This document shows, piece by piece, positions 1-64,000 of a stretch of DNA of 64,000 nucleotides; positions within the stretch are counted from its first letter, which is position 1, and each line of letters starts with the position of its first letter. Under the pieces are notes generated by a model that was not told the DNA's origin, did no database searches, and worked only from the letters and a program-made list of their open reading frames with translations. Source of the DNA: an uncultured Gemmatimonadales bacterium (GTDB lineage: Bacteria; Gemmatimonadota; Gemmatimonadetes; Gemmatimonadales; Gemmatimonadaceae). The stretch spans positions 1,632,001 to 1,696,000 of the forward strand of contig OY969695.1 of assembly GCA_963701965.1 (NCBI GenBank). The letters are read 5' to 3'. A program made the translations under genes and the position numbers.

Positions 1-490
1 GGATGAACATCGCGTCGGCGTTGTTCTGGGCGATCGCTTTGTTCAGCCAGGTAAGCGCGGTGGCGTAGCTGCGGGGCACGCCCACCCCTTCATAGTACGC
101 GCGCCCGAGCAGAGCTTCCGCGTTGGCGTCGCCTGTGGCCGCCATGGTTTGGGCCTTCTTGAGCGCGTCGGCGTAGTGGCCGGATTGCCACGCGGCGTCC
201 ATGGCGAGCTTGCCGGGATCGGCGGTCGCCCGCCGGACGAAGTTCGAGTCGGCGTGGCCCGGTTCGTTGAGCGCCGCAGCGTGTCGTCCATGTCGTCGCG
301 GTACCCTTTGGTGTCGACGCACGCCAATGCGTCTTTGGTCACCGGAGGGGCCAGCGCGTCGCGCTGTGCCAGCGCGACGCACCCACGGAGGAAGTCGAGG
401 ATCCCGACGTAGGCCTGCGCCAGCGCCACGGGTGTTGGCACCCAACCCGATCCCGCCGGGAGCGTGAGCGCGCGGCCGGGTCGCTACATC
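1..490 (-). CDS. Sel1-repeat (TPR-like) protein, runs off left edge; apparent frameshift near 230-270
   Basis: Manual minus-strand translation gives GDANAEALLGRAYYEGVGVPRSYATALTWLNKAIAQNNADAMFI, a Sel1-type repeat. The N-terminal part appears to be in the 43..441 frame. Start uncertain. Confidence 0.55.
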
Positions 491-613
491 CACCCGCGGC
501 CCACGGTGACGCGGCATCCGGCAGGCAGCAGACGGTTGGGAGACGGGTAGGCGACGCGGCGCGACCACTTTCGGAGCGGGTATTGGCTTGGACTCGACCC
601 CTCGGAGCATCGC

Positions 614-1093
614 ATGTCGCACGTGAGAACACACCTGATGGCCGTCGCCTGCGCCCTGACTGGCGCCCTCGTGTGCGCGCCCAACGGCTACGCGCAGACC
701 GCCTGGACCGCCAACGGCGCCACCGCCTGCGAGAAGTACCTGACGCCGGAAGTCGTGGCCGCGATCCTGCTCCAGCCGGCCGGCCACGCCCGGCGCATCG
801 ACGGCCAATCTTGCATTTACGAAACCGGCCACGCCGGCAGCATCGGCATCACGCTAAAAGTCGCCGATATCAACGTCTTCCGGCTGGAATTGCCCCGAAT
901 CGCCTACGCCAATCCGATTTCCGGCATCGGGGACGCGGCGTACTGGAACCCGGGCGGCGGCTTCTCCTCGGTGAAAGGCCACGACCGCGGCTGCGACGTC
1001 GCCGTTATCCTCGTGCCCTCCGACACGAAGATTCAGGGCGAAGCCTTGGCCCGGAAGGTCGGAGACATCTGTAATAAGCTCTTCGCCCTGTAG
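614..1093 (+). CDS. Secreted hypothetical protein
   Basis: 159-aa ORF with signal-peptide-like N-terminus (LMAVACALTGALVCAPNGYA-Q) and GGAG RBS upstream. Confidence 0.7.
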   Translation: MSHVRTHLMAVACALTGALVCAPNGYAQTAWTANGATACEKYLTPEVVAAILLQPAGHARRIDGQSCIYETGHAGSIGITLKVADINVFRLELPRIAYANPISGIGDAAYWNPGGGFSSVKGHDRGCDVAVILVPSDTKIQGEALARKVGDICNKLFAL

Positions 1094-1109
1094 TCGGCTT
1101 CCACCACGA

Positions 1110-1457
1110 CTACGCGGTCTCCGGGGGGTCGATCTCCTCGAACACGTTGGTCCCGGTGCCCGGTCGCGTGGACCAAGCGAAGTGCTCTACGATGCGAATG
1201 CGACGGTCGGGTCCACGCTCTGCCTGGCACACCGACCGGCCGCCGTGGATCTCACCGGACGCTTCGACTTGCGCATACCGGAACACCAGTTGTGACCCGG
1301 AGAGTGTGCCCGCCAAGCAGCCACGTGCGATGGCACCGCCGCTGTAGCGACCCACGACCCGCGAGCCCCGTTGGATAAAGCGCAGGCGGGTACCGGGGCC
1401 GACCACGCCCCGGTCGGCCGTAACGCTCACGCGCATGACGACTCGATCGAGATTCAC
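1110..1457 (-). CDS. Small beta-rich hypothetical protein (family often loosely labelled 'N-acetylglutamate synthase')
   Basis: Motifs RYSGGAIARGCLAG, FRYAQV...GEIHGGRS, RIVEHFAW; GAGG RBS before GTG. Confidence 0.6.
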   Translation of the reverse strand: MNLDRVVMRVSVTADRGVVGPGTRLRFIQRGSRVVGRYSGGAIARGCLAGTLSGSQLVFRYAQVEASGEIHGGRSVCQAERGPDRRIRIVEHFAWSTRPGTGTNVFEEIDPPETA

Positions 1458-1488
1458 AAGCGGTGTCCTCCATTGAGAGCGTGTTGGA

Positions 1489-2094
1489 CTACTGGGATAC
1501 GAGCGCCGCGATCAGGTCCTTGGTGAATTGCGGAGTTCCGGTGTTGACCGCGAAGGACCGGGGAGATTCCACTCGAACCCGCACCACCGCGTTGGGGATG
1601 GCATAGACGGCGTAGTACATGGCTACGGTGCCGGCATTGGAGACACGCCGGAGCTCCGCCGCGTAGACCCAGCCGCGCGCCGTGTGGCCATTGGCCTTGA
1701 AATCCTCGCGGCGTTCGAGCCGAGTGTGAAGAAAGGTGAGCTGCCCATTGCGTCGCGCGTCGACAAGGGTGTTTCGCAGACCGTCGACGGCGTTCCAGCC
1801 GACCGCTGCCGTGTCATCCGAGGTGTTCAGGGGGATGCCCGCGTCATAGGAGGACACGAGTACGCTGATCACGTCTCCGTCTCGTTTGTAATGGTACTGC
1901 GTGCCGTTGCTGACGGCGCCGAGCGAGATGGTATCCGCGATCTTGTATCCCCGAATCTCGGCCGGCATTGGGGGGAGCGTGGCGCTCGTGGTCGATCCGG
2001 CTGGTGCCGAATCGGTTTGACCCGCGGCGCGGGCTTGAGGAAGGGCGCCTGCCAGACTGATCAACGCGACCATTGTCCTGCGCATATGCCTCAT
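1489..2094 (-). CDS. Secreted hypothetical protein
   Basis: 201-aa ORF with signal peptide (MRRTMVALISLAGALPQARA). Confidence 0.65.
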   Translation of the reverse strand: MRHMRRTMVALISLAGALPQARAAGQTDSAPAGSTTSATLPPMPAEIRGYKIADTISLGAVSNGTQYHYKRDGDVISVLVSSYDAGIPLNTSDDTAAVGWNAVDGLRNTLVDARRNGQLTFLHTRLERREDFKANGHTARGWVYAAELRRVSNAGTVAMYYAVYAIPNAVVRVRVESPRSFAVNTGTPQFTKDLIAALVSQ

Positions 2095-2257
2095 TTGTTT
2101 AGGCCACGCCTAAACTGACGAGTTCGGCAAGCGAGCGCAAGCAACAGTTGTATGGCGGCGCGCTTCACGTCTTCTCCGGACCTTATTATCCTGGCAATCT
2201 GGGGCAACACCCAGGCCAGTTAAATTGTGTCCAATGCAATTCGAGATTTATTGAACC

Positions 2258-5200
2258 GTGACGGGACCCGCAGCCGACTCTCACCCCGGCGATAACACGG
2301 GGGAAGTCCTCAAGCCTCACGAGATTCCGCTCGGGACGGGCGGCGGGAGCATCACGGCCCTCTTCATCCGCCGGCCGGTGATGACCACGCTCATCATGGC
2401 CGGAATTCTGCTGTTCGGCATTATCGCGTACTTCCAGCTCCCGGTCAGCGACTATCCGGCCGGCGACTACCCCACCATCGCGGTGAGCGCGGCGCTCCCG
2501 GGCGCCAGCCCCGAGACGATGGCGGCGACCGTGGCGACGCCGCTGGAGAAGCAGTTTTCGACCATCGCGGGCATCGACAACATCACATCGACGTCGGTCC
2601 TGGGGGCGACGTTCATCACGGTACAGTTCGCGCTGGACCGGGATATCGACGCGGCCGCGCAGGACGTGAACGCGGCCATCTCCGCGGCGTTGGTCAAGCT
2701 GCCGATCAACATGATCCCGCCGTCGTACCGGAAGCAGAATCCGGCGTCGTATTCGATTCTGTACTACGATGTCACGTCGCACAATCTGCCGCTCCAGACG
2801 GTGGACGAGTACGCCGAGACGACGATCGCGCAGCGCATCTCGATGGTGGCGGGCGTGGCGCAGGTGAACGTCTGGGGATCGCAGAAGTACGCCGTTCGCA
2901 TTCAGGTCGATCCGGAGGCCCTCGCCTCGCGCAACCTCGGCATCGATCAGGTCGCCCGGGTCGTCACGGCGGACAACGTGAGCATCCCGACCGGGATCAT
3001 GTATGGGCGGCATCAGACCAAGACGGTCTACGCTACCGGCCAGCTCTACAACGCCGAAGGATTCAAGCACATCGTCATCGCCTACCGCAACGGATCGCCG
3101 GTGCGGCTCGGCGACGTCGCGACCGTACTGGATGACGTCCAGAACAACAAAACGGCGAGCTGGTACTTCATCAACGGCAAGGGCGAGCGGGCGATCTTCC
3201 TGGCGATTCAGCGCCAGCCCGGCACCAATACGATCGAGGTCGTGAACGCCGTCAAGCAAAAGATGGCGGAGATCGAGAAGGAGCTGCCGGCGGAACTGAT
3301 CGTGCACCAGACGGGCGATCGCAGCGTGAGCATCCTGAGCGCCGTGCACGATGTGAAGCTCTCGCTGGTCCTGGCGCTGGTGTTCGTCGTGCTGGTCATT
3401 TTCATCTTCCTCCGGCACGTCACGGCCACGGTCATTCCCAGCCTCGCCCTGCCGATGGCGGTGGTGGGCACGTTCTCGATCATGTACTTGCTGGGGTTCA
3501 GCCTCGACAACCTGTCGCTCATGGCGCTGACCCTGGCCGTGGGGTTCGTGGTCGACGATGCAATCGTCATGCTGGAGAACATCATCCGGCACATCGAGCT
3601 CGGCGAGCCACCGATGGCCGCGGCGCTCAAAGGATCGGGCGAGGTGGGATTCACGATCCTGTCGATGACGTTGTCCCTGACGGCGGTGTTCATCCCCCTG
3701 CTCTTCATGGGCGGACTGATCGGGTGGCTGTTCAAGGAGTTCGCGCTCACGATCATGGCGTCGATCTTGGTGTCCGGCTTCGTGTCGCTGACGCTGACGC
3801 CAATGTTGTGCAGCCGGTTCCTGCAGCCGCACCGCCAAGAGCAGCATGGCGCATTCTTCATGGCCACCGAGCGGGCCTTTGCCGCCCTCCTCGGTGCCTA
3901 CGAGCGGAGTCTCGCCTGGGTCATGCGGCACCGGCCGGTCACCCTGGCGTTTTCGGTGCTGATCCTGGTCTTGACCGGCGTGCTCTTTACCCAGGTGACC
4001 AGGAGCCTCTTCCCGCCGGACGACACGAGTCAGCTCAACGGAACGACCGAAGCGGCGCAAGGCACGTCGTTCCCGGAGATGGTGCGGCTGCAGCAAAAGG
4101 TGGCCGCCCTGGCCGCGCAGGATCCGTACGTGCAGGAATTCTCGTCGTCGGCGGGCAGCGGGTTCTCCAACACGACGAACCAAGGGTCGCTGTGGTTCAC
4201 CCTCAAGCCACCGAATGAGCGGCCGACGGCGGACAGCGTGTTGGAGGAGCTCACGCATCGACTGAGCTCGGTCCCGGGCATTTCCGTCTACCTGCAGAAT
4301 CCGCCGTCGATTCGCATCGGGGGCCGCAACTCGAAGGCGCTCTATCAATACACCCTGGCGAGTCCCGACATCGACGAGCTGTACACGAATGCGCTGCAGT
4401 TGCTGGAGGAGCTCAAGAAAAATCCGCTGCTGGAGGACGTGACGTCGGATCTCTTGAGCACGAGTCCGACCGTCACGGTCCGGATAGACCGGGACCGGGC
4501 CGGCGCGCTCGGCATCAACGCGGCAACATTGGAGAACGCGTTGGCCGAGGCGTACAACTCGCAACAGATCTCGACGATCTATACGGCCAGCAACGAGTAC
4601 TGGGTCGTCATGGAGGTGCAGCCGAGGTATCAGCGGAATATCCCGGACATCGGGAGCCTCTACATCCATGCGCCGAACGGCAAGGTCGTGCCGATGGCCG
4701 ATGTCGCCACGCTGGAGCGCGGCGTGAGCCCGATGACGGTGAATCACTCGGGCCAGCTGCCGTCGGTGACGATCACGTTCAACACGCCGCCGGGCACGGA
4801 CCTCGCGCACGTCACCGAATCGGTCGAGGCCACCGCGGACCGCGTGCTTTCGCCGGGCACCACCCATGCGTTCTCGGGTCAGGCGCAGGCGTTCCAGGCT
4901 TCGCAGTCCGGCTTGGGCGTGCTGCTGGTGGTGACGATCTTCGTGATCTACATCATTCTCGGGATCCTGTACGAGAGCTTCATTCACCCGATCACGATTC
5001 TCACTGGCCTCCCGTTCGCCACGTTCGGCGCGCTGTTGGCGCTCTGGGTCACGGGGGTCGAGCTCGACGTCTATGGCTACGTCGGAATCATCATGTTGAT
5101 CGGGATCGTGAAAAAGAACGCGATCATGATGATCGACTTCGCGATCGAGACCGAGCGGGCCGGACACAAGACGCCGGCCGAGGCGATCGTCGAAGCGTGT

Positions 5201-5473
5201 AGCGTGCGCTTCCGGCCGATCATGATGACCACGGTCGCGGCGATCGCCGGCACGCTGCCGATCGCCATCGGCGTCGGCAGCTCCGCTGCCTCGCGCCGCC
5301 CGCTCGGCGTGGCGGTCGTCGGGGGTCTTGCGTTTTCGCAGATCGTGACGCTCTACGTCACGCCGGTGTTCTACACGTACCTCGACGAGCTCCAGTCCTG
5401 GCTTGGCAGCCTCAGGCTCCCGCGCCGCATCCCACGCGCCAGCGAGGCAGTGTCACCGGTGGGCGCCGACTAG
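2258..5473 (+). CDS. RND efflux permease, AcrB/MdtB-MdtC family (orphan copy)
   Basis: 1071 aa with FIRRPVMTT, LPGASPETMAATVATPLE, GFVVDDAIVMLENI, GIVKKNAIMMIDFA and RFRPIMMTT signatures. Confidence 0.95.
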   Translation: MTGPAADSHPGDNTGEVLKPHEIPLGTGGGSITALFIRRPVMTTLIMAGILLFGIIAYFQLPVSDYPAGDYPTIAVSAALPGASPETMAATVATPLEKQFSTIAGIDNITSTSVLGATFITVQFALDRDIDAAAQDVNAAISAALVKLPINMIPPSYRKQNPASYSILYYDVTSHNLPLQTVDEYAETTIAQRISMVAGVAQVNVWGSQKYAVRIQVDPEALASRNLGIDQVARVVTADNVSIPTGIMYGRHQTKTVYATGQLYNAEGFKHIVIAYRNGSPVRLGDVATVLDDVQNNKTASWYFINGKGERAIFLAIQRQPGTNTIEVVNAVKQKMAEIEKELPAELIVHQTGDRSVSILSAVHDVKLSLVLALVFVVLVIFIFLRHVTATVIPSLALPMAVVGTFSIMYLLGFSLDNLSLMALTLAVGFVVDDAIVMLENIIRHIELGEPPMAAALKGSGEVGFTILSMTLSLTAVFIPLLFMGGLIGWLFKEFALTIMASILVSGFVSLTLTPMLCSRFLQPHRQEQHGAFFMATERAFAALLGAYERSLAWVMRHRPVTLAFSVLILVLTGVLFTQVTRSLFPPDDTSQLNGTTEAAQGTSFPEMVRLQQKVAALAAQDPYVQEFSSSAGSGFSNTTNQGSLWFTLKPPNERPTADSVLEELTHRLSSVPGISVYLQNPPSIRIGGRNSKALYQYTLASPDIDELYTNALQLLEELKKNPLLEDVTSDLLSTSPTVTVRIDRDRAGALGINAATLENALAEAYNSQQISTIYTASNEYWVVMEVQPRYQRNIPDIGSLYIHAPNGKVVPMADVATLERGVSPMTVNHSGQLPSVTITFNTPPGTDLAHVTESVEATADRVLSPGTTHAFSGQAQAFQASQSGLGVLLVVTIFVIYIILGILYESFIHPITILTGLPFATFGALLALWVTGVELDVYGYVGIIMLIGIVKKNAIMMIDFAIETERAGHKTPAEAIVEACSVRFRPIMMTTVAAIAGTLPIAIGVGSSAASRRPLGVAVVGGLAFSQIVTLYVTPVFYTYLDELQSWLGSLRLPRRIPRASEAVSPVGAD

Positions 5474-6519
5474 GCGGCTGATCGCAGTTTCGAGAACATG
5501 CCCCAGCACGCCACGAACATTGCGGCGATGACCGGTCCCAGGACAAAACCGTTGAGACCGAACACGGCGATGCCGCCGAGTGTGGAGATGAGTACCAGAT
5601 AGTCGGGCAGCTTGGTGTCTTTGCCGACCAGCATGGGACGCAGGATGTTGTCGATCGTGCTGATGACCGACGCGCCGAAGGCCAGGAGCACGATGCCCCG
5701 CCACACCTCGCCCGTCACCAGCAGGTAGATCGCGACCGGAAACCACACCACGGCGGCTCCAATGGCCGGGAGCAGCGACAGAAAGGCCATCACCGCCGCC
5801 CAGAGCACCGGCGCGTGAATACCGAGGAGCGCGAAGATGATCCCCCCGAGCGCGCCTTGCACCACAGCGACGACCAGGTTGCCTTTGATCGTGGCCCGGA
5901 TGACGGTGGTGAATCGTTCGGAGAGGTCGCGTTGTTGCTCGGGCGGCAGCGGGATGGCCGCCTTGATGCGCTTGGACAGATCGTCACCGTCGCGCAGCAG
6001 AAAGAACAGCAGGTAGAGCATGATGCACAGGCTGACGATGAAATCGGCCGTGTTCTGCCCAATGTTGAGCGCGTGCGTGGCGAGGTATTGCAGGTTCTTC
6101 GTGAGGCCGGCGGATACCTTCTCGCGCGTCGCGCCAAGATCCGTCAGCCCGAGGCGGTCCAGGATGTTCGCCAGCCATGCGGGAAGGGCGCCGGCGATCC
6201 GCTGCGCGGCTCGGCCAATGTCCCATTCTCCCGACTGCATCTTCGCATACGTGCTGGCGCCTTCCTGTAGCAACGCCCCCGTGATCAGCGTCAGCGGCAG
6301 GATGACCATGATGAGGATGATCAGCAGGGTCGCGAGCGCGGCGAGGCGGGGCCGCTGGGGCATGGAGCGACACAGTCGCCGATAGAGCGGCGCGAACACA
6401 ATGGCCAGCACGGTGCCCCACAGGATCGCTCCGGAAAAGGGCCAGAGAATCCATCCAAATGCCAGGGTGACCGCGATGACCAGGCAAACGAACGTCTTGT
6501 CTTCGAGGGTCGCGCGCAT
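5470..6519 (-). CDS. AI-2E family transporter
   Basis: 349-aa polytopic membrane protein with IDNILRPMLVG and STLGGIAVFGLNGFVLGPVI motifs. Confidence 0.9.
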   Translation of the reverse strand: MRATLEDKTFVCLVIAVTLAFGWILWPFSGAILWGTVLAIVFAPLYRRLCRSMPQRPRLAALATLLIILIMVILPLTLITGALLQEGASTYAKMQSGEWDIGRAAQRIAGALPAWLANILDRLGLTDLGATREKVSAGLTKNLQYLATHALNIGQNTADFIVSLCIMLYLLFFLLRDGDDLSKRIKAAIPLPPEQQRDLSERFTTVIRATIKGNLVVAVVQGALGGIIFALLGIHAPVLWAAVMAFLSLLPAIGAAVVWFPVAIYLLVTGEVWRGIVLLAFGASVISTIDNILRPMLVGKDTKLPDYLVLISTLGGIAVFGLNGFVLGPVIAAMFVACWGMFSKLRSAA

Positions 6520-6552
6520 AGTTGCGGTGCGATCCTCTCCCTCCGTGGAACG

Positions 6553-7140
6553 TCAGCTCATGGACGCACGGAGCGCTCCGGTCACATTGTGCTCGGCGGA
6601 CTTGATCCGCACGGCGCCGACGAGCAGCAGGATGCCCGCGACGATCGCGAATCCCGCAATGAAGGCCATGATTGCGGCAAGTGTCGCCGGCTGGTACACC
6701 AGGGCGAGCACGCCGGCCACGACGCTCACGATGCCGAGCGCCATGGTCCAACCCCACGACATCGCGAGGCGCCGCTGCTGCACCGCGACGTAGATGCCGA
6801 CCACTCCCGTCAGCAGCAGCCACCAGGCCACCCAGAGGACGGCAAACGCGAGCGACAGCACCGGGTAGTAGTACAGCGCGGCAACCCCGAACACGGCGCT
6901 GATGACGCCGCCAAGGAGCATGAGCCACCAGTGGTTCACATAGGCCTTGAGGTCGAACGAGTGGACGATATTCGTCAGGCCATCGATCAGCGCCCAGAAA
7001 GCAATGACGAGCGCGAATACCGCGACGGACTCGAGCGGCCGGGCCAGGATGAAGATGCCGAGCGCGAGTGCTACCACGCCACGCAGGACGATGCCCCACC
7101 ACACGCGGTTGAGCGTGCCTTCGAGGTTGTTCGGTGCCAT
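6553..7140 (-). CDS. HdeD/DUF308 family membrane protein
   Basis: Repeated two-TM units (WWGIVLRGVVALALG...WWLMLLGGVISAVFG) typical of DUF308. Confidence 0.85.
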   Translation of the reverse strand: MAPNNLEGTLNRVWWGIVLRGVVALALGIFILARPLESVAVFALVIAFWALIDGLTNIVHSFDLKAYVNHWWLMLLGGVISAVFGVAALYYYPVLSLAFAVLWVAWWLLLTGVVGIYVAVQQRRLAMSWGWTMALGIVSVVAGVLALVYQPATLAAIMAFIAGFAIVAGILLLVGAVRIKSAEHNVTGALRASMS

Positions 7141-7186
7141 ACCATCCTCCGGTTGCGAATCGATCGCCGCAAGAGGTACGCCACCA

Positions 7187-8242
7187 TCACTCGCCGGAAC
7201 TGGTCACTGTCCACGTGGACCCGTAGCCGCTCGCCTGCAGAATCCGATCGGGATCGTCCAAGCGGACGAGATCGCGGACGGCGCGCCGCTTGTCCGTTGC
7301 GCGCTCGTAGTACGCCTGGCAAATGCGATAACCGACCCAATACCCGAGATCGGGCGCGCCATGGTTGTGGGGGTCATCGCCACTCGCGATCCAGTTCTTG
7401 GTCGCCGTGTCGTGCATATCGTGGGCGAACTCGCGCCAGACGGCCGCCTCATGCCCCCGTCCGTACCGATGGTAGCTCATCGAGTCGAGCCACGGGCCGG
7501 AGGCCAGTTCGGAGAGAAAGTCGGCGCCTCCCTCGATCAGCGCGTCGTGGAGGAGGTTCCGGCAGCACTGCCGTCCCTCATCGAGCTGGAGGAAATGCAC
7601 GGTCTCGTGAATGACGATGTGGCCGAGTGTCGTCACCGACACGGATGAGGTAAACTGCCGCACCCACGCCGGGATCTCATCGACCGGCGTCGTCGCGGTA
7701 CGCGAGGACATCTCGGTGCCCATCAGCATGCCGCGCTCAGACGACGTGCCGGCGCTGTTGAGTCGGCCGATCACGAAGTAGATGTCGGGATATCGCGCCC
7801 CGGGGTAGAGCACCGACAACTGGCGCAGCCCGCGCCGCGCAACACCCAAGACTGTGTCGGTGGTCGCGATCTCCATACTCGCCGACCGGATCCCGGCATA
7901 GTACCGTGGCCACGCCAATGTCGCCCGGACGAGCTCCTCGGCCGCCGTCACCATCGAGTCGCGACCACGGCCTTTGATCTTGCCGCGCGCGAAGTCTTCC
8001 AGGCCAACCGATCCGACCGCGAGATACTCCTCGTTGAATACGCGGACGCGTGTCGCGCTGTCCTTTCCCGCGGCATCGTCGAACGCCTTCCAGAACCGTG
8101 GAATGTCCGCCGTGATCAGTTTCACGGAATCCGGCGAGACGTGGAGGGCCACACCCGTGGACGGCGGGCGATGATGACACGCGGCGGCGACGGCGATCAG
8201 CGCGCAGGCCAGGCCGCCCGCGGTCAGACGATGGACGGGCAT
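7187..8242 (-). CDS. DUF2268/GldB-like putative Zn-dependent protease, lipoprotein
   Basis: HETVH (HExxH), EGGADF and DLGYWVGYRICQAYY motifs; lipobox AAAC. Confidence 0.8.
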   Translation of the reverse strand: MPVHRLTAGGLACALIAVAAACHHRPPSTGVALHVSPDSVKLITADIPRFWKAFDDAAGKDSATRVRVFNEEYLAVGSVGLEDFARGKIKGRGRDSMVTAAEELVRATLAWPRYYAGIRSASMEIATTDTVLGVARRGLRQLSVLYPGARYPDIYFVIGRLNSAGTSSERGMLMGTEMSSRTATTPVDEIPAWVRQFTSSVSVTTLGHIVIHETVHFLQLDEGRQCCRNLLHDALIEGGADFLSELASGPWLDSMSYHRYGRGHEAAVWREFAHDMHDTATKNWIASGDDPHNHGAPDLGYWVGYRICQAYYERATDKRRAVRDLVRLDDPDRILQASGYGSTWTVTSSGE

Positions 8243-8430
8243 TCAGCGACTCCTCGCGTGGTGTCGCGAGGAAAGTAAGTCGGACGGGGAGACGGGAACG
8301 GTCCAATATGCGGCAAACTCGTAAGACCAAGACGCAATGTGTTCTCGCGCTCTTGCCCTTGCCTGCGCCGCGCGCCTCGGGGAGCGCCATGACCGTTTGG
8401 GGCCCGGAGCCTCACACGAGGGCTCCGAGC

Positions 8431-9093
8431 CTACGATGATGCGGGTCCAACGCCTCCAGTAATAGCGAGGTGAGTCACGGCTCCTGAGGAGACGTGCTCC
8501 GTGCACCGGTAGCCGAGCGCGGGCCAGTCGACGTTGGCGAAGAGGCTTTCGCCTTTGCCGAGCAATACGGGTGAGACGACCAGGTGGAGCTCATCGATCA
8601 GGCGCTCGGAGACATACTGGCGGATCGTGGAGGCCCCGCCACCGATGCGGACGTCGCGACCGTTGGCGGCGGCCCGGGCGCGATCCAGCGCCGCGTGGAT
8701 CCCGTCGGTCACGAAGTGGAACGTCGTGCCGCCGTTCATGGGGATCGACTCGCGCGGATGATGCGTCAGGACGAAGACCGGCACGTGATAGGGCGGGGTG
8801 TCGCCCCACCATCCCTTCCACGCGTCATCCCGCCATGGCCCCCGGACGGGACCGAACATGTTGCGGCCGAGAATCCAGGCGCCGACGTTCTCGAATCCGC
8901 GGGCGGCGAACTGATCGTCGACATCGGTACTGCCACCCTCGTGACCGTGCATCACACGAAACGTGCGCGTCGCCCAGGCCCAGTCGAACAACGCCTCGCC
9001 ACCGGCACCCAACGGATGGGCGAGGTCCTGATCCGGTCCCGCGCTGTAGCCGTCGATCGAGACGCCGACGCTGCGTACGAGTACTCTGGTCAT
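8431..9093 (-). CDS. Dihydrofolate reductase family (RibD C-terminal-like) protein
   Basis: SIDGY, ILGRNMF, WKGWWGDTPPYHVPVFVLTH, RIGGGASTIRQY and PVLLGKGESLF motifs. Confidence 0.9.
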   Translation of the reverse strand: MTRVLVRSVGVSIDGYSAGPDQDLAHPLGAGGEALFDWAWATRTFRVMHGHEGGSTDVDDQFAARGFENVGAWILGRNMFGPVRGPWRDDAWKGWWGDTPPYHVPVFVLTHHPRESIPMNGGTTFHFVTDGIHAALDRARAAANGRDVRIGGGASTIRQYVSERLIDELHLVVSPVLLGKGESLFANVDWPALGYRCTEHVSSGAVTHLAITGGVGPASS

Positions 9094-9237
9094 GCCGATA
9101 GAATAGTGGCGACGGCGTACGATGGCGCGCCGAATCGGCGGATGTCGGGGATCCTCAGGAGCACACCGACGCTGACATATCCGAGCGGGGTCAGCCCCGT
9201 GTCGGCGACCTGGACGACGGACACGCGTATTTTCGGG

Positions 9238-9931
9238 TTATGTGCGGTAGTCGGGCGACTGCCTCATGGGCAAGAGTCTACGGATGTCACGGTTCTCGAA
9301 GACCGGTCCTCGAAGCACTCCTGTTCCTCTCACGGCGGCCTGCACTATGACCAGCGCCAGGTCGTCGGCCCGAATCACATAGTTCGGGAACGCGACGCGA
9401 GCCACGGGATAGCTCGCGCGCATCAGACGGTAGGCGAGGTTCGGCTCTTTCCGCGGCTCCACTGGATAGATGTACGCGGGGCGAAACAGGTACACATTCT
9501 GGAAACCCCGTTGCCAGGAGCGCCTTCTCGGCCTCGCCCTTGTACCGCGCAAAGGCGATCCGGCTTCGACCGGTCGGATCCGCGCCCATTCCGCTCAAGA
9601 AGGCGAACGCGGCGCGTGGACTGCTGGCGAAGAGCACGCGCGCGAACTCGATCGGGAAGTCGACTGTGGTCCGGCGGAGCTCCGCGTCCGGCACGGCCCC
9701 GGTATACGTGCCGAGACAGAACACCGCCGCATCCTGTTCCGACAGGACGCCGGAGAGCGCGGCGCAGTCGGCGAAATCCTGATGGAGCACATCGGTCAGC
9801 TTGGGGTGCGCGACGCCCGTCGCCCTACGGCCGATGGCCGTCACGCGTTCGACGTCAGGGTCGTCGAGCGCGTAGCGAAGGGCGTAGCCACCGACCATTC
9901 CGGTGGCACCAACGAGCGCCAAGCGCTTCAC
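9238..9931 (-). CDS. NAD(P)-binding Rossmann protein (NAD-dependent epimerase-like); apparent frameshift near 9510
   Basis: Starts VKRLALVGATGMVGG, contains YKGEAE, and continues as VYLFRPAYIYP in the 9238..9552 frame. Confidence 0.8.
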
Positions 9932-9950
9932 GGGGCGCCCGCGTCCATCC

Positions 9951-10289
9951 TCAGTGGGGATAGAGCACCTGAATGCTGACGTCCGTACCGGTGATCGTAA
10001 TCGCTCCTTGAATGCCACCCTTCTTGAATCCGATCGCCGCAAATTCTCTCGGCAATGCCACCTCCTGGGCGCCGGGAAGGAGCGTGTACCCGGCCTTGGG
10101 AAGGGCCTCCATGTAGAACGTAAACAGCGCATGGCCAACCGCGTTGTGCCAGTCGCAGATCACCTCCGGCCCTTGGACGATGGGCTGACAGGCGGCCAAA
10201 TGGGGAGCGAGCGGGAAGTCGGCCGGAAGGCCGGGCCCGGTGGTCGCGACGAGCGCGAAGGTGGCGAACAGTGGGTGCAGGCGTAGCAT
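9951..10289 (-). CDS. Small secreted hypothetical protein
   Basis: ATG at 10289 (MLRLHPLFATFALVA); GLPADFPL motif. Confidence 0.55.
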   Translation of the reverse strand: MLRLHPLFATFALVATTGPGLPADFPLAPHLAACQPIVQGPEVICDWHNAVGHALFTFYMEALPKAGYTLLPGAQEVALPREFAAIGFKKGGIQGAITITGTDVSIQVLYPH

Positions 10290-10449
10290 CAGGGCCTCCA
10301 GAGATTGAGCCGACAGTTTCCCGTCGGCCGCGGTGGCTCGAACGGTGCGCCGGCACATTGCGGGCTTCCCGTCTGTCGACCGTCTCCTGCCCGTCGTGAG
10401 GCGGTGGAATACATTACCCGCTCCACTCTCCCTCCCGAGGAGTCCCACC

Positions 10450-10746
10450 ATGCCATCGTTCCTGATCGAACGCAACGTTCCCGGCGCTGAGGCCCTGTCC
10501 GCCGAGCAGGTTCAGGACATTGCCAAGACCTCGAACCGCGCGCTGCGCGAGCTCGGACCGGACATTCAGTGGGTGCAGAGCTACGTGACCAAGGACAAGA
10601 TCACGTGCGTCTATATCGCCGCCAATGAACAGATCATCCGTGAACATGCGCGTATCGGCGGTTTCCCGGCGGACCGCATCTCGCAGATCCAGACGGTGAT
10701 GAATCCGACGAGCGCGGAGGCGACGTCGGCCAAGACCGCGCGTTGA
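10450..10746 (+). CDS. DUF4242 family protein
   Basis: MPSFLIER...QWVQSYVTKDKITCVY...IREHARIGGFPADRI; AGGAG RBS. Confidence 0.85.
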   Translation: MPSFLIERNVPGAEALSAEQVQDIAKTSNRALRELGPDIQWVQSYVTKDKITCVYIAANEQIIREHARIGGFPADRISQIQTVMNPTSAEATSAKTAR

Positions 10747-10773
10747 GTTGATCTCTTGAGTTGACCGCGGTCG

Positions 10774-13329
10774 TCAGAAGGCGGCCGACAAGCGCAACAC
10801 CCACGTGCGCGGTTGGGGCAGCTGCAAAGCTGGAGCCACCGACGCGACGGTCGCCGGCTGTTCGCCGATGCTCACGTCGGGATCGCCACCCCGATAGTTG
10901 GTCCAGAGCGCCAGGTTGCGGACCGCCAGCGTCAGGCGAACGGATTCATGGCCGGGCACGGCGGTCGTCGCCGAGAGCTCCCGCCAGCGCACGGCGGACA
11001 CGCGCTGGACATAGCCCATTGGCCATCCCGGTCCCGCCTGGACCGCCATCGCGAGCGCTTGATCGGCGAGCGACGCGCCCGGGATGTTCTGCGCCCGCGT
11101 CTCCAGCACCGCGCTTTGATAGAACCCGTTCTGATCCGGCAGCACGTAGCCGCCGCGATAGTCGAACAGCGTCGCGATGTGGAGCGATCGGTGAAGCAGA
11201 TGGATCGCGGTCGCCAGCGACGCTTCGTGCGTCGGCACCGACGATCCCACGTACACACTCGGCAACTCGGTGACTTCGTTCGCCTCGATCACCCCGTCGT
11301 GGTTGGCGTCGGCGAACGTGTACGGTGCGGCCCAGATGCCGTAGAGGGGATGGCCCGTTTCGTTCCGCAGCATGCCGCCATACCACACCTGCGTGAACGG
11401 CAGGCGCAGCGCCTTGTTCCAGTGTTCAAACGCGCTCAGCGTCGCGTCCCAGACGGGCGTCGGTCTGACGCTGGCGCTGAATTCGAGACCACGATCGCTC
11501 ACCGTGCCTTGGTCGATAAAGCGGTCGACGCCGCCAACGTTGTTGGCGACACTGACGGGCAAGAGCGCGTGCACGGTGCGCCGGGCGTACGTCGTGACGC
11601 TGACGCTGGCGACATCGTGGGGGAGCGCCGCGTCAATACCGGCTTCGAGGTCCCGCTGTCGGACGGCAGGCTTGAACTGGGTGACGGTGGTCTGGAGCGG
11701 AAGCGCCAATGCCGCGAGCTGTTGCGTGCCGATCGCCGTACTGGTCTCGCCGATGCCCCCGCGCACGCGCAGTCGGGGATCGGCCGTCGTGCCGAGGATC
11801 GCCCAACTGGCCGAGAGCGCCGGATACGCGGCGCTGCTGGAGACGCGATCGGTTTGGAGGCGATGGTGATCCCACCGGACCCGGGCGTCGAGCGACACGA
11901 CCTGGGCGATGGACAGGCCTTCGTCGAGATACGCGCTCTGCGTGAGGTCGGACAGCCGGATGGCGGAGTGACCCAGCGGCACCACGTCGACGGTATCGCT
12001 GGCGTTGGCGGCGAGATACTGGAGCCCCGCCGACGTGCGCGATTCGACTGTCAATGTGAGGCGCGCGGTCCACGTCCCGCCGGCGTCGGCGGTATACTGG
12101 GTCAGCCGCTGCTGGTCGTTGCCGATGATCGTATCGGTGCCCACTCGCGGCGCATCGACTCGACGGTCCGCGGTCGTCCGACGCACCGCGTCCGTGCCGA
12201 CGGTGGCGTGCAACGCCAATTGCGGCGACAGCCGCCACTCGCCGCGCGCGTTCCACATCAGGTGTTGCGTGTGATCGGTCGCCACCTCGCCGAAGTCGAA
12301 CTCCGGACGATTGACGGGACTGAACCACCCATCGAACAGGGTGCGGGACCCGGTGCCGAGGGCGGCGTCGCTCAGGAAGCTATCGATCGCCGCGTCGCGT
12401 TGGTGGGTGCCGCTGTACGCAGCCGTGACGACCACATCGGCGGCGCTGCTCAATCGGGAGATGAACGAACCGCGCAGCTGACCGCGATTCACGTCGGACG
12501 GATAGCGTTGGCCCGGCAGGGGCGGCGCGCCGAAGTCCTTGGCGTACAGCGCGGCGTCGGCGGACGGCATCACGAGCGTCCCCGGCTCATCGAGATACCC
12601 ACCGCTGACGGACAGCGATTGGCTACCGAACGTCGCACCAAGGCTGCCCTGGTAGCGCTGCAAGTAGGCCGTATGAAACGGCGACTCGGCGCCGCCCGCC
12701 GCGAGAGGATTGTAGTGCGTGACGCTGTCGAGCGTGCACAGTCCCGTGGTGCTCGCGTCCAACGGACACTGGGCCGTCTGATTCCCCACGTGTCCCCACG
12801 AGAAGTAGCTCTGTGGCGCGGACGCCGCCGTCGTCACAATGCCGCCCTCCACCGTGAGATCGCCGGAGAGCTTGGCGGCCCGGGTGCGCTTCGTCGTGAC
12901 GAGTATCACGCCGTTGCCCGCACCGGGACCATACAGACTGGCGGCGACCGCACCGGGCAGGACCTCGACCGAGGCAATGTCGGACGGATCAAGGTCATCG
13001 AATCGCGCCGTCGCGGGATGGTAGGACAACGGCGGGATGGCGGCACCGCTTCCGCCACTGTTGTCGACCCGAATCCCATCGACGATCAACAGCGGCCGGC
13101 TCACGTCCGCGCCACCGGCGTATCCGCGCACCACGACCACCGGGCCCGCCCCGGCGCTGCCGTCCTGGGAGAGGACCTGCACGCCCGGCACGCGCGCCGT
13201 CAGGAGCTCGGACAGCGAATGGATTGGCGCGACCGGCACGAGGGAATCCGCGCTGATCGCGCGCTGCTGTCCCCACAGGGGTGTCGCGACGAGGAGGCCG
13301 AAAACAACTATGGCGGCGGTCGTTCGCAT
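10774..13329 (-). CDS. SusC/RagA-like TonB-dependent outer membrane receptor
   Basis: Plug motifs PLLIVDGIR, DLDPSDIASVEVLPG and LYGPGAGNGVILVTTK; C-terminal PQPRTWVLRLSAAF; signal peptide from ATG 13329. Confidence 0.85.
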   Translation of the reverse strand: MRTTAAIVVFGLLVATPLWGQQRAISADSLVPVAPIHSLSELLTARVPGVQVLSQDGSAGAGPVVVVRGYAGGADVSRPLLIVDGIRVDNSGGSGAAIPPLSYHPATARFDDLDPSDIASVEVLPGAVAASLYGPGAGNGVILVTTKRTRAAKLSGDLTVEGGIVTTAASAPQSYFSWGHVGNQTAQCPLDASTTGLCTLDSVTHYNPLAAGGAESPFHTAYLQRYQGSLGATFGSQSLSVSGGYLDEPGTLVMPSADAALYAKDFGAPPLPGQRYPSDVNRGQLRGSFISRLSSAADVVVTAAYSGTHQRDAAIDSFLSDAALGTGSRTLFDGWFSPVNRPEFDFGEVATDHTQHLMWNARGEWRLSPQLALHATVGTDAVRRTTADRRVDAPRVGTDTIIGNDQQRLTQYTADAGGTWTARLTLTVESRTSAGLQYLAANASDTVDVVPLGHSAIRLSDLTQSAYLDEGLSIAQVVSLDARVRWDHHRLQTDRVSSSAAYPALSASWAILGTTADPRLRVRGGIGETSTAIGTQQLAALALPLQTTVTQFKPAVRQRDLEAGIDAALPHDVASVSVTTYARRTVHALLPVSVANNVGGVDRFIDQGTVSDRGLEFSASVRPTPVWDATLSAFEHWNKALRLPFTQVWYGGMLRNETGHPLYGIWAAPYTFADANHDGVIEANEVTELPSVYVGSSVPTHEASLATAIHLLHRSLHIATLFDYRGGYVLPDQNGFYQSAVLETRAQNIPGASLADQALAMAVQAGPGWPMGYVQRVSAVRWRELSATTAVPGHESVRLTLAVRNLALWTNYRGGDPDVSIGEQPATVASVAPALQLPQPRTWVLRLSAAF

Positions 13330-13341
13330 ACCTTTCCGACC

Positions 13342-13770
13342 ATGAAGAAGCGACGGATCAGCGCACCGGACGCACCCTCGACATCTGGCGGCTATGCCCA
13401 GGCGGTGGAGGTCACGGATGTGGCACGCACGCTCTACATCAGCGGGCAGATTCCCGTGTGGCGGCAAGGCGGCGTTCCGTCGACGTTTCGCGAGCAATGC
13501 CATCTGACGTGGAAAAACGTGGAGGCGCAGCTCCGGGCGGCCGACATGACGCTCGACAACCTGGTGAAGGTGACAACATTTCTCTCCAATCGGCAACTCG
13601 CCGGTGAAAATGGCGAGGTGCGACGGGAAGTATTGGGTGATCGATCGCCCGCGCTGACGGTGATTATCGCGGGCATCTTCGATCACGCGTGGCTCCTGGA
13701 GATCGAAGCGATCGCGGTGGCCGGACCACACGAAGGAAACTCCACCCCTCCCATAAACAAACCGACGTAA
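13342..13770 (+). CDS. RidA/YjgF/UK114 family protein
   Basis: GGYAQAV, LYISGQIP, NLVKVTTFL and WLLEIEAIA motifs. Confidence 0.9.
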   Translation: MKKRRISAPDAPSTSGGYAQAVEVTDVARTLYISGQIPVWRQGGVPSTFREQCHLTWKNVEAQLRAADMTLDNLVKVTTFLSNRQLAGENGEVRREVLGDRSPALTVIIAGIFDHAWLLEIEAIAVAGPHEGNSTPPINKPT

Positions 13771-13789
13771 CCAGGTCGGGGCGTAGGGC

Positions 13790-13964
13790 GAGCCATCCTG
13801 ACCAGACGTCGACCCCTGTCACCCCCTCGATATGGACGCGGCAGAGCGCGTGGGTGGCTCGTCACGCAAGTCCGTCATACACGCGGTATTCGCCGAACGC
13901 TGGAAGGATACCACGCGTCGTCGATCGTCAATGCTACCATGTGAGGACTCGGCACTAAGTCCAT
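13790..13964 (-). repeat. Copy A of a duplicated promoter/leader-like element (partner at 16538-16652)
   Basis: Shares TGACCAGACGTCGA, ACCCCCTCGATATGGACGCGG and TGCTACCATGTGAnGACTCGnCACTAAGTCCAT blocks (plus strand) with copy B. Confidence 0.8.
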
Positions 13965-14076
13965 GTCCCGGCTGCGACGCGCCCGAAACACGTCGCCCGT
14001 TTCGCCGGAGCCTTCACGCGTGCGCGCGGGAACGGATACCGAGCCTCGGGCGACGAGACCCGGTCGCGGCGTGCGC

Positions 14077-15327
14077 TCAGTGTGACGTGTTCGGCATCGC
14101 CGGCATCGCATTGAGCAGGATGTACTGCCGCTCGATGCCCGGCACGCGGTCGCCGCCGGCCGACGTCACGACGACCGGCCGTTGGACGAGAAGCTCGTCG
14201 CTCATCACCACGCCATTCCGAAATGTCGTATAGCCGACCCAATGCGACGGGCCGGGCGCCACACTCACCGGGTGTTGCACGCTGTCGGCCGAGAGCAGTG
14301 TGATCTGCGTCAGATCACCCTCGAACGGCCCCTCTCCCGTGCCTTCGCGCTCGAGCGTGACCGTGTTCGCCGCCGTATCGACGTGGAGCACGCTCACGCG
14401 TTCCGTCCCTGGCGGCCCGAGCTCCCACGCGGTCGCGATCTGGTGTGTCCACGTCATACGATCACGCAGCACGCCCGGCGCATCGCCCCACAACCTCGCA
14501 TTGTACAGCAATCCACTCCCATCCGTGAGCGACGTGCACTTCCCCGCCGAGTCGCACGACGACCGCCCACCGTCTCGAATCACCATCAGCGCGCGCCCTT
14601 CGGGCCGGCCATCGTAGCGGTACCAGCTATCGAACGCCAAGTGATCGGCGGCGGTGTCCCGCACTATATAGGATGCCGTCCCACTCACGCGCCGCACGTA
14701 CTCCAGGTATCCATCGATCTTGAACGAGATGGCGCGCGAGAAATGTTGAACAAGGTGTCGCCGAGCACGAGATGGGGCGCGAGCGGTCCCGCGCGCGCGT
14801 CGCCCGCATGCGCGTCCCCGCGACGACACAGGAGTCGATCGCCCGTCTTCCAAGCGCCCTTGTCGCGCCGCTGCCACTCCACGGTAAAGTCCGACGGGCC
14901 ACCGACCGTGTAGACGAACCGGTTCGGCGTCGGATAGCTCGCCACGTCGGTCGAGACGAGCGTCAACGACGACCCGTGCCACCCATCGCTGCTGTAGAAG
15001 CCGTAGCCGAAATTGTTGGCGTCGAACTCGCGGACCGCGCGTTTGGTGGAATCGTAGCCAATGAGGTAGCGGCCAACGTACCCCGACGGTTGGATGTCGA
15101 CCTCCGTCAGCTGGGTCCAGCGCCCACCGAGAATGGTTGACCCCTCGTAGGTCGAGTGGTGGGGCGTGCGGTTCCCTATCATACCATTGCAATCCCAGAA
15201 TGCCATCAAAGCTGAACCCCGGCGGTGCCGCAGACTGGCCCTGTGCATCGGCGGCCGCGGGGATCGTCACCGCCCGGACCGCGAGCGCGACGACCAGCGG
15301 CCGCCACCAGTTGAGGAGTCGTGTCAT
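14077..15327 (-). CDS. Secreted two-domain hypothetical protein (DUF1579-like N-terminal barrel); two compensating frameshifts
   Basis: Signal peptide and C-terminal part lie in the 14077..15327 frame. The plausible middle (FWDCNG...GYDSTKR...WHGSSLTL) lies in the 14685..15248 frame. Confidence 0.6.
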   Translation of the reverse strand: MTRLLNWWRPLVVALAVRAVTIPAAADAQGQSAAPPGFSFDGILGLQWYDREPHAPPLDLRGVNHSRWALDPADGGRHPTVGVRWPLPHWLRFHQTRGPRVRRQQFRLRLLQQRWVARVVVDARLDRRGELSDAEPVRLHGRWPVGLYRGVAAARQGRLEDGRSTPVSSRGRACGRRARGTARAPSRARRHLVQHFSRAISFKIDGYLEYVRRVSGTASYIVRDTAADHLAFDSWYRYDGRPEGRALMVIRDGGRSSCDSAGKCTSLTDGSGLLYNARLWGDAPGVLRDRMTWTHQIATAWELGPPGTERVSVLHVDTAANTVTLEREGTGEGPFEGDLTQITLLSADSVQHPVSVAPGPSHWVGYTTFRNGVVMSDELLVQRPVVVTSAGGDRVPGIERQYILLNAMPAMPNTSH

Positions 15328-15553
15328 ACGGGCAGGATATCATCCCGACTGGCCCCCGTCATCCGCCGTGCAGCCAACGGGACCCTGGATGCCGCCAACG
15401 TGTCATCGGGCCCGCGTCGGCCACCTGCCGCGGCCTCGGCGCGATCGCGATGCCCGGCATCGTGCACGACGGCTAATGCTGGCGCGCCATGTCGTCATGC
15501 AAACGGCGCGAGCACCTACCCTGCTTCCCAAGCCGGCTGCCTGCAACGACGTC

Positions 15554-16544
15554 TCACGGCGTAGGGGCGAGCGCGAGCCGCACGGCTTTGTCTACCCGAC
15601 TGCCGTTCCCTTTGTCCCAGCCGACCAGGATGCGCGCGATGCGTCCCTGACCGTCAATGATCAGCGTTTCCGGGATAAAGTAGACGTGATACGCCTCTTG
15701 CAATGGGGCCATAATCTCCTTCGTCGCGCTCCTCGACGAAGTCGGAGACCGCGATCGGGCAGGTCAACCCGTGCTCGCCCGTGAAGTATTGTTTCAACTT
15801 CGCAAGCTCGGCGTCGGCCGTGAGCGCGGTGTCAGCGCGAAACTGCCCCATGAGGTTCGTGACGAGCACAAGGCGCACCTTGTCGGCACCGTACTTCTGT
15901 TGGACGGCGAGCAGGTCCGGATAGCTGAGCGAACACGCCGCGCACCACCAGGCGGAGAATACGACAATGGTCACCGGCGCCCCGTGCGAGAAATCGAGGG
16001 TCGTTCCGTCTGCCGCATTGAACCAGTGCGGGGCCGCGATGCGCGGCGGCGCTTGGCCGACCATACGATAGCGCGCGATCTCGTCCGCGAGCCCCTCGGC
16101 CACGCCCGGCACACCGGGAAGCCGGGCCGGCGCGTACGCGAGGAGCGCAAGCGCCGCCGGGGTATCGCCATGGCCGGCGATGACCTCGGCCAGATCACGG
16201 TAGGCATGTATCAGTTGGGGCGCCAGGCGGACGCGGTCGGCCGAATCGAGCTGGCCGGCGAGCGCCATAATGGCTTTGGCGTGGAGCGTGATCCCGTCTT
16301 CATCGTCGATGCCGACCCGGAGGTACTCGCCGATCATCGCATGGGCTTCGATGCGCGATGCGACGCGCACGCCCGGTACCGAGTCCAACGTCGCGATGAT
16401 GCGCTCGGCGGTCCGCCGATGCTCGGCCGGAACCGTGTGCTGGTAGATATTCGTGTGCACGGTATCGAGCAGCGCGGCCTCGTTCACCTGCGCGGCAACC
16501 GGCGACACCGTGAGTACCAGAGCGATGAGAATGCGGTGAGCCAT
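15554..16544 (-). CDS. TlpA-like thioredoxin-domain secreted protein; apparent frameshift near 15705
   Basis: FSAWWCAAC (CxxC). After a frame change it continues YHVYFIPETLIIDGQGRI to TGA at 15554. Confidence 0.75.
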
Positions 16545-16652
16545 GTTGACCAGACGTCGAGCCATCCAACCCCCTCGATATGGACGCGGTCAATGCTATC
16601 ATATGTCGCCAGTCATCACTGCTACCATGTGACGACTCGCCACTAAGTCCAT
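16538..16652 (-). repeat. Copy B of the duplicated promoter/leader element, directly upstream of the TlpA-like gene
   Basis: Same conserved blocks as copy A; on the minus strand it ends GAGGGGG...TCTGGTCAAC-ATG. Confidence 0.8.
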
Positions 16653-16832
16653 TTCCGGGACGCGGTGAGTAGTCGTACCAGGTGTGGGGGCATACAAAAG
16701 CATTCCCGAGCGAGCGCCTCATCCATCAATCGACCGTATCCTGCAGCAAGAAGTGCCCGGTCACTGCAGCAACGGAACGACTGGCGGCAACGTGCTTGCC
16801 CGACTCATATCGCGGCGCGCACGTTGTCTGTC

Positions 16833-17258
16833 ATGACTCTCATTTCTCTCACGCTCGCACTCCTCGCGGCGCCCCCGTCCTGTTCCGGGCACATGCTGCC
16901 ACACCAACGTCCGGACGCCGCCTCCGTCAGACAAGCGGATAGTGCGTGGGACGTCGCGTACGCACACGGTGACACCACGTTTCTCCGCTGTTTGCTGACA
17001 CCGGATTATCGCGGGTATACGCTGGACGGCGTCGAGTCCGACCGCGCCGTCGAAGTGGGTAGGGCCGGACGCTCAGGGAGTCCGGACAAGGCCGTGCCAC
17101 CTTATCCGAAGAACGCGACGGTCGTAGTCCACGGCACATCAGCCTGGGTCGGCGGCCTCACGACCAGGAAGCGGTGGATGGATATCTATCACTACGAGGA
17201 TGGCGCCTGGCACGCATTTCTTTCGATCGACGTCAAACTGCCGCCGCCAGCCCCCTGA
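16833..17258 (+). CDS. Secreted NTF2-like (DUF4440) protein
   Basis: AWDVAYAHGDTTFLRCLLTPDY...RWMDIYHYEDGAW pattern. Confidence 0.7.
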   Translation: MTLISLTLALLAAPPSCSGHMLPHQRPDAASVRQADSAWDVAYAHGDTTFLRCLLTPDYRGYTLDGVESDRAVEVGRAGRSGSPDKAVPPYPKNATVVVHGTSAWVGGLTTRKRWMDIYHYEDGAWHAFLSIDVKLPPPAP

Positions 17259-17318
17259 CCGTGTTCCAGTCCCGACCCGTCCCTCTGCCACGCCTGGGAC
17301 CGCGCAGGCGGCCGGCCA

Positions 17319-18389
17319 CTACCGCCCGCTGGACGCATCGACGCGCCCTTTGGCGGGCGGCCCGTTCTCCGGCAGAAACACGTTCGCCTTGAGCGCCTGG
17401 GCTACTGCTTGAATCACGAGCTTGGCGCGCACGCTGTTCCCCGCTGCATCCAGGCGTGGGGAGAATACCCCGATGCCGAAGCGCCCCGGCGAGACGGCCA
17501 AGATGCCGCCACCCACGCCACTCTTCGCCGGCAACCCAACGTTGTAGAGCCACTGGCCCGAGTCATCGTAGAGTCCAGCCGTCGACATCACCGCCAGCAC
17601 GCGCGGCACGTAATCGGCGCGGACGACCTGCTTCTTGGTGACCGGATTCACTCCGGCGTTGGCCAGCGTGGCCGCGATGGTGGCGATGTCCTTGGCCGAC
17701 ACGTTAATCGCGCACTGCCGGGTGTAGACGTCCGTCGCCTCGACGGGGTTCGAGTACATCCGATCGTACGCGAACATGAGCTGGGCCATTGCGCGATTCC
17801 GTTGGTTGGTGGCCGCCTCCGACTTGTACACCGGGTCGTTGACCGCCAGCGTCCGGCCCGCGAACGCCTCGTGCGCGGCGAGAATCTTCTTCCACCGGTC
17901 AGCCGCCGAGGCGCCTTCGACCATGCTCACGGCGGCAATGGCGCCGGCGTTCACCAGGGGATTCATCTCCTTCCCCTTCTGCAGCTCGAGGGCGATGATG
18001 GAGTTGAAGCGCAATCCCGTCGCATCGACCCCGAGCTTCTCTCGGACCGTGTCGGGTCCGACTTCGCTCATCACCTCGGCCATCGTCACGACTTTGGACA
18101 TGGACTGGATCGAAAACAGCGAGTCGACGTCGCCGATCGTATGGACTTTCCCGTCCATCGTGACGACGGCGATCCCGAAGAGCTTCGGGTTCACCTTGCC
18201 GAGCTCGGGGATGTAGTCGGCTACGGCGCCGCTATCGACTCCTTGATATTTCGTGTAGGCCGCCTTGATCAACGAATCGATTTGCGTCGATGATTGCGCC
18301 AGCATTGCCAATGGTCCGCACAGCGCGATGGCCGCGATCACGCCCGCGAGCGCTGGAGCGCGAATTCTCTGTCTCGTCGTATACCTCAT
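17319..18389 (-). CDS. glsA: Glutaminase A with N-terminal signal peptide
   Basis: VADYIPELG, FSIQSMSK (SxxK), NPLVNAGAI, GLYDDSG and PAKSGVGGG motifs. ATG overlaps the upstream stop. Confidence 0.93.
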   Translation of the reverse strand: MRYTTRQRIRAPALAGVIAAIALCGPLAMLAQSSTQIDSLIKAAYTKYQGVDSGAVADYIPELGKVNPKLFGIAVVTMDGKVHTIGDVDSLFSIQSMSKVVTMAEVMSEVGPDTVREKLGVDATGLRFNSIIALELQKGKEMNPLVNAGAIAAVSMVEGASAADRWKKILAAHEAFAGRTLAVNDPVYKSEAATNQRNRAMAQLMFAYDRMYSNPVEATDVYTRQCAINVSAKDIATIAATLANAGVNPVTKKQVVRADYVPRVLAVMSTAGLYDDSGQWLYNVGLPAKSGVGGGILAVSPGRFGIGVFSPRLDAAGNSVRAKLVIQAVAQALKANVFLPENGPPAKGRVDASSGR

Positions 18390-19618
18390 TTTTTCTTCCC
18401 TCCTCCCATCACGACTTCGTAATTGAATTTTCCCGAGAACTGGATGCGATAGTCGTTCGCCGTGAACCCATTGCTCTTGTTCTGCCGCTGCCCCCACTGT
18501 CCCTCGAGACCGAAGAAGAAGGCCGGGACCGGCTGCAGGATCACGTTGGCCAGGAAGTACTGGCCCAGCCGGAAGTCCGCCGGCACCTGGGCGTTGGAGT
18601 TCTGAATGTTCACTTGCGAGTAGCCGATGCTGCTGGTGAGCCCCTTGGTCCACGTGTGGTCGTAGAACGCGAGGAGCCCGAACACCGGTAACGTCACGCC
18701 CTTCACCGGGGACACCCGGCTCGAGAAGTTGTTCTCGACGCCGATGTCGATCGACGCGTCGTTCATGTAGTTCTCGACCCCTTCGCCGTAGAGCACTTGC
18801 AGCTTGATCTTGTCATCCTCGCGCACATTGATGCGGCTGCTCGCGTTGAGACCCCACGCCAGCGTATGGCCGGAGAAATCGAGCGTGTCGGGGGTGGTTT
18901 CGTCCCAGGCGATGTAGCGCAAGATCCCGGCGAGCTCGACGTAGCCCCATTTTGCCCAATGGCGGTAGTGGGCGGAGAAATCCGGCGCGGGGAAGCGCGG
19001 CGTGATATTCGACAGCTCGATCCGGTTCGCGTAGGCGCCGGCGTCGCCGCTCGCGCCAGGGCGCTCGATCGCGACAACGAGCGAGTCCCTCGTGCGGTAC
19101 GTCCGCGTATAGCGCAACTGAATGTTGCGAAAGAAGGCCATCCCGTTCGGCCCCCACGCCTCGAGGGTATTCGGGAAGATGTCGAGGTCCATGAACGGGC
19201 TGTCCATCTGCCCGAGACCGAACGCCCCGAGCGTGGCGTAGGCATACCGCAGTCGGAGCTGGGTCTGTCCGGCCTGCCCCCCGACGCCGGTCAGGTCGAA
19301 CTCGAATCGCGTGAAGATGTCACCCGCCGCGGTAGGGATGGTGCTTTTTACCCCGAACCGCGTCTGGCGTACGCTCGTCTGGAAGTTGCCATTCTTCCCG
19401 AACTGATCCTTGACCGAGGGGAGCTTCGTCGGTCGGAGCATGTCGAACCACTGGGGGTCCACCGCATCGAAGTCCCCGATCAGATCGGTCATCACGAAAC
19501 CGTACACGGTCAAGCTCGGCTTCTCTTTGTCGGTGGAGTCTTGCGCACCGGCCCCGAGCGGCAGCAACGCGAGACCAACCGCGAGCGTCGCGCCCGACAC
19601 CAACCTCTGACGGTTCAT
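18386..19618 (-). CDS. DcaP family trimeric outer-membrane porin
   Basis: VRQTRFG, FEFD, LRLRYAYATLG, GQMDSPFMD and YRIQFSGKFNY motifs; signal peptide. Confidence 0.85.
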   Translation of the reverse strand: MNRQRLVSGATLAVGLALLPLGAGAQDSTDKEKPSLTVYGFVMTDLIGDFDAVDPQWFDMLRPTKLPSVKDQFGKNGNFQTSVRQTRFGVKSTIPTAAGDIFTRFEFDLTGVGGQAGQTQLRLRYAYATLGAFGLGQMDSPFMDLDIFPNTLEAWGPNGMAFFRNIQLRYTRTYRTRDSLVVAIERPGASGDAGAYANRIELSNITPRFPAPDFSAHYRHWAKWGYVELAGILRYIAWDETTPDTLDFSGHTLAWGLNASSRINVREDDKIKLQVLYGEGVENYMNDASIDIGVENNFSSRVSPVKGVTLPVFGLLAFYDHTWTKGLTSSIGYSQVNIQNSNAQVPADFRLGQYFLANVILQPVPAFFFGLEGQWGQRQNKSNGFTANDYRIQFSGKFNYEVVMGGGKKK

Positions 19619-19686
19619 AGCCACTCCCGCACAAATGGTGACAGCGTGACGGCGCGAGGCGGCGGCGTTCAGGAGCGGCGCCCCGC

Positions 19687-20853
19687 TCACGGGTCGAAGA
19701 GGAGCCCTCCCGATGCCGAAGCGGGCTTGGCATGCGCGCGGTCTTGCTGCTCCCACGCGCGCACGTCACGCCGTGCCTTGTCGAACAGCCGCTCGAAATT
19801 GCTTTTGCGTACGTCGCGACTCGCCTCTGGGGTCAGCTTAGCCCACAGTGGCGCGTACAGGGAGTAGACCTTGAGGTATGTTGGCTGATCTGACGGCGCG
19901 ACCTCGTCGGTGCCGAACAAGAAGCGCCCGGGGAAGTGATTAATGAGGTTTGCCGTGTTCTCGAGCGAGCGCGGAGTCGCGACGACGTACTTCGCGACTT
20001 CATCCCAGGAGATGTCGAAGTACACGTGCTTGAGCGATGCGTCTTCGAGGATTGCCTGGATCATCGCGATGTGATAGGGGCTGCGTTCGCCAGGCCCGGT
20101 AGATGGCGACTGCGGGACCGGTTGCACGACGCGGCCGAGGCCCGTGTGGGCCCAGATGACGGTCGTCGTCGGATGGCGGCGCAGCAGAGTCTTCATTTGC
20201 GCGAGGTAGACGGGCTCCGTCCCCGGCTTCGCGAACGGCACGTTGATGTCGTTGTGCAGCAGGACCACCAGGCCGGCCCGCGCGGCGAACGACAGGATGC
20301 TGTCGAGCGCCGGATCGGTGAGGCTCGCTTGCGCGCCGGCGACTTTGGGCGAGACGAACTCCTTGTGGATGGTGAACTCGCCGATACCCTCGAAGACGCC
20401 GGGGAACGTGCGCAAGACGCGCTTGATGTGGTCGACCGCGTACATGTCAGCCGGATTGAATCCGGTGATCATGGGATCGAACCGGGCCTGCTGCTCCCGG
20501 GTGAGCGACCGGTACGCCATGGCGATGTAGGCGTCGGTGAACGCGTAGTAGTAGAGCGGCGCGTCGGTCTGGAGATAGTACGTCGGGGCGAAGTTCCCGG
20601 AGTTTGCGTACGCCCACGTTTGCTGGAGCGGAATGCCGAAGAGGGCCACGCGACCCGCTTTGTCGCCCATGATCTCGAGGAACCGGTGGATCTCGGTGCC
20701 GCGTTGGATGTAGTTCGTGAGGTGGAAGTGGACGTCGTCGAACTCGTACCTGTCGTCGCGCGCCGCCGGGCTGGTGCTCGTTCCTACACTCAAGGCCGAC
20801 ACGACAAGTGCGACACCGACAGTGAGACGGTTCGCCGTTCCTCTCGTGAGCAT
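19687..20853 (-). CDS. Amidohydrolase (metal-dependent TIM barrel), exported
   Basis: DVHFH, GIGEFTIHKE, LLHND, IWAHTG and FLFGTD metal-binding motifs; signal-like N-terminus. Confidence 0.85.
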   Translation of the reverse strand: MLTRGTANRLTVGVALVVSALSVGTSTSPAARDDRYEFDDVHFHLTNYIQRGTEIHRFLEIMGDKAGRVALFGIPLQQTWAYANSGNFAPTYYLQTDAPLYYYAFTDAYIAMAYRSLTREQQARFDPMITGFNPADMYAVDHIKRVLRTFPGVFEGIGEFTIHKEFVSPKVAGAQASLTDPALDSILSFAARAGLVVLLHNDINVPFAKPGTEPVYLAQMKTLLRRHPTTTVIWAHTGLGRVVQPVPQSPSTGPGERSPYHIAMIQAILEDASLKHVYFDISWDEVAKYVVATPRSLENTANLINHFPGRFLFGTDEVAPSDQPTYLKVYSLYAPLWAKLTPEASRDVRKSNFERLFDKARRDVRAWEQQDRAHAKPASASGGLLFDP

Positions 20854-20883
20854 GTGCTGCTCCTGCGCCCCAGGATCCGCGCG

Positions 20884-22254
20884 CTAGTAGAAAATGTCCG
20901 CGCCGACGGATATCGTGGGCCCGATCAGGCCGCCAATGTAGTATCCGAAGAGACCGTTCCAGGCGGCCCGGTGCATGTAGATCACGACCGCGTTGAGGCG
21001 GAAGTTGCGCTCGCGGTATGGATAGAAGTTGAGGCCACCGGCCGCGTCCCACGCCCGGTTGAACGCGCCGTAGAGCTGTGACGTCCAGCCAAACAGCATC
21101 AGCTGCTTCGACAAGAGCATGTAGGACGCCTGGACATCGAAGCCTTTGTCGGAGATCGACGCCAAGGGGAGCGGGCCATCGGCGTCGATGTCGTCGAGGC
21201 GGCGAAAGTATCCCTGGGCGTAGAGGTTGAGGCCGCGGTATTTGATGGCGCCGTCCAGTGCGAGCAGGTTCAAGCTGGCGAGGGTCACGGTGACGTTCGG
21301 CGCGAGACTACCCGTCTGGAAGAGCGGGACAGCATCCGAGAGCAAGAGTTGGGTGTTGTCGGGGGCCGTGGCGTCGAGCGAGCTGCGGCGGTCCTCGCGC
21401 GACCAGGTGTACGAGGCACCGATGCGGGTCGCGAGCTTGTCGTGCCCCTCAAAGTCGCCGAAGCCGCCGCGCTCGCCGAACTCGCCGGTCGTGGGCTCCC
21501 ACCAAATGCTCGCTGATTTGGCGAGGAATCGATTGAGCTTCGCGGCGTTGACGCCGAGTTGATTGAGGTTGTTGCCGATCATCGCGGCGTAGAAGACTTT
21601 GGGGATGAGCTGGCCATTGGCCCAAACGCCGCCCGTGAAGCCAGGACGAAAAAACTCGTCGGTCATGACGCGATCGGTGGCGGTGAAGTACGGGAAGACA
21701 CCAGTCATCGAGCGGCTTCCCGGGAGCCCGCCGTAGCCGCCGTAGAGAGTGATGTACTTGTTGAACGTGTAGTTCAAATTGCCGCCCACGGCGACTTGCG
21801 CGGTCGAGTTCACCGACCACACGAAGAGCGAGTACTTCAACCGGGGCCTGAACAGCCAGCCCGTGGTGAACAACATGATGCGTTGGAGCTGAATGTCGTT
21901 TCGCGTGTCGATAGGGACGGTGTCCCCGAGATGCGAGATGTTGTTCTGCGACGCGGGCAGTTGGTTGAGATAGCGGAACAACACGTAGCCGCTCAGGTTG
22001 ATCTGGCCGAGGTCCGTCTTCGCGACCGTGAACCCCTTGCCGGGGTCCCAAATTCCCCACTGGGATGTCGGTATCGAGTCCGTGCTGGACGGCTGCTTCC
22101 GGCGCGTCGACGTATCGTGCGGCGCGGTCTTGGATGAATCAGACGTCGCGCTCCGTGTCTCTTGGCCCTGGGCCTCTTGACCCTGGCCCGCGACGACGAC
22201 GGAGTATGCGAGTGCGAGCATCCCAAGATCCACGACCGCGTGGCGGACTCGCAT
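20884..22254 (-). CDS. Outer-membrane beta-barrel (porin-like) protein
   Basis: Signal peptide, aromatic-rich alternating strands and C-terminal aromatic residue (ADIFY). Start uncertain. Confidence 0.65.
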   Translation of the reverse strand: MRVRHAVVDLGMLALAYSVVVAGQGQEAQGQETRSATSDSSKTAPHDTSTRRKQPSSTDSIPTSQWGIWDPGKGFTVAKTDLGQINLSGYVLFRYLNQLPASQNNISHLGDTVPIDTRNDIQLQRIMLFTTGWLFRPRLKYSLFVWSVNSTAQVAVGGNLNYTFNKYITLYGGYGGLPGSRSMTGVFPYFTATDRVMTDEFFRPGFTGGVWANGQLIPKVFYAAMIGNNLNQLGVNAAKLNRFLAKSASIWWEPTTGEFGERGGFGDFEGHDKLATRIGASYTWSREDRRSSLDATAPDNTQLLLSDAVPLFQTGSLAPNVTVTLASLNLLALDGAIKYRGLNLYAQGYFRRLDDIDADGPLPLASISDKGFDVQASYMLLSKQLMLFGWTSQLYGAFNRAWDAAGGLNFYPYRERNFRLNAVVIYMHRAAWNGLFGYYIGGLIGPTISVGADIFY

Positions 22255-22423
22255 GCTGGCGGTGTCCCCGGATGAAGCCACCTGACGTGTCCGAGCTGAC
22301 AGGAGCATTGCCAGCTCATCCACGACATCGTCCCACTCGACACGTGGGCCGCAGATTCGGTGCCACGCACAAGGTGCGCGCCCCGTTTCTTCGGATACGG
22401 TGAATGCGCCTCGGGCGGTGAAG

Positions 22424-23359
22424 CTATTGATTACTGCTCGGGACCGGCGTCCACGATGTGTCCGGGTCAAAGCGCTCCATCTGCTGGAATCGCTCGAGCG
22501 TCTTCGGTCCGATGTCTTGCTGATAGACCACACCGGTGTGGCTGACGATGAACGACTTGACACCGGTCACACGGTACTCGGCCGGCGCAGCCACCAAGGC
22601 GAAGCCGCCGATCATGATGCCTTTGACCACGAAATCCATCTCGCCCATTGGCGCCGAAGGCCCTTGGCCCTTGAGGATCTTGAAGAAGTAGCCGTGGTAC
22701 GGCGCCGCCCCGCTGCGGTATCCCTGTTCGATCGCGTGGGCAATTTTTTCGCCGATCGGACCGCCCCAGGTTCCATCCGGGTTTTGCCACACCAGGCCAT
22801 TTTGTTGCCCCGGACTGCTCACGATCTGCTGCGCGTATTGGTTCACCGCATACCCTTCGCGCTTCTGGAGCGCGTATTGATCCTGGGCCTGCACGTAGCC
22901 GCGGCAGATTTGAATGGCGTCCAGCTCGTTCGCTCCGATGCGGCGGTACAGAATCTCTTGCCGGCCGGCTTTGGCATCGAAGAACCACCGCTTGTCCCGT
23001 CTCGCCATGGGAACCGGGAATGGCCAGCTCTCGTTGCCCACGACGAGGTACGCCCGGTTCGTGTCGCCGGGCGAGCGCGACACCGTGTGCTTCTCGTGGG
23101 CCTCGGTGGCGAAATCGATCGCGCGTTGGCGGTCTTGGGGATATTCGCCCGTGAGCACGATACTCTCTCCGTCGGGTCCGAAAATCTCCATGAGACGGGG
23201 CACGTCGAACGCCGCCGCGGCGTCGACGAGTGCCGTAGCGGCTTTCTCGGGCGTGTCGAAGCTCTTGGCGCCCGACGTGGTTTGCGCCGCGGCCGGCAAT
23301 GGCGCGAGAGCGATCGCTGCGGAAAGACACCACGACGTCATCACGAATGTCGGTTGCAT
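22424..23359 (-). CDS. DUF2950 family protein
   Basis: WPFPVP, RRIGANELDAI, PYHGYFFKIL and PAEYRVTGVKSFIV motifs. Confidence 0.9.
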   Translation of the reverse strand: MQPTFVMTSWCLSAAIALAPLPAAAQTTSGAKSFDTPEKAATALVDAAAAFDVPRLMEIFGPDGESIVLTGEYPQDRQRAIDFATEAHEKHTVSRSPGDTNRAYLVVGNESWPFPVPMARRDKRWFFDAKAGRQEILYRRIGANELDAIQICRGYVQAQDQYALQKREGYAVNQYAQQIVSSPGQQNGLVWQNPDGTWGGPIGEKIAHAIEQGYRSGAAPYHGYFFKILKGQGPSAPMGEMDFVVKGIMIGGFALVAAPAEYRVTGVKSFIVSHTGVVYQQDIGPKTLERFQQMERFDPDTSWTPVPSSNQ

Positions 23360-23378
23360 CGGTACGCCCTCCTGGCCT

Positions 23379-24665
23379 TTACCGGCGCCGGCCGCCGCCA
23401 CCAGCGCGGCCGCCGCCTCGCATACTGGAAGAGCCACGGCTACTGGCGGCACGAGCGCTCGAGCCGCTGAAGTCCCGGCCTCCGCTTCCGAAGGCGCTCC
23501 CACTGCCGCCTCCGCTGCGCGACAGATCGCGCCCCCCGATGCTGTTGTCTCCGGTCGCTCCGCCCCGGTCCCGCGCGGCGCCGCGGTCGCCCGCGGCGGC
23601 TCGATCCCCCGCGGCGCGATCCCCCGCAGCAGCTCGGTCCCCGGCAGCCGCTCGGTCGCTCGCAGCCGCGCCCGCCGCACCGTTCGCTGCTCCGGCTCGA
23701 CCTGCGCCACGGTCGCCGGCATTGCCAGCGGCCGCCTGGCGGTTGCCCCCGGCGTCCCCGCGCGCCGATCCGCCGAATCGATCCGCCGTGGCCCGGTCCC
23801 CGTAGGGCGCACCACCGCGATGCGACGAATTGTGCTGCCAACTTCCGGAGCGGTTCGAACTGCGGTTGACGTTGCGATTGACGTTCGCGTTGCGGTTGAA
23901 GTTGTTGTAATTGTTGATCTGCACGTTGCTGCTGCCCCAACCGGCCCCATAGCCCCAACCGCCGCTGAACATCGCGCCCATGGCCACCCCGACGCCGAAC
24001 GACATGAACGCGCCGGCCGCGTAGTACCCCGGCGGCGGATAGTAAATGGGCGGGTACGCATAGACCGGCGCGCCGTACACCACGGTCGGACTGTACGACG
24101 GCACGTACACGACCTGCGGGTTGGTCTGTTCAATGACAATGACGCTTTTATTCTCGACTACGGTGGTATCCACCTTCTGATGCTCGTTCGAGGACAGCGT
24201 GCCTTTGTCCTTGGCCTTCCGACGCATGCGCTGCACGGCGTTCATGACATCGCTCTGCTGCGCCAAGAACGCGTTGCCCAGGTCCGTGGTCCACTGAATG
24301 TCGTCGGCCAGACGGTTGACCACGTCGGGCAGTGCCGCCATCGATTGCACGCTCGGATCCCAGGATTGCTTGGACACGGAATCGACGAGCGCTTTGTCCT
24401 TCACGTCGGGATGCTTCTTGAGCCATTGCTGGAGCTGGATCAGCTCGAGCGGATAGGTCGATACCGCGAGCGTCTGCGCCAACAAAGAATCGGGATACAG
24501 TGCGATGGGGGCCACCAGCGCATCGAGCTGATCCGGGGGTAACGCAGATTGCGGCTTGGCCGAGTCCGGCTGTGGCTGTTGGGCACGGATGGATCGCGGT
24601 GCGGCTCCCATCACGATCAGTGCAGCACTGAGAAAGAGCCGTCTCGATCCAACGTGTCCGCTCAC
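23379..24665 (-). CDS. DUF3300 family protein with Gly/Arg-rich tail
   Basis: LDALVAPIALYPDSLLAQ, WDPSVQS, WTTDLGNAFLAQ and VYVPSY motifs; GDRAAA tandem repeats in the tail. Confidence 0.92.
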   Translation of the reverse strand: MSGHVGSRRLFLSAALIVMGAAPRSIRAQQPQPDSAKPQSALPPDQLDALVAPIALYPDSLLAQTLAVSTYPLELIQLQQWLKKHPDVKDKALVDSVSKQSWDPSVQSMAALPDVVNRLADDIQWTTDLGNAFLAQQSDVMNAVQRMRRKAKDKGTLSSNEHQKVDTTVVENKSVIVIEQTNPQVVYVPSYSPTVVYGAPVYAYPPIYYPPPGYYAAGAFMSFGVGVAMGAMFSGGWGYGAGWGSSNVQINNYNNFNRNANVNRNVNRSSNRSGSWQHNSSHRGGAPYGDRATADRFGGSARGDAGGNRQAAAGNAGDRGAGRAGAANGAAGAAASDRAAAGDRAAAGDRAAGDRAAAGDRGAARDRGGATGDNSIGGRDLSRSGGGSGSAFGSGGRDFSGSSARAASSRGSSSMRGGGRAGGGGRRR

Positions 24666-24774
24666 TATTCCAGCCGCCCCCCTCCAACTTCCATTAGTAC
24701 CAACGGGATGCTGTCCGGCACAGTGTACCTAAGGGCTATACAATACGGGCGGACTCAACCCGGGGACGAGGGAG

Positions 24775-24858
24775 TGTCTGATGGGGGCACCGGCGTTCGT
24801 AGTAGGGGTGAGCGGCCGCCCGTGAGGGGCGCCCCCACACACTGGAGATGATGCAATG
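24775..24858 (+). promoter_or_regulatory. Putative ECF42-type promoter and structured leader (copy 1)
   Basis: TGTCTG...CGTA followed by a GC-rich hairpin and GGAG RBS; nearly duplicated at 26426-26510. Confidence 0.6.
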
Positions 24859-25191
24859 CAGTACCTCGTTTCAGTGATCGCGGACAACACCGAAGTGGCC
24901 AAACCGGGCGAGGCGGAAGCCATCGACGCGTTCAACGACCGGCTCCGGGCCCAGGGCTACTGGGTGTACGCGAACGGCCTGGCGGGGCCGAGCGCGGCCA
25001 CCGTCATCGACGGTCGCGGCAAGGAGCCGATCCTAACCGACGGGCCCTTCCTCGAGTCGAAGGAATTCCTCGCTGGCTTCTGGATCATCGAGGCCCCAAA
25101 TCTGGACGTGGCGCTGACGCTCGCTGCCGAGGGGTCGAAAGCCTGCAATCGGAGAATCGAGCTGCGGCCGTTCCACGCTTTGCCTGAGTGA
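24856..25191 (+). CDS. YciI/DGPF family protein
   Basis: TDGPFLESKEFLAGFWII...IELRPF. Confidence 0.92.
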   Translation: MQYLVSVIADNTEVAKPGEAEAIDAFNDRLRAQGYWVYANGLAGPSAATVIDGRGKEPILTDGPFLESKEFLAGFWIIEAPNLDVALTLAAEGSKACNRRIELRPFHALPE

Positions 25192-26420
25192 CCGTGGTCG
25201 ACGTTCGGGAGGCTATCACCCAAGCCCACCAATCGGAATGGGCGCGGGTGGTTGCCTCCCTGACCCGGCGTTTCAGTGATCTCGACATTGCCGAGGAGTC
25301 GACGGCTGAAGCATTTGCGATCGCCATCGAGCGGTGGGCGCTCAATGGCGTACCGCCCAACCCCGGCGCCTGGCTGACCACCACCGCCAGCCGCAAGGCC
25401 ATCGACCGGATCCGGCGCGAGAACAAGCGCGACGACAAGGAGCGAGAGGCGCAGATGTTGTACGACGACAACCCGCCCAAGTCCCTCGGCGCCATCGACG
25501 ACGAGCGGCTCCGGCTGATCTTCACCTGCTGTCACCCGGCGCTCGCGATGGAGAACCGCGTGGCGCTGACGCTGCGCATGGTCGGCGGTCTGACCGTGCC
25601 CGAGATCGCCCGTGCTTTCCTGGTGCAGGAGGCCACCGTGGGGCAGCGGATCACCCGCGCGAAGGCGAAAATCAAGGCGGCTCGCATCCCGTACCGGGTG
25701 CCGACCGCGGAGGAGCTCCCGGCACGCATCGCCGGCGTACTCGCCGTTCTCTTCCTCGTCTTCAACGAGGGCTACCTGGCGACTGGCCCCGACACTGATC
25801 CCATCCGTCACGACCTGACCGCCGAGGCGATCCGGCTCACGCGCCTGATCCGTGCCCTCATGCCGGACGACGGTGAGGCGGCCGGGCTGCTGGCGATGAT
25901 GCTGCTCATCGAGGCCCGTCGCACCGCCCGGGTCTCCGCGAGCGGCGAGTTGGTCACCCTCGACGAGCAGGACCGCGGGACGTGGGACGCGGCGCTGGTC
26001 GCTGAGGGGCATCGGCTGGTGCGCGAGCGCCTGGCCGCCGGGGTGGTTCCGGGTCGCTACCAGATCCTCGCGGCGATCAACGCTGTGCACACGTCCGCCC
26101 AACATGTCCGCGACACCGACTGGTCGCAGATCGTCGCGCTCTACGACCAGCTCGTGCGCCTCGACCCCTCCCCGATCATCGCGCTCAATCGGGCCGTCGC
26201 GGTCGCCGAGCTTGACGGCCCGGAGGTGGCACTGGCGGCCATCGACCCTCTCGATGATCCGTTGGCCGGCTATCACGTCTACCACGCAGTCCGCGCCGAC
26301 CTGCTGCGCCGGCTGGGCCGCGCGCAGGAGTCGCGCACGGCGTACGACAAGGCCATCGCACTGGCGGGAAACACCGCCGAAATCGCCTCCCTGACACGCC
26401 GTCGCGATCAGCTGCGGTAG
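25188..26420 (+). CDS. ECF sigma factor with C-terminal TPR extension (ECF42/DUF6596 type)
   Basis: NPGAWL, DERLRLIFTCCHPAL, LFLVFNEGY, YQILAAI and TDWSQIVALY motifs; coupled to the DGPF gene. Confidence 0.92.
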   Translation: MTVVDVREAITQAHQSEWARVVASLTRRFSDLDIAEESTAEAFAIAIERWALNGVPPNPGAWLTTTASRKAIDRIRRENKRDDKEREAQMLYDDNPPKSLGAIDDERLRLIFTCCHPALAMENRVALTLRMVGGLTVPEIARAFLVQEATVGQRITRAKAKIKAARIPYRVPTAEELPARIAGVLAVLFLVFNEGYLATGPDTDPIRHDLTAEAIRLTRLIRALMPDDGEAAGLLAMMLLIEARRTARVSASGELVTLDEQDRGTWDAALVAEGHRLVRERLAAGVVPGRYQILAAINAVHTSAQHVRDTDWSQIVALYDQLVRLDPSPIIALNRAVAVAELDGPEVALAAIDPLDDPLAGYHVYHAVRADLLRRLGRAQESRTAYDKAIALAGNTAEIASLTRRRDQLR

Positions 26421-26425
26421 TCCCC

Positions 26426-26510
26426 TGTCGGATCGGGGCAGCGGTGTTCGTAGTAGGGGGGAGCGGCCGCCCACGAGGGGCGCCCCCCAAAGACAGGAGA
26501 TGGTGAAATG
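26426..26510 (+). promoter_or_regulatory. Putative ECF42-type promoter and leader (copy 2)
   Basis: TGTCGG...CGTA with the same spacing, hairpin and GGAGATG as copy 1. Confidence 0.6.
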
Positions 26511-26830
26511 CTCACACTGCTTGTCGTGCTCGGTGCGGCGTACCAAGCAATGGCGCAGGATGCCCCGCTCGACCAATACATCATGACAGATCAGGGGGCG
26601 GAAATAGCCCTGGCGCGCAGTGCCGCACCGGAGTCCATCTCACGCAATGCATCCGTCCTGGTTCTTCGTACGAAAGCGCAGACGGATGAGACCATTCGGA
26701 GACCGACCCTGCCACCTGGGGAGCGGGACTGCCGGGTTCTCCCATCCTGGCTTCGAGCGACACATCGGAGCACCTGACGGAGTTCGTGGTTCTCGTGCAA
26801 CGGTGGTCAGATGGAACGGACGGTCGCTAA
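26508..26830 (+). pseudogene. Internally deleted secreted-protein gene
   Basis: N-terminus APLDQYIM...EIALARSAAPESIS and, in another frame, C-terminus WGAGLPGSPIL...QRWSDGT sit side by side with the middle apparently missing. Confidence 0.55.
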
Positions 26831-27152
26831 AGCGACCTGTTAAAGGAAAGCAGAAGTCCGCGTTCGCCCAGAAGCGGACATGGAAGCTTACCGGGTGTGC
26901 AAGCAGTAAAGAAAACGGCGGAGCCCGTGCGGACTCCGCCGTTCCCTGCTCGAGCATGAGTCCGTGCGGAACAAGGTTACCGCACGCCAGTTGTCGACTA
27001 TCGACCAACCTCGCCAACCAGTACACCCAGAGTTGCGACCGAACCAACGTTTGAATGGTAAGCGTACGGCCATCTCACCGTGATACGACAACCTCGTCGG
27101 GGTTCGCTTCCGCGTAGTGAAGAGCCGGGCAGCGGACGCGAGATCGACGACT

Positions 27153-27668
27153 TCATGACCGTCCCACGCTCGCGCCCAGGGTGTCGAGAAGCGCGTCCAG
27201 TTGCTCGAACGTCTCTCCCATCGCATCCGCCGCCCCGGTGCCGGCGGCGTCGAGAGCTTCCTTCGAGGGATACAGCTCGTGCATGACCAGCAACGTCTTG
27301 CCGCCTTTTTCCGCGAAGGTCACCGTCGTGACGGAACCCTCGTCACTTTCCTCATTGGTCCAGACGAGGCGCGAGTGCGGTGTTACTTCCTTGTACGTGC
27401 CGAAGAACGCCGCCTGTGAGTCCCCGTGTGCGAACTCCAAACGGTACCTGCCCCCGACACGCACATCCATTGCGCAGGAAAGCAGGGACATTCCCAGCGA
27501 CTTCGGCACCCACCACTGCCTGAACAGCTCGGGCTTGGTCCACGCCTCGAACACGAGGCGCGCCGGACCGTTGAACGTTCGCGTGACGACGAGCTCACGC
27601 TCGGACTTCCGCTCCACCGTCGTACGGTTCTTCATGGGGGCAACCTCACTCTCTCTTCTTGCGTCCAT
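27153..27668 (-). CDS. SRPBCC/AHSA1 family protein
   Basis: TRTFNGPARLVFEAWTKPEL, DVRVGGRYR and HSRLVWT motifs. Confidence 0.9.
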   Translation of the reverse strand: MDARRESEVAPMKNRTTVERKSERELVVTRTFNGPARLVFEAWTKPELFRQWWVPKSLGMSLLSCAMDVRVGGRYRLEFAHGDSQAAFFGTYKEVTPHSRLVWTNEESDEGSVTTVTFAEKGGKTLLVMHELYPSKEALDAAGTGAADAMGETFEQLDALLDTLGASVGRS

Positions 27669-28011
27669 GGACCTTCTCCTTCCGTTTCAATTCCTCGACA
27701 ACTTTGTCCAGCTCGTCGAAGCGTGCGTCCCAGAGCTGGCGGTATCTCTCGATCCATGCAGCTTCCTCCTCCAGTCGGCGCGGGCCGAGCTTGCAGGTCC
27801 GCACGCGCCCGACCTTCTCCGTGGTGACTAGCCCCGTCTGCTCCAAGACGCCGACATGCTTCTTCATGCCCGTGAGGGTCATGCGGAATTTGTCGGCAAG
27901 GTCCGTGATCGAAGCGTCTCTACGCCCGAGCTGCTCCAGAACGCCACGTCGGGTGGCGTCGGAGAGCGCGGCGAACGAGGCATCGAAGCGGGCCTGGGTA
28001 TATTGAACCAT
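27646..28011 (-). CDS. ArsR/SmtB family transcriptional regulator
   Basis: FAALSDATRRGVL...KHVGVLEQTGLV...KVGRVR. Confidence 0.9.
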   Translation of the reverse strand: MVQYTQARFDASFAALSDATRRGVLEQLGRRDASITDLADKFRMTLTGMKKHVGVLEQTGLVTTEKVGRVRTCKLGPRRLEEEAAWIERYRQLWDARFDELDKVVEELKRKEKVHGRKKRE

Positions 28012-28215
28012 GTGGTTCAGTATTTAACACACGGATAGGCGGCACGCAAGGGGAGGCCGAGTTCGCGCTGCCTTGAACAGCTCACAGGAGATCGCATGGT
28101 AAGCGTCTGCCGCTGGCCGTCTTGACGTGCTGAGGGTTAGCAGGTCGGGCGGCGATGATGAAACGGGAATCTCCCGAGGCGCGTACAGTGTGGGGAACGT
28201 CGATACGGAGCGCAG

Positions 28216-29085
28216 TTGACGACACGGTGGGTCTTCTTCGGGTCCAAGGGGCTTCGCGCGGGGTGGGGCGCGGCGGCCTTTCTGACAATAACGGTGGGGA
28301 TCTTCGTCTTACTGACGCGGATGTTCGGGTGGCTCTGGAGCTCGGGCGTCGGCGGTCAGTCGATGACGCCACGGATCATAGGTTTGAGCGAAGCGGCGCT
28401 GCTTGCGGCCGTGCTCGCGGCCACGGCGATCATGTCGCGGATCGAGCGGCGGCGGTTCGGCGCCTACGGTCTCGCTGACGCCCGGGCGCCGGCACACGTC
28501 GTCCGTGGCGCCGCTACCGGATTTATCGCACTGTCGTTGCTCGTCGGCCTCCTGGCCGTTTCGGATCACCTGTCCTTCGATGGAATCGCGGAGCAAGGCA
28601 CTGAGGCTTGGCGGTTCGCCGCCGAATGGGGCGCGGCGACGTTGCTCATCGCGCTGGTCGAGGAGACGTTGTTTCGCGGGTATCTGCTGGTCACACTCGC
28701 GCGGGGCATCGGATTCTGGCCGGCGGCAGTCGTCCTGTCGATGGTGTTCGGCGTCACGCACGCCGGCAACATTCGCGAAAGCATGATCGGTCTCGCCGGT
28801 GCAGGATTGGTCGGCCTGGTGTTCACCATCGGTATCTGGCGGAGTGGTTCACTATGGTGGGCCATCGGCCTGCACGCCGCTTGGGACTGGGCGGAGACGT
28901 ACTTCTATGGCACGCCGGACAGCGGCACAGTGGCGCCAAATCACCTACTCAACACGCACCCCCACGGCGCATCGTGGCTCAGCGGGGGGGCCGTCGGACC
29001 AGAGGGCAGCGTTTTCGTCATTCTCATTCTACTGGCCCTCGTACCCGTGATCTTCCTGACCTTCCACGGTAAACGAACTGGTTAG
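28216..29085 (+). CDS. CPBP (CAAX/Abi) family intramembrane metalloprotease
   Basis: EETLFRGY, FGVTH, SLWWAIGLHAAWDW and GPEGS motifs. Confidence 0.88.
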   Translation: MTTRWVFFGSKGLRAGWGAAAFLTITVGIFVLLTRMFGWLWSSGVGGQSMTPRIIGLSEAALLAAVLAATAIMSRIERRRFGAYGLADARAPAHVVRGAATGFIALSLLVGLLAVSDHLSFDGIAEQGTEAWRFAAEWGAATLLIALVEETLFRGYLLVTLARGIGFWPAAVVLSMVFGVTHAGNIRESMIGLAGAGLVGLVFTIGIWRSGSLWWAIGLHAAWDWAETYFYGTPDSGTVAPNHLLNTHPHGASWLSGGAVGPEGSVFVILILLALVPVIFLTFHGKRTG

Positions 29086-29108
29086 TCGGGGCGACGGGAT
29101 TGGAACCA
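29084..29108 (-). repeat. Degenerate copy of the tRNA-Pro 3' end (putative outer att site)
   Basis: AGTCGGGGCGACGGGATTGGAACCA matches 54931-54955 at 23 of 25 positions, same orientation. Confidence 0.7.
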
Positions 29109-29194
29109 AGCACGCTCTCCATCCGTTGACGTTCCGCGGGCAAGGCGCTGGCACCGTGATTGACATCTCTGTTCCGACACGTTATTTCGCATTT

Positions 29195-29530
29195 GTGCGA
29201 AAAAGCCAAAATACGAACGGTGGTGCCCAGGACGCACTCAAGACCCTCAAGGCGCTGGCCAGCCCGCTGCGGCTGGCGGTGTTGGAGTATCTCAAAGACC
29301 CGGTCACCAATTTTCCCCCTCAGGTCGATGGCGACCTGACTACGACCGGCGTGTGCGCCGATTTCATCCGCGAGAAACTCGGTATCGCCGCCGCGACCGC
29401 GTCCCGCCACCTGACGCTTCTCGCCGACAGCGGCCTGGTCATCGCGACGCGGAGGAAGGGCTGGACTTTTTACCGGCGCGACGAACGGGCGATCATGCGC
29501 TTCACGCGCCGTCTTCAGCGTACCCTCTGA
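29195..29530 (+). CDS. ArsR family transcriptional regulator
   Basis: LKALASPLRLAVLEYLKDP, GVCADFI, ATASRHL and RRKGWTFYRR motifs. Confidence 0.85.
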   Translation: MRKSQNTNGGAQDALKTLKALASPLRLAVLEYLKDPVTNFPPQVDGDLTTTGVCADFIREKLGIAAATASRHLTLLADSGLVIATRRKGWTFYRRDERAIMRFTRRLQRTL

Positions 29531-29543
29531 CTTCGACATCAGC

Positions 29544-30410
29544 GTGCCTTCACTCGACTACCTGCACGTCAATGTGTTCGCCGCGCGTCCGTATGCGGGC
29601 AACAGTCTGCCCGTCTTTCTCGACGGCCGTGGTCTCACCAGCGACCAGATGCAGGTGATCACGAACGAGCTCCGTCATTTCGAAGCCATCTTCCTCGACT
29701 CGACGACCGAACCGGGACGCCACCGTGCCCGCGTGTTCGACCTTCTCGAGGAGTTGCCGTTCGCCGGCCACCCGATTATCGGCGCCGCCGCGGCACTGCA
29801 CCACGCGACCGACGGCGCGGCGGAGGCGACGTGGACGTTCGATCTGACGAACAAGAGCGTGACCGTGATGACCCGGCGCGCGGCGGACGGGTACTACGGC
29901 TTGCTCGATCAAGGCCCGGCCGAATTTGGCGGCGAGGTTGGCGCGCGCGCCGAGGTGGCCGCCGCATTCGCGCTCACGCCCGCCGACCTCGACGAGACCC
30001 TCCCACCGGCCGTCGTGAGCACGGGGTTGCGCTATCTCATCGTCCCGGTGCGTCCCGGCGCGCTCGGTCGCGCGAAGATCCGGACTGACATCACGGCGCT
30101 CGTTCACGACGCTGGCGCGCAGTTCGCGGTGCTCTTCGATGCCGCTGCGCTCGAAGTGCGTCACTGGAACAACGATGGGGGCCTCGAGGATATCGCGACA
30201 GGCAGCGCGGCCGGCACCATCGGCGCCTATCGTCTGCGCTACTGCCGTGCGAAATCCGGCGGAGCCTTCACGCTGCATCAAGGACGCTTCGCCGGACGCC
30301 CGAGTCAGCTGGTCGTCGAGCCCCACGGGACACCCAATGTCGTCACATCCGTCAGCGTGGGCGGCGGCGTCGCCATCGTCGGCCGCGGCCGCTTGGAGGC
30401 GTTGCCATGA
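29544..30410 (+). CDS. PhzF family epimerase/isomerase
   Basis: NVFAARPYAGN, ELPFAGHP and EDIATGSAAG motifs. Confidence 0.9.
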   Translation: MPSLDYLHVNVFAARPYAGNSLPVFLDGRGLTSDQMQVITNELRHFEAIFLDSTTEPGRHRARVFDLLEELPFAGHPIIGAAAALHHATDGAAEATWTFDLTNKSVTVMTRRAADGYYGLLDQGPAEFGGEVGARAEVAAAFALTPADLDETLPPAVVSTGLRYLIVPVRPGALGRAKIRTDITALVHDAGAQFAVLFDAAALEVRHWNNDGGLEDIATGSAAGTIGAYRLRYCRAKSGGAFTLHQGRFAGRPSQLVVEPHGTPNVVTSVSVGGGVAIVGRGRLEALP

Positions 30411-31384
30411 CCATACCCGTGCTCGGCGCGGACGAGTTGCGCGCGCTCGTCTCCTACGAGGACCTGATCGAGCCGGTGTCGGTCGCGTTCCAGCGCTCGA
30501 GCGCCGGCAATGCCGCGAACGGGCTCATCGTCATGTGTCCACTCGGTGATCGCACGCGCGGCAATGTCTACGTCAAGACGGGCACGCTCTCAGACTTCCC
30601 GATCTATGTCGTCAAGATCTCACCCTGGTTTGCCGAGAACGTCGCACGCGGCCGGCCCCAGGGCGGATTCGTCGCGGTGTTCGACAGCCGCACGGGCCAC
30701 GCGATCGCGCTGCTCGACGAGCAGCACTATCTATCCGATATCCGCACAGCGGCCGCCGGCGCGCTGGCCGCGCGCTCACTGGCACCGGCGTCCGTGTCCA
30801 GGGCGGGGGTCCTGGGAGCCGGCGTGCAAGCGTACTGGCAGGTACAGGCGCTGTTTCGCGAGCGTCCGTTCGCGACCCTCGCGATCTGGGCTCGCGATGG
30901 AGGGAAGGCTCGCGCATTGGCATCGCGTCTCGGGCGCCACCTGCCCGGCGTGACGATCGACGTCGATTCCGACATCCGGCGCGTCGTCCGAACCAGCAAT
31001 GTGCTCCTGACTACCACCTCGTCCCGTGAGCCCCTGGTGCGGGGTGAGTGGCTGCGTCCCGGTCAGCATGTCACGGCCGTCGGCGCCGACGACCCGACGA
31101 AGTGCGAACTGGATGCCGATGCGCTCGCGCGGGCCAGAGTGTTCGTGGACGCGATCGACACCGCGACCGCGAACGGCGATGTCCATCGGGCGATCACCTC
31201 GGGTGCCTACCTGGCGGATGCCTTGGCCGGTGAGATCGGCGACGTGCTGGCGGGCCGGCTGGTGGGACGCACGTCCGAGGGCGACATCACGATCGCCAAG
31301 CTCGTGGGCATCGGCGTGCAAGATCTGGCGGCCGCATCGGTGTCGATCAGCAAAGCCGGCCTCGCATCCCTTCACGGCGCTTGA
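30407..31384 (+). CDS. Ornithine cyclodeaminase/mu-crystallin family protein
   Basis: LSDIRTAAAG, GAGVQA, GQHVTAVGAD and GIGVQDLAAA motifs. Confidence 0.9.
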   Translation: MTIPVLGADELRALVSYEDLIEPVSVAFQRSSAGNAANGLIVMCPLGDRTRGNVYVKTGTLSDFPIYVVKISPWFAENVARGRPQGGFVAVFDSRTGHAIALLDEQHYLSDIRTAAAGALAARSLAPASVSRAGVLGAGVQAYWQVQALFRERPFATLAIWARDGGKARALASRLGRHLPGVTIDVDSDIRRVVRTSNVLLTTTSSREPLVRGEWLRPGQHVTAVGADDPTKCELDADALARARVFVDAIDTATANGDVHRAITSGAYLADALAGEIGDVLAGRLVGRTSEGDITIAKLVGIGVQDLAAASVSISKAGLASLHGA

Positions 31385-31541
31385 GCACGACCTACTTCAG
31401 AGATAGAGACCTCGGTCACCAATTCCCTCGCATTCTCCCGGAAGCAGGGATCCGCAAACGAATCCGCCACAAGCCCAACGAGCGAGTCGCGGGTGTTGCG
31501 GGATATGGCAGTGTCCGACGCCAAGTCATATGTTTGGGCGC

Positions 31542-32879
31542 ATGAGAAGCCCTCAGCATCCCTATTGTCCTGGGCGCGACACTCGTGGCGGCGTGTTCGA
31601 GCACCAGTAACTCGATCCTGAATCCGTTCACCGGACCGGAACGTGTCATCAATGTCGGCTCGGGCACCGCCTACAGCTGCGCGCTGACGTCGCTCGGTCA
31701 CGTCTACTGCTGGGGCTTCAATGCCGACGGCGAACTCGGCAACCGTGGCGTCGCCGATACCAGCCTGCCGGTGTCCATCACCGACTCGGCCACGAACCAC
31801 TTCATCGAACTGTCGGTCGGCGACAATCACGCCTGCGCCCTAACCACGGGCGGCACGCCCGTGTGCTGGGGGAGCAATGATTTCGGTCAGCTCGGCACGG
31901 GCGTGAGCGCGACAGCGATCCCAGCGGCGGTTCCGGGCGCGCCGGCGCTGACGCGCGTACGGACGTCGGCCGGCAGCACCTGCGGCCTCGCCAAATCTGA
32001 TGGAGCACTTTGGTGCTGGGGGGCGCTGCTCCTTCCGGTCGCCAGCAACATTGCCGTACCGACCAGGATCGCCACCCCGGTCAAGTTCTCGGACGTGCGA
32101 CCTGGTGGATCGTTCATCGTGCGGGATAGGCATCGACCGGCAGGTGTACTGCTGGGGCACGGCTAAATACGGCGAGTTGGGCAACCCGACGGTCGTGACG
32201 GGCGACTCCGTGAGCGCCGTGGAGTCGGCCACCGTCCCGACCAAGGTGGCGGCTCTAGCCGGACACAGCATTGTTGCGCTCGTGGTCCTGTCGGGCGCTC
32301 CCGACCAAAACTGCAGCGCAGTGAGCGGCGTGCCGTGCCAGATTATCGACGAGAATGGTGGCTCGGTCTGCGCGGCCGAGGACAATGGGACCACGTGGTG
32401 CTGGGGAGCTCGATCACTTCGGAAACGCCGGTCCGCTCACGACCACGCCGCATAGTGATGCGAACATCAACGTCAACTATCTGCCGGTGACACTGACCGG
32501 CGCCAAGCCATACACCGCGTTTGCTCACGCGTCAAACGCTGCGAGCCTGTGTGGATGGAACGCGAGCGGCTCAGCCGAGTGCTGGGGCGACAACAGCTTT
32601 GGCGAGCTGGGATCCGCAGGTTTTGGCGGTCCAGTCCCCGCGCCGATCAGCGGCATGCTGACGTTCACGGCGATCGGCATGGGGAGCGAGCACGCGTGCG
32701 GCCTCACGAGCGGCAAGGACGTGTATTGCTGGGGCGAGGACGGCTACGGCCAGTTCGGCAACGGCACCGTCAACGCCGGCACCGCCACCCAGTTGGGAGT
32801 CTACCAACCCACTCCGGTGCTGGGCCTCCCTGGCACATCACACCCACCGACCCAGGTCACGGCGGCGTCCCACCGGTAG
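31542..32879 (+). CDS. RCC1-repeat lipoprotein, split by several frameshifts
   Basis: Repeated C-W-G-x-N-x-x-G-[EQ]-L-G units across ORFs 31585..32166, 32000..32455 and 32355..32879; lipobox LVAAC. Confidence 0.75.
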
Positions 32880-33110
32880 CGGACACACTCGCGCTCCCGT
32901 GCTTTGCGCCAGACCGCCCCAGTTTGATTCCACGGACCGCGCCATGCCTGTTTGAGTCGGCGAGGGGGGATGACCGGCAGACAAGAGGCTCCCGGGCGTA
33001 CACCGGGGTGAAGCCACCAGGGTGTGTAGAGCTTCGCGAAGGGCGAAGGTACTGGCTGCAGCGGCCACTGAGTTCGAACCGTTTGGCGGCGGCATGGGAG
33101 GTAATGCACC

Positions 33111-33566
33111 ATGGCTAAGAGCGCCCACAAGATTGTCACGACGGACGCCGAGATCGACGCGGCAATCGCCAAGGCGGAACTCTATCCGCCCCACGCGGTC
33201 ATTGCAGCGACGTACGACCAGGCAGAGGACGCCATCGCCATTCGCTTCGCCGATGGCGTCGAGCTCCGTATTCCTCGACGTCTCGTGCAAGGACTCCAGC
33301 GCGCGACGCCCAATCAGCTCAAAGACATTGCGATCGAAGGACCGGGCACGGGGCTCGTCTGGCCTGCGCTAGGGGTAGCGCACTACGTCCCCGGTCTCGT
33401 CGCCGGTACCTTCGGCACGCGTCAATGGATGGCGGAGATCGGACGTCGGGGAGGTGCGCGGCGGACCCACGCCAAAGCCATCGCCGCTCGCGCAAACGGC
33501 GCGAAAGGCGGCCGACCACGAAAGCGGGCGACAAGCGCGAGTACTCGAGGCAAGCGATCGGTGTAG
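33111..33566 (+). CDS. DUF2442 domain protein (antitoxin-like)
   Basis: IRFADG...VQGL...GLVWPALG...VPGLVAGTFGTRQWM plus tail AARANGAKGGRPRK. Confidence 0.85.
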   Translation: MAKSAHKIVTTDAEIDAAIAKAELYPPHAVIAATYDQAEDAIAIRFADGVELRIPRRLVQGLQRATPNQLKDIAIEGPGTGLVWPALGVAHYVPGLVAGTFGTRQWMAEIGRRGGARRTHAKAIAARANGAKGGRPRKRATSASTRGKRSV

Positions 33567-33741
33567 TTATCAGTGCTCGTCTCCGACTGCGGGACGCTAG
33601 CGAGACACGGAGACGCTGCTGACGTGCTAGACGCAGCCGGATAACGAAACGCTCCTCGTTGAAGGCGCGAAGGGCGTTCTCTTCAGCAACCGTAACTGGT
33701 CAAGCGTACCAGCGAGTGACCGCGTCATGGAAAAAAGCGAC

Positions 33742-33804
<63 letters not shown>

Positions 33805-33899
33805 AGACCTCGGTCGTCTGACACCAGGCAACGGGTCATCCGTGACACGGCGCAATGTGCTCTAACGGGAATAGATGAGAGACGCGGCGGAGCAAGACG

Positions 33900-34682
33900 T
33901 CAGAGTAGCTTCGACATAACTACGACGTCCTGGCCAACAGTATACGGTGCGCGATACGGTGCGCGGAGAAGACCTTCGGCGACAAGGCCTGATTGTCTTA
34001 GCAGGAGCACAACTCTCGAATCGGTGAGGGGATGTAGGAAGTAGATCTTGCGTTGCTTGAGTGCAGTTGCGCGTTGCATCGCCTCCCGCACGAGTTCAGC
34101 CAGGCTCTCTTCGTGGTCGGTTGCGCGCAGGAGGATTCCTTTCACGGATCCCCCACGTTTCGGTACGAGAATGACTGCCGCGACACACCCGGTGCCGGCG
34201 CGGAGACACACGAGCCGCTTCGGTTTATCAGCATAAGTGACAGTTGCCTTACTGCGTGCCGCCGATACAATGCGGCGAGCATAATCAAGCGACACGTCGT
34301 GCCAAGTCGCGGCGAACATCGTGCGAACAGCGCTTGCTAGCGATCGACGGTCAAAGCTCCTTGGCTCCGCTATAGTGCCCGGTACGATCGAGACAGGAAT
34401 GGGCTGTCGATACTCGTAGTCGTCGGCGACTAGAAACTTGCCGAACACGAGTTCGTCATGGCCGGTAGAGTCATGGGCGGTAGAGTAGTGGCGGGCTAGG
34501 TGTCCTTCGATACGCATTCCAGCGGCAAGCAAGTACTGTACGGTGCCAACGGCGGTGTCTGGAGCTGTACAGTACACTTTGCGCGCGCCCAGACTCCGAG
34601 CTCGCGTTTCGATTGCCCGGCGCGTAGCCAGGGCGTAACCGCGACGTCGAGCGCCGGATTTCATCATCGAACGTCTCGCCAA
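33900..34682 (-). CDS. Tandem GNAT-fold protein, probably 5'-truncated
   Basis: Two GNAT-like C-terminal motifs (ARKVYCT...GMRIEGHLARHY and RKIYFL...GLVAEGLLRAPY). No convincing start. Confidence 0.55.
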   Translation of the reverse strand: MARRSMMKSGARRRGYALATRRAIETRARSLGARKVYCTAPDTAVGTVQYLLAAGMRIEGHLARHYSTAHDSTGHDELVFGKFLVADDYEYRQPIPVSIVPGTIAEPRSFDRRSLASAVRTMFAATWHDVSLDYARRIVSAARSKATVTYADKPKRLVCLRAGTGCVAAVILVPKRGGSVKGILLRATDHEESLAELVREAMQRATALKQRKIYFLHPLTDSRVVLLLRQSGLVAEGLLRAPYRAPYTVGQDVVVMSKLL

Positions 34683-35076
34683 GGCACGCGCCTATTCGTC
34701 CGAGCAGTGGCGGCCCTCTCGGCGGCGCTGTCGTTCGCGGCCGTCGATCCCTCCGGGCATCACGGGTGGCGCGATGGCGCTGGCGGCCTCGCCTGGTGAA
34801 CGGCGGCTGCGGTGTGAGGGTGGCGTCGGTGGCAGCGTCGCGCGGGTCCCACAGCGGAACGCGGCCTATTCAGTCCGACGTTCCGGATCTTAGATAAGCT
34901 GCTTTCTGCGATGGGTCCTTCGTGGACGACGTTCGGGCAGGTAGTGGACCGAACGATCGAGAAGATGCCGGCGAGCAAGCCTGAAGACTCGAAGCGACGT
35001 CGGGCGTGAACGCGGCCGACCTTTACTGCCGGCGCCGAACGGTAGAACCAGCGCAGCAGCCGGTCGCTCATAATCA

Positions 35077-35212
35077 GTGGGCGTTGAACGGCGTGGTCGC
35101 GAGCATCGCCCATCTCGCCTATCACCTGGGCGCGATGCGTCAGATCGACGGCGCGGCGCGCGGGCCAACGGCGGAAGACGAAGCGCGTGCCGGGCCGCGC
35201 GTCGAGCCGTAG
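35077..35212 (+). pseudogene. C-terminal remnant of a DinB-like protein
   Basis: VASIAHLAYHLGAMRQI resembles the DinB HxxxH C-terminal helix; no N-terminus found. Confidence 0.5.
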
Positions 35213-36354
35213 GGGAAGTACGCCTTGAGCCGAAGCATCGGCTGCTCCAAGCAATACCAACTCGCAAGCGCGACCGCGAAGCTCGCCGCGACGCCGAGCG
35301 CGCTGAACGCCAACTGCGCCGGCAGGTGGGAGCCGAGGACGGCCGGCGCCGCGTCGGGCGCGAGGCCGCGGGCGTGGAGGAGACCTATGATCGGGAAGTG
35401 CACGACGTAGAGGCCGTAGCTGTAGCGGCCGAGGGTCCCGAGCGCCCGGCTCGAGAGCACGCGCTGCGTCCGGGTGCCGGCGTCCGCCGTCATGGCGGCG
35501 ACGACGAGCGCGGCGCAGATGGCGGCGATCGCGCTGTAGCCAAAGATCTCGAACTCCGGATAGTCGCGGTTGACGCTCGATCGCGCGACGAAACTGACCG
35601 TGATGAACAGCGTGCCGACCACTCCGGCGGCCGTCACCAGGCGATGCCAGCGCCGGAGACCGCCGTCGCTGCGCGCCGCGATCGCCAATAGCGCGCCGAC
35701 CGCGAGCGTATCGATGCGCGTGGGGGTCAGCACCCATGCGGCCATCGGGCTCGCGTGGGCGAGCCAAAGGCCGGCGCGCAACAGCGGACAGATCACGAGC
35801 AAGGCGACACAGATCCGTGTCAGCGTCCGTCGGTTGGCGAGGAGCACGACCGTCGGCCATAGCAGATAGAACTGCTCCTCGACGGCCAGCGACCAGAAAT
35901 GGGACGATCGCATCGGCGCCGCATCGAACCCATGCCACGCGATGAGATAGTTGGTGGTATAGGTCCAGTACCAGCCCTGGACGTGCCGGATGTTCGTGGC
36001 CGCTTGGGGAAATCGCGCCATGACGAGCGGGAGGAACGACGCACTGACGACCAGCGCCACGCAGATATAGTAGAGCGGGAAAATGCGCAGCGTGCGGCGG
36101 GCGTAGAAATTCCGGAAATAGCCGGGGTGGCCCTTACTGTCGAGCAGGATCCCGGTAATCAGGAAACCCGACAGCACGAAGAAGAGATCGACGCCCGCCC
36201 ATCCCCAACTCGTGATCTCGGCGACCACCTGATCGACGCGGGCGATCGGTGCGCTCCAATAGGCGGTGTGGAGCATCAGTACGGCCGCAATGGCTACGCC
36301 CCGGACCCCATCGAGGGTCGCAACGCGCGCGGATTCGTTCAGCGCTGGCCGCAC
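35140..36354 (-). CDS. Acyltransferase family 3 (OafA/YrhL-like)
   Basis: LDGVRGVA, GVDLFFVLSGFLIT, FYARRTLRIFP, HFWSLAVEEQFY and GRYSYGLYVVH motifs. Confidence 0.92.
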   Translation of the reverse strand: MRPALNESARVATLDGVRGVAIAAVLMLHTAYWSAPIARVDQVVAEITSWGWAGVDLFFVLSGFLITGILLDSKGHPGYFRNFYARRTLRIFPLYYICVALVVSASFLPLVMARFPQAATNIRHVQGWYWTYTTNYLIAWHGFDAAPMRSSHFWSLAVEEQFYLLWPTVVLLANRRTLTRICVALLVICPLLRAGLWLAHASPMAAWVLTPTRIDTLAVGALLAIAARSDGGLRRWHRLVTAAGVVGTLFITVSFVARSSVNRDYPEFEIFGYSAIAAICAALVVAAMTADAGTRTQRVLSSRALGTLGRYSYGLYVVHFPIIGLLHARGLAPDAAPAVLGSHLPAQLAFSALGVAASFAVALASWYCLEQPMLRLKAYFPYGSTRGPARASSSAVGPRAAPSI

Positions 36355-37063
36355 ATGTATACGGTACCAAGCGGGACAACAGGGCACCAGGCCGGATCCG
36401 GCGTGCGTTATTGCTTCGCCAAGTCCCCCAACATTGGTCGACGTCAACCGGGGGACGCGGAATTTCCGCGAGGACGGTTCCCTTGCCTTATCGACCGGCG
36501 ATTGCACATCGAGTCGTGCGGAATGAAACGGCGGACACCTTGTTGACGGTCGCTCCCGCCGTGCACCCGCTTTTGCCATTCTTGCTCGTGTTGGTCGGCT
36601 CGACCGGCCGGCGGCTGGGCAGCGTTCTAGGCCTACGCTGGACTGACGTCGACCTTGAGCGGCGTACGATCGTTTGGCGTGCGGCGCTCGACAAAGGACG
36701 GAAGACCTGGCAGTCACCGCTTCCAGAACTGGCGGCGACCGCGCTGCGCGAACGGGCGCGGGCGGTGGGATGGTACAGTAACGCGTACATCTTCCCTGCT
36801 CCGAAGAAGCCCGCCGTGTCGGCGACCCGACATCTCGCGGCGGTTTGGCTCCGGCGAGCGTACCGGATCGCCAAGATCGAAAGAGAACTGGGCGGGCTAT
36901 GGCACCCGTTTCGGCGGAAGTGGGCGACGGAGCGAAAGCACTATCCGGTGACGGACGTCGCGGCCGCAGGCGGTTGGCGCGACATCAACACGCTGCTCAC
37001 CTGCTATCAGCATCCCGACAGTGACACGATGCGCGCCGTCGTGGAGCTGAGCCCACTCGGGAG

Positions 37064-37087
37064 AAACGTACACACGAACGTACACAC
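37064..37087 (+). repeat. 12-bp tandem direct repeat, putative integrase arm-type site of the older island
   Basis: AAACGTACACAC-GAACGTACACAC, at the same position relative to att as the repeat at 54846. Confidence 0.6.
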
Positions 37088-37102
37088 CTCAGCGATAAAC
37101 GA

Positions 37103-37138
37103 ACTGGCGCCGCACGAGGAAGCTCGCACGGCGCCAGT
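37103..37138 (-). terminator. Hairpin downstream of the tRNA fragment (former tRNA terminator)
   Basis: Perfect 10-bp outer stem ACTGGCGCCG/CGGCGCCAGT; the inner mismatches become G-U pairs on the minus strand. Confidence 0.55.
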
Positions 37139-37148
37139 AGTTAGTTAG

Positions 37149-37193
37149 GTCGGGGCGACTGGATTTGAACCAGCGACCTCCTGCTCCCGAAGC
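37149..37193 (-). repeat. att site: perfect 45-bp copy of the 3' part of tRNA-Pro
   Basis: GTCGGGGCGACTGGATTTGAACCAGCGACCTCCTGCTCCCGAAGC is identical to 54932-54976. Confidence 0.97.
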
Positions 37194-37294
37194 TGGCTCG
37201 GAAGGTCACGAGTTTTGACAATTTGACGGACGCTAGAGGGAAACCGGGCATCGGTGCCGGGTTTTCGCGTTGTTCTCGAAGCAGTCTGCCGCAT

Positions 37295-37318
37295 GAAACG
37301 GGTCACGGAACGGGTCAG
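37295..37318 (+). repeat. 12-bp tandem repeat, putative integrase arm-type site (distal arm)
   Basis: GAAACGGGTCAC-GGAACGGGTCAG matches the repeat at 54846-54869. Confidence 0.75.
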
Positions 37319-37879
37319 CACGATTTTGGGCGATAGCAGTTAACACACAATGCTGACGGGAGTCATCTCGATCGTCGTTGCAGTTCTACAAGTTGTAGAG
37401 CTACAAGTTGTGACTCTACAACTACCAAGCGCTCAGATCGACTCCCCTGACGCCAATACTCGGCGCTCGCCTGCCATCGCACGCTGGCGTCGAAGGTGGT
37501 CGATCGGCGTGACTTGTCCTACCGCCGTCGCTGTCAGGTTGGATAAGAAACAACAGCGAGTGTGTGATGGGCTCGAGGCGTCAGTGTCGCCAACCCCCGA
37601 GCGAAGCACCTCGATGTCCTTCGCGCTGCGGCCACGAAGCGGTGTGTTCCGCACAATGGCATACCGACGTACTCGATCGGGCTCATCGCATTAGTGCCAG
37701 TGCCGCGAAGCGTGAGTGGGCTCGTAGTGTCAAGGGCCATTTTTCTGACACAATAGGGCAGAATCATGACATCGAGCACTCACCGCTCCCACGATGCGCC
37801 CGGATACTCTGGCGACTTCCTCAAAGACAACCAACATTGCTGGGAAGTTGGCAACATGGAAAAACACTGGAGAACGTGA

Positions 37880-38512
37880 TTGGCGAACAGCGACAAGCCG
37901 AAAACAGCTGCGATTGCGGCAGGCGCGGGCGTCGGTTCGTTCGTCGGGTTGCTCGTCGGCCTTTCGTCGGCTCCCGTGGTGGCTGCCATTGTTGGCGCAC
38001 TGGCTGCCGGACTACTCGCTCTGTTGGGCCTGCGTGAATCAACGACGAAACGACCGGCGACCTGTCGCGCCCTCAAGTGCTTCGCGTCGCGGGGTTCGGT
38101 GTCGCTGCGTCCTTCACGCTGATCGTTGGACTGGCGCTCCGCGCGCGCGACGTACTATCACCGTCGCCCAAACAGCAGGTCGCAGAGTGGCACAATGCAG
38201 GTTACACCGACAGCGTTGCTCGCGTGTTGGTCGCCTATCGCGACTTCGGTATCCTGCCGACGAATGTGACAGTCAGCGAGAAGGTACTTCCATCCCCGCG
38301 CACCAGGGACGGTCCTGTTCGCTGAAGCGCTCGATCAGTGCGGCTCACTGGACCTGCATCGGATTCCGGATGATGGGGAGCTACTCAAAGCGTACCTCAT
38401 CGCACACGGATCGTGGAAGCCCATCGGCCAGGCCGTGGCCGCGGTCCCGCAACCTCAGCGACGCCAACTACTCCTCTCCGTTTGGCAACTCATCTGCGCG
38501 CCGGTCTCGTGA
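37880..38512 (+). CDS. Membrane protein (3 TM) with soluble C-terminus; two apparent frameshifts
   Basis: ORFs 37880..38122 and 38077..38325 plus a third frame (GTVLFAE...WQLICAPVS*) ending in a GTGA overlap with the next gene. Confidence 0.55.
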
Positions 38513-39891
38513 TCGTGAGCAAATCGTTGGGGACATGTGCCGGCTTTCTCTACCCCTGCGTACTGAGTCTCTCGGCCGTTACGTCCCTGGCCCAGGGACC
38601 TTCGAACGCGACACTCGACCATGCGAGACACGCGGTCGTGCGAGTCGAAGTTGACGGCTGCGCCGCCGCTTCCCACTACGGAACAGGATTCTACGAGCAA
38701 TCGACCCACAATGTGGTACCGCGTATCATGTGATTGCGGGCTGCAAGGACATTGTCGTCGTGTCCGCTATGACCGGTGCACATCGCGTGGCGAGCGTGAC
38801 GCATGTGCTGCGGAAAGCTGACCTCGCGCTCCTGGCCGTCGACAATGTACCCGCGAGTACCACAGAGCTGGCTATCGGTACACCAACATATAACGCACAA
38901 GACCAGTTGATGGCGCTGGGCTATCCGTTACAGGCACCAGAGGTTGGAAGTGCCAAGCTCACGTACCGATTTGGCGCTCACACGTTACGGGGTATCCTCT
39001 CGACAACGCTGCAGAACCAAGTGCGGTCGGCAGGTGTGCCCGACTTGGATCTGCCGCTCGTCAGCCTCGATGGACACCTCCTGCCAGGCTTGTCGGGGGC
39101 ACCGATTCTGGATGCGCGTGGCGATGTCGTCGCGATCGGCGATGGTGGTGTCGACGAAGGTGCCGCCAGCATAAGCTTCGCGATCCCATCAGATCACATA
39201 CAGGCGCTTGCGGCCTCATCCGAAGCACTGAACGCGCCAGAGACGACGAGACTCACCGTTCTGTTCGCGGCTGACTTCGATTCCAAGGTCGGAACGAGCA
39301 CCCAATGCGGGCAAACGTCGTTCATACGCGTGCGCCAACGCTCGCTCGCCGATATGGCGCAGACAACAGACGATCCGTTTGGGCTCCAACAGCTACTGAC
39401 TGTCTTTCACATCGCCCCTCAGCAAGATATCCGGTTCGACGTATACCAAGACACGGCGTCGACCGCCACGTTCGTCTTGCCCGCAGGCGCCCAACTGCGC
39501 TACGCAAACGGATTCTGCAGCGCGCAATTGACTCCGGATATTGAGATACGACCTGCTCACGCAGACCGGCGGGCAATGGTTCATCGATCCCACGGTTACG
39601 TACCATGCAGCCGTTCAGCGACCGGATGGTTTGATTGCGATGAGAAAGGCCTGGTATCAGGTCAGTCCAATCACCGGCATATCGCCCCCTGAACGGTACG
39701 TCTTCGAAGTAGTCGCCCAGAAGCGCAATACGCTCCTCGGCTCATCCCTCACAAACGTGAACAACAGAGCGTTCGGTCAGTGTCGGCTTCAACCAATCGC
39801 TCCGGGCTGCGCGCAGCTCCTTCAACAAGACCAAAGCGCTTGGGAGAACGGAGTGCTCGCCATTCACCTGACGACATTTCCATCCAACTAG
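38509..39891 (+). CDS. Secreted trypsin-like serine protease; frameshifts near 38717 and 39545
   Basis: GTGF, TAYHV (His), DLALL (Asp) and PGLSGAPI (Ser) motifs; signal-like N-terminus. Confidence 0.75.
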
Positions 39892-40032
39892 CCGACCATT
39901 CCATTTCGTTCACAGCGCCATTTGCGGCGCGCATTCTACGGGACGAAGAGGATCGCGGGAGGTCGTGTCGGGCGGTTGCTGGCGCACGGCAATGACGACA
40001 TACCCGACTGATACTCGTTCGACAGGTAAACA

Positions 40033-40735
40033 ATGGAACCGCCCGACGAGCCATTGGACCGCGAGAGATTCCCTATACTCCGCGTCCTACCCGAGGCCGT
40101 CCTACGCGTACTGCGAAGACATTACTACGCGGGCGTGAAGGAAGCCGAAACAGGATTCCAGTTTCACGTGGCGGATGAAGATGCGGTGACCGGCGCTCTG
40201 GGAGAGCGCTTGATCGAGCCGCCAACGTGGATAACGGTGGATGGTCAGGAGTACATGTGGCGCACGTCCTACCATAAGCTGCGCGGCCGCGGCGCCAATG
40301 CCCCGGAGAAGCGCCTTGGCGCCAATGGTATCTTCCAGCTGGAAGTGCTGGGTCTGACCGGACGATTCAATGTGCGCAAGGGATTGCTCTTCCAGTCAAA
40401 AATCGGCTGGCAGGGCAGCGACTCGCAGTTGCTGGGGCAGGCCCGTACTCTGCTGGAGCTGTCGAGATCCGCAATCGTTATCGACTACGCCCCGGATGGG
40501 TACAAGGCGGTGGCGGCGACTGATGTTGTTGCAGCCAATGGAAACAGTAGACGAGTACGTCCCAGAGCAGCCCGGCAACTGGCAGAAGTGCTGGGGGATG
40601 GGCTCGTGAGCTGCACGAGGCGAAAATGGCCTCTATTGGGACGCGGAGCAGGAGCGGCTTGTTGTCGGCGGCGAGCGTGTCTCCGAGCTCGTGCCCGCAA
40701 GCGTCACAAACACGAGAATTGAGCGGATCCGGTAA
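40033..40735 (+). CDS. Putative PD-(D/E)xK-fold nuclease; apparent frameshift near 40620
   Basis: DEDAVTG...EKRLGANG...KGLLFQSK pattern resembles E...D...QxK nucleases. The C-terminus continues GLYWDAE in another frame. Confidence 0.5.
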
Positions 40736-40958
40736 GCACTTGGAGGCGGGAACAAGGATCCCAGGCCTTCTTAAGGATCGAGTGGCCAACGACGCGCGAA
40801 CGACGCCCCCTCTCATAGTCGACGCGAACAAGTACTCCCATGCCCGGACGACGGATCAGCATGTTCGCTTTAGGTTTCGGTACAGCAGGCGTTCATCGCC
40901 GCTAGCTGTTGCCGTCTTGCCGTGAGTATTGTCGCCAGCGACTTCCAACAACGTCAGT

Positions 40959-42179
40959 ATGCGTGGCGAACGAATGTCTTCGAATAGCGAGCTGTTGGAC
41001 TTAGCAGATTCGGCCTTCTGTGACAGGCTAAGGTTTGCGGTCCAACGATCTAGATCGTCGGGCGCCAACACGCTCACCGCGGTCTGTCGATCAGCGCGCG
41101 GTGCGTTTCCTACTTTGGTTGTTGAGACGCTTCGCGAGTTGGAGCCGCGCGCACCGGCGCTTCTTCAGCGCACGTGGGCCGACGACGAACCCGGGCATGT
41201 CGACTCAGCGCCACCCGCAATGCCGGAGCCTCACCCAATCGACTACGAGTGGCGGTATACGAGGTCGACCGCTGACGCGGTTGCTGCGTACGCGCAAGCT
41301 CTTCCAGGAGACATCGCTTGCGTCGGTACCCCGACAGTGTTCTGGCGTTTGCTACACTCTGGGATCAATGCGACGCTTTTTGACCGCAACGCAGACGTTT
41401 TGCAGTCGGTCGGATCTGCGCCGAAACACAACATCGTGCAGTGCGATCTGCTGGCATCATCGTGGGCGCCTCCCACAGTTGGCGCCTTCGGCGTGGTGAT
41501 TCTCGATCCACCATGGTACAGCGATCACACCCGCCTTTGGATCGCAAGAGCATTGCATTTGGTTCGACCGGGCGGGCGCCTGCTGGTCACATTGTTCCCC
41601 GAGCTCGTACGTCCGTCCGCGCACACCGAACGGCTTGAGCTGTTGGAATTGATGGAGTCCATCGGGAGAGTTAGTACACTGCCGTTTCCGGCCCTGTACG
41701 CGACCCCACGTTTCGAGAAGGAAACTCTAGACGCGCTAGGTTTTGCCGGTCTCGGGCAGTGGCGTTCTGGCGATCTGCTGGAAGTCGCCATCAATGCCAA
41801 CCCGCCAGCTATTGGTGCCGGCACGCCCTCAGAATCCACCTGGGATCGCGTTCAGCTCGGTACCCAGGTCGTCGCGGTTCGACGAGACGTGCCGAAATTG
41901 GGGCCGAGCGATTCAAAAGCTCAGCCGCTCAAAGTATCGCCGGTAATGCGAGATGGGTCCTACCTCTTGAAATCCGTCAGCGCAAGGGACGCGACGCGGT
42001 GTGACATCTACCTTTGGACCTCGCGCAATCGTGCGTTACGCGCCGACAATGGCGCGCCGACTCTGCTGCCATTCCTCCAGTGCTTGGAACGTGGCGAATC
42101 ACCTCGGACAGCTATCGACGCCGCGCCCCACGGCGACCGCAGAGCCCTCGAAATCGTCGTCGCCGTGATCGGCTGGTAG
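40959..42179 (+). CDS. SAM-dependent amino-methyltransferase-like protein (DPPW motif)
   Basis: IACVGTPT (motif I-like), LFDRN, VVILDPPWY (motif IV) and LVRPGG motifs. Start uncertain (40929/40959/40974). Confidence 0.7.
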   Translation: MRGERMSSNSELLDLADSAFCDRLRFAVQRSRSSGANTLTAVCRSARGAFPTLVVETLRELEPRAPALLQRTWADDEPGHVDSAPPAMPEPHPIDYEWRYTRSTADAVAAYAQALPGDIACVGTPTVFWRLLHSGINATLFDRNADVLQSVGSAPKHNIVQCDLLASSWAPPTVGAFGVVILDPPWYSDHTRLWIARALHLVRPGGRLLVTLFPELVRPSAHTERLELLELMESIGRVSTLPFPALYATPRFEKETLDALGFAGLGQWRSGDLLEVAINANPPAIGAGTPSESTWDRVQLGTQVVAVRRDVPKLGPSDSKAQPLKVSPVMRDGSYLLKSVSARDATRCDIYLWTSRNRALRADNGAPTLLPFLQCLERGESPRTAIDAAPHGDRRALEIVVAVIGW

Positions 42180-42207
42180 CGCAATTGACACCGAGCTCAT
42201 CCTGTAT

Positions 42208-42243
42208 TTGACATTGGTCCGACACAACGATATTGTTGTGTCG
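42208..42243 (+). promoter_or_regulatory. Sigma70-type promoter with overlapping palindromic operator; probably a leaderless transcript
   Basis: TTGACA (42208), 17-bp spacer, TATTGT (42231). Perfect inverted repeat CGACACAAC-N6-GTTGTGTCG (42220-42243). GTG start lies 6 nt after the -10 box. Confidence 0.75.
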
Positions 42244-42680
42244 TGATTCCGCCTTTTGGCGTGAGCGGGAATCTTCCGCCCGGTATTCATGTTGCGACGT
42301 GGGACGAGGTGACAACTCGGCTGGGTGCTACTTCCCAGCGCCGACGGCTTGTCGCCGGTCTGCGACTGGGATTAGCCCAACTTCGACTCGCTGGCTGCGC
42401 GCGGGCTTACATAGACGGAAGTTTTGCGTCGAGTGAACCGACTCCGGGCGATTTCGACGTCTGCTACGAAACGCGCGGTATGGATCCGCAGTTTCTCGAT
42501 CCCGTGTTCTTCGACCAACGATCCAACCGCGCCGCGCAGAAGGCCAAGTACGGCGGCGAATTCTTCCCGAGTTTATTCCCGGCTGCGGTGGGGTACACGT
42601 TTCTTCAATTCTTCCAGGTGGATAAGCGCACCGGCGACGCCAAAGGCATCGTGGCCATAGATCCGAGGGACGTGCCATGA
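42243..42680 (+). CDS. DUF6932-like minimal nucleotidyltransferase (Pol-beta fold)
   Basis: GNLPPGIH, YIDGSFASSEPTPGDFDV (GS...DxD), FFQVDK and KGIV motifs. Confidence 0.85.
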   Translation: MIPPFGVSGNLPPGIHVATWDEVTTRLGATSQRRRLVAGLRLGLAQLRLAGCARAYIDGSFASSEPTPGDFDVCYETRGMDPQFLDPVFFDQRSNRAAQKAKYGGEFFPSLFPAAVGYTFLQFFQVDKRTGDAKGIVAIDPRDVP

Positions 42681-44196
42681 TCAAGAATGAGCGACAGTAT
42701 CGAATTGCTACGGCCGAAGCCGCGCGTTTCAGCGAGGCTCTAGCCTCACGTCCTAACGCGCCTCCGGAGAACTCGGACATCGATCCACGCTTTTGGGACG
42801 CGGAAACGGAAGCCATGCACGCGCAGCTAGAGGAGCTACGCGCAGAGCTTTCAGCGTACGATGCCCTGCAGAGCGGAACTCACCGACTCTTCGACGTGCG
42901 TGGTTGGCAAGACGTGCCGCGCGCACTCGTGCAAGGTCGCATCGCTATGGGGCTGACCCAGAAGGATCTTGCAGAGCGCCTTGAACTTCCCGAACAGACG
43001 ATTCAACGGTACGAAGCGACCGAGTATGCGGCTGCCAGTTTGTGGCGACCCGTGATATCGCGACAGCGCTAGGTCTCGAACTGTCCGGTTTCACTATCGC
43101 GCCTGATGCGGAGCCAACGCCATCACGCTTTTTCGAGCATCTCAAGGAAATCGGACTTGATAGACGTATCGTCTCCGAGAATCTCCTCCCACCGGCGCTC
43201 GCATCAGCTATGCTCGCACCAGCCAAGGCTAGGACCAAGATATATGGCGCAGTAATGCAAGTCGCTGGTCTCGTAGAGCGTATTTTCGGTATTCCTCCTT
43301 CGGTGTTATTCGGCAACGAGCCTCTAACAGCATTTGTGGTCCCAGCGACTGCGGCCAGATTCAAACGACCTAAGGTCCGAACAAAGGCGAACGTCGATCG
43401 CCAAGCAATCACCGACGGTTACACGTTTTTTGTACACTATCTCGCGTTGCTAGTACTGGAGACAACGAGCCATTTACCGCGCGAACCGGTTCCAGAGTCG
43501 CCTCAAGAATGGCGCAGTCGGATTCTGAGGCAATTTGGCAGCTTGGAATTCGAGCATGTCGTACAGTTCTTTTGGAGCGTCGGAATTCCAATCCTTCCGC
43601 TGAGGGACAGCGGGATTTTTCATGGAGCTTGCTAGCGTATCGGCGGGCACGAAGTCATCGTGCTAAAGCAACGCACGCTTTCGGAGGATCGATGGACGCT
43701 GGATGTGCTCCACGAGGGTGGCCATATTGTCCAAGAGCCCCTTAGCGAATCGTTTCAGATTCTCGAGGACGAAACTCCCTGGTTTGATGATCCGAGAGAA
43801 CAGAACGCTACACGCTTTGCCAGCGAGATCTTACTGGACGGGAAAGCGGATGCTATGGCAGAGCGCGCGGTCAATTTAGCGAATAACAATGTTCGTTTTC
43901 TCGAGCGCGCCGTGCGAAGAATTGCGGACGAAGCCAGCGTACCGCTCGGTGTGCTGGCGAACTATCTAGCCTATCGGATTGCCGCGGATACACGGGATGC
44001 TTCCGAGCCGATTAACTGGTGGCCAAGTGCGGCACGTCTGCAACGTCAACGGAATGATCCATGGAAGATTGCACGCGACGCGCTTCTTGAGCATGCAGAT
44101 TTTGCTAGACTGAATCCAATTGATCGAGACCTGCTTGTTCGGGCTCTCATGGACCCTACTGTAGAACCCGCGGCGAAGGGAGGAACCAACACATGA
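42677..44196 (+). CDS. XRE-family HTH fused to ImmA/IrrE-like Zn metallopeptidase; 1-bp frameshift near 43050 and in-frame TAG at 43633
   Basis: MIKNERQY, GLTQKDLAERL...IQRYE (HTH). ORFs 43042..43635 and 43660..44196 share one frame (FHGAC*RIGGHEVIVLKQ). HEGGH and downstream E (REQNATRFA) present. Confidence 0.8.
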
Positions 44197-44927
44197 CCGA
44201 TGCGCCAAATAAGCTAAAGATCTCGTGCGGCACGGTCGATTGTGAGAATGGACTTCACTGTTATCTACGCACGAAGCGTGAGGCTCAGAAAGCAAGCCGA
44301 CAAGTTCGGTCAACGAGAGCGATCAACGGGACAAACGCGGCTGAAATGAATAGCAGTTCAGAGGTGGCATCGCCCAAGACCGCTGGATTTGATACTGGCC
44401 TGTCAATTGGAGATGTGGTTCAAAAGAGAGCGACATCACGACAATGTAAGGCCTGCGGCGTGAATCTTGTGGACTGGGAGCGCATCGGACAACGCGATAT
44501 CCGCAATGTGAAGCACACGTTTCAAGCCATGCGTACCGAGTGGATTCGGCACTATTTCTGGCACGTATCCATCGACAGCGTGGCAGTAGACTACGCATTC
44601 CGCAAAGGGAAACAGCAATTACGCGAACGCCTAGCAGGTCGTATTCGAAGTGCAATTGGAAAGTCAGCAGATCAACTCTTCCGCAATGGTGCGCAGACGC
44701 CGCTAGGCACAACCCCGAGGGCAGAGAATATCATGTACTTTGCGCAACATGCGACGGCGAGCTGCTGCCGCAAATGCGTTGAAGAATGGCACTCGATACC
44801 CCGGAATCGAGTCTTGTCAAACGAGGACATCGAATATCTCACAGACTTGGGTATGTGCTACATACTGGAGCGACTACCAACACTGCCGGAGGACGCAGCT
44901 GCAGTTTCCACTTCGGACGGCGAGTGA
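44193..44927 (+). CDS. DUF4186-like protein with extra N-terminal Cys/His cluster
   Basis: GAQTP, AQHATASCCRKCVEEWHSIP and LSNEDIEY motifs; N-terminal CxxxxCxxxxHC...CKAC. Confidence 0.8.
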   Translation: MTDAPNKLKISCGTVDCENGLHCYLRTKREAQKASRQVRSTRAINGTNAAEMNSSSEVASPKTAGFDTGLSIGDVVQKRATSRQCKACGVNLVDWERIGQRDIRNVKHTFQAMRTEWIRHYFWHVSIDSVAVDYAFRKGKQQLRERLAGRIRSAIGKSADQLFRNGAQTPLGTTPRAENIMYFAQHATASCCRKCVEEWHSIPRNRVLSNEDIEYLTDLGMCYILERLPTLPEDAAAVSTSDGE

Positions 44928-45033
44928 CAGCGAATCGCTGGAGTGAGGCTAGCTCGTTTGTGCGCTCATACCCGATGCTTGTCATGCGGCAGTTGATTGA
45001 ACACGCTGACTCAAAGATTGTCGGAAGGACTAG

Positions 45034-46002
45034 ATGAGCCCACGCGGAGTGATCAAGACAGATTCGTATTCCGCTGAACTTCGAGCACGAGCTATCGACC
45101 TAACTCAAAAGCGCGTGCTCATCGCTGATTTGCGCGGGAGCCAACAAGCAAAGGATCTAACCGTTCCGCCAAACTGCAGTGGCTACGGCAGGATCCGTCA
45201 TTTTTCTAGAAGGACGATACCTGACTGGCCACCGAACTCATTGCCGATCGACCCGGCTTGTGCGGCACTTGGCTTGTCCCGCTCGGATGCTCTCAATGCC
45301 CAAGTGTTTCAGAATGCGGCCTGCAATTGGCGTTGCTGGTACTGCTATGTTCCGTACGAACTCCTGTCCGCCGATTCGAAGCGGGGCGCCTGGCTTTCGG
45401 CCGATGATATATTGGACCTGTATTTAAAGGAGCCTGAACAGGCTCGAGTCATCGATTTGAGTGGCGGCCAGCCCGACCTGGTGCCCGAGTGGTTGCAATG
45501 GATGGTGGAAGCGGTTGAATCGCGTGGGCTTGAGAAGCAAGTCTATCTGTGGTCGGACGACAATCTCAGCAACGACTACTACTGGCAGTATTTGACGGAA
45601 CACGCTAGGGAAGCAATTTCCTCCGCGCGCAACTATGGCCGCGTATGCTGCTTCAAGGGATTTGATGATCGGTCATTCTCATTCAACACTCAGGCGGCAT
45701 CAGACTTGTTTAGTCGACAATTCGAACTGTTCGGCCGCCTCATGTCCGAAGGGATTGATCTATACGCTTATATGACGTTCACGACGCCTTATTCGAATGG
45801 CATCGCAGACGCCATGACGCGTTTCGTCGATCGCCTGCAGGAACTTAGCCCCAACCTTCCCTTGCGCGCCGTGCCGTTAGAGATTCGTCCGTACACGCCA
45901 ATGCAAGCTCGCATTGGCCCGCAGGAGGAACGTGCACTCGATCTTCAGCGAGTCGCGTGCGAAGCTTGGCTGCGGGAGATCGACCGACGTTTTCTCGGCT
46001 AG
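45034..46002 (+). CDS. Radical SAM enzyme of unknown substrate
   Basis: CNWRCWYC (CxxxCxxC) at 45322-45345; DLSGGQP (GGE-motif variant). Confidence 0.9.
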   Translation: MSPRGVIKTDSYSAELRARAIDLTQKRVLIADLRGSQQAKDLTVPPNCSGYGRIRHFSRRTIPDWPPNSLPIDPACAALGLSRSDALNAQVFQNAACNWRCWYCYVPYELLSADSKRGAWLSADDILDLYLKEPEQARVIDLSGGQPDLVPEWLQWMVEAVESRGLEKQVYLWSDDNLSNDYYWQYLTEHAREAISSARNYGRVCCFKGFDDRSFSFNTQAASDLFSRQFELFGRLMSEGIDLYAYMTFTTPYSNGIADAMTRFVDRLQELSPNLPLRAVPLEIRPYTPMQARIGPQEERALDLQRVACEAWLREIDRRFLG

Positions 46003-46053
46003 CGAGCGCAATGTACCGATCAATGCCGTCGCGTTGCGACCGACCAGGATCCC

Positions 46054-46593
46054 GTGATCGACTTCGGACTGCTACAAGAGGCGGTTCGAGCAGATTCATA
46101 TTGGTCGGCGTACCTACGGAGCTCGGGCGAGCGTCAGGCAATTCGGATGCACCTTGCGATCTTCGTTGAGCCTTTTCTTGGCTTTGTTCTCGATGGCAGC
46201 AAGACGATCGAATCGAGATTTAGCGTCAACGCGACCGCCCCATACGGCCGCGTCTCCCGCGGTGACGTGGTTCTTCTCAAGCGATCTGGTGGGCCAATTT
46301 GTGGCATATGTCAGGCTGCCAATGTCTGGTACTATGAGCTCGACAAACGTGCCTGGCGTGAGATTCGTCGTCGATTTGCGACAGCCTTGCGACTCAATGC
46401 GCCTGACCTCAAGGATCGTTGCAATCGCGCCAGCTACGCCACTCTTATTCGCCTAAAGCACGTCTCGCCGACGCTGCCTATTGGCGTTGCGAAACGCGAT
46501 AGACGCGGGTGGGTCGTTCTGACAGAATCGAACCATCTGCTCAACCTGTTCGAATATTCGGAATGTCGGCAGGCTATTCGATACTCTCGTTGA
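46054..46593 (+). CDS. ASCH (PUA-like) domain protein
   Basis: HLAIFVEPFL...LDGSKTIESRF (GxKxxExR), GDVVLLK and RDRRGW motifs. Confidence 0.85.
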   Translation: MIDFGLLQEAVRADSYWSAYLRSSGERQAIRMHLAIFVEPFLGFVLDGSKTIESRFSVNATAPYGRVSRGDVVLLKRSGGPICGICQAANVWYYELDKRAWREIRRRFATALRLNAPDLKDRCNRASYATLIRLKHVSPTLPIGVAKRDRRGWVVLTESNHLLNLFEYSECRQAIRYSR

Positions 46594-46707
46594 TTGGAGC
46601 AAGAGTGGTGAGCGTTCTCGCGCCACGTCGTGCATTCTTGTAGCTAGAAGATAGCCGTCGAGGAATACCCGGTTTCAGTTCACATCTTCGCTAGGTAATC
46701 GTCTCAG

Positions 46708-47289
46708 ATGAGGTTGACTGTTATTGGGATCGCGGGGCATGCCAAGAGTGGCAAGAGCACGTTGGCTCAGGCGTTATCGGATCGACTGGCGCTTCCACGC
46801 GTTAGCTTCGGGACCGAAATACGAAAGATTGCTGGAGAACGCGGCGAGCCCGTCACGGACCCAGCACGCGCGACCGAAAGAGCGGTGCTCATGCGTCACG
46901 GAGAACATCTCGTTGCGCATGAGACGGAAATGCTCTGCCGTCGGGTTATCGCCCAAGCAAACTGGAGAGAAAGAGGGGGCGTCATCATAGACGGCATACG
47001 ACATGTCGTCGTCGTAGAGACTCTTCGTCGAATTCTATCGCCGGTGTCGCTGTTCTTGATTCTGGTTAACACCTCCGCGAACGAACGCGAGCAGCGTTTC
47101 GTCGACGCCGGGCTGGGTCCTTTGACACGCGCCGTCATGGACGCTCATTCAACTGAGCGCGAAATTCCAGACGAGATCGCGTTACTCGCGGATCAAGTAG
47201 TCGACGGAGCAGTTGACGCCAGCGTCACTGTGGACGCGGTAGTCGCAGCTATCGAAGCACGGTCCTTGTCGCGCGGCGTGCCTGATTGA
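46708..47289 (+). CDS. P-loop nucleotide kinase-like protein (NMP/dephospho-CoA kinase fold)
   Basis: VIGIAGHAKSGKST (Walker A), SFGTEIR, VIIDGIRH and HSTE motifs. Confidence 0.85.
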   Translation: MRLTVIGIAGHAKSGKSTLAQALSDRLALPRVSFGTEIRKIAGERGEPVTDPARATERAVLMRHGEHLVAHETEMLCRRVIAQANWRERGGVIIDGIRHVVVVETLRRILSPVSLFLILVNTSANEREQRFVDAGLGPLTRAVMDAHSTEREIPDEIALLADQVVDGAVDASVTVDAVVAAIEARSLSRGVPD

Positions 47290-47313
47290 GCAAACCTACC
47301 CTTTCGAACGCAT

Positions 47314-48309
47314 CTAGTACGGTATACTGAAGTCCTCGTGCACAACGATCGAGGCGAATTCGTGCACGCCGTTTGGTCTCACCCAGTAGTGTAGGTGGAA
47401 CTCGTAATCAATGTCGCGACGCCACGCGCGTGCACCGTCAGTTTGGCGAACTAGGTCCGGGTCGTTGCCGCCGTTGCCGGTCCGGAGTCAATGTGGCTTC
47501 CCAGTGTTCAACTGCAATAGTGTATCAGCGCTCGCGTTCAGCAGTCGCTCGATCTTGGCAGTCTCATGACAGAAACCAAGGGCCTGTGCGGACTGCAGAA
47601 ATTCGGACCCTAGAGCACAAATAACATTGATCGGCCAGATAAGTGCACCGCCCTGCATGGCCTGGCGTTGAGCAGTTCGCATCTCGATCGCAGCTCGCTC
47701 GCAACCTGACAGTTGCCAAAGCGCGGAAGCACTCTCCAGACCAATGAAGCCGGCCAAATTCTCAACCAGCGCGGCGTCGATACGATACTCCGTCTCTTCT
47801 GGCTCATTCGTTTCCACGCGCTGGATAAGAGCTGAGCCCATCACAGTGACCGCAAATGTTGTGTTTGCGGTACCTCGCGTCCACACAATCGGGTCCCTAC
47901 CTCCAGCTTGCTCCTGTCGGAACGCCGCCAACCCCAGGAGGTGGTGATGGTGTTCAATGAACAATTGCGGTCGATTGACAAGATGCGAGTCGGGATTGCA
48001 TGCGGATGTTACGCATACCAATTCGACGACTTGTGCGACGTCTTCGGCGGTGGTGCCGCCTAGCAAGGAGTAGACCAGGGTGACGATATCGTGGCGCGCA
48101 ATCTCGCGAGAATGCGGGCCTCCAACCCAGACCGGATAACTCTGTGTTTTTGCGAGGAGTTCGCTGGCATCAGCGGCGGAAACGATTCTCACCCATCGCT
48201 GCTGCTGCAATCGCCGCAACTCCAACAGTTGTGATACGTATTCGTCTCTTGCGGCGGTCGTGTCGGAATCGAGCGCGACAGCATACGCGTCAAGATACAC
48301 ATCAGGCAT
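47314..48309 (-). CDS. ATPase-associated effector with putative C-terminal RelE-like domain; in-frame TGA at 47488-47490
   Basis: The start overlaps the ATPase stop. After the TGA the same frame continues LRTGNGGNDP...AWRRDIDYEFHLHYW...EFASIVVHEDFSIPY*. Confidence 0.65.
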
Positions 48310-50185
48310 TCTGATTATTACCCGGCCGACTCCGCCGCTTCCGAATCCCCGCTTCAAGAATCGACGCTGCTGAGTTCTCCGTTTCATCGAAAAACCCTAC
48401 CGGCCACTCTTCAAGCACTCCATACTCGTTGACGATTACACGGCGATATTGTGATTGCCTGTCGATCTGTTCGACAAAGTAAAGTGCGATCGAATCCGCC
48501 ATGGTCGGCTCGCTCGTTGCAGCGGCCCAATAGCGAAGGCGATTGACCAAGTGCTCGCTGTGTGTCTCTACCACACATTGCTTGCCGAGTCGAGCCATGG
48601 CAACGAAGAAGTCTGCCAAACGTGTCTGTGCCTTCGGATTCAGATGCACCTCTGGTTGTTCGAATAACAGTGTAGCACCGGACGGCGCCACGAGCGCCAT
48701 CACTAGAACCGGAAGAACTTGACTCACACCGATGCCTACCTGTGTAAGGTCAAACTCCGATCGAAGTTCATAACCAAGTCGGCCTATACTCACACTAATT
48801 GCTTCACTCCCTACGCCGAGAAATGCAAGCCATTCGTTGACTGCTTGCAGAAGATTGACCTCCGTCTGACCTGCCAGGTTGCGGTCAGCTACGAATCTCT
48901 CTGGAGGCAAATGGGGCACCTTAGCTTCACTGTAAAGATCGAGCACGGCTGCCGTGTGCTCGCCACTCACTCCGACATCCCACGATTCGGACCCGCCGAC
49001 AAGCGGGTAAACGGTGCGGGGCGCGGTCCGGATGGGTCCGAGATAACGAACAGAGGTGACGAAGAAATCACGTATCGCTAACGACGAGTCTCGTATGACA
49101 GGTGGAAGCTGCCGGTGCTCAGCGGCCTTCAGACCAAATTGTGTGACACGAACTGCGCGTAGCAGATCGTCCCTTCGGTCTGCTAGCGCTTTTGCGAGCT
49201 GTCGCCGATAGTCCGGCCGTAGTGTGCGATAACTGGCAACGAATTGTGCGGTGGAAAACTCCAGTTGCTCGAGCAGCGCGGCAGCGGACTGCGCGTCCGG
49301 CGTTCCTATTGATTTGAGAACTTGCAGCAGTATGGCCCTGACTTCGGCATTTAGGACTTGGTCAGCTTCAGTCGCAAGCGTGTCTCCCGGCGGATCGTCC
49401 AACTCTTGGACGGACTCAAGTAGCGCACTAACAAACGAATTAGATGCGCGCTCTGCGGCATCATATACGACTGTGATTCTTCTTGGGAGGAAATGAGTGA
49501 GAGATGCTCCAACCGGCATATCGCTACCGGATCGTCTCCGCGACCGATCAGCAAAATCGACAACCTCGTAGTCGAAGGACTCAAGGACTCGAGACGGGAC
49601 GCGACCTTCGATACCGAGACCCAAATCAACTAGTCGATTAACCCGCGGCGACCCTAGCCGCCGCATGTGGATTCCGGCACCAGGTGGCCGTTCGCTCATG
49701 GATCGAAGGTCGGCGTTCGTCCTGCTAGCACGACTATCTCCGATGTCGACCCACGACTCCAGCCGCGACTCGTGAAGATCGGGATGAAGCTGGGGCAGTC
49801 GTCGACCATCTGTAGATGGGGCGATAAACGCGTAGGAACATCGGACGAGCGCTTGCCGCGATGTATCGCTTGGCCAGAACCTCCCAGCGAATGATGCGAG
49901 TCGCTCTGATGAAACCCTCAGCGAGAACCCGATCTCCACGATTGTGCGCTCTGCGTACCTACAGCGCACGTCTTCAAATGTGCCCAACCGCACGAGAGGA
50001 CCATTAAGAATAACCGGCATATTGTTGAGAGGACTGCGCAGCGTTTGCGCGGTCATCAGGATGCTCTGGATGACGGTGCTCTTTCCCGCGCTATTAGGAC
50101 CGGTCAGTATCGTTAGCGGCGCCAGCGTCAGCAATGTATTGGCTTGTACGGATTTGAAGCAGTGCAATCGCCATTCAATGAGCAT
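48302..50185 (-). CDS. ABC-type AAA_21/DUF3696 family ATPase
   Basis: FKS, GPNSAGKS (Walker A), VGIGVSQ (signature), LLFEQPEVHL (Walker B/D-loop), VETHSEH (H-loop) and WPVGFFD motifs. Confidence 0.9.
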   Translation of the reverse strand: MLIEWRLHCFKSVQANTLLTLAPLTILTGPNSAGKSTVIQSILMTAQTLRSPLNNMPVILNGPLVRLGTFEDVRCRYAERTIVEIGFSLRVSSERLASFAGRFWPSDTSRQALVRCSYAFIAPSTDGRRLPQLHPDLHESRLESWVDIGDSRASRTNADLRSMSERPPGAGIHMRRLGSPRVNRLVDLGLGIEGRVPSRVLESFDYEVVDFADRSRRRSGSDMPVGASLTHFLPRRITVVYDAAERASNSFVSALLESVQELDDPPGDTLATEADQVLNAEVRAILLQVLKSIGTPDAQSAAALLEQLEFSTAQFVASYRTLRPDYRRQLAKALADRRDDLLRAVRVTQFGLKAAEHRQLPPVIRDSSLAIRDFFVTSVRYLGPIRTAPRTVYPLVGGSESWDVGVSGEHTAAVLDLYSEAKVPHLPPERFVADRNLAGQTEVNLLQAVNEWLAFLGVGSEAISVSIGRLGYELRSEFDLTQVGIGVSQVLPVLVMALVAPSGATLLFEQPEVHLNPKAQTRLADFFVAMARLGKQCVVETHSEHLVNRLRYWAAATSEPTMADSIALYFVEQIDRQSQYRRVIVNEYGVLEEWPVGFFDETENSAASILEAGIRKRRSRPGNNQNA

Positions 50186-50531
50186 GTGCCTCCTCGAGCC
50201 GAACGTGAGCGTCACATTGGTGTGCTTCACCATTACAACCTAAGTTCGCGACCTAACGGCCCCACAGTTCTCGGACTCGGACTCGGCCAGCCGGCATCAG
50301 TCCCGCGACCGAAATCGAAGAGGCCGAAAGCTCGGACACTGTCTTCAGAATCCGCAGACGCGAACTGGTCGACAAGCACTCCGACATCGCGCGGCAAATC
50401 GTGCAGATGCACTCGATATCACCTATCACCGGCACCACGGCCACCGAGTAGGTGCGGTCGAGTTCGGGATTGCCGACCTGCATTGTCACGAAGGCATATG
50501 TATGCTCGTCAATTGCCTCCCAGTTCCGAAC

Positions 50532-51297
50532 CTATGTCACATCACCACCACGACGCGCGCTGCGGCGCAGCTGCTCGAGCTCGGCCCGCAACGGCGCCCA
50601 ATATGCGCGGTCAAGCTCCCGCTCCATTGCCTCCTCGGCGGTCAGGGCCTCCTCCAGCCGCACCTTGTCACGCGCAGTGGCGGCGTCCAACAGCGGACGC
50701 TCGGCAACTATTTCGCGCGCAGCGGTTCGGAACCGGTGCACCGCCTCGACGAGTAACACCGGCGTGCGCAGCTCGCGCAACCAGAATCGCGCCTCGGTGG
50801 GCGCAGGACGCGATGTTCCGCCGAGGTAGCTGACTTCCATGAGCCGGCGAATCATCGGCCAGTCCTTGTCCCGCTGAGTCTTCTTAGACACGACGAGATC
50901 GGACAAACCAATCACATTGACGGTGAGACCATTCTGGTAGCGCGCGGGTCTGACGTCGCGACACAAGCGCGCGAAATGGGTCGACCCCGCGGAGGCGCGC
51001 CATGACGTCAATGCGCATGCCCGCGACGTCCGGGCGTTCACACTCAAAATGAATCGCATGACCGCGCTCCAGGTATTGGAGCTCGAATGGTGGCACCGCA
51101 ACGACTCTCGCCTGAAGGTCGGCGAGGGCCGCCTTCAATCGCGAGAGATTGTCAGCGTCTGCGAGGACGGCGAGATCGGTGTCCCGGCTGAACTCCGCTG
51201 CCCCGTACAGAATGCACGCCTGACCGCCGATGAGCAGACTGTCGACGGAGAATGCCCGGATCGAAGAAAGGACTCTGTGTATCGGGCTCGGGCCCAA
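50532..51297 (-). CDS. Nucleotidyltransferase (AbiEii/DUF6036-like); frameshift near 50940
   Basis: LLIGGQACILYG...SRDTDL and RIDVM motifs, then DLVVSKKTQRDKDW in the 50532..51101 frame. Confidence 0.75.
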
Positions 51298-51463
51298 GCG
51301 TGCCTCCCAGGGCGAGATAGTCGACCCACATCTGAGAGCTGGCCGTCCAACGCTCCTCTGGCGTCATACGGTACCAAGCTGCCCATTCGGGCTCGCAGAG
51401 GTCTTCGATTTCGACGCGGCGTCGCGAAACGGCCGCTCTAGACCGACGATCTGAGGGGGTCAC
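51152..51463 (-). CDS. Small partner protein overlapping the NTase (antitoxin-like)
   Basis: EWAAWYRMTPEERW...YLALGGTL.PEPDTQSPF; overlaps the NTase start. Confidence 0.55.
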   Translation of the reverse strand: MTPSDRRSRAAVSRRRVEIEDLCEPEWAAWYRMTPEERWTASSQMWVDYLALGGTLGPEPDTQSPFFDPGILRRQSAHRRSGVHSVRGSGVQPGHRSRRPRRR

Positions 51464-51686
51464 AAGATCCTCTCGACTCGATACGGGACGACGACTGTGT
51501 CACTTTGAAACTAACACCTAAAAAGCACGAGATAAATGGTTTTGCGCCGGCCACAATCAACAACCTGACGAGCGACGGCTTGCGCAACGACCATGACGGG
51601 GTCCCGGCGTCGAGCGTCATAGGTGTATCGAGGCCTTCGTCTGCCCGAGTAAGCGTTGCATGATCTTTCTTGCCTGGGCCTGAAGC

Positions 51687-52451
51687 TCACTGATAGGGGT
51701 CGAAGCGTCGCAGGACCGCAATGTACGGCTCAAGTAGACTCGCGCGAAACTCGGCCATGACGGACGCAACGTTGTTGCCGCATTGCCATTGTGTGGGCGT
51801 CAACCCCGTGAGCCGACGGACGATCCGCAGGAGCGCTTGTGGCGACGACGCATTGAGCGCGTTGGCGATCGCCGTCGCGCTTTGGGTCGTCGACTCCGCG
51901 TGGTACGCAACTCGGGCCAACAGCGCGATTTCGAGATAGCGTTTCGGGGATGGCAGGCCGGCGCGGTTGAATCGCGACATTAGAGAGCCACGAGGCACGC
52001 CACCTAGCGTCGCGACGTCTGCTACCAGCTTGCATTGCCCGCCAAAGACCGCGGCGATGAACCGAATCCAACCGGCTGTCGTGGTGCCGAGCACATCGTT
52101 GACCAGCACTACGGCGTGCCGAGCCAACGAGCTCGGAAGCCGCTCCGGATCCAGTGCTTCCCGTAGCGACGCCCACCCCAATCGACCAACGCGCAGATCC
52201 ACAACCGGCTCGGCGCCAGCGGCGCCAAGTATGGCCGCTCGGCGGACAGCGGCGTCGCCGACTTCCTCGCTCACGATCCCAAGGACCGGAATGTGAGGGA
52301 ACGCGCGCCGCACGCGAACCAGCTGATCCACTGCCGCCGTGTCGATCCGAGCGACCGAGACAATGCCGGCGGCCGCATTGACTGGGCGCCCCGATCTCCA
52401 GCCTTTGGCGGTGACGCTCAGAGGCCTCCGCAAAGCCAGGGCTATACCCAA
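51687..52451 (-). CDS. AraC-type HTH regulator with receiver-like N-terminus; start uncertain
   Basis: SLMSRFNRAGLPSPKRYL and IANALNASSPQALLRIVRRLTGLTP motifs. Confidence 0.65.
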   Translation of the reverse strand: MGIALALRRPLSVTAKGWRSGRPVNAAAGIVSVARIDTAAVDQLVRVRRAFPHIPVLGIVSEEVGDAAVRRAAILGAAGAEPVVDLRVGRLGWASLREALDPERLPSSLARHAVVLVNDVLGTTTAGWIRFIAAVFGGQCKLVADVATLGGVPRGSLMSRFNRAGLPSPKRYLEIALLARVAYHAESTTQSATAIANALNASSPQALLRIVRRLTGLTPTQWQCGNNVASVMAEFRASLLEPYIAVLRRFDPYQ

Positions 52452-53237
52452 GAGAGCTTCGCCTACGACGCCGGGCTGGATCGAGGGTTCGTCGGCGCGG
52501 CCGACTGGGACGGCATTCTGATCGACACCGCCGTCCGCCGCCGCCGTCCGGACACGAGCTTGATTTGGAGACAACAACGCGCCCTGAACATTGAAATACT
52601 TGCTCGGCACGCCATTGATGCGGTGAAGGCAGCGGACCTTTCTGTACTCCTGGCGCCGACCATCGAGGTACGCGCGGACGCTCTGGTACACGAAGGCAAG
52701 ACGCTCTGGTCGCTAGGCATGGCATTGCCCGTATACAACGTCGTCCCAACATTGGCCGTTTGGCGGTGCCCATCGCATCAGCGCCTCTACGATCAGGTGT
52801 GCGAGCGGCAATTCGGGATCAGCGGACCATTGTTCAAAGTCGTCGACATCTTTCGTGATTCCGGGCAGCACCAGCGTCTCGTGTTCCGTGCCAACGGGTC
52901 GACCGAGGAAACCGGTGGGTCGGTCTCGTGGACGCTCAGGCGCGATGACGAGTCGATGCAAAGCATCTCGCGGGGAAGATGGCTGGACGCCCGGCTGGCC
53001 ATCGATAATCTGATCAATGACACGCTCGTAGCGGACCGGCTCGCAGGCAGCATCGTCATTGTGCCGCCCGAGTGGGAGACATACCGGAACCTAGGCGCGT
53101 TTTCTCCAGTGTACCTGTACGATACGGAAGTGCGGGCCGCCCCTTACGTCTGGTCGCCCCACGCCGGTATCTGGGTACCGATTCGATCAATAGCGGCGAG
53201 ACGCATCGTCTCCAGGTCCGCCGTCGGTATCGCATGA
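52293..53237 (+). CDS. Hypothetical protein (true start probably downstream of ~52500)
   Basis: Protein-like composition; its TGA overlaps the ATG of the excisionase-like gene (ATGA). Confidence 0.45.
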   Translation: MRERAPHANQLIHCRRVDPSDRDNAGGRIDWAPRSPAFGGDAQRPPQSQGYTQESFAYDAGLDRGFVGAADWDGILIDTAVRRRRPDTSLIWRQQRALNIEILARHAIDAVKAADLSVLLAPTIEVRADALVHEGKTLWSLGMALPVYNVVPTLAVWRCPSHQRLYDQVCERQFGISGPLFKVVDIFRDSGQHQRLVFRANGSTEETGGSVSWTLRRDDESMQSISRGRWLDARLAIDNLINDTLVADRLAGSIVIVPPEWETYRNLGAFSPVYLYDTEVRAAPYVWSPHAGIWVPIRSIAARRIVSRSAVGIA

Positions 53238-53626
53238 ACGGTCTTCCTGAGTTGGCGGGGGACTGGCGCCGGCGCGCAGAGCTGCTGCGGACACACGGCG
53301 CGGAGGAAGCCGCGAAGACTTGCGATGCGCTGGCAGCCGAACTCGAAGCGTCGATCAGTGAGCGCGAAAATGAATTGCTCACTCTGGCACAAGCGCAGGT
53401 CGTTTGCGGCTACTCGCGCGATCACCTGGCGCGCCTGATTCGTAACGGTGCGATTCCGAACGCCGGCCGCCGGCACGCGCCAAGGGTACGACGTCAGGAC
53501 CTGCCGATGCGTCCGGCGAAGAAGAACATTGCTCGGCAGACACACGCCGCATATGATCCCGTTGCCGATGCCCGGTCGCTCTCTGCGGCCCGTCTCCACA
53601 AGGGAGGCGTGCATGGCAAGACGTAG
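53234..53626 (+). CDS. Excisionase/RDF-like HTH protein
   Basis: LLTLAQAQVVCGYSRDHLARLIRNGAIP (HTH_17/MerR-like); overlaps the integrase start. Confidence 0.75.
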   Translation: MNGLPELAGDWRRRAELLRTHGAEEAAKTCDALAAELEASISERENELLTLAQAQVVCGYSRDHLARLIRNGAIPNAGRRHAPRVRRQDLPMRPAKKNIARQTHAAYDPVADARSLSAARLHKGGVHGKT

Positions 53627-54883
53627 CGGCTGGTACAAAGTGGACGGACGATGGGCGCGAGTGCTCGGCGAGCGAGGGTGCCGCGTCCGGCTGTTTGAGA
53701 TGACGAAGGGTGGTCCTTTTTATCGGACTGTGTGGGTCTCGGGTCGCGGGAAGGACCGGAAGTGCCTACACACTTCGGACAAAGCCAGAGCCGAGCGCCT
53801 GGGACTCTCGTTACTCACGTCCCTGCTACAGGGACTGGCTCCAGCACCGGAAACGCCGCTGACACTGGGCGATCTCTGGAATCGGTATCGCACCGAGTGC
53901 CGGACATTCCACGCCACGAGGCCACGGTGGCAGTTGGAGTGCGGGGACGCATGAAGTGCTTGATCGCGTACTTCGGTGCCGGTTGCCAGGTGCGCGAACT
54001 GTCCGCCGACGATGTGGCAGCCTACACAGCCACCCGGCGCGCCGGCGGGATCGTGGTCGACGAGGACTACACGACTGGCGCGGTACGTCCGCGAAGCGTC
54101 GATGTCGATCTTACGTTGCTCAATCGCATCTTGAACTGGGCAGTTTCGGTACGAGTGAATGGCGTTCGACTGCTAGACACCAACCCGCTCCGCGGCGTTC
54201 AGCGCGTGCGGGAGCACAAATCGCGAAGACCGTTGGCGACCTGGGATCGCTTCCTGGTCACACGCAAGGCACTCCGCGAATTGGCGGACGAAGCGATTGA
54301 TGACGCCGAACACCTGCGGTTCGTGAAGATCGAGTTCGCGCTGGTACTCGCCGAAGCTACGGGACGCCGGCTCGGTTCGATCCGCCAGCTCGAATGGTCG
54401 GACATAGATCTGGAGGGCGGCGTGATTCGTTGGCGCGCCGAGGCGGACAAGCAGGACGCTGAGTGCCAGGTGCCGATCCCGGCGGCACTCGGCGAGGAGA
54501 TTCGCGCATTCCGGAAGGAGCTCGCGACGGTCGGCGGGCTATGCTTCCCCTCCGAGCAAGACATCACGGTGGCGATGAGCCGGTATCAGTTCGCCAAATG
54601 GCTCCGGCGCGCGGAGAAGAAGGCGAGGCTGCCGAAACTCGCCGGCGGCCTTTGGCACCCATATCGCCGAAAGTGGGCGACCGAACGCAAGCACCTCGCA
54701 ATCGCCGACGTCGCGGCCGCCGGCGGGTGGCGTGATAAGGCGACGTTGCTCAACTACACCCAACCAACCGATGACGCCATGCTCGCGGTCATGAGCGAGC
54801 CCACCAAGCTCCGAGACGTGGCATTAGCCGGCCAAACGAAGCCACGGAACGGGTCACCAAATGGGTCACGGCCCGAGATGTAA
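53613..54883 (+). CDS. int: Tyrosine recombinase/integrase; apparent frameshift near 53930
   Basis: GGAGG RBS; N-terminus in the 53448..53954 frame; TGRRLGS, WHPYRRKWAT, AAAGGW and LLNY motifs; adjacent to the tRNA. Confidence 0.92.
54846..54869 (+). repeat. 12-bp tandem repeat, putative integrase arm-type site (proximal arm)
   Basis: GGAACGGGTCAC-CAAATGGGTCAC, matching 37295-37318. Confidence 0.75.
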
Positions 54884-54920
54884 AAAACCGGCGCCACTCA
54901 GCAACGCTAAGTGACGCCGG
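54882..54920 (-). terminator. Rho-independent terminator for tRNA-Pro, supplied by the island
   Basis: Minus strand CCGGCGTCACTTAGC-GTT-GCTGAGTGGCGCCGG-TTTTTT: a 15-bp stem with two G-U pairs plus a U-tract. Confidence 0.85.
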
Positions 54921-54932
54921 CGGTTAGATGAG

Positions 54933-55006
54933 TCGGGGCGACTGGATTTGAACCAGCGACCTCCTGCTCCCGAAGCAGGCGCGCTACCGGGCTACGCTAC
55001 GCCCCG
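54933..55006 (-). tRNA. tRNA-Pro (anticodon CGG), CCA not encoded
   Basis: Reverse complement CGGGGCG...CCTGC-TTCGGGA-GCAGG...GGTTCAAATCC...CGCCCCGA folds as a cloverleaf. Confidence 0.97.
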
Positions 55007-55147
55007 AAAAAAACGGTAGAGATCGTAAAAATACTGATGCCGGCCACCCGCGCGCCAGGCGCACCGTGACAGTCGGGCGCTTGAAGCCCGGAAGTCCCGC
55101 GGGCAACTTGTACGGCGCGTCGACACATTTACCGTGAGGAAACAGGT

Positions 55148-55717
55148 ATGAGACGAGCCTTCCGGGCCACCACCGCGGCACTCGGCCTGACCACGTTCGC
55201 ACTCTGCGCGGCTCCCACCGCGGTGGCGCAGTCCTCGCCGCTGTCGCTCACATTGGCGACCTTCGCCAACAACGACAAAATCCCCACCGCCCAAGGCTAC
55301 GACAAGAACAGCTGCGGCGGCCAGAACGTCTCCCCCGCCCTCAAATGGGCCGGCGTGCCGAGCGGAACCAAGAGCCTGGCGCTCATCATGTTCGACCCCG
55401 ATGCGCGCAAAGGCCAAGGATGGACCCACTGGGTCGCCTACGGCATCGACCCCAAGAAAGGCGGCATCGCCGAAGGCCAAGGCACATCGACCGCCGGCAT
55501 CATCCAAGGAAAGACCGGATTCCCCGCCCCGGGCTACGGCGGACCCTGCCCGCCGGTCGGCGACCCACCCCACCACTACGTCTTCACCCTGTACGCCCTC
55601 GACCTCGCGCCCAACGCCATGGAAGCCGGCCTCGATCGCGATGGATTGCTGACCGCCATCAAGGGCCACTCCATCGGCACCGCCACCCTGACCGGCCTGT
55701 ACCAACGCACCAAATGA
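55148..55717 (+). CDS. YbhB/YbcL (PEBP) family protein, secreted
   Basis: NVSPALKW, MFDPDA, WTHW, GYGGPCPP and HHYVFTLYALD motifs. Confidence 0.93.
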   Translation: MRRAFRATTAALGLTTFALCAAPTAVAQSSPLSLTLATFANNDKIPTAQGYDKNSCGGQNVSPALKWAGVPSGTKSLALIMFDPDARKGQGWTHWVAYGIDPKKGGIAEGQGTSTAGIIQGKTGFPAPGYGGPCPPVGDPPHHYVFTLYALDLAPNAMEAGLDRDGLLTAIKGHSIGTATLTGLYQRTK

Positions 55718-55769
55718 CTTGGCCCGGGGCCGGCCAACGAGCCGGCCCCGATCCGCGTACTCTTCAGGT

Positions 55770-58700
55770 GTGGCCACTGACGACACACACACGGAAATAG
55801 CCAAGCCCCACGAGCTCGAGCTCGGGACCCGGGGCACCGCCCTCACGGCCCTTTTTATCCGACGCCCCGTCATGACGACCCTCGTCATGGCCGGCATTCT
55901 CCTGTTCGGAATCATCGCTTACCAAGAGCTCCCGGTCAGCGATTACCCCCCCGTCGATTTCCCCACGATCTCCGTCAGCGCCTCCCTCTCCGGCGCCAGC
56001 CCGGAGACCATGGCCGCGACCGTGGCGACGCCCCTCGAGAAACAGTTCTCGACCATCGCCGGCATCGACAACATCACGTCCACCAGCGCCCTCGGCTCCA
56101 CGTCGCTCACCGTCCAGTTCTCCCTGGACCGGAACATCGACGCCGCCGCCCAGGACGTGAACGCGGCCATCTCGGCAGCCCTCGTCAATCTGCCGATCAA
56201 CATCGTCCCGCCCTCCTACCGGAAACAAAACCCGGCCTCCCAGCCGATTCTGTTCTACGCCCTCACGTCGCCCGACCTCCCCCTTCAAACCGTAGACGAA
56301 TACGGCGAAACCACCATCGCCCAACAAGTCTCGATGGTGAACGGCGTCGCCCAGGTCAACGTCTACGGCTCCCAGAAGTACGCCGTCCGCATCCAGGTCG
56401 ACCCCCAGGCGCTCGCGTCGCGCAATCTCGGCATCGACCAGGTCGCCCGCGCCGTCACGGCCGACAACGTCAGTATCCCCACGGGCATCATGTACGGCCC
56501 CAACCAGACCAAAACGGTCTACGCCACGGGCCAGCTCTACAACGCCGACCAGTTCAAGCACCTCATCGTCGCCTATCGGAACGGCGCGCCGGTCCGACTC
56601 GGCGATGTCGGCAACGTCCTGGATGACGTCCAGAACAACAAGACCGCCAGCTGGTACTACACGGGCGGCAAGGGCCAGCGCTCGATCTTCCTCGCCATCA
56701 CCCGCCAGCCCGGGACCAACACCATCGATGTCGTCAACGCCGTCAAGAAGACGATGGCGAACATTCGAAAAGGAGCTCCCGCCCTCCGTCACCGTCCACA
56801 CCGAGGGCGACCGCAGCATCAGCATCTTGGGCGCCGTGCATGACGTCAGGCTCTCGCTGCTCCTGGCGCTCATCTTCGTCGTGCTCGTCATCTTCATATT
56901 CCTGAGGAACGTCACCGCTACCATCATCCCGAGCCTCACCCTGCCGATGGCCGTCGTCGGCACGTTCTCGGTGATGTACCTGCTCAACTTCAGCCTCGAC
57001 AACCTCTCGCTCATGGCCCTGACCCTGGCCGTGGGCTTCGTGGTCGACGACGCGATCGTGATGCTGGAGAACATCATCCGGCACATTGAGCTCGGCGAGA
57101 AACCGATGGAAGCCGCCTACAAAGGCTCCGGCGAAGTCGGCTTCACCATCCTGTCGATGACGCTCTCGCTCGGCGCCGTGTTCATTCCGCTCGTGTTCAT
57201 GGGCGGCATCATCGGCCGGCTGTTCAACGAGTTCGCGCTCACGATCACCATCTCGATCCTGGTGTCGGGCTTCGTGTCGCTGACGCTGACCCCGATGCTG
57301 TGCAGCCGGTTCCTGCAGGAACGGCACGAAGAACACCACGGCAAGATGTTCATGGCTACCGAGCGCGCGTTCAGCGCCGTCCTCGGCGCCTATGAACGCA
57401 GTCTCGCCTGGGTCATGCGGCACCGGCCGCTCACGCTGGCGTTCTCCGTCCTGATCCTCGTCCTGACCGCGGTCCTGTTCCGGTTCGTCTCCAAAGGCCT
57501 CTTTCCGCCCGACGACACCGGCCAGCTCAACGCGACCACCGAGGCCGCGCAGGGCACATCGTTCAGGAGATGGTCCGGCTCCAGCAGCGCGTCGCCAAAC
57601 TGGCCGCCCAGGACCCCTACATCGATCAGTTCGTCTCGTCGGCCGGCGCCGGTGGCTTCACCTCGGGCTCGAATCAGGGCAACATGTTCATCACCCTGAA
57701 GCCCGCCAACCAACGCCCGCCCGCCGACGTCTGCCTGGTGGAAATCACCCGGCGCTTGAACCGCGTGCCGGGCATCTCGGTCTTCATCCAGAACCCCCCC
57801 AGCATCCGCATCGGCGGCCGCAACTCGAAATCCCTCTACCAGTACACGCTCCAAGCTCCCGACATCGCCGAGCTGTACGAGAACGCCCTCAAGCTGCTGA
57901 CAGAGCTCAAGAAGAACCCCCTGCTCACCGACGTCACGTCCGACCTGCTCAATACCAGCCCCACCGTCACCGTCCGCATGGACCGCAACCGGGCCGCGGC
58001 CCTCGGCGTCACGGCGGCGGCACTGGAGAACGCGCTCGCGGAAGCCTACAACGCCCAGCAGGTGTCCACGATCTACACGGCGAGCAACGAGTACTGGGTG
58101 CTCATGGAAGTCCTGCCCAAGTATCAGCAGTCCATCCCCGACATCACCTCGCTCTACGTCCACGGGAGCAACAACAGGGTCGTCCCGATGTCGGACGTCG
58201 CCACGCTCGACCGCGGCGTCAGCCCCCAGACCGTGAATCACTCGGGCCAGCTGCCGTCCGTCACCATCACGTTCAACACCCCGCCCGGCGCCGACCTCAG
58301 TAAAGTCACCAGCACCGTCGATGCCGCCGCCAACCGCGTCCTCGCCGGCGACGTGTCGCACGCGTTCTCCGGTCAGGCCCAGGCGTTCCAGAGCTCGCAG
58401 TCAGGACTCGGCGTCCTGCTCGTCGTGACCATCTTCGTCATCTACATCATCCTCGGCATCCTGTACGAGAGCTTCATCCACCCGATCACCATTCTCACGG
58501 GTCTGCCGTTTGCCACGTTTGGGGCATTGCTGGCCCTCTTCGTCACCGGCGTCGAGCTCGACGTGTACGCCTACGTGGGCATCATCATGCTGATCGGCAT
58601 CGTCAAGAAGAACGCCATCATGATGATCGACTTCGCCATCGAGACCGAGCGCGCCGGACACAAGACGCCCACCGAAGCCATTCTCGAAGCCTGCAGCGTC

Positions 58701-58979
58701 CGGTTCCGCCCGATCATGATGACGACCGTCGCCGCGATCGCCGGCACCCTCCCCATCGCCATCGGCGTCGGCACCTCCGCGGCGTCCCGCCGCCCCCTCG
58801 GCGTCTCGGTGGTCGGCGGCCTCGCGTTCTCCCAAGTCGTGACGCTCTACGTCACCCCCGTGTTCTATACCTACCTCGACGAGCTGCAAACGTGGCTCGG
58901 CAACCCCCACCTGCCGCGCTGGATGCGGCTCTGGCCGCGGCGGCAACCGCAGCTGCCCGTACCTGTCGCCGGCGACTGA
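55770..58979 (+). CDS. RND efflux permease (MdtB-like); indels near 56765 and 57565
   Basis: Three consecutive ORFs (55719..56843, 56605..57699, 57570..58979) rebuild a full AcrB-family protein colinear with 2258..5473. Confidence 0.9.
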
Positions 58980-58983
58980 TCGC

Positions 58984-61900
58984 ATGAACTTCACGACTCT
59001 CTTCATCAAGCGCCCGGTCATGACGACCCTCGTCATGGTCGGCATCCTGTTCTTCGGCATCGTCGCCTACCGCGCCCTCCCGGTCAGCGACCTGCCCAAC
59101 GTCGACTACCCGACGATCACGGTCAGCGCCACGCTCCCCGGCGCCAGCCCCGAAACCATGGCGGCTACCGTCGCCACGCCGCTCGAGAAGCAATTCTCGA
59201 CGATCGCCGGCATCGACAACATGACGTCGACGTCGAGCATCGGCGCCACACAGATCGTCGTCCAGTTCACGCTCGACCGGAACATCGACGCCGCCGCCCA
59301 GGACGTGCAGGCGGCCATCACCCAGACCCTGCGCACGCTGCCGCAAGGCATCATCCCGCCGTCGTACCAGAAGACCAACCCGGCCGACGCCCCGATCATC
59401 ACCTTGGCGCTGACGTCGGACGTCGTGCCCCTCTCGGCGCTCGATGAGTACGGCGAGGTCACGCTGGCCCAACGCCTGTCGATGGTCGGCGGCGTCGCCC
59501 AGGTGCTCGTCCAGGGCACGCAGAAGTACGCCGTGCGCATCCAGCTCGACCCGCACCAGCTGGCCACGCGCAACATCGGCCTCGAGGACGTCAACGCCGC
59601 GATCGCCAGCCAGAACGTCAACATCGCCACCGGCGTCCTGTGGGGCACCAAGACCGCGCTCACCATCAACGCCACGGGCCAGCTCGATAACGCGCAAGCG
59701 TTCCGCGACATGGTGGTCGCCTACAAAAACGGCGCCCCGGTCCGCTTGGGTGACGTGGGACGCGTCACCGACGACGTCCAGAACAACAAGACCGCCAGCT
59801 GGCTCAACGGCCAACGATCCATCGTCCTCCAGATCCAACGCCAACCCGGCACCAACACGGTGGCGGTCGCCAACCGGATCAAACAGGCCCTCGCCAAACT
59901 GGAAGCCGATATCCCGGGCTCCATCCATGTCGAGATCCTCTACGACCGGTCGACGAGCATCCAGGAGTCGGTGCACGACGTCACGTTCACTCTCGAGCTG
60001 ACCCTCGTGCTCGTCGTGCTCGTGATCTTCCTGTTCCTCCGCAACCTCTCGGCGACGGTCATCCCGAGCCTCGCCTTGCCGATGTCGATCATCGGCACGT
60101 TCTCGGTGATGTACCTGCTCAACTACAGCCTCGACAACCTGTCGCTCATGGCCCTGACGCTCGCCGTCGGGTTCGTGGTCGACGACGCCATCGTCATGCT
60201 GGAGAACATCGTCCGCCACCTGGAGATGGGGAAACCCCGGGTGCAGGCGGCGATGGACGGCGCCGCCGAGGTGGGCTTCACGATCCTGTCCATGACGCTG
60301 TCGCTCTCCGCGGTGTTCATCCCGATCCTCTTCATGGGCGGGATCATCGGGAAGCTGTTCCACGAGTTCGCGGTCACCATCGGCGTCTCGATCCTCGTGT
60401 CCGGGTTCGTGTCGCTGACCCTGACGCCGATGCTCTCCAGCCTCTTCCTGCGCGGCGAAAAGGACCAGCACCACGGCCGGATGTACAACGCGGTCGAGCA
60501 CATGTACGATGTCGTCCTGGCGAAGTACGAGAGCAGCCTGGCCTGGGTCATGGCCCGCCGGCCCGCCACGCTCGTGTTCTCGGCCGTCATCCTGGTCGCC
60601 ACGGTCGTCGTGTTCTGGTTCATGCCCAAGGGTCTCTTCCCGAGCGATGACACCGGACAGCTCCTGGTGACCACGGAAGCGGCCGAAGGCGTGTCCTTCG
60701 ACGCCCTGGTGCAGCACCAGGCCGAGGCCGCCGCCATCATCGTCAAAGACCCCGACGTGCACGCGGTCACATCGTCGGTCGGCACGACGCCGGCTGCGAA
60801 CCAGGGGCAGATGACGATCGATCTCAAGCCGATCAGCCAACGGAGCCGGACGGCGGATGACATCGCGCGCGACCTGACGAGGTCCGTGGCCGGCGTCCCC
60901 GGCATCACGATCTTCGTCCAGAATCCACCGGCGATCTCGATCGGCGGCCTCCAGTCCAAGAGCCTGTACCAATACACGCTGCAGAGCGGCGACGTCCCGA
61001 CGCTCAACAAGACAGCCCGCGCGCTGGAAGACCGGCTGCGCCAACTGCCGATGCTGTCGGGCGTCACCAGCGATCTCCTCATCGAGAACCCGCAGGTCAC
61101 GATCGACATCGACCGCGATCACGCCGGCCAACTGGGCGTCACGGCGGCCGAGATCGAGAACACGCTGTACGACGCGTTCGGCCAACGGCAGGTGTCGACG
61201 ATCTACACGCCGACCAACGAGTACTGGGTCGTCATGGAAGTCCTCCCCCAGTTCCAGGCCGACGTGGCCTCGCTCGGCACGCTCTACGTGCGGCCCAACA
61301 CCGGCGGCGGCGGCCAGTCCAACGGCGGGTACGGCGCGCTCAGCGTCGCGCCGAGCTCCGGCGGCGCGCTGGTGCCGCTGTCGGCCGTTGCGCGGTTCCG
61401 CGACGACGTGGGTCCGGTCACCGTCAACCACTCGGGCCAGCTCCCGTCGGTCACGATCTCGTTCGACCTGGCGCCCGGCGCATCGCTCGGCTCGGCGCTC
61501 ACCGCGATCCAAAAGGAATCCAAGGCGGTCCTGCCCGGCAACATCGGCGCCAGCTTCACCGGGACCGCGGCCGCGTTCGAGTCCACCCAATCCGGGCTGC
61601 TGCTCCTCGTGGCGCTGGCCGTGTTCGTGATCTACCTGATCCTGGGCGTCTTGTACGAGAGCTTCATCCACCCGATCACGATCCTCTCCGGCCTGCCCTT
61701 CGCGGCGTTCGGCGCGCTCGTCACCCTCTGGCTCTGCCACCTCGATCTCGACGTCTACGGCATCGTCGGCGTCATCATGCTCATCGGCATCGTGAAGAAG
61801 AACGCGATCATGATGATCGACTTCGCCATCGAGTCCGAGCACGGCGGCAAATCGCCGGAAGCGGCGATCCTCGAGGCCTGCAGCGTCCGGTTCCGCCCGA

Positions 61901-62160
61901 TCATGATGACGACGATGGCGGCGCTCATGGGCGCGTTGCCGATCGCGCTGGGGTTGGGCGCCGGGGCGTCCACGCGCCGTCCGTTGGGCGTCGCGGTGGT
62001 CGGCGGCCTGGCCTTCTCCCAGCTGGTCACGCTGTACGTGACTCCGGTGTTCTATACCTACTTCGACGAGCTCCAGACGTGGTTCGAGGCCCGCGCCGAG
62101 CGGAAGAAGACCGGCGAGCACGCCATCATGCCGGGACCTCTGCCACAGGCTGGCGACTAG
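58984..62160 (+). CDS. RND efflux permease (MdtB/MdtC-like), second subunit
   Basis: 1058 aa with the full set of RND motifs; starts 4 bp after the previous gene. Confidence 0.95.
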   Translation: MNFTTLFIKRPVMTTLVMVGILFFGIVAYRALPVSDLPNVDYPTITVSATLPGASPETMAATVATPLEKQFSTIAGIDNMTSTSSIGATQIVVQFTLDRNIDAAAQDVQAAITQTLRTLPQGIIPPSYQKTNPADAPIITLALTSDVVPLSALDEYGEVTLAQRLSMVGGVAQVLVQGTQKYAVRIQLDPHQLATRNIGLEDVNAAIASQNVNIATGVLWGTKTALTINATGQLDNAQAFRDMVVAYKNGAPVRLGDVGRVTDDVQNNKTASWLNGQRSIVLQIQRQPGTNTVAVANRIKQALAKLEADIPGSIHVEILYDRSTSIQESVHDVTFTLELTLVLVVLVIFLFLRNLSATVIPSLALPMSIIGTFSVMYLLNYSLDNLSLMALTLAVGFVVDDAIVMLENIVRHLEMGKPRVQAAMDGAAEVGFTILSMTLSLSAVFIPILFMGGIIGKLFHEFAVTIGVSILVSGFVSLTLTPMLSSLFLRGEKDQHHGRMYNAVEHMYDVVLAKYESSLAWVMARRPATLVFSAVILVATVVVFWFMPKGLFPSDDTGQLLVTTEAAEGVSFDALVQHQAEAAAIIVKDPDVHAVTSSVGTTPAANQGQMTIDLKPISQRSRTADDIARDLTRSVAGVPGITIFVQNPPAISIGGLQSKSLYQYTLQSGDVPTLNKTARALEDRLRQLPMLSGVTSDLLIENPQVTIDIDRDHAGQLGVTAAEIENTLYDAFGQRQVSTIYTPTNEYWVVMEVLPQFQADVASLGTLYVRPNTGGGGQSNGGYGALSVAPSSGGALVPLSAVARFRDDVGPVTVNHSGQLPSVTISFDLAPGASLGSALTAIQKESKAVLPGNIGASFTGTAAAFESTQSGLLLLVALAVFVIYLILGVLYESFIHPITILSGLPFAAFGALVTLWLCHLDLDVYGIVGVIMLIGIVKKNAIMMIDFAIESEHGGKSPEAAILEACSVRFRPIMMTTMAALMGALPIALGLGAGASTRRPLGVAVVGGLAFSQLVTLYVTPVFYTYFDELQTWFEARAERKKTGEHAIMPGPLPQAGD

Positions 62161-62307
62161 TCGCCGAACGGTCCCACCGGGGCCAGGTCACTGGTGGCCG
62201 CCGTGATCGCGAGGGCGTCGATCGTGAGAAGCGCGGCCACGGGACGCTAACGTGCACTCCCCGCGTCACAGGCCGCCCGCGCCGGCGGCCAAGATTATGT
62301 CAGTACT

Positions 62308-62634
62308 TCATGACGGGACGGCAACCGGCGACCGGTCCGCGTCTTCCGATCGGGAATAGCAGCCCGCAACCGCGGCGTTCACCGCCGCGCCGAGTACATG
62401 GAGCGCCCAGGCCCGTCGCTCGGTCGCCATGAGGGGTTGGACCGCCGGCCGAATGAGCTCCTTGAGCCGAATGATGATCCGCTCCGGAGACTCGCCCTGC
62501 CGTCGCTCGGCGCGCGCGTAGGCCCGTACGGCGCGTTCCAGGCGGCCCTGATTGGCCCAAGGGCCGGCGACCGCGCTCAGGATCGCGCCGCGGACGCGGG
62601 CCTCATAATCGATTGATGGCATTTCTGAAGTCAT
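62308..62634 (-). CDS. Small hypothetical protein
   Basis: AVRAYARAERRQGESPERIIIRLKELI; start overlaps the TetR stop. Confidence 0.6.
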   Translation of the reverse strand: MTSEMPSIDYEARVRGAILSAVAGPWANQGRLERAVRAYARAERRQGESPERIIIRLKELIRPAVQPLMATERRAWALHVLGAAVNAAVAGCYSRSEDADRSPVAVPS

Positions 62635-63248
62635 CAAAGGGAAATCGCCTCCCACGCCATCGACTCCGCAGCCTGCCAGAGGGCCGGCGTCATAGTGATC
62701 TTCCCCTGCACCGCCAACTCCCGGACTTCGCGCAGCAGGCCAAGGCAGACGGCGCGCAGCAACTCGGGCGGCAGGGGCTTGAAGACGCGCTCCGCTATGC
62801 CGGTCTCGAACACGGCGACGAGCGGCGCTTTCATGGCCTCGAGCCGACGCCGCGTCTCGACGCCGACGTACGGCGAGCCATGGTACGCCATGAGAAATGC
62901 CCAGGCCGCGGGATAGGTATCGCCAAACCGCACCGCCCCCTGCCAGTGCGCGGCGAACATCTCCCGGGGCGTCATACCGTCGCGGTGCGACGCCAGCAGA
63001 TCGCGGATCATGAGACTGTCCCAGCGCAGGAAGAGCGCTTCGAGCAACTCGTCCTTGCTCGCGTGATACAGGTACAGCGTTCCGGTGCCCACCCCGGCGC
63101 GGCGGGCGATCTCCGGCACGGTGGTCCCGTGAAAGCCTTGTTCGACGAAGAGCTCCAACGCCGCGGCCTCGATCGCCTCGCATTTCTGCGTGCGATCATC
63201 GACGGCGGCCGCGACAGCGGGCTCAGGCGATAGTGACTGAACGTCCAT
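62634..63248 (-). CDS. TetR/AcrR family transcriptional regulator
   Basis: AALELFVEQGFHGTTVPEIARRAGVGTGTLYLYHASKDEL. Confidence 0.93.
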   Translation of the reverse strand: MDVQSLSPEPAVAAAVDDRTQKCEAIEAAALELFVEQGFHGTTVPEIARRAGVGTGTLYLYHASKDELLEALFLRWDSLMIRDLLASHRDGMTPREMFAAHWQGAVRFGDTYPAAWAFLMAYHGSPYVGVETRRRLEAMKAPLVAVFETGIAERVFKPLPPELLRAVCLGLLREVRELAVQGKITMTPALWQAAESMAWEAISL

Positions 63249-63291
63249 TCACTCGCACAATACCCTATTGTGCCCCCGTCGTCAATTGCCC

Positions 63292-64000
63292 CTATGGGGT
63301 GGCCAACTTGCCTGAGCTGACCAGTCGAGCCCTCGGGTCGGCCTGTGCGGGGACGACGGGGACCGGAGGAGCCACCCCAACGGTCCCGCGCCGCCGGCGG
63401 CTCGTGAATCCGAGCAACAGCAGGATCGCCAACGGCACCAGGATGAACACCACCGTGAACAGCGCAAACCAATGCTCGACAAAGGCGCGGTCGGGGTGCT
63501 GGGGATCCACGTACGCCGTGATCGTCTGCCCCCTGTGGTACCGTTCGATCACGGCCTCGGCCCACGCGTACCCGCGCGACTCGTTGAGGGGCGTTACCCC
63601 GCTCGACGTGTACTGGCGCCCGCCGATCGCGTAGCGGTAGGTCACGACCGGCCGGTAGGACATGCGGCCCCGATTCACGCGGACATCTTCGATGCCGGTC
63701 GACAGAACCGTAGCGGGGACTGGACGCCACGTGAGCAGCATGACGACCTGCAAGAGCAGGATCAGGACGCCGACGCCCATGAAGAGGGAGAGAAACCCCA
63801 TCGCCAGCCCGGCATTCTTGATGACGGCGGCGGGCAATGCCGACCCATCGGCAGGGAGCGCGTGCCACCCGCCCAGCGCACGGGCGGCCGCGACAGCGGT
63901 CGCCTGCCCCGCGCGATCGCCGGTGAGGACGGGCGTCCACGGGACCCGCGCGCCGTTCGTGCGAATGAACACGGGGCGGTACGTCGCGTTGGTTTGCGTC
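63292..64000 (-). CDS. DUF3592 domain membrane protein (may begin beyond the right edge)
   Basis: TM-WRPVPATV...YRPVVTYRY...ITAYVDPQHPDRA-TM pattern. Confidence 0.75.
   Translation of the reverse strand, partial: TQTNATYRPVFIRTNGARVPWTPVLTGDRAGQATAVAAARALGGWHALPADGSALPAAVIKNAGLAMGFLSLFMGVGVLILLLQVVMLLTWRPVPATVLSTGIEDVRVNRGRMSYRPVVTYRYAIGGRQYTSSGVTPLNESRGYAWAEAVIERYHRGQTITAYVDPQHPDRAFVEHWFALFTVVFILVPLAILLLLGFTSRRRRGTVGVAPPVPVVPAQADPRARLVSSGKLATP

Follow-up and report, generated by a model that had tools for sequence, protein, structure and literature searches.

A seven-gene cassette in a tRNA-integrated island

The window, meaning the whole 64,000-nucleotide stretch analyzed here from an uncultured Gemmatimonadales bacterium, contains an island of about 17.8 kb integrated at tRNA-Pro, within which seven genes on one strand form a cassette whose GC content is 0.565, against 0.671 for the genome. 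The initial annotation had recognized a cluster of six; that cluster is real, but a seventh gene, encoding a SAM-dependent transferase, had been overlooked. The features, in window coordinates, are as follows.

37149–37193, no strand: left att site, 45 bp matching part of the tRNA-Pro gene at 100%; island boundary
40929–42179, plus: SAM-dependent transferase, BpsA fold with DPPWY motif; seventh cassette gene, alternative start ATG at 40974
42208–42236, plus: sigma70-type promoter, TTGACA-17-TATTGT
42222–42241, no strand: putative palindromic operator, ACACAAC-N6-GTTGTGT, overlapping the -10 box
42243–42680, plus: DUF6932 minimal nucleotidyltransferase (NTase)-type protein (GSF..DxD); toxin-antitoxin partner slot
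42677–44196, plus: N-terminal partner domain, XRE HTH and M78/IrrE Zn-peptidase (HEGGH); broken gene
44193–44927, plus: long DUF4186 protein, putatively Zn-binding, whose N terminus bears an additional Cys/His cluster
45034–46002, plus: radical SAM enzyme of an uncharacterized family, PFL-activase-like fold
46054–46593, plus: ASCH-domain protein with K50/E53/R55 triad and basic KRDRRGW motif
46708–47289, plus: P-loop kinase, nucleoside-monophosphate-kinase fold (Walker A, DGxRH)
53732–54883, plus: tyrosine integrase of the island
54932–55006, minus: tRNA-Pro(CGG), the integration site

Much of the earlier description of the locus stands: the six genes lie on the same strand at the positions given, with four-base ATGA overlaps between NTase and HTH genes (42677–42680) and between peptidase and DUF4186 genes (44193–44196) and remaining gaps, put at about 50–115 bp, of 106, 51, and 114 bp, and the proposed tRNA-integrated island has its att copy, tRNA-Pro, integrase, and low GC. 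The motifs it named are all present in the window and conserved among relatives (GSF..DxD in 46/50, HExxH in 55/55, CCxxC...WH in 51/56, GxKxxExR in 51/54, and Walker A in 55/56, with CNWRCWYC conserved in the radical SAM protein). For the XRE/IrrE gene, the HTH and HExxH are indeed there, but the gene is not intact. Its reading frame is spread over three ORFs (42677–43072, 43042–43635, and 43660–44196), interrupted near 43049, where a single base shifts the frame, and again by a TAG at 43633–43635, a position occupied by Trp in 40 of 48 parsed homologues, whereas in relatives it is a single protein of about 486 aa. The transferase gene lies upstream of the promoter in the window and between the radical SAM and ASCH genes in relatives. 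Because the peptidase half is severed and the transferase falls outside the operator-controlled unit, the window copy is probably not inducible unless the breaks, to which contigs from the one DNA run listed do not extend, are assembly errors.

Conservation and distribution

Among the best 80 of 220 genome loci, a top-scoring subset, all seven genes occur together in 52, and 49 of these share one order; the conserved gene order that had been put forward for checking is thus found across phyla. Individual genes are present in 77 (HTH-peptidase), 76 (DUF4186), 75 (kinase), 70 (ASCH), 66 (transferase), and 65 (NTase) of the 80. The cassette reaches more than 10 bacterial phyla and one archaeal assembly, but sporadically, with none in 300 other genomes of the phylum. 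Intact copies sit on plasmids of cultured, non-pathogenic strains; among plasmids, radical SAM and ASCH queries match the same seven records, and several copies carry in-frame fusions between cassette parts (ASCH-kinase, ASCH-DUF4186, DUF4186-radical SAM, and transferase-ASCH). The gene set and its order, the operator, the mobility, and the folds and motifs together show a conserved, mobile block of seven genes.

No PADLOC system (PADLOC-DB 2.0.0, 2023, protein models) covers the cassette, in line with the earlier remark that the gene combination has no named system, and a description of the operon was not found in the literature searched; outside that literature, Iyer et al. 2013 (10.1093/nar/gkt573) or the supplementary neighborhood figure of the EOLA1 preprint could show it. 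In the accessible part of one report (PMC9679502), some cassette genes are merely listed within an 18.4-kb plasmid insertion. At E ≤ 1e-20, the radical SAM family numbers 3,422 database members, with no match in 50,697 phage records and, in viral contigs, 54 pattern matches of which none was confirmed. The ESM Atlas returned only unnamed clusters for the radical SAM and DUF4186 proteins, and PDB sequence searches were uninformative for the NTase, DUF4186, and the transferase.

A regulatory front with an exchangeable partner

The promoter ends 6 bases upstream of the NTase GTG start, and the NTase transcript is likely leaderless. A consensus scan found one such site versus 4.0 in shuffled sequences and so gives no excess in itself; the candidate promoter, called strong in the initial annotation, draws its support from being conserved in homologues. 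The palindrome over its -10 box is kept in 68 of 70 loci and in all 22 held-out loci. It was not found at three of three free-standing NTase-HTH loci and is therefore specific to the cassette. The initial annotation's HTH plus IrrE-like control is supported in the form of an autoregulated HTH-peptidase front.

The NTase, in contrast, does not appear to be the pathway step it was taken for. It lies upstream of the regulator in 65 of the 80 genome loci, and DUF4160 takes that place in 20 of 20 NTase-less regulators examined; on plasmids, the NTase is found 28 times, with the cassette in only 7 cases. Judged from sequence, the front resembles PD-lambda-2: it consists of a swappable toxin-antitoxin pair that has an HTH-M78 peptidase. 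On a Rhizobium lentis plasmid, the same DUF6932 NTase is the first gene of a PD-lambda-2 B+C operon, and both PD-lambda-2 and RosmerTA place a small toxin-antitoxin partner before an HTH-M78 fusion. The match of the cassette regulator to PD-lambda-2_B, however, reaches only E 4e-4 to 1e-5, compared with 4e-74 for the Rhizobium protein, and five enzymes follow in place of the beta protein. Neither the window genes nor intact cassette genes match PD-Lambda-2_C (positive control, locus L186, 5.5e-38), and with this P4 beta-like third gene missing, the cassette is not a PD-lambda-2 system. RosmerTA was likewise rejected, as RmrA matches cover no more than brief HTH or HExxH segments (E 5e-12 at best). 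For the N-terminal domain of NTase-less regulators, a by-eye likeness to DUF2442 was set aside, given no Pfam DUF2442 match and only 3.8 bits against the window's own DUF2442 protein.

The enzymes and their optional companions

The closest fold to the radical SAM enzyme is PFL activase (Z 17.1, rmsd 3.3, 229 aligned residues), with the next match at 13.4, spore photoproduct lyase third at 13.0, and viperin at 12.2. PFL activase acts on a protein, but at 11% sequence identity, the fold says little about substrate, and no glycyl-radical enzyme partner was found by Pfam/NCBIfam among the seven cassette genes, the recurring flank families being only partly named. The viperin analogy drawn initially proved loose: the enzyme scores 21.7 bits against viperin model NF038283 (cut-off 180), only around the CxxxCxxC region, and matches PADLOC pVip at E 7e-6 over 73 residues only. 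With its fold also nearer PFL activase, it was rejected as a prokaryotic viperin. Like pVip, the cassette lies in defense-rich regions and encodes an NMP-type kinase close to a CxxxCxxC radical SAM enzyme, and the two likely share a modified-nucleotide logic, but the cassette has five additional conserved genes and a putative operator of its own. Ophion, an anti-phage system of radical SAM, PHP, and PRTase proteins (bioRxiv 10.1101/2025.09.30.679545), is likewise multigenic, pairing a non-viperin radical SAM enzyme with nucleotide-metabolism partners. As far as its accessible text describes, it has no kinase, ASCH, DUF4186, transferase, or regulatory front, and the cassette, in which no PHP or PRTase domain occurs among the seven genes, was rejected as an Ophion system on gene content. 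In most loci, the DUF4186 gene immediately precedes the radical SAM gene, and in one (L035) the two are fused; DUF4186 and ASCH profiles are unrelated.

For the transferase, the best structural match is BpsA (Z 21.2, rmsd 3.5, 265 residues aligned over model residues 23–354), at 12–14% identity. BpsA, a branched-chain polyamine synthase, requires a GDDD motif, according to the accessible part of PMC12979288. The cassette enzyme shares the overall fold, but GDDD occurs in none of 50 aligned family members, which have G-x-P-S and DPPWY instead, and it was rejected as a BpsA. DPPWY, in 49 of the 50, is a (D/N)PP(Y/F/W) motif IV on a class I SAM fold, the mark of amino (N6-A, N4-C, or protein-amine) methyltransferases. 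METTL5 is a further structural match (Z 16.4), and 26 of the 50 match PF10237, a family that includes protein-lysine methylases. In both loci opened, distant transferase homologues adjoin a metallophosphoesterase gene, which in the one scanned bears a Pua-like domain.

The ASCH protein keeps K50 and R55 invariant and E53 in at least 90%, with the basic KRDRRGW-type motif in 52 of 54 aligned members; 26 of the 54 match PF04266 at E ≤ 0.01, the window protein itself not among them. A K/E(T)/R triad is a feature of the N4-acetylcytidine deacetylases YqfB and EOLA1, and ASCH relatives function in salvage, according to the accessible text of a preprint (bioRxiv 10.64898/2026.08.01.741249). The cassette ASCH has the K-x-x-E-x-R triad intact, but its match to EOLA1 spans 20 residues only (E 0.35), it has an extra N-terminal helix and the KRDRRGW tail, and no acetyltransferase occurs among the seven genes. 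The kinase resembles NMP kinases, as well as the kinase portion of the dCTPase model in PADLOC (E 3e-8).

Some copies carry further genes, absent from the window. An insert with the dCTP-deaminase fold occurs in 26 of 80 loci from metagenomes and 9 of 80 from genomes; it lacks Glu at the aligned site in all 31 parsed sequences and has a C-terminal hydrophobic helix in 33 of 36 matches. In 6 of 80 metagenome loci, the radical SAM gene is followed by a MazG-like gene. Seven loci contain an inserted TylF O-methylase gene, and ThyX adjoins cassette-less distant radical SAM relatives in four (two identical). Together with the ASCH triad, which is intact, the dCTP-deaminase-fold and MazG-like inserts suggest a modified cytosine nucleotide as the product.

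Defense genes, whose nearness was another point put forward for checking, are enriched: 32 of 141 flanking proteins match PADLOC at E ≤ 1e-15, versus 5 of 110 controls (Fisher p 5e-5), the controls being non-mobile DNA from seven genomes of one phylum, while mobile islands are defense-rich whatever their cargo. Removing five generic-domain matches and merging repeated cyanobacterial neighborhoods leaves 18 distinct matches by hand count. Neighbors include transmembrane and TIR-domain proteins, and no transporter recurs among flanking families.

Discussion

The reading we tentatively favor is that this mobile cassette defends against phage or other invading DNA through a modified cytosine (deoxy)nucleotide, made upon predicted release of a repressor from the operator. 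The HTH-M78 protein, paired with the NTase or, in other copies, DUF4160, would bind the palindrome and repress the promoter until a trigger switches on the peptidase, lifting repression. The BpsA-fold enzyme would then transfer a SAM-derived group to an exocyclic amine, the radical SAM enzyme, aided by Zn-binding DUF4186, would further alter the nucleotide, and the kinase would phosphorylate it. The product might poison replication or act through effectors that read it, among them the optional dCTP-deaminase-fold protein with its membrane anchor, and ASCH would read or remove the modification. Set against this are the nearness of the radical SAM fold to PFL activase, the PF10237 affiliation of the transferase family, the optional nature of the cytosine-pointing inserts, missing from the window, and a core that has no nuclease or other constant effector.

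Rather unlikely, but the best placed of the alternatives, is modification of bases within DNA or RNA, marking self or tagging the invader, with transferase, radical SAM enzyme, and kinase as writers and ASCH and DUF4186 as readers. The amino-methylase motif, the METTL5 match, the basic ASCH motif, and the metallophosphoesterase beside distant transferase homologues would fit. There are precedents in the accessible parts of two reports: in phage M6, a P-loop kinase and a radical SAM protein act on DNA (gp53 radical SAM, 5-hmU DNA kinase; PMC8989533), and (PIN)-GNAT-EVE operons, predicted to modify bases and found in defense contexts, contain ASCH followed by an AAA_17/18-type P-loop protein (PMC7641849). 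M6 thymidine hypermodification shares the enzyme pair and the pyrimidine setting, but no aGPT-PPlase occurs among the seven cassette genes; nor does any GNAT, EVE, or PIN, and in place of the GNAT-EVE fusion of the (PIN)-GNAT-EVE operons, the writer here would be a radical SAM enzyme with a BpsA-fold transferase. Further, the core has no restriction nuclease or target-recognition domain, dCTP-deaminase-fold, MazG-like, and ThyX proteins act on free nucleotides, and BpsA, the best transferase match, is a small-molecule enzyme.

An improbable alternative is that the cassette is a damage-inducible repair or pool-cleaning pathway, not anti-phage, reversing or recycling damaged or foreign-modified pyrimidines. 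MazG-like and dUTPase-fold proteins are typical pool cleaners and IrrE-type peptidases respond to DNA damage, both of which count for it, as do the spore photoproduct lyase match and the salvage role of ASCH relatives; the sporadic distribution, toxin-antitoxin front, transmembrane and TIR-domain neighbors, and defense-gene enrichment argue against it. Protein modification seems distinctly improbable: a PFL-activase-like enzyme and a lysine-type methylase would act on a host, phage, or cassette protein (e.g., DUF4186), gating the toxin-antitoxin front, as the top fold match, PF10237, and the adjacency or fusion of DUF4186 to the radical SAM gene would allow, but at such low identity the likeness to PFL activase tells little of the substrate, and the NMP-kinase fold, ASCH, and dCTP-deaminase, MazG, and ThyX neighbors would go unexplained. 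Least probable is a selfish addiction module whose toxin-antitoxin-peptidase front keeps the element while five enzymes make an unrelated metabolite (e.g., a nucleoside antibiotic), for although most NTase-bearing plasmids have no cassette, TylF is sometimes inserted, and BpsA, like many radical SAM enzymes, is biosynthetic, no transporter recurs and the operator is cassette-specific.

Alongside defense through a modified cytosine nucleotide stands a bolder and unlikely proposal, a new immune pathway in which the radical SAM enzyme, BpsA-fold transferase, and kinase would build an N4-substituted (deoxy)cytidine second messenger. Its reader would be a catalytically disarmed dCTP-deaminase receptor anchored in the membrane in some copies and the toxin-antitoxin-peptidase switch in other copies, and ASCH and MazG-like enzymes would erase it. 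If the favored reading is true, a biosynthetic, nucleotide-modifying immune pathway would extend across more than 10 bacterial phyla and one archaeal assembly, the radical SAM family, DUF4186, and DUF6932 would gain a first function, and a BpsA-fold transferase would be at work outside polyamine synthesis.

A widely conserved seven-gene cassette

Our results revealed that the cassette is a real and widely conserved system of seven genes, encoding an NTase (DUF6932), an HTH-M78/IrrE peptidase (the regulator), DUF4186, a radical SAM protein, a transferase, an ASCH protein, and a P-loop kinase. The radical SAM protein had 3,422 relatives at E<=1e-20, and its family formed 166 clusters (50% identity, E<=1e-30). 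Scanning a single genome for each species confirmed 220 loci, and the best 80 of these 220 contained the HTH-peptidase in 77, DUF4186 in 76, the kinase in 75, ASCH in 70, the transferase in 66, and the NTase in 65, with several of the absences attributable to contig ends. The complete set was present in 52 of these best 80, and 49 of the 52 retained the order NTase, regulator, DUF4186, radical SAM, transferase, ASCH, kinase. The same partners recurred in a metagenome scan seeded with more distant relatives (334 loci, the best 80 analyzed, many of them short): transferase 60, ASCH 49, kinase 47, DUF4186 45, regulator 44, and NTase 22. Further, cassette genes were joined in frame as ASCH-kinase, ASCH-DUF4186, DUF4186-radical SAM, and transferase-ASCH fusions. 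By record titles, carriers comprised cyanobacteria, Chloroflexota, Planctomycetota, Acidobacteriota, Actinomycetota, Pseudomonadota, Verrucomicrobiota, Bacillota, Deinococcota, Nitrospirota, Bacteroidota, Myxococcota, and one thaumarchaeal assembly. Despite this spread, the cassette was absent from all 300 further genomes sampled in the window's phylum and is therefore sporadic and mobile.

The window copy and its island

The ORFs, overlaps, and gaps of the initial annotation were borne out when the window sequence was re-read. Its operon of six genes was correct in that six are co-oriented, but it fell one short of the cassette, the seventh member being a separate ORF:

40929-42179: transferase, cassette member, 416 aa

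This protein is 26-30% identical to the product of the gene that intervenes between radical SAM and ASCH on Nostoc and Rhizobium plasmids, and the window copy of the cassette is rearranged, with its transferase displaced from that position. The ORFs assigned to an XRE/IrrE gene likewise lie where they had been placed, but the gene is split into three pieces. Specifically, alignment with intact homologues (~486 aa) changes frame between 42677-43048 and 43051-44154, and the latter segment is interrupted by a TAG at 43633-43635, a position occupied by Trp in most homologues. This copy is probably non-inducible. The other six proteins keep nearly all family-conserved residues, with 1 to 6 differences each.

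The surrounding island spans ~17.8 kb, is delimited by an exact 45-bp duplicate of a tRNA-Pro segment, and has its integrase at the tRNA-Pro end. A second integrase (36249-37148) and a weak 25-bp partial match to the same tRNA (29084-29108, 92%) suggest a second, tandem island at this tRNA (29084-29108, 36249-37200). Upstream of the transferase, 38730-40722 (+) contains an ORF for a trypsin-like protease and, at 40033-40722, an orphan of 229 aa that looks nuclease-like; neither had a homologue in the 84 related loci. At 50532-51463 (-), ORFs in different frames overlap and resemble a split nucleotidyltransferase-type gene with a small partner; a Pfam search returned no match for them.

A predicted operator and an exchangeable front module

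Immediately 5' of the first start codon, the -10 box coincides in part with a palindrome, ACACAAC-N6-GTTGTGT. With up to two mismatches, it was present at 68 of 70 NTase-bearing loci (the window among them), which were also the loci that supplied the pattern, at 22 of 22 held-out metagenome loci, and at none of nine NTase-less loci with upstream sequence. Elsewhere, it occurred at two places in 1.5 Mb, one of these an additional site close to the same gene, and the only perfect copy in the window's genome is that of the window. The palindrome would be bound by the HTH of the regulator.

The front module, that is, the regulator and its toxin-antitoxin-type partner, is exchangeable: all 20 NTase-less regulators examined differ at the N-terminus and are directly preceded by a DUF4160 gene. 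DUF4160 and DUF2442 form the DhiTA toxin-antitoxin pair (PMC8198452, PMC12065111). Upstream of DUF4160 in four NTase-less loci (L131, L142, L153, and L155), the ACACAAC operator is absent and a different AT-rich near-palindrome can be seen by eye. The NTase also occurred on 28 plasmids, only seven of which carried the cassette. Intact cassettes exist on plasmids of cultured, non-pathogenic strains such as Nostoc NIES-3756, Tolypothrix PCC 7712, and Roseovarius THAF8. Among three NTase plasmid loci opened, one had a short HTH partner and two an HTH-peptidase matching PD-lambda-2B, followed in one of the two by PD-lambda-2C. In PD-lambda-2, the XRE-peptidase was reported to be the toxic component, rescued by the upstream gene (PMC9519451). 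On a Rhizobium lentis plasmid (L186:3001-6361), DUF6932 replaces the HigB-like gene heading a PD-lambda-2 B+C operon.

Predicted enzymes and candidate substrates

The predicted radical SAM model (pLDDT 94) best matched PFL activase (Z 17.1), followed by QueE (13.4), spore photoproduct lyase (13.0), and viperin (12.2). This ranking, and a score of 21.7 bits against a viperin cut-off of 180, make the viperin analogy drawn initially a loose one. Distant cassette-less relatives provide a second context for the family: they adjoin WD40 proteins (L087, L088, L089, L099/L105, and L146; a glutaredoxin-WD40 in the one scanned), with ThyX also present in some.

The transferase model (pLDDT 88) aligned with BpsA across 265 residues (Z 21.2) and with METTL5 across 172 (Z 16.4). 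Since the GDDD motif of BpsA is absent (0 of 50 aligned rows) and DPPWY is present (49 of 50), N-methylation, or the transfer of a related SAM-derived group to an amine, appears more likely than polyamine synthesis. Genes for shorter homologues are paired with a metallophosphoesterase gene in two-gene units (L187:6992-9345 and L188:6908-9363), possibly another undescribed writer/reader system; in L187, the only one of the two scanned, the metallophosphoesterase carries a Pua-like domain.

The ASCH protein retains K50/E53/R55, a triad that YqfB and EOLA1 use on free N4-acetylcytidine (bioRxiv 10.64898/2026.08.01.741249). The kinase has an NMP-kinase fold, with archaeal SSO1041 as its nearest full-length solved relative (E 5e-14) and weak matches to (d)CMP kinase and the kinase part of the PADLOC dCTPase model. 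DUF4186 has two conserved Cys/His clusters; a search for a relative with a solved structure found none.

Taken together, optional inserts and neighbors suggest that the substrate is a pyrimidine (deoxy)nucleotide, cytosine being the simplest reading. Of the best 80 of 334 metagenome loci, 26 had a dCTP-deaminase-fold gene within or next to the cassette, usually separating DUF4186 from radical SAM; among the best 80 of 220 genome loci, nine had one. Other inserts were a MazG-like gene (six of the same best 80 metagenome loci) and a TylF O-methylase (seven loci); ThyX adjoined cassette-less radical SAM relatives in four loci. The window's copy has none of these inserts. A solved deaminase has a catalytic Glu, and none of 31 parsed rows of the dCTP-deaminase-fold protein had Glu at the aligned position; 33 of 36 matches end in a hydrophobic helix. 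This protein could be a nucleotide-sensing membrane effector. The MazG-like variant (L092, L094, L095, L097, L098, and L100) has the gene 3' of radical SAM and a transferase-ASCH fusion wherever the contig extends far enough. Three of these loci also encode, upstream, a protein whose N-terminus carries hydrophobic helices and for which Pfam gave no match.

Genomic context and relation to known systems

Flanking proteins were sampled as the nearest ORF of 150-900 aa per side, where present, in the best 80 of 220 genome loci. Of these 141, 32 matched PADLOC at E<=1e-15, among them pAgo, CBASS and Pycsar cyclases, RM subunits, AbiEi, dGTPase, and SoFic; 18 remained by hand count after five generic matches were dropped and related cyanobacterial neighborhoods collapsed. 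The control gave 5 of 110 ORFs (18 arbitrarily placed regions, 7 genomes) and, since it is non-mobile DNA, the enrichment supports a defense-island location, not a defense function. In seven cyanobacterial loci (L002, L015, L028, L029, L035, L041, and L052), a dGTPase gene lies directly 3' of the kinase, and in five related cyanobacterial loci a pAgo-Cas4-like pair lies upstream. Adjoining the window cassette, 47488-50233 (-) encodes an ABC ATPase with a C-terminal DUF3696 that matches PADLOC NsnB (E 1e-70), as well as HEC-03B and PDC-M55A; with a 299-aa orphan in the NsnC position, it forms a Menshen-like pair, beside which no NsnA was identified.

The cassette was rejected as a member of three known systems: PD-lambda-2, which is wired alike, and viperin and Ophion, which likely work similarly, pairing radical SAM with nucleotide enzymes. 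The initial view that no named system fits held, PADLOC 2023 giving only single-domain matches for the seven genes. No description of the operon was found in the literature searched; Iyer et al. 2013 and the EOLA1 preprint supplement may bear on priority. We infer all chemistry and function of the cassette. A specific modified-nucleotide mechanism is a tentative proposal, somewhat short of an even chance, while a role in conflict or defense is reasonably likely.

Follow-up and report, generated by a model that had tools for sequence, protein, structure and literature searches.

A radical SAM enzyme beside a kinase recalls viperin, the radical SAM enzyme known for antiviral nucleotides, and the locus studied here, within a 64,000-nucleotide stretch of a Gemmatimonadales contig (the window), raises the question of whether its genes make such a compound and, if so, by which chemistry. 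We found that the enzyme lies at the heart of a mobile operon of seven genes, conserved across many bacterial groups. At about even odds (probability roughly 0.5), this operon protects against phages by producing a modified nucleotide, as a poison or as a signal, by a route other than viperin's, a reading in which we infer both the substrate and the role in defence.

A conserved seven-gene operon

The operon encodes a DUF6932 nucleotidyltransferase-like protein, an HTH-M78 peptidase, a DUF4186 protein, the radical SAM enzyme, a DPPWY transferase, an ASCH protein and an NMP-kinase-like protein (Table 1). The radical SAM, ASCH and kinase genes recognized in the first-pass annotation proved real, but that annotation had overlooked another four genes of the operon, upstream of these, as well as the frame breaks described below. 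Across 185,579 species genomes, 258 enzyme matches were confirmed, and we compared 160 loci, the best 80 of 258 and the best 80 of 327 matches. Since these are best-match loci, with several metagenome loci duplicating genome loci, and since the accessory genes probably represent one or two acquisitions each according to the tree, locus counts overstate independence.

In the 68 genome loci whose flanks were long enough, the radical SAM-kinase pair, initially singled out as the core, was the most constant part of the family (67/68), and ASCH travelled with it in 64. HTH-M78 was found in 67, DUF4186 in 66, the transferase and DUF6932 in 59 each, and all seven genes together in 51. Thus, the transferase and ASCH, missing in 9/68 and 4/68 loci respectively, are not obligatory. 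The operon was kept across many phyla at 50-59% enzyme identity, and its members were sometimes fused to one another (ASCH-kinase, transferase-ASCH and ASCH-DUF4186, with DUF4186 in some cases joined to the radical SAM enzyme).

Table 1 Features of the operon and of the integrated element that carries it in the window
Feature	Position	Strand	Description
att direct repeat of part of tRNA-Pro gene	37132..37200	.	left end of integrated element
SAM-dependent transferase	40929..42179	+	D[PA]PWY in 35/35; BpsA-like overall fold
DUF6932 protein	42243..42680	+	GSF..DxD motif in 28/28; candidate toxin
Coiled N-domain + XRE HTH + M78 (ImmA/IrrE-type, HExxH)	42677..44196	+	three pieces here; one ORF of ~485 aa in homologues
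DUF4186 protein	44193..44927	+	extra N-terminal Cys/His motifs, likely zinc sites
Radical SAM enzyme	45034..46002	+	322 aa; PFL-AE-like partial barrel, no auxiliary cluster; uncharacterised family
ASCH (PUA-like) protein	46054..46593	+	GxKxxExR motif; predicted binder/hydrolase of modified base/nucleotide
P-loop NMP-kinase-like protein (AAA_17/18; SSO1041/UPF0200-like)	46708..47289	+	intact Walker A
Tyrosine integrase	53732..54883	+	adjoins tRNA
tRNA-Pro(CGG), integration site	54932..55006	-	repeat copy 54915-54983

In the window, the tRNA-Pro-integrated element with the operon is low in GC (56% versus 65-66%), and the transferase gene, usually located between the radical SAM and ASCH genes, is shifted to the operon front. 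This copy contains three reading-frame breaks. Two lie in the HTH-M78 gene (a frameshift near 43045-43050 and an in-frame stop at 43633-43635). The third is a frameshift at the 3' end of the radical SAM gene, since the frame stops 10 residues past the invariant W312 (22-46 in 35 homologues) and a family-like tail runs on in a different frame as far as the stop at 46055-46057, which overlaps the ASCH start. Split-gene candidates were 12 among 1,343 ORFs with a paralogue; genome-wide frameshifting being low, the window copy is more likely decayed than misassembled.

Partner genes and the predicted product

The ASCH gene does lie between the radical SAM and kinase genes, as first described: the family motif [GE]xKxx[ED]xR was kept in 36/36 members and PF04266 was matched by 18/36 (E<=0.01), the window's own protein having no Pfam ASCH match at that threshold. 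The downstream gene is NMP-kinase-like by its AAA_18 match (E 1.2e-9), and its family profile matches SSO1041/UPF0200 and adenylate kinases. HExxH was present in 35/35 HTH-M78 sequences. The GSF..DxD signature of DUF6932, which we take to be a pol-beta motif, would make this protein nucleotidyltransferase-like; profile searches of the PDB with DUF4186 and DUF6932 gave nothing significant, and DUF4186 had no usable ESM Atlas match. The front pair swaps as a unit, DUF6932 being paired with the coiled N-domain (102 loci) and a DUF4160-like protein with another N-domain (12 loci), and no crossovers were seen.

Accessory genes, counted over the 160 loci and drawn from differing subclades, point to a nucleotide substrate, where a nucleotide or nucleic acid had first been proposed. 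They include a dCTP-deaminase-fold protein with a hydrophobic C-terminus (24/160, 15 of them directly upstream of the enzyme), a dGTPase-like gene (12/160), a MazG-like gene (6/160, all directly downstream; 4/6 passed Pfam at 1e-5) and a deoxynucleoside kinase (2/160), while ThyX stands beside a divergent subgroup. Some loci have a second kinase copy without the Walker A GK, fused to Shedu SduA_C (L110) or Fic (L021) or placed ahead of a RES gene (L045, L145). PADLOC matches at E<=1e-30 were found in the flanks of 14/45 loci, transposon-only matches excluded, in a screen of 109 hand-picked ORFs out of 322 candidates with no background control; the operon's own genes gave weak, partial PADLOC matches only.

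If the operon makes a modified nucleotide against phages, infection would activate the HTH-M78 peptidase, which would switch the operon on and free the front toxin (the DUF6932 nucleotidyltransferase-like protein, or DUF4160 in the variant). The substrate of the radical SAM enzyme would be a nucleoside monophosphate, with a pyrimidine (deoxy)nucleotide the likeliest, in contrast to viperin, which uses a triphosphate; the DPPWY enzyme would methylate an amine on the resulting product, and its phosphorylation would fall to the kinase. This compound may poison phage nucleic-acid synthesis or act as a signal. Its binding or hydrolysis would be the task of ASCH, and variant loci might use kinase-fold or dCTP-deaminase-fold sensors to couple it to nuclease, Fic or membrane effectors. 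More tentatively, the radical SAM enzyme, methyltransferase and dedicated kinase could build the modified nucleotide as a second messenger of a new class of immune system, read by ASCH, P-loop-dead kinase and deaminase-dead dCTP-deaminase domains that engage nucleotidyltransferase, nuclease, Fic and membrane effectors; if so, radical SAM chemistry would serve immune signalling rather than chain termination. Counting against the anti-phage nucleotide reading, the closest fold, PFL-AE, acts on protein, divergent relatives (L085-L088, L090, L158) lack all six partners and have WD40 and/or ThyX genes alongside, and three phage homologues, likewise devoid of all six, sit in sugar-pathway clusters (PfkB kinase, SIS isomerase, TylF).

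Neighbours such as MazG, dCTP-deaminase-fold and ThyX genes typify precursor-level pathways, and the operon might instead put a modified base into the host's own DNA or RNA, at the precursor level or post-replicatively; ASCH would then be its reader and the front pair a toxic restriction-like arm. The DPPW-type motif of the transferase and its second-best fold, METTL5 (Z 16.4), would fit such a role. So would two comparisons: predicted base-modifying (PIN)-GNAT-EVE operons (PMC7641849), found in defence and prophage contexts, also follow a modifying enzyme with ASCH and a P-loop protein of the AAA_17 type, and the phage M6 gp51-54 clusters (PMC8989533) combine a radical SAM enzyme, a P-loop kinase and a group transferase to hypermodify thymidine, likewise acting on a nucleobase. 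However, the former differ from our operon, which has a radical SAM enzyme and a DPPWY transferase but no GNAT, EVE or PIN and resembles them in ASCH and kinase by domain type, and the latter belong to phages and modify DNA using aGPT-Pplase and PLP enzymes, neither of which recurs in the operon. We consider base modification unlikely, as the recurring neighbour clusters included no nuclease or target-recognition gene, the kinase is similar to small NMP kinases, and effector-fused P-loop-dead kinase copies better suit a soluble ligand.

The transferase fold is closest to the branched-chain polyamine synthase BpsA (Z 21.4, rmsd 3.5, 263 aligned), TylF sugar O-methyltransferase genes occur in 9/160 loci, and phage homologues lie in sugar clusters, all of which would accord with a cassette that has no part in phage defence and serves either selfish addiction or the biosynthesis of a small molecule (nucleoside, sugar or polyamine). 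Although the operon transferase shares with BpsA and EEF1AKMT1-type (PF10237) transferases a BpsA-like fold and the DPP motif, GDDD, essential in BpsA (PMC12979288), was present in 0/35 operon transferases. Together with the lack of a transporter among the recurring neighbour clusters and with the effector fusions to Shedu and Fic domains, this makes such a cassette decidedly unlikely.

Placement of the radical SAM enzyme

The enzyme belongs to the radical SAM superfamily, with a CxxxCxxC motif, a partial TIM barrel, a model (pLDDT 92) that matches radical SAM structures and a Pfam Radical_SAM (PF04055) score of 30.9 bits against a cut-off of 29.5. The motifs first reported in it are present at residues 97-104 (CNWRCWYC), 144-147 (GGQP), 173-177 (WSDDN) and 206-209 (CFKG). 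CxWRCWYC, WSDDN and CFKG were each kept in 36/36 close homologues and C97/C101/C104 are invariant; GGQP occurred in 34/36, with GGE, the viperin form, in the other 2/36 and again in 14/45 members of the wider family. WSDDN and CFKG had been taken for additional motifs; aligned with E. coli PflA they fall on LDTNG and DLK, and against a stand-alone relative on LETNG and SLK, which makes them the operon family's forms of core radical SAM motifs. A SPASM/twitch C-terminal cluster is indeed absent, since cysteines occur only at residues 48, 76, 97, 101, 104, 205, 206 and 309, leaving a single one beyond 206.

Fold Z-scores, obtained by re-aligning the top chains from Foldseek, placed PFL-AE (PflA; 3c8f) first (Z 17.4, rmsd 3.1, 230 residues) and ahead of the next family by 3.7 Z units, with QueE at 13.7 and viperin at 12.4 (205 aligned, rmsd 3.2). 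The enzyme was below every curated NCBIfam cut-off among the families matched, including QueE (18.7 versus 260 and 16.3 versus 206 bits) and NrdG2 (16.7 versus 131); for TIGR02495/02493/02491/02494, best member E-values ranged from 3e-8 to 3e-5. It did not fall into a characterized metabolic family, and its homologues retain the kinase and ASCH neighbours, both in agreement with the original proposal. A sequence search of solved structures had no match, a profile search reached E 0.017 at best, and the ESM Atlas returned only generically named radical SAM clusters.

The structural match, the aligned core motifs and an N-terminal GRI-HF strand resembling that of PflA would suit a PFL-AE-like activase placing a radical or cross-link on an operon protein in toxin regulation. 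This is improbable, given 11% identity, scores under the cut-offs of glycyl-radical activase models, accessory genes that are nucleotide enzymes, and no glycyl-radical enzyme, or neighbour of that size, in the 45 largest ORF clusters that recur over 80 loci. The enzyme also has about 80 more residues than PflA.

An NxH directly before the cluster motif, as seen in L170, is viperin-defining, and it was found in 0/45 family members, which read QVFQ there. That the enzyme is a highly divergent viperin making ddhNTP chain terminators is extremely improbable: despite the kinase linkage, an HHalign probability of 96% with a prokaryotic viperin and a viperin model weakly matched by 24/45 members, more than any other model (best E 1.7e-6), the enzyme scored 21.7 bits against the NF038283 cut-off of 180 over residues 94-167 only, its fold is nearer PFL-AE, YAY replaces KIN on the aligned viperin strand, and another family is closer in sequence. 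This family, the nearest in sequence beyond the operon's own, consists of stand-alone Fe-S radical SAM proteins of the L169 type (HHalign 98%, E 4.6e-15, 189 columns), presumably COG5014, which differ from the operon enzyme by GGEP/ETNG motifs, a shorter chain and no operon partners within the 3.6 kb locus seen. The operon family forms its own clade (82/95) in a tree that does not order viperin, PflA and the stand-alone family, all on long branches.

The earlier formula of viperin-like logic in a non-viperin-looking enzyme holds for the kinase linkage and the failed viperin model, but the fold leans towards PFL-AE. Prokaryotic viperins (NF038283; PADLOC pVip) similarly are radical SAM proteins without SPASM beside an NMP-kinase-like gene, mobile and patchy, with defence genes close; in contrast, the operon enzyme fails their family model, has another fold neighbourhood and is joined by five more conserved genes. 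Kinase linkage is near-obligate in the operon, whereas 12% of bacterial viperins have a linked kinase (10.1101/2023.09.13.557418).

Related systems and mobility of the operon

The HTH-M78 protein shares with the RosmerTA antitoxin RmrA and CapP-IrrE peptidases an HTH plus M78 HExxH architecture beside a swappable toxin, but it has an extra toxin-specific N-domain, and its RmrA matches were weak (PADLOC E 6e-5 or worse), scored only on the window's broken pieces. Kongming is a modified-nucleotide-sensing defence system in which a nucleotide serves as signal. A second, viperin-unrelated radical SAM family in fixed company with a kinase, an enzyme of methyltransferase fold and ASCH would suggest new nucleotide chemistry, possibly a new immune messenger, and the operon gives testable contexts for DUF4186, DUF6932 and its ASCH subgroup. 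Literature searches found no description of the operon; the comparative-genomics papers of Iyer et al. in 2013 (DNA base modification systems) and of Burroughs and Aravind in 2016 (RNA repair) might cover it and so bear on its novelty. In PUA-Calcineurin-HAD (10.64898/2026.01.15.699771), a PUA-superfamily domain likewise belongs to a module responding to a modified nucleoside monophosphate; the opening of the abstract names no radical SAM enzyme, whereas our operon seems to encode the synthetic enzymes itself. PMC9679502 only lists ASCH, DUF4186 and AAA genes in a plasmid insertion.

The operon is patchy and mobile. A full-strength match occurred in 1/401 genomes of the host phylum; 50,697 phage records held no enzyme match, and viral contigs gave none with close alignment and four with wide alignment. 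The enzyme was found on 7 plasmid records. NZ_CP076855.1 and NZ_CP063789.1 are examples of records with an intact operon, and since cultured strains of Nostoc, Tolypothrix, Rhizobium and Roseovarius have intact copies on their plasmids, the operon is directly testable.

Operon composition and relatives

The genome-collection scan returned 258 relatives of the radical SAM enzyme, the best 80 of which span Chloroflexota, Cyanobacteria, Planctomycetota, Acidobacteriota, Actinomycetota, Pseudomonadota and Bacillota, plus one archaeon. The commonest gene order is DUF6932, coiled-domain/HTH/M78, DUF4186, radical SAM, DPPWY transferase, ASCH and kinase; seven plasmid records carry the enzyme, and both of the two examined have this order. 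Profile searches of the 68 genome loci with at least 2.8 kb of upstream and 2.6 kb of downstream flank, closest matches and non-independent, found the kinase in 67, HTH-M78 in 67 (the match at locus L051 is perhaps to an unrelated HTH), DUF4186 in 66, ASCH in 64, the transferase and DUF6932 in 59 each, and the complete set in 51. Among 39 metagenome loci with flank, some duplicating genome loci, the counts were kinase 34, HTH-M78 36, DUF4186 36, ASCH 35, transferase 34 and DUF6932 32. Two loci (L051, L058) retain enzyme-transferase-ASCH-kinase and three (L003, L060, L070) front module-enzyme-kinase. Transferase and ASCH are each dispensable at some loci, a point against the nucleotide reading proposed below. 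Given these counts and reduced forms, the enzyme and kinase pair is the constant core, as the first-pass annotation had proposed; its downstream order was also recovered, an ASCH protein (assigned at family level) preceding an NMP-kinase-like P-loop protein.

A divergent subgroup lacking the six partners nests inside the radical SAM family in the tree and adjoins ThyX (loci L085/L088, L087, L090) and WD40 proteins. In this second undescribed system the enzyme is accompanied by a glutaredoxin-WD40 or WD-like protein and, in many cases, by ThyX and a methyltransferase. On three related viral contigs, distant phage homologues of the enzyme are found among sugar-pathway genes, next to PfkB kinase, SIS isomerase and MT-A70 (and TylF in viral contig L082); this counts against the nucleotide reading, since sugars may be the substrates of the wider family. 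These clusters, which also hold methyltransferase and glycosyltransferase-like genes, are candidate phage sugar or DNA modification clusters.

Partner proteins and a candidate anti-phage operon

The transferases keep D[PA]PWY (35/35), match PF10237 in 16/35 and fold more like BpsA (Z 21.4) than METTL5 (16.4). Despite this BpsA-like fold, they lack the GDDD motif described for BpsA (PMC12979288), which makes putative SAM-dependent amine methylation the likelier activity. HExxH was kept in 35/35 intact HTH-M78 homologues and GSF..DxD in 28/28 DUF6932 proteins. Among 160 loci, likewise closest matches and non-independent, DUF6932 accompanied the coiled N-domain of HTH-M78 in 102 and the alternative N-domain in none; DUF4160-like small genes accompanied the alternative N-domain in 12 and the coil in none. 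Pfam DUF4160, which we take to be a toxin, was confirmed at two loci (L052, L018). This exclusive pairing (102 versus 12 loci) suggests that the front pair consists of an interchangeable toxin and a matching antitoxin domain, the latter fused to a peptidase-regulator.

Accessory nucleotide enzymes differ between subclades of the 160 loci: a dCTP-deaminase-fold protein in 24 (15 directly upstream of the enzyme), a MazG-like gene directly downstream in 6, a dGTPase-like gene following in 12 (mostly related cyanobacteria), TylF in 9 and a deoxynucleoside kinase in 2 (one locus, duplicated). Since the tested dCTP-deaminase loci form one clade in the tree, as do the tested MazG loci, recruitment amounts to about five events, not dozens. 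Ten aligned dCTP-deaminase-fold proteins all end in a hydrophobic segment; of the E. coli Dcd positions that we take to be catalytic, R115 occurs in a single protein, and S111 and E138 are absent from all ten. Such proteins are candidate nucleotide-gated membrane effectors. Walker A GK is missing from 9/136 kinase-profile matches, and second kinase copies without it are fused to Shedu SduA_C or Fic, or placed before a RES gene. From these dead enzyme folds joined to effectors, we infer that the ligand may be a soluble nucleotide.

The best explanation, which we put at a probability of about one half, is a hitherto undescribed anti-phage operon in which the enzyme set would act on a monophosphate to build a modified nucleotide; once phosphorylated, this would serve as poison or signal, with the peptidase-regulator controlling the operon and the toxin as effector. 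Its logic is like that of viperin-plus-kinase and other systems based on modified nucleotides, in keeping with the earlier proposal of viperin-like logic with a different enzyme, but it belongs to none of those tested. In the papers that it covered, a literature search found no description of the operon. That the operon instead modifies the host's own nucleic acid is unlikely, and a cassette with no role in defence is distinctly so.

PADLOC was run on 109 flanking ORFs picked by hand out of 322 candidates at 45 loci, and 20 matched at E<=1e-30. With a transposon-only locus dropped, these cover 14 of the 45 loci; both figures are raw counts, uncorrected for background. The matches comprise type I and IIG RM, pAgo, AbiE, Pycsar cyclase, SoFic, dGTPase and helicases; TIR, HNH and a CRISPR-like repeat array also lie close to operon loci. 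At L007 and five more cyanobacterial loci, pAgo and a Cas4-like nuclease lie divergently upstream of the operon.

The radical SAM enzyme

A search at E<=0.001 gave 3,422 homologues of the enzyme; the top 119, the enzyme itself excluded, share 56-64% identity with it. CNWRCWYC, GGQP, WSDDN and CFKG were present as annotated and near-invariant across 36 aligned homologues, and no cysteine cluster lies beyond residue 206, consistently with the reported absence of a SPASM-type cluster. WSDDN and CFKG are not additional motifs, as had been thought: in profile alignments with PflA and a stand-alone relative they fall on the LDTNG/LETNG and DLK/SLK strand ends, and are therefore family versions of core motifs.

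The structure model (pLDDT 92.4) best matched PFL-AE (Z 17.4, rmsd 3.1, 230 aligned), followed by QueE (13.7), spore photoproduct lyase and RlmN (13.1) and viperin (12.4). PFL-AE acts on protein, which counts against the nucleotide reading and for a protein activase, an alternative we nevertheless consider improbable. HHalign against single sequences ranked the stand-alone uncharacterised protein L169 first (98%, E 4.6e-15), prokaryotic viperin L170 second (96%, 9e-9) and PflA third (86%, 4.7e-6). A divergent viperin is very improbable, given an NCBIfam score of 21.7 against a cut-off of 180, the lower fold score and the absence of NxH ahead of the cluster motif in 45/45 family sequences, in agreement with the initial impression of a non-viperin enzyme. 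The triphosphate-binding KIN strand of viperin aligns with YAY in the family. No cut-off was passed among the NCBIfam families matched, and the family forms its own clade (82/95), with outgroups on unresolved long branches. Cut-offs, fold ranking, HHalign, missing NxH and clade together make the enzyme a member of an uncharacterised family, by membership neither viperin, QueE nor glycyl-radical activase.

The copy in the window

The window holds all seven genes in a 56% GC stretch flanked by 65-66%; in this copy the transferase has been relocated to the front. The genes are enclosed by tRNA-Pro(CGG) and a 69-bp repeat of it, and each end of the element has an integrase. HTH-M78 is broken by a frameshift and a stop, and the radical SAM frame has lost its tail. 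Only 12 split-gene candidates were found genome-wide among 1,343 ORFs with paralogues; set against three breaks within 3 kb, this suggests real decay. Among 401 genomes of the host phylum, the source genome alone gave a full-strength enzyme match, and one genome had the distant stand-alone type.

Positions of features in the window and at compared loci
Location	Position	Strand	Feature
Window	36249-37148	+	Second tyrosine integrase
Window	38730-39891	+	Trypsin-like protease ORF (other frame, 39541-39891)
Window	40033-40722	+	229-aa ORF
Window	40929-42179		Transferase
Window	near 43045-43050		HTH-M78 frameshift
Window	43633-43635		HTH-M78 stop
Window	45034-46002	+	Radical SAM protein, 322 aa
Window	near 45990		Loss of radical SAM tail
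Window	47488-50233	-	AAA_21/DUF3696 ATPase and 299-aa ORF
Window	50532-51463	-	Overlapping ORFs
L085	5465-9930		Divergent subgroup
L086	2975-7698		Divergent subgroup
L087	472-6385		Divergent subgroup
L090	157-2113		Divergent subgroup
L158	437-2702		Divergent subgroup
L082	6617-15775		Viral contig, distant enzyme homologue
L083	6589-11817		Viral contig, distant enzyme homologue
L084	6858-14937		Viral contig, distant enzyme homologue
L007	4218-7246		pAgo, Cas4-like nuclease
L049	9219-9992		dCTP-deaminase fold, C-terminal hydrophobic helix (others exist)
L075	9206-9976		As L049
L080	1-729		As L049
L110	5986-7611		Kinase copy, SduA_C fusion
L021	13356-15104		Kinase copy, Fic fusion
L045	13310-14897		Kinase copy before RES
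L145	11290-12700		Kinase copy before RES

The second integrase adjoins the left att repeat and shares 74% similarity with the right-hand one across 112 bp; the two suggest tandem integration at tRNA-Pro. The protease ORF continues in another frame and may be a further broken gene on the element. Just 5' of the transferase, the 229-aa ORF matched nothing in Pfam, PADLOC or NCBIfam and by eye resembles a restriction-endonuclease fold. The 643-aa ATPase on the element (PADLOC NsnB, E 1e-70; HEC-03B, PDC-M55A) and the following 299-aa ORF, without family match, look like a separate two-gene defence candidate. The overlapping ORFs, which have no Pfam match, look like a frameshifted nucleotidyltransferase-like gene and a small partner upstream of it.
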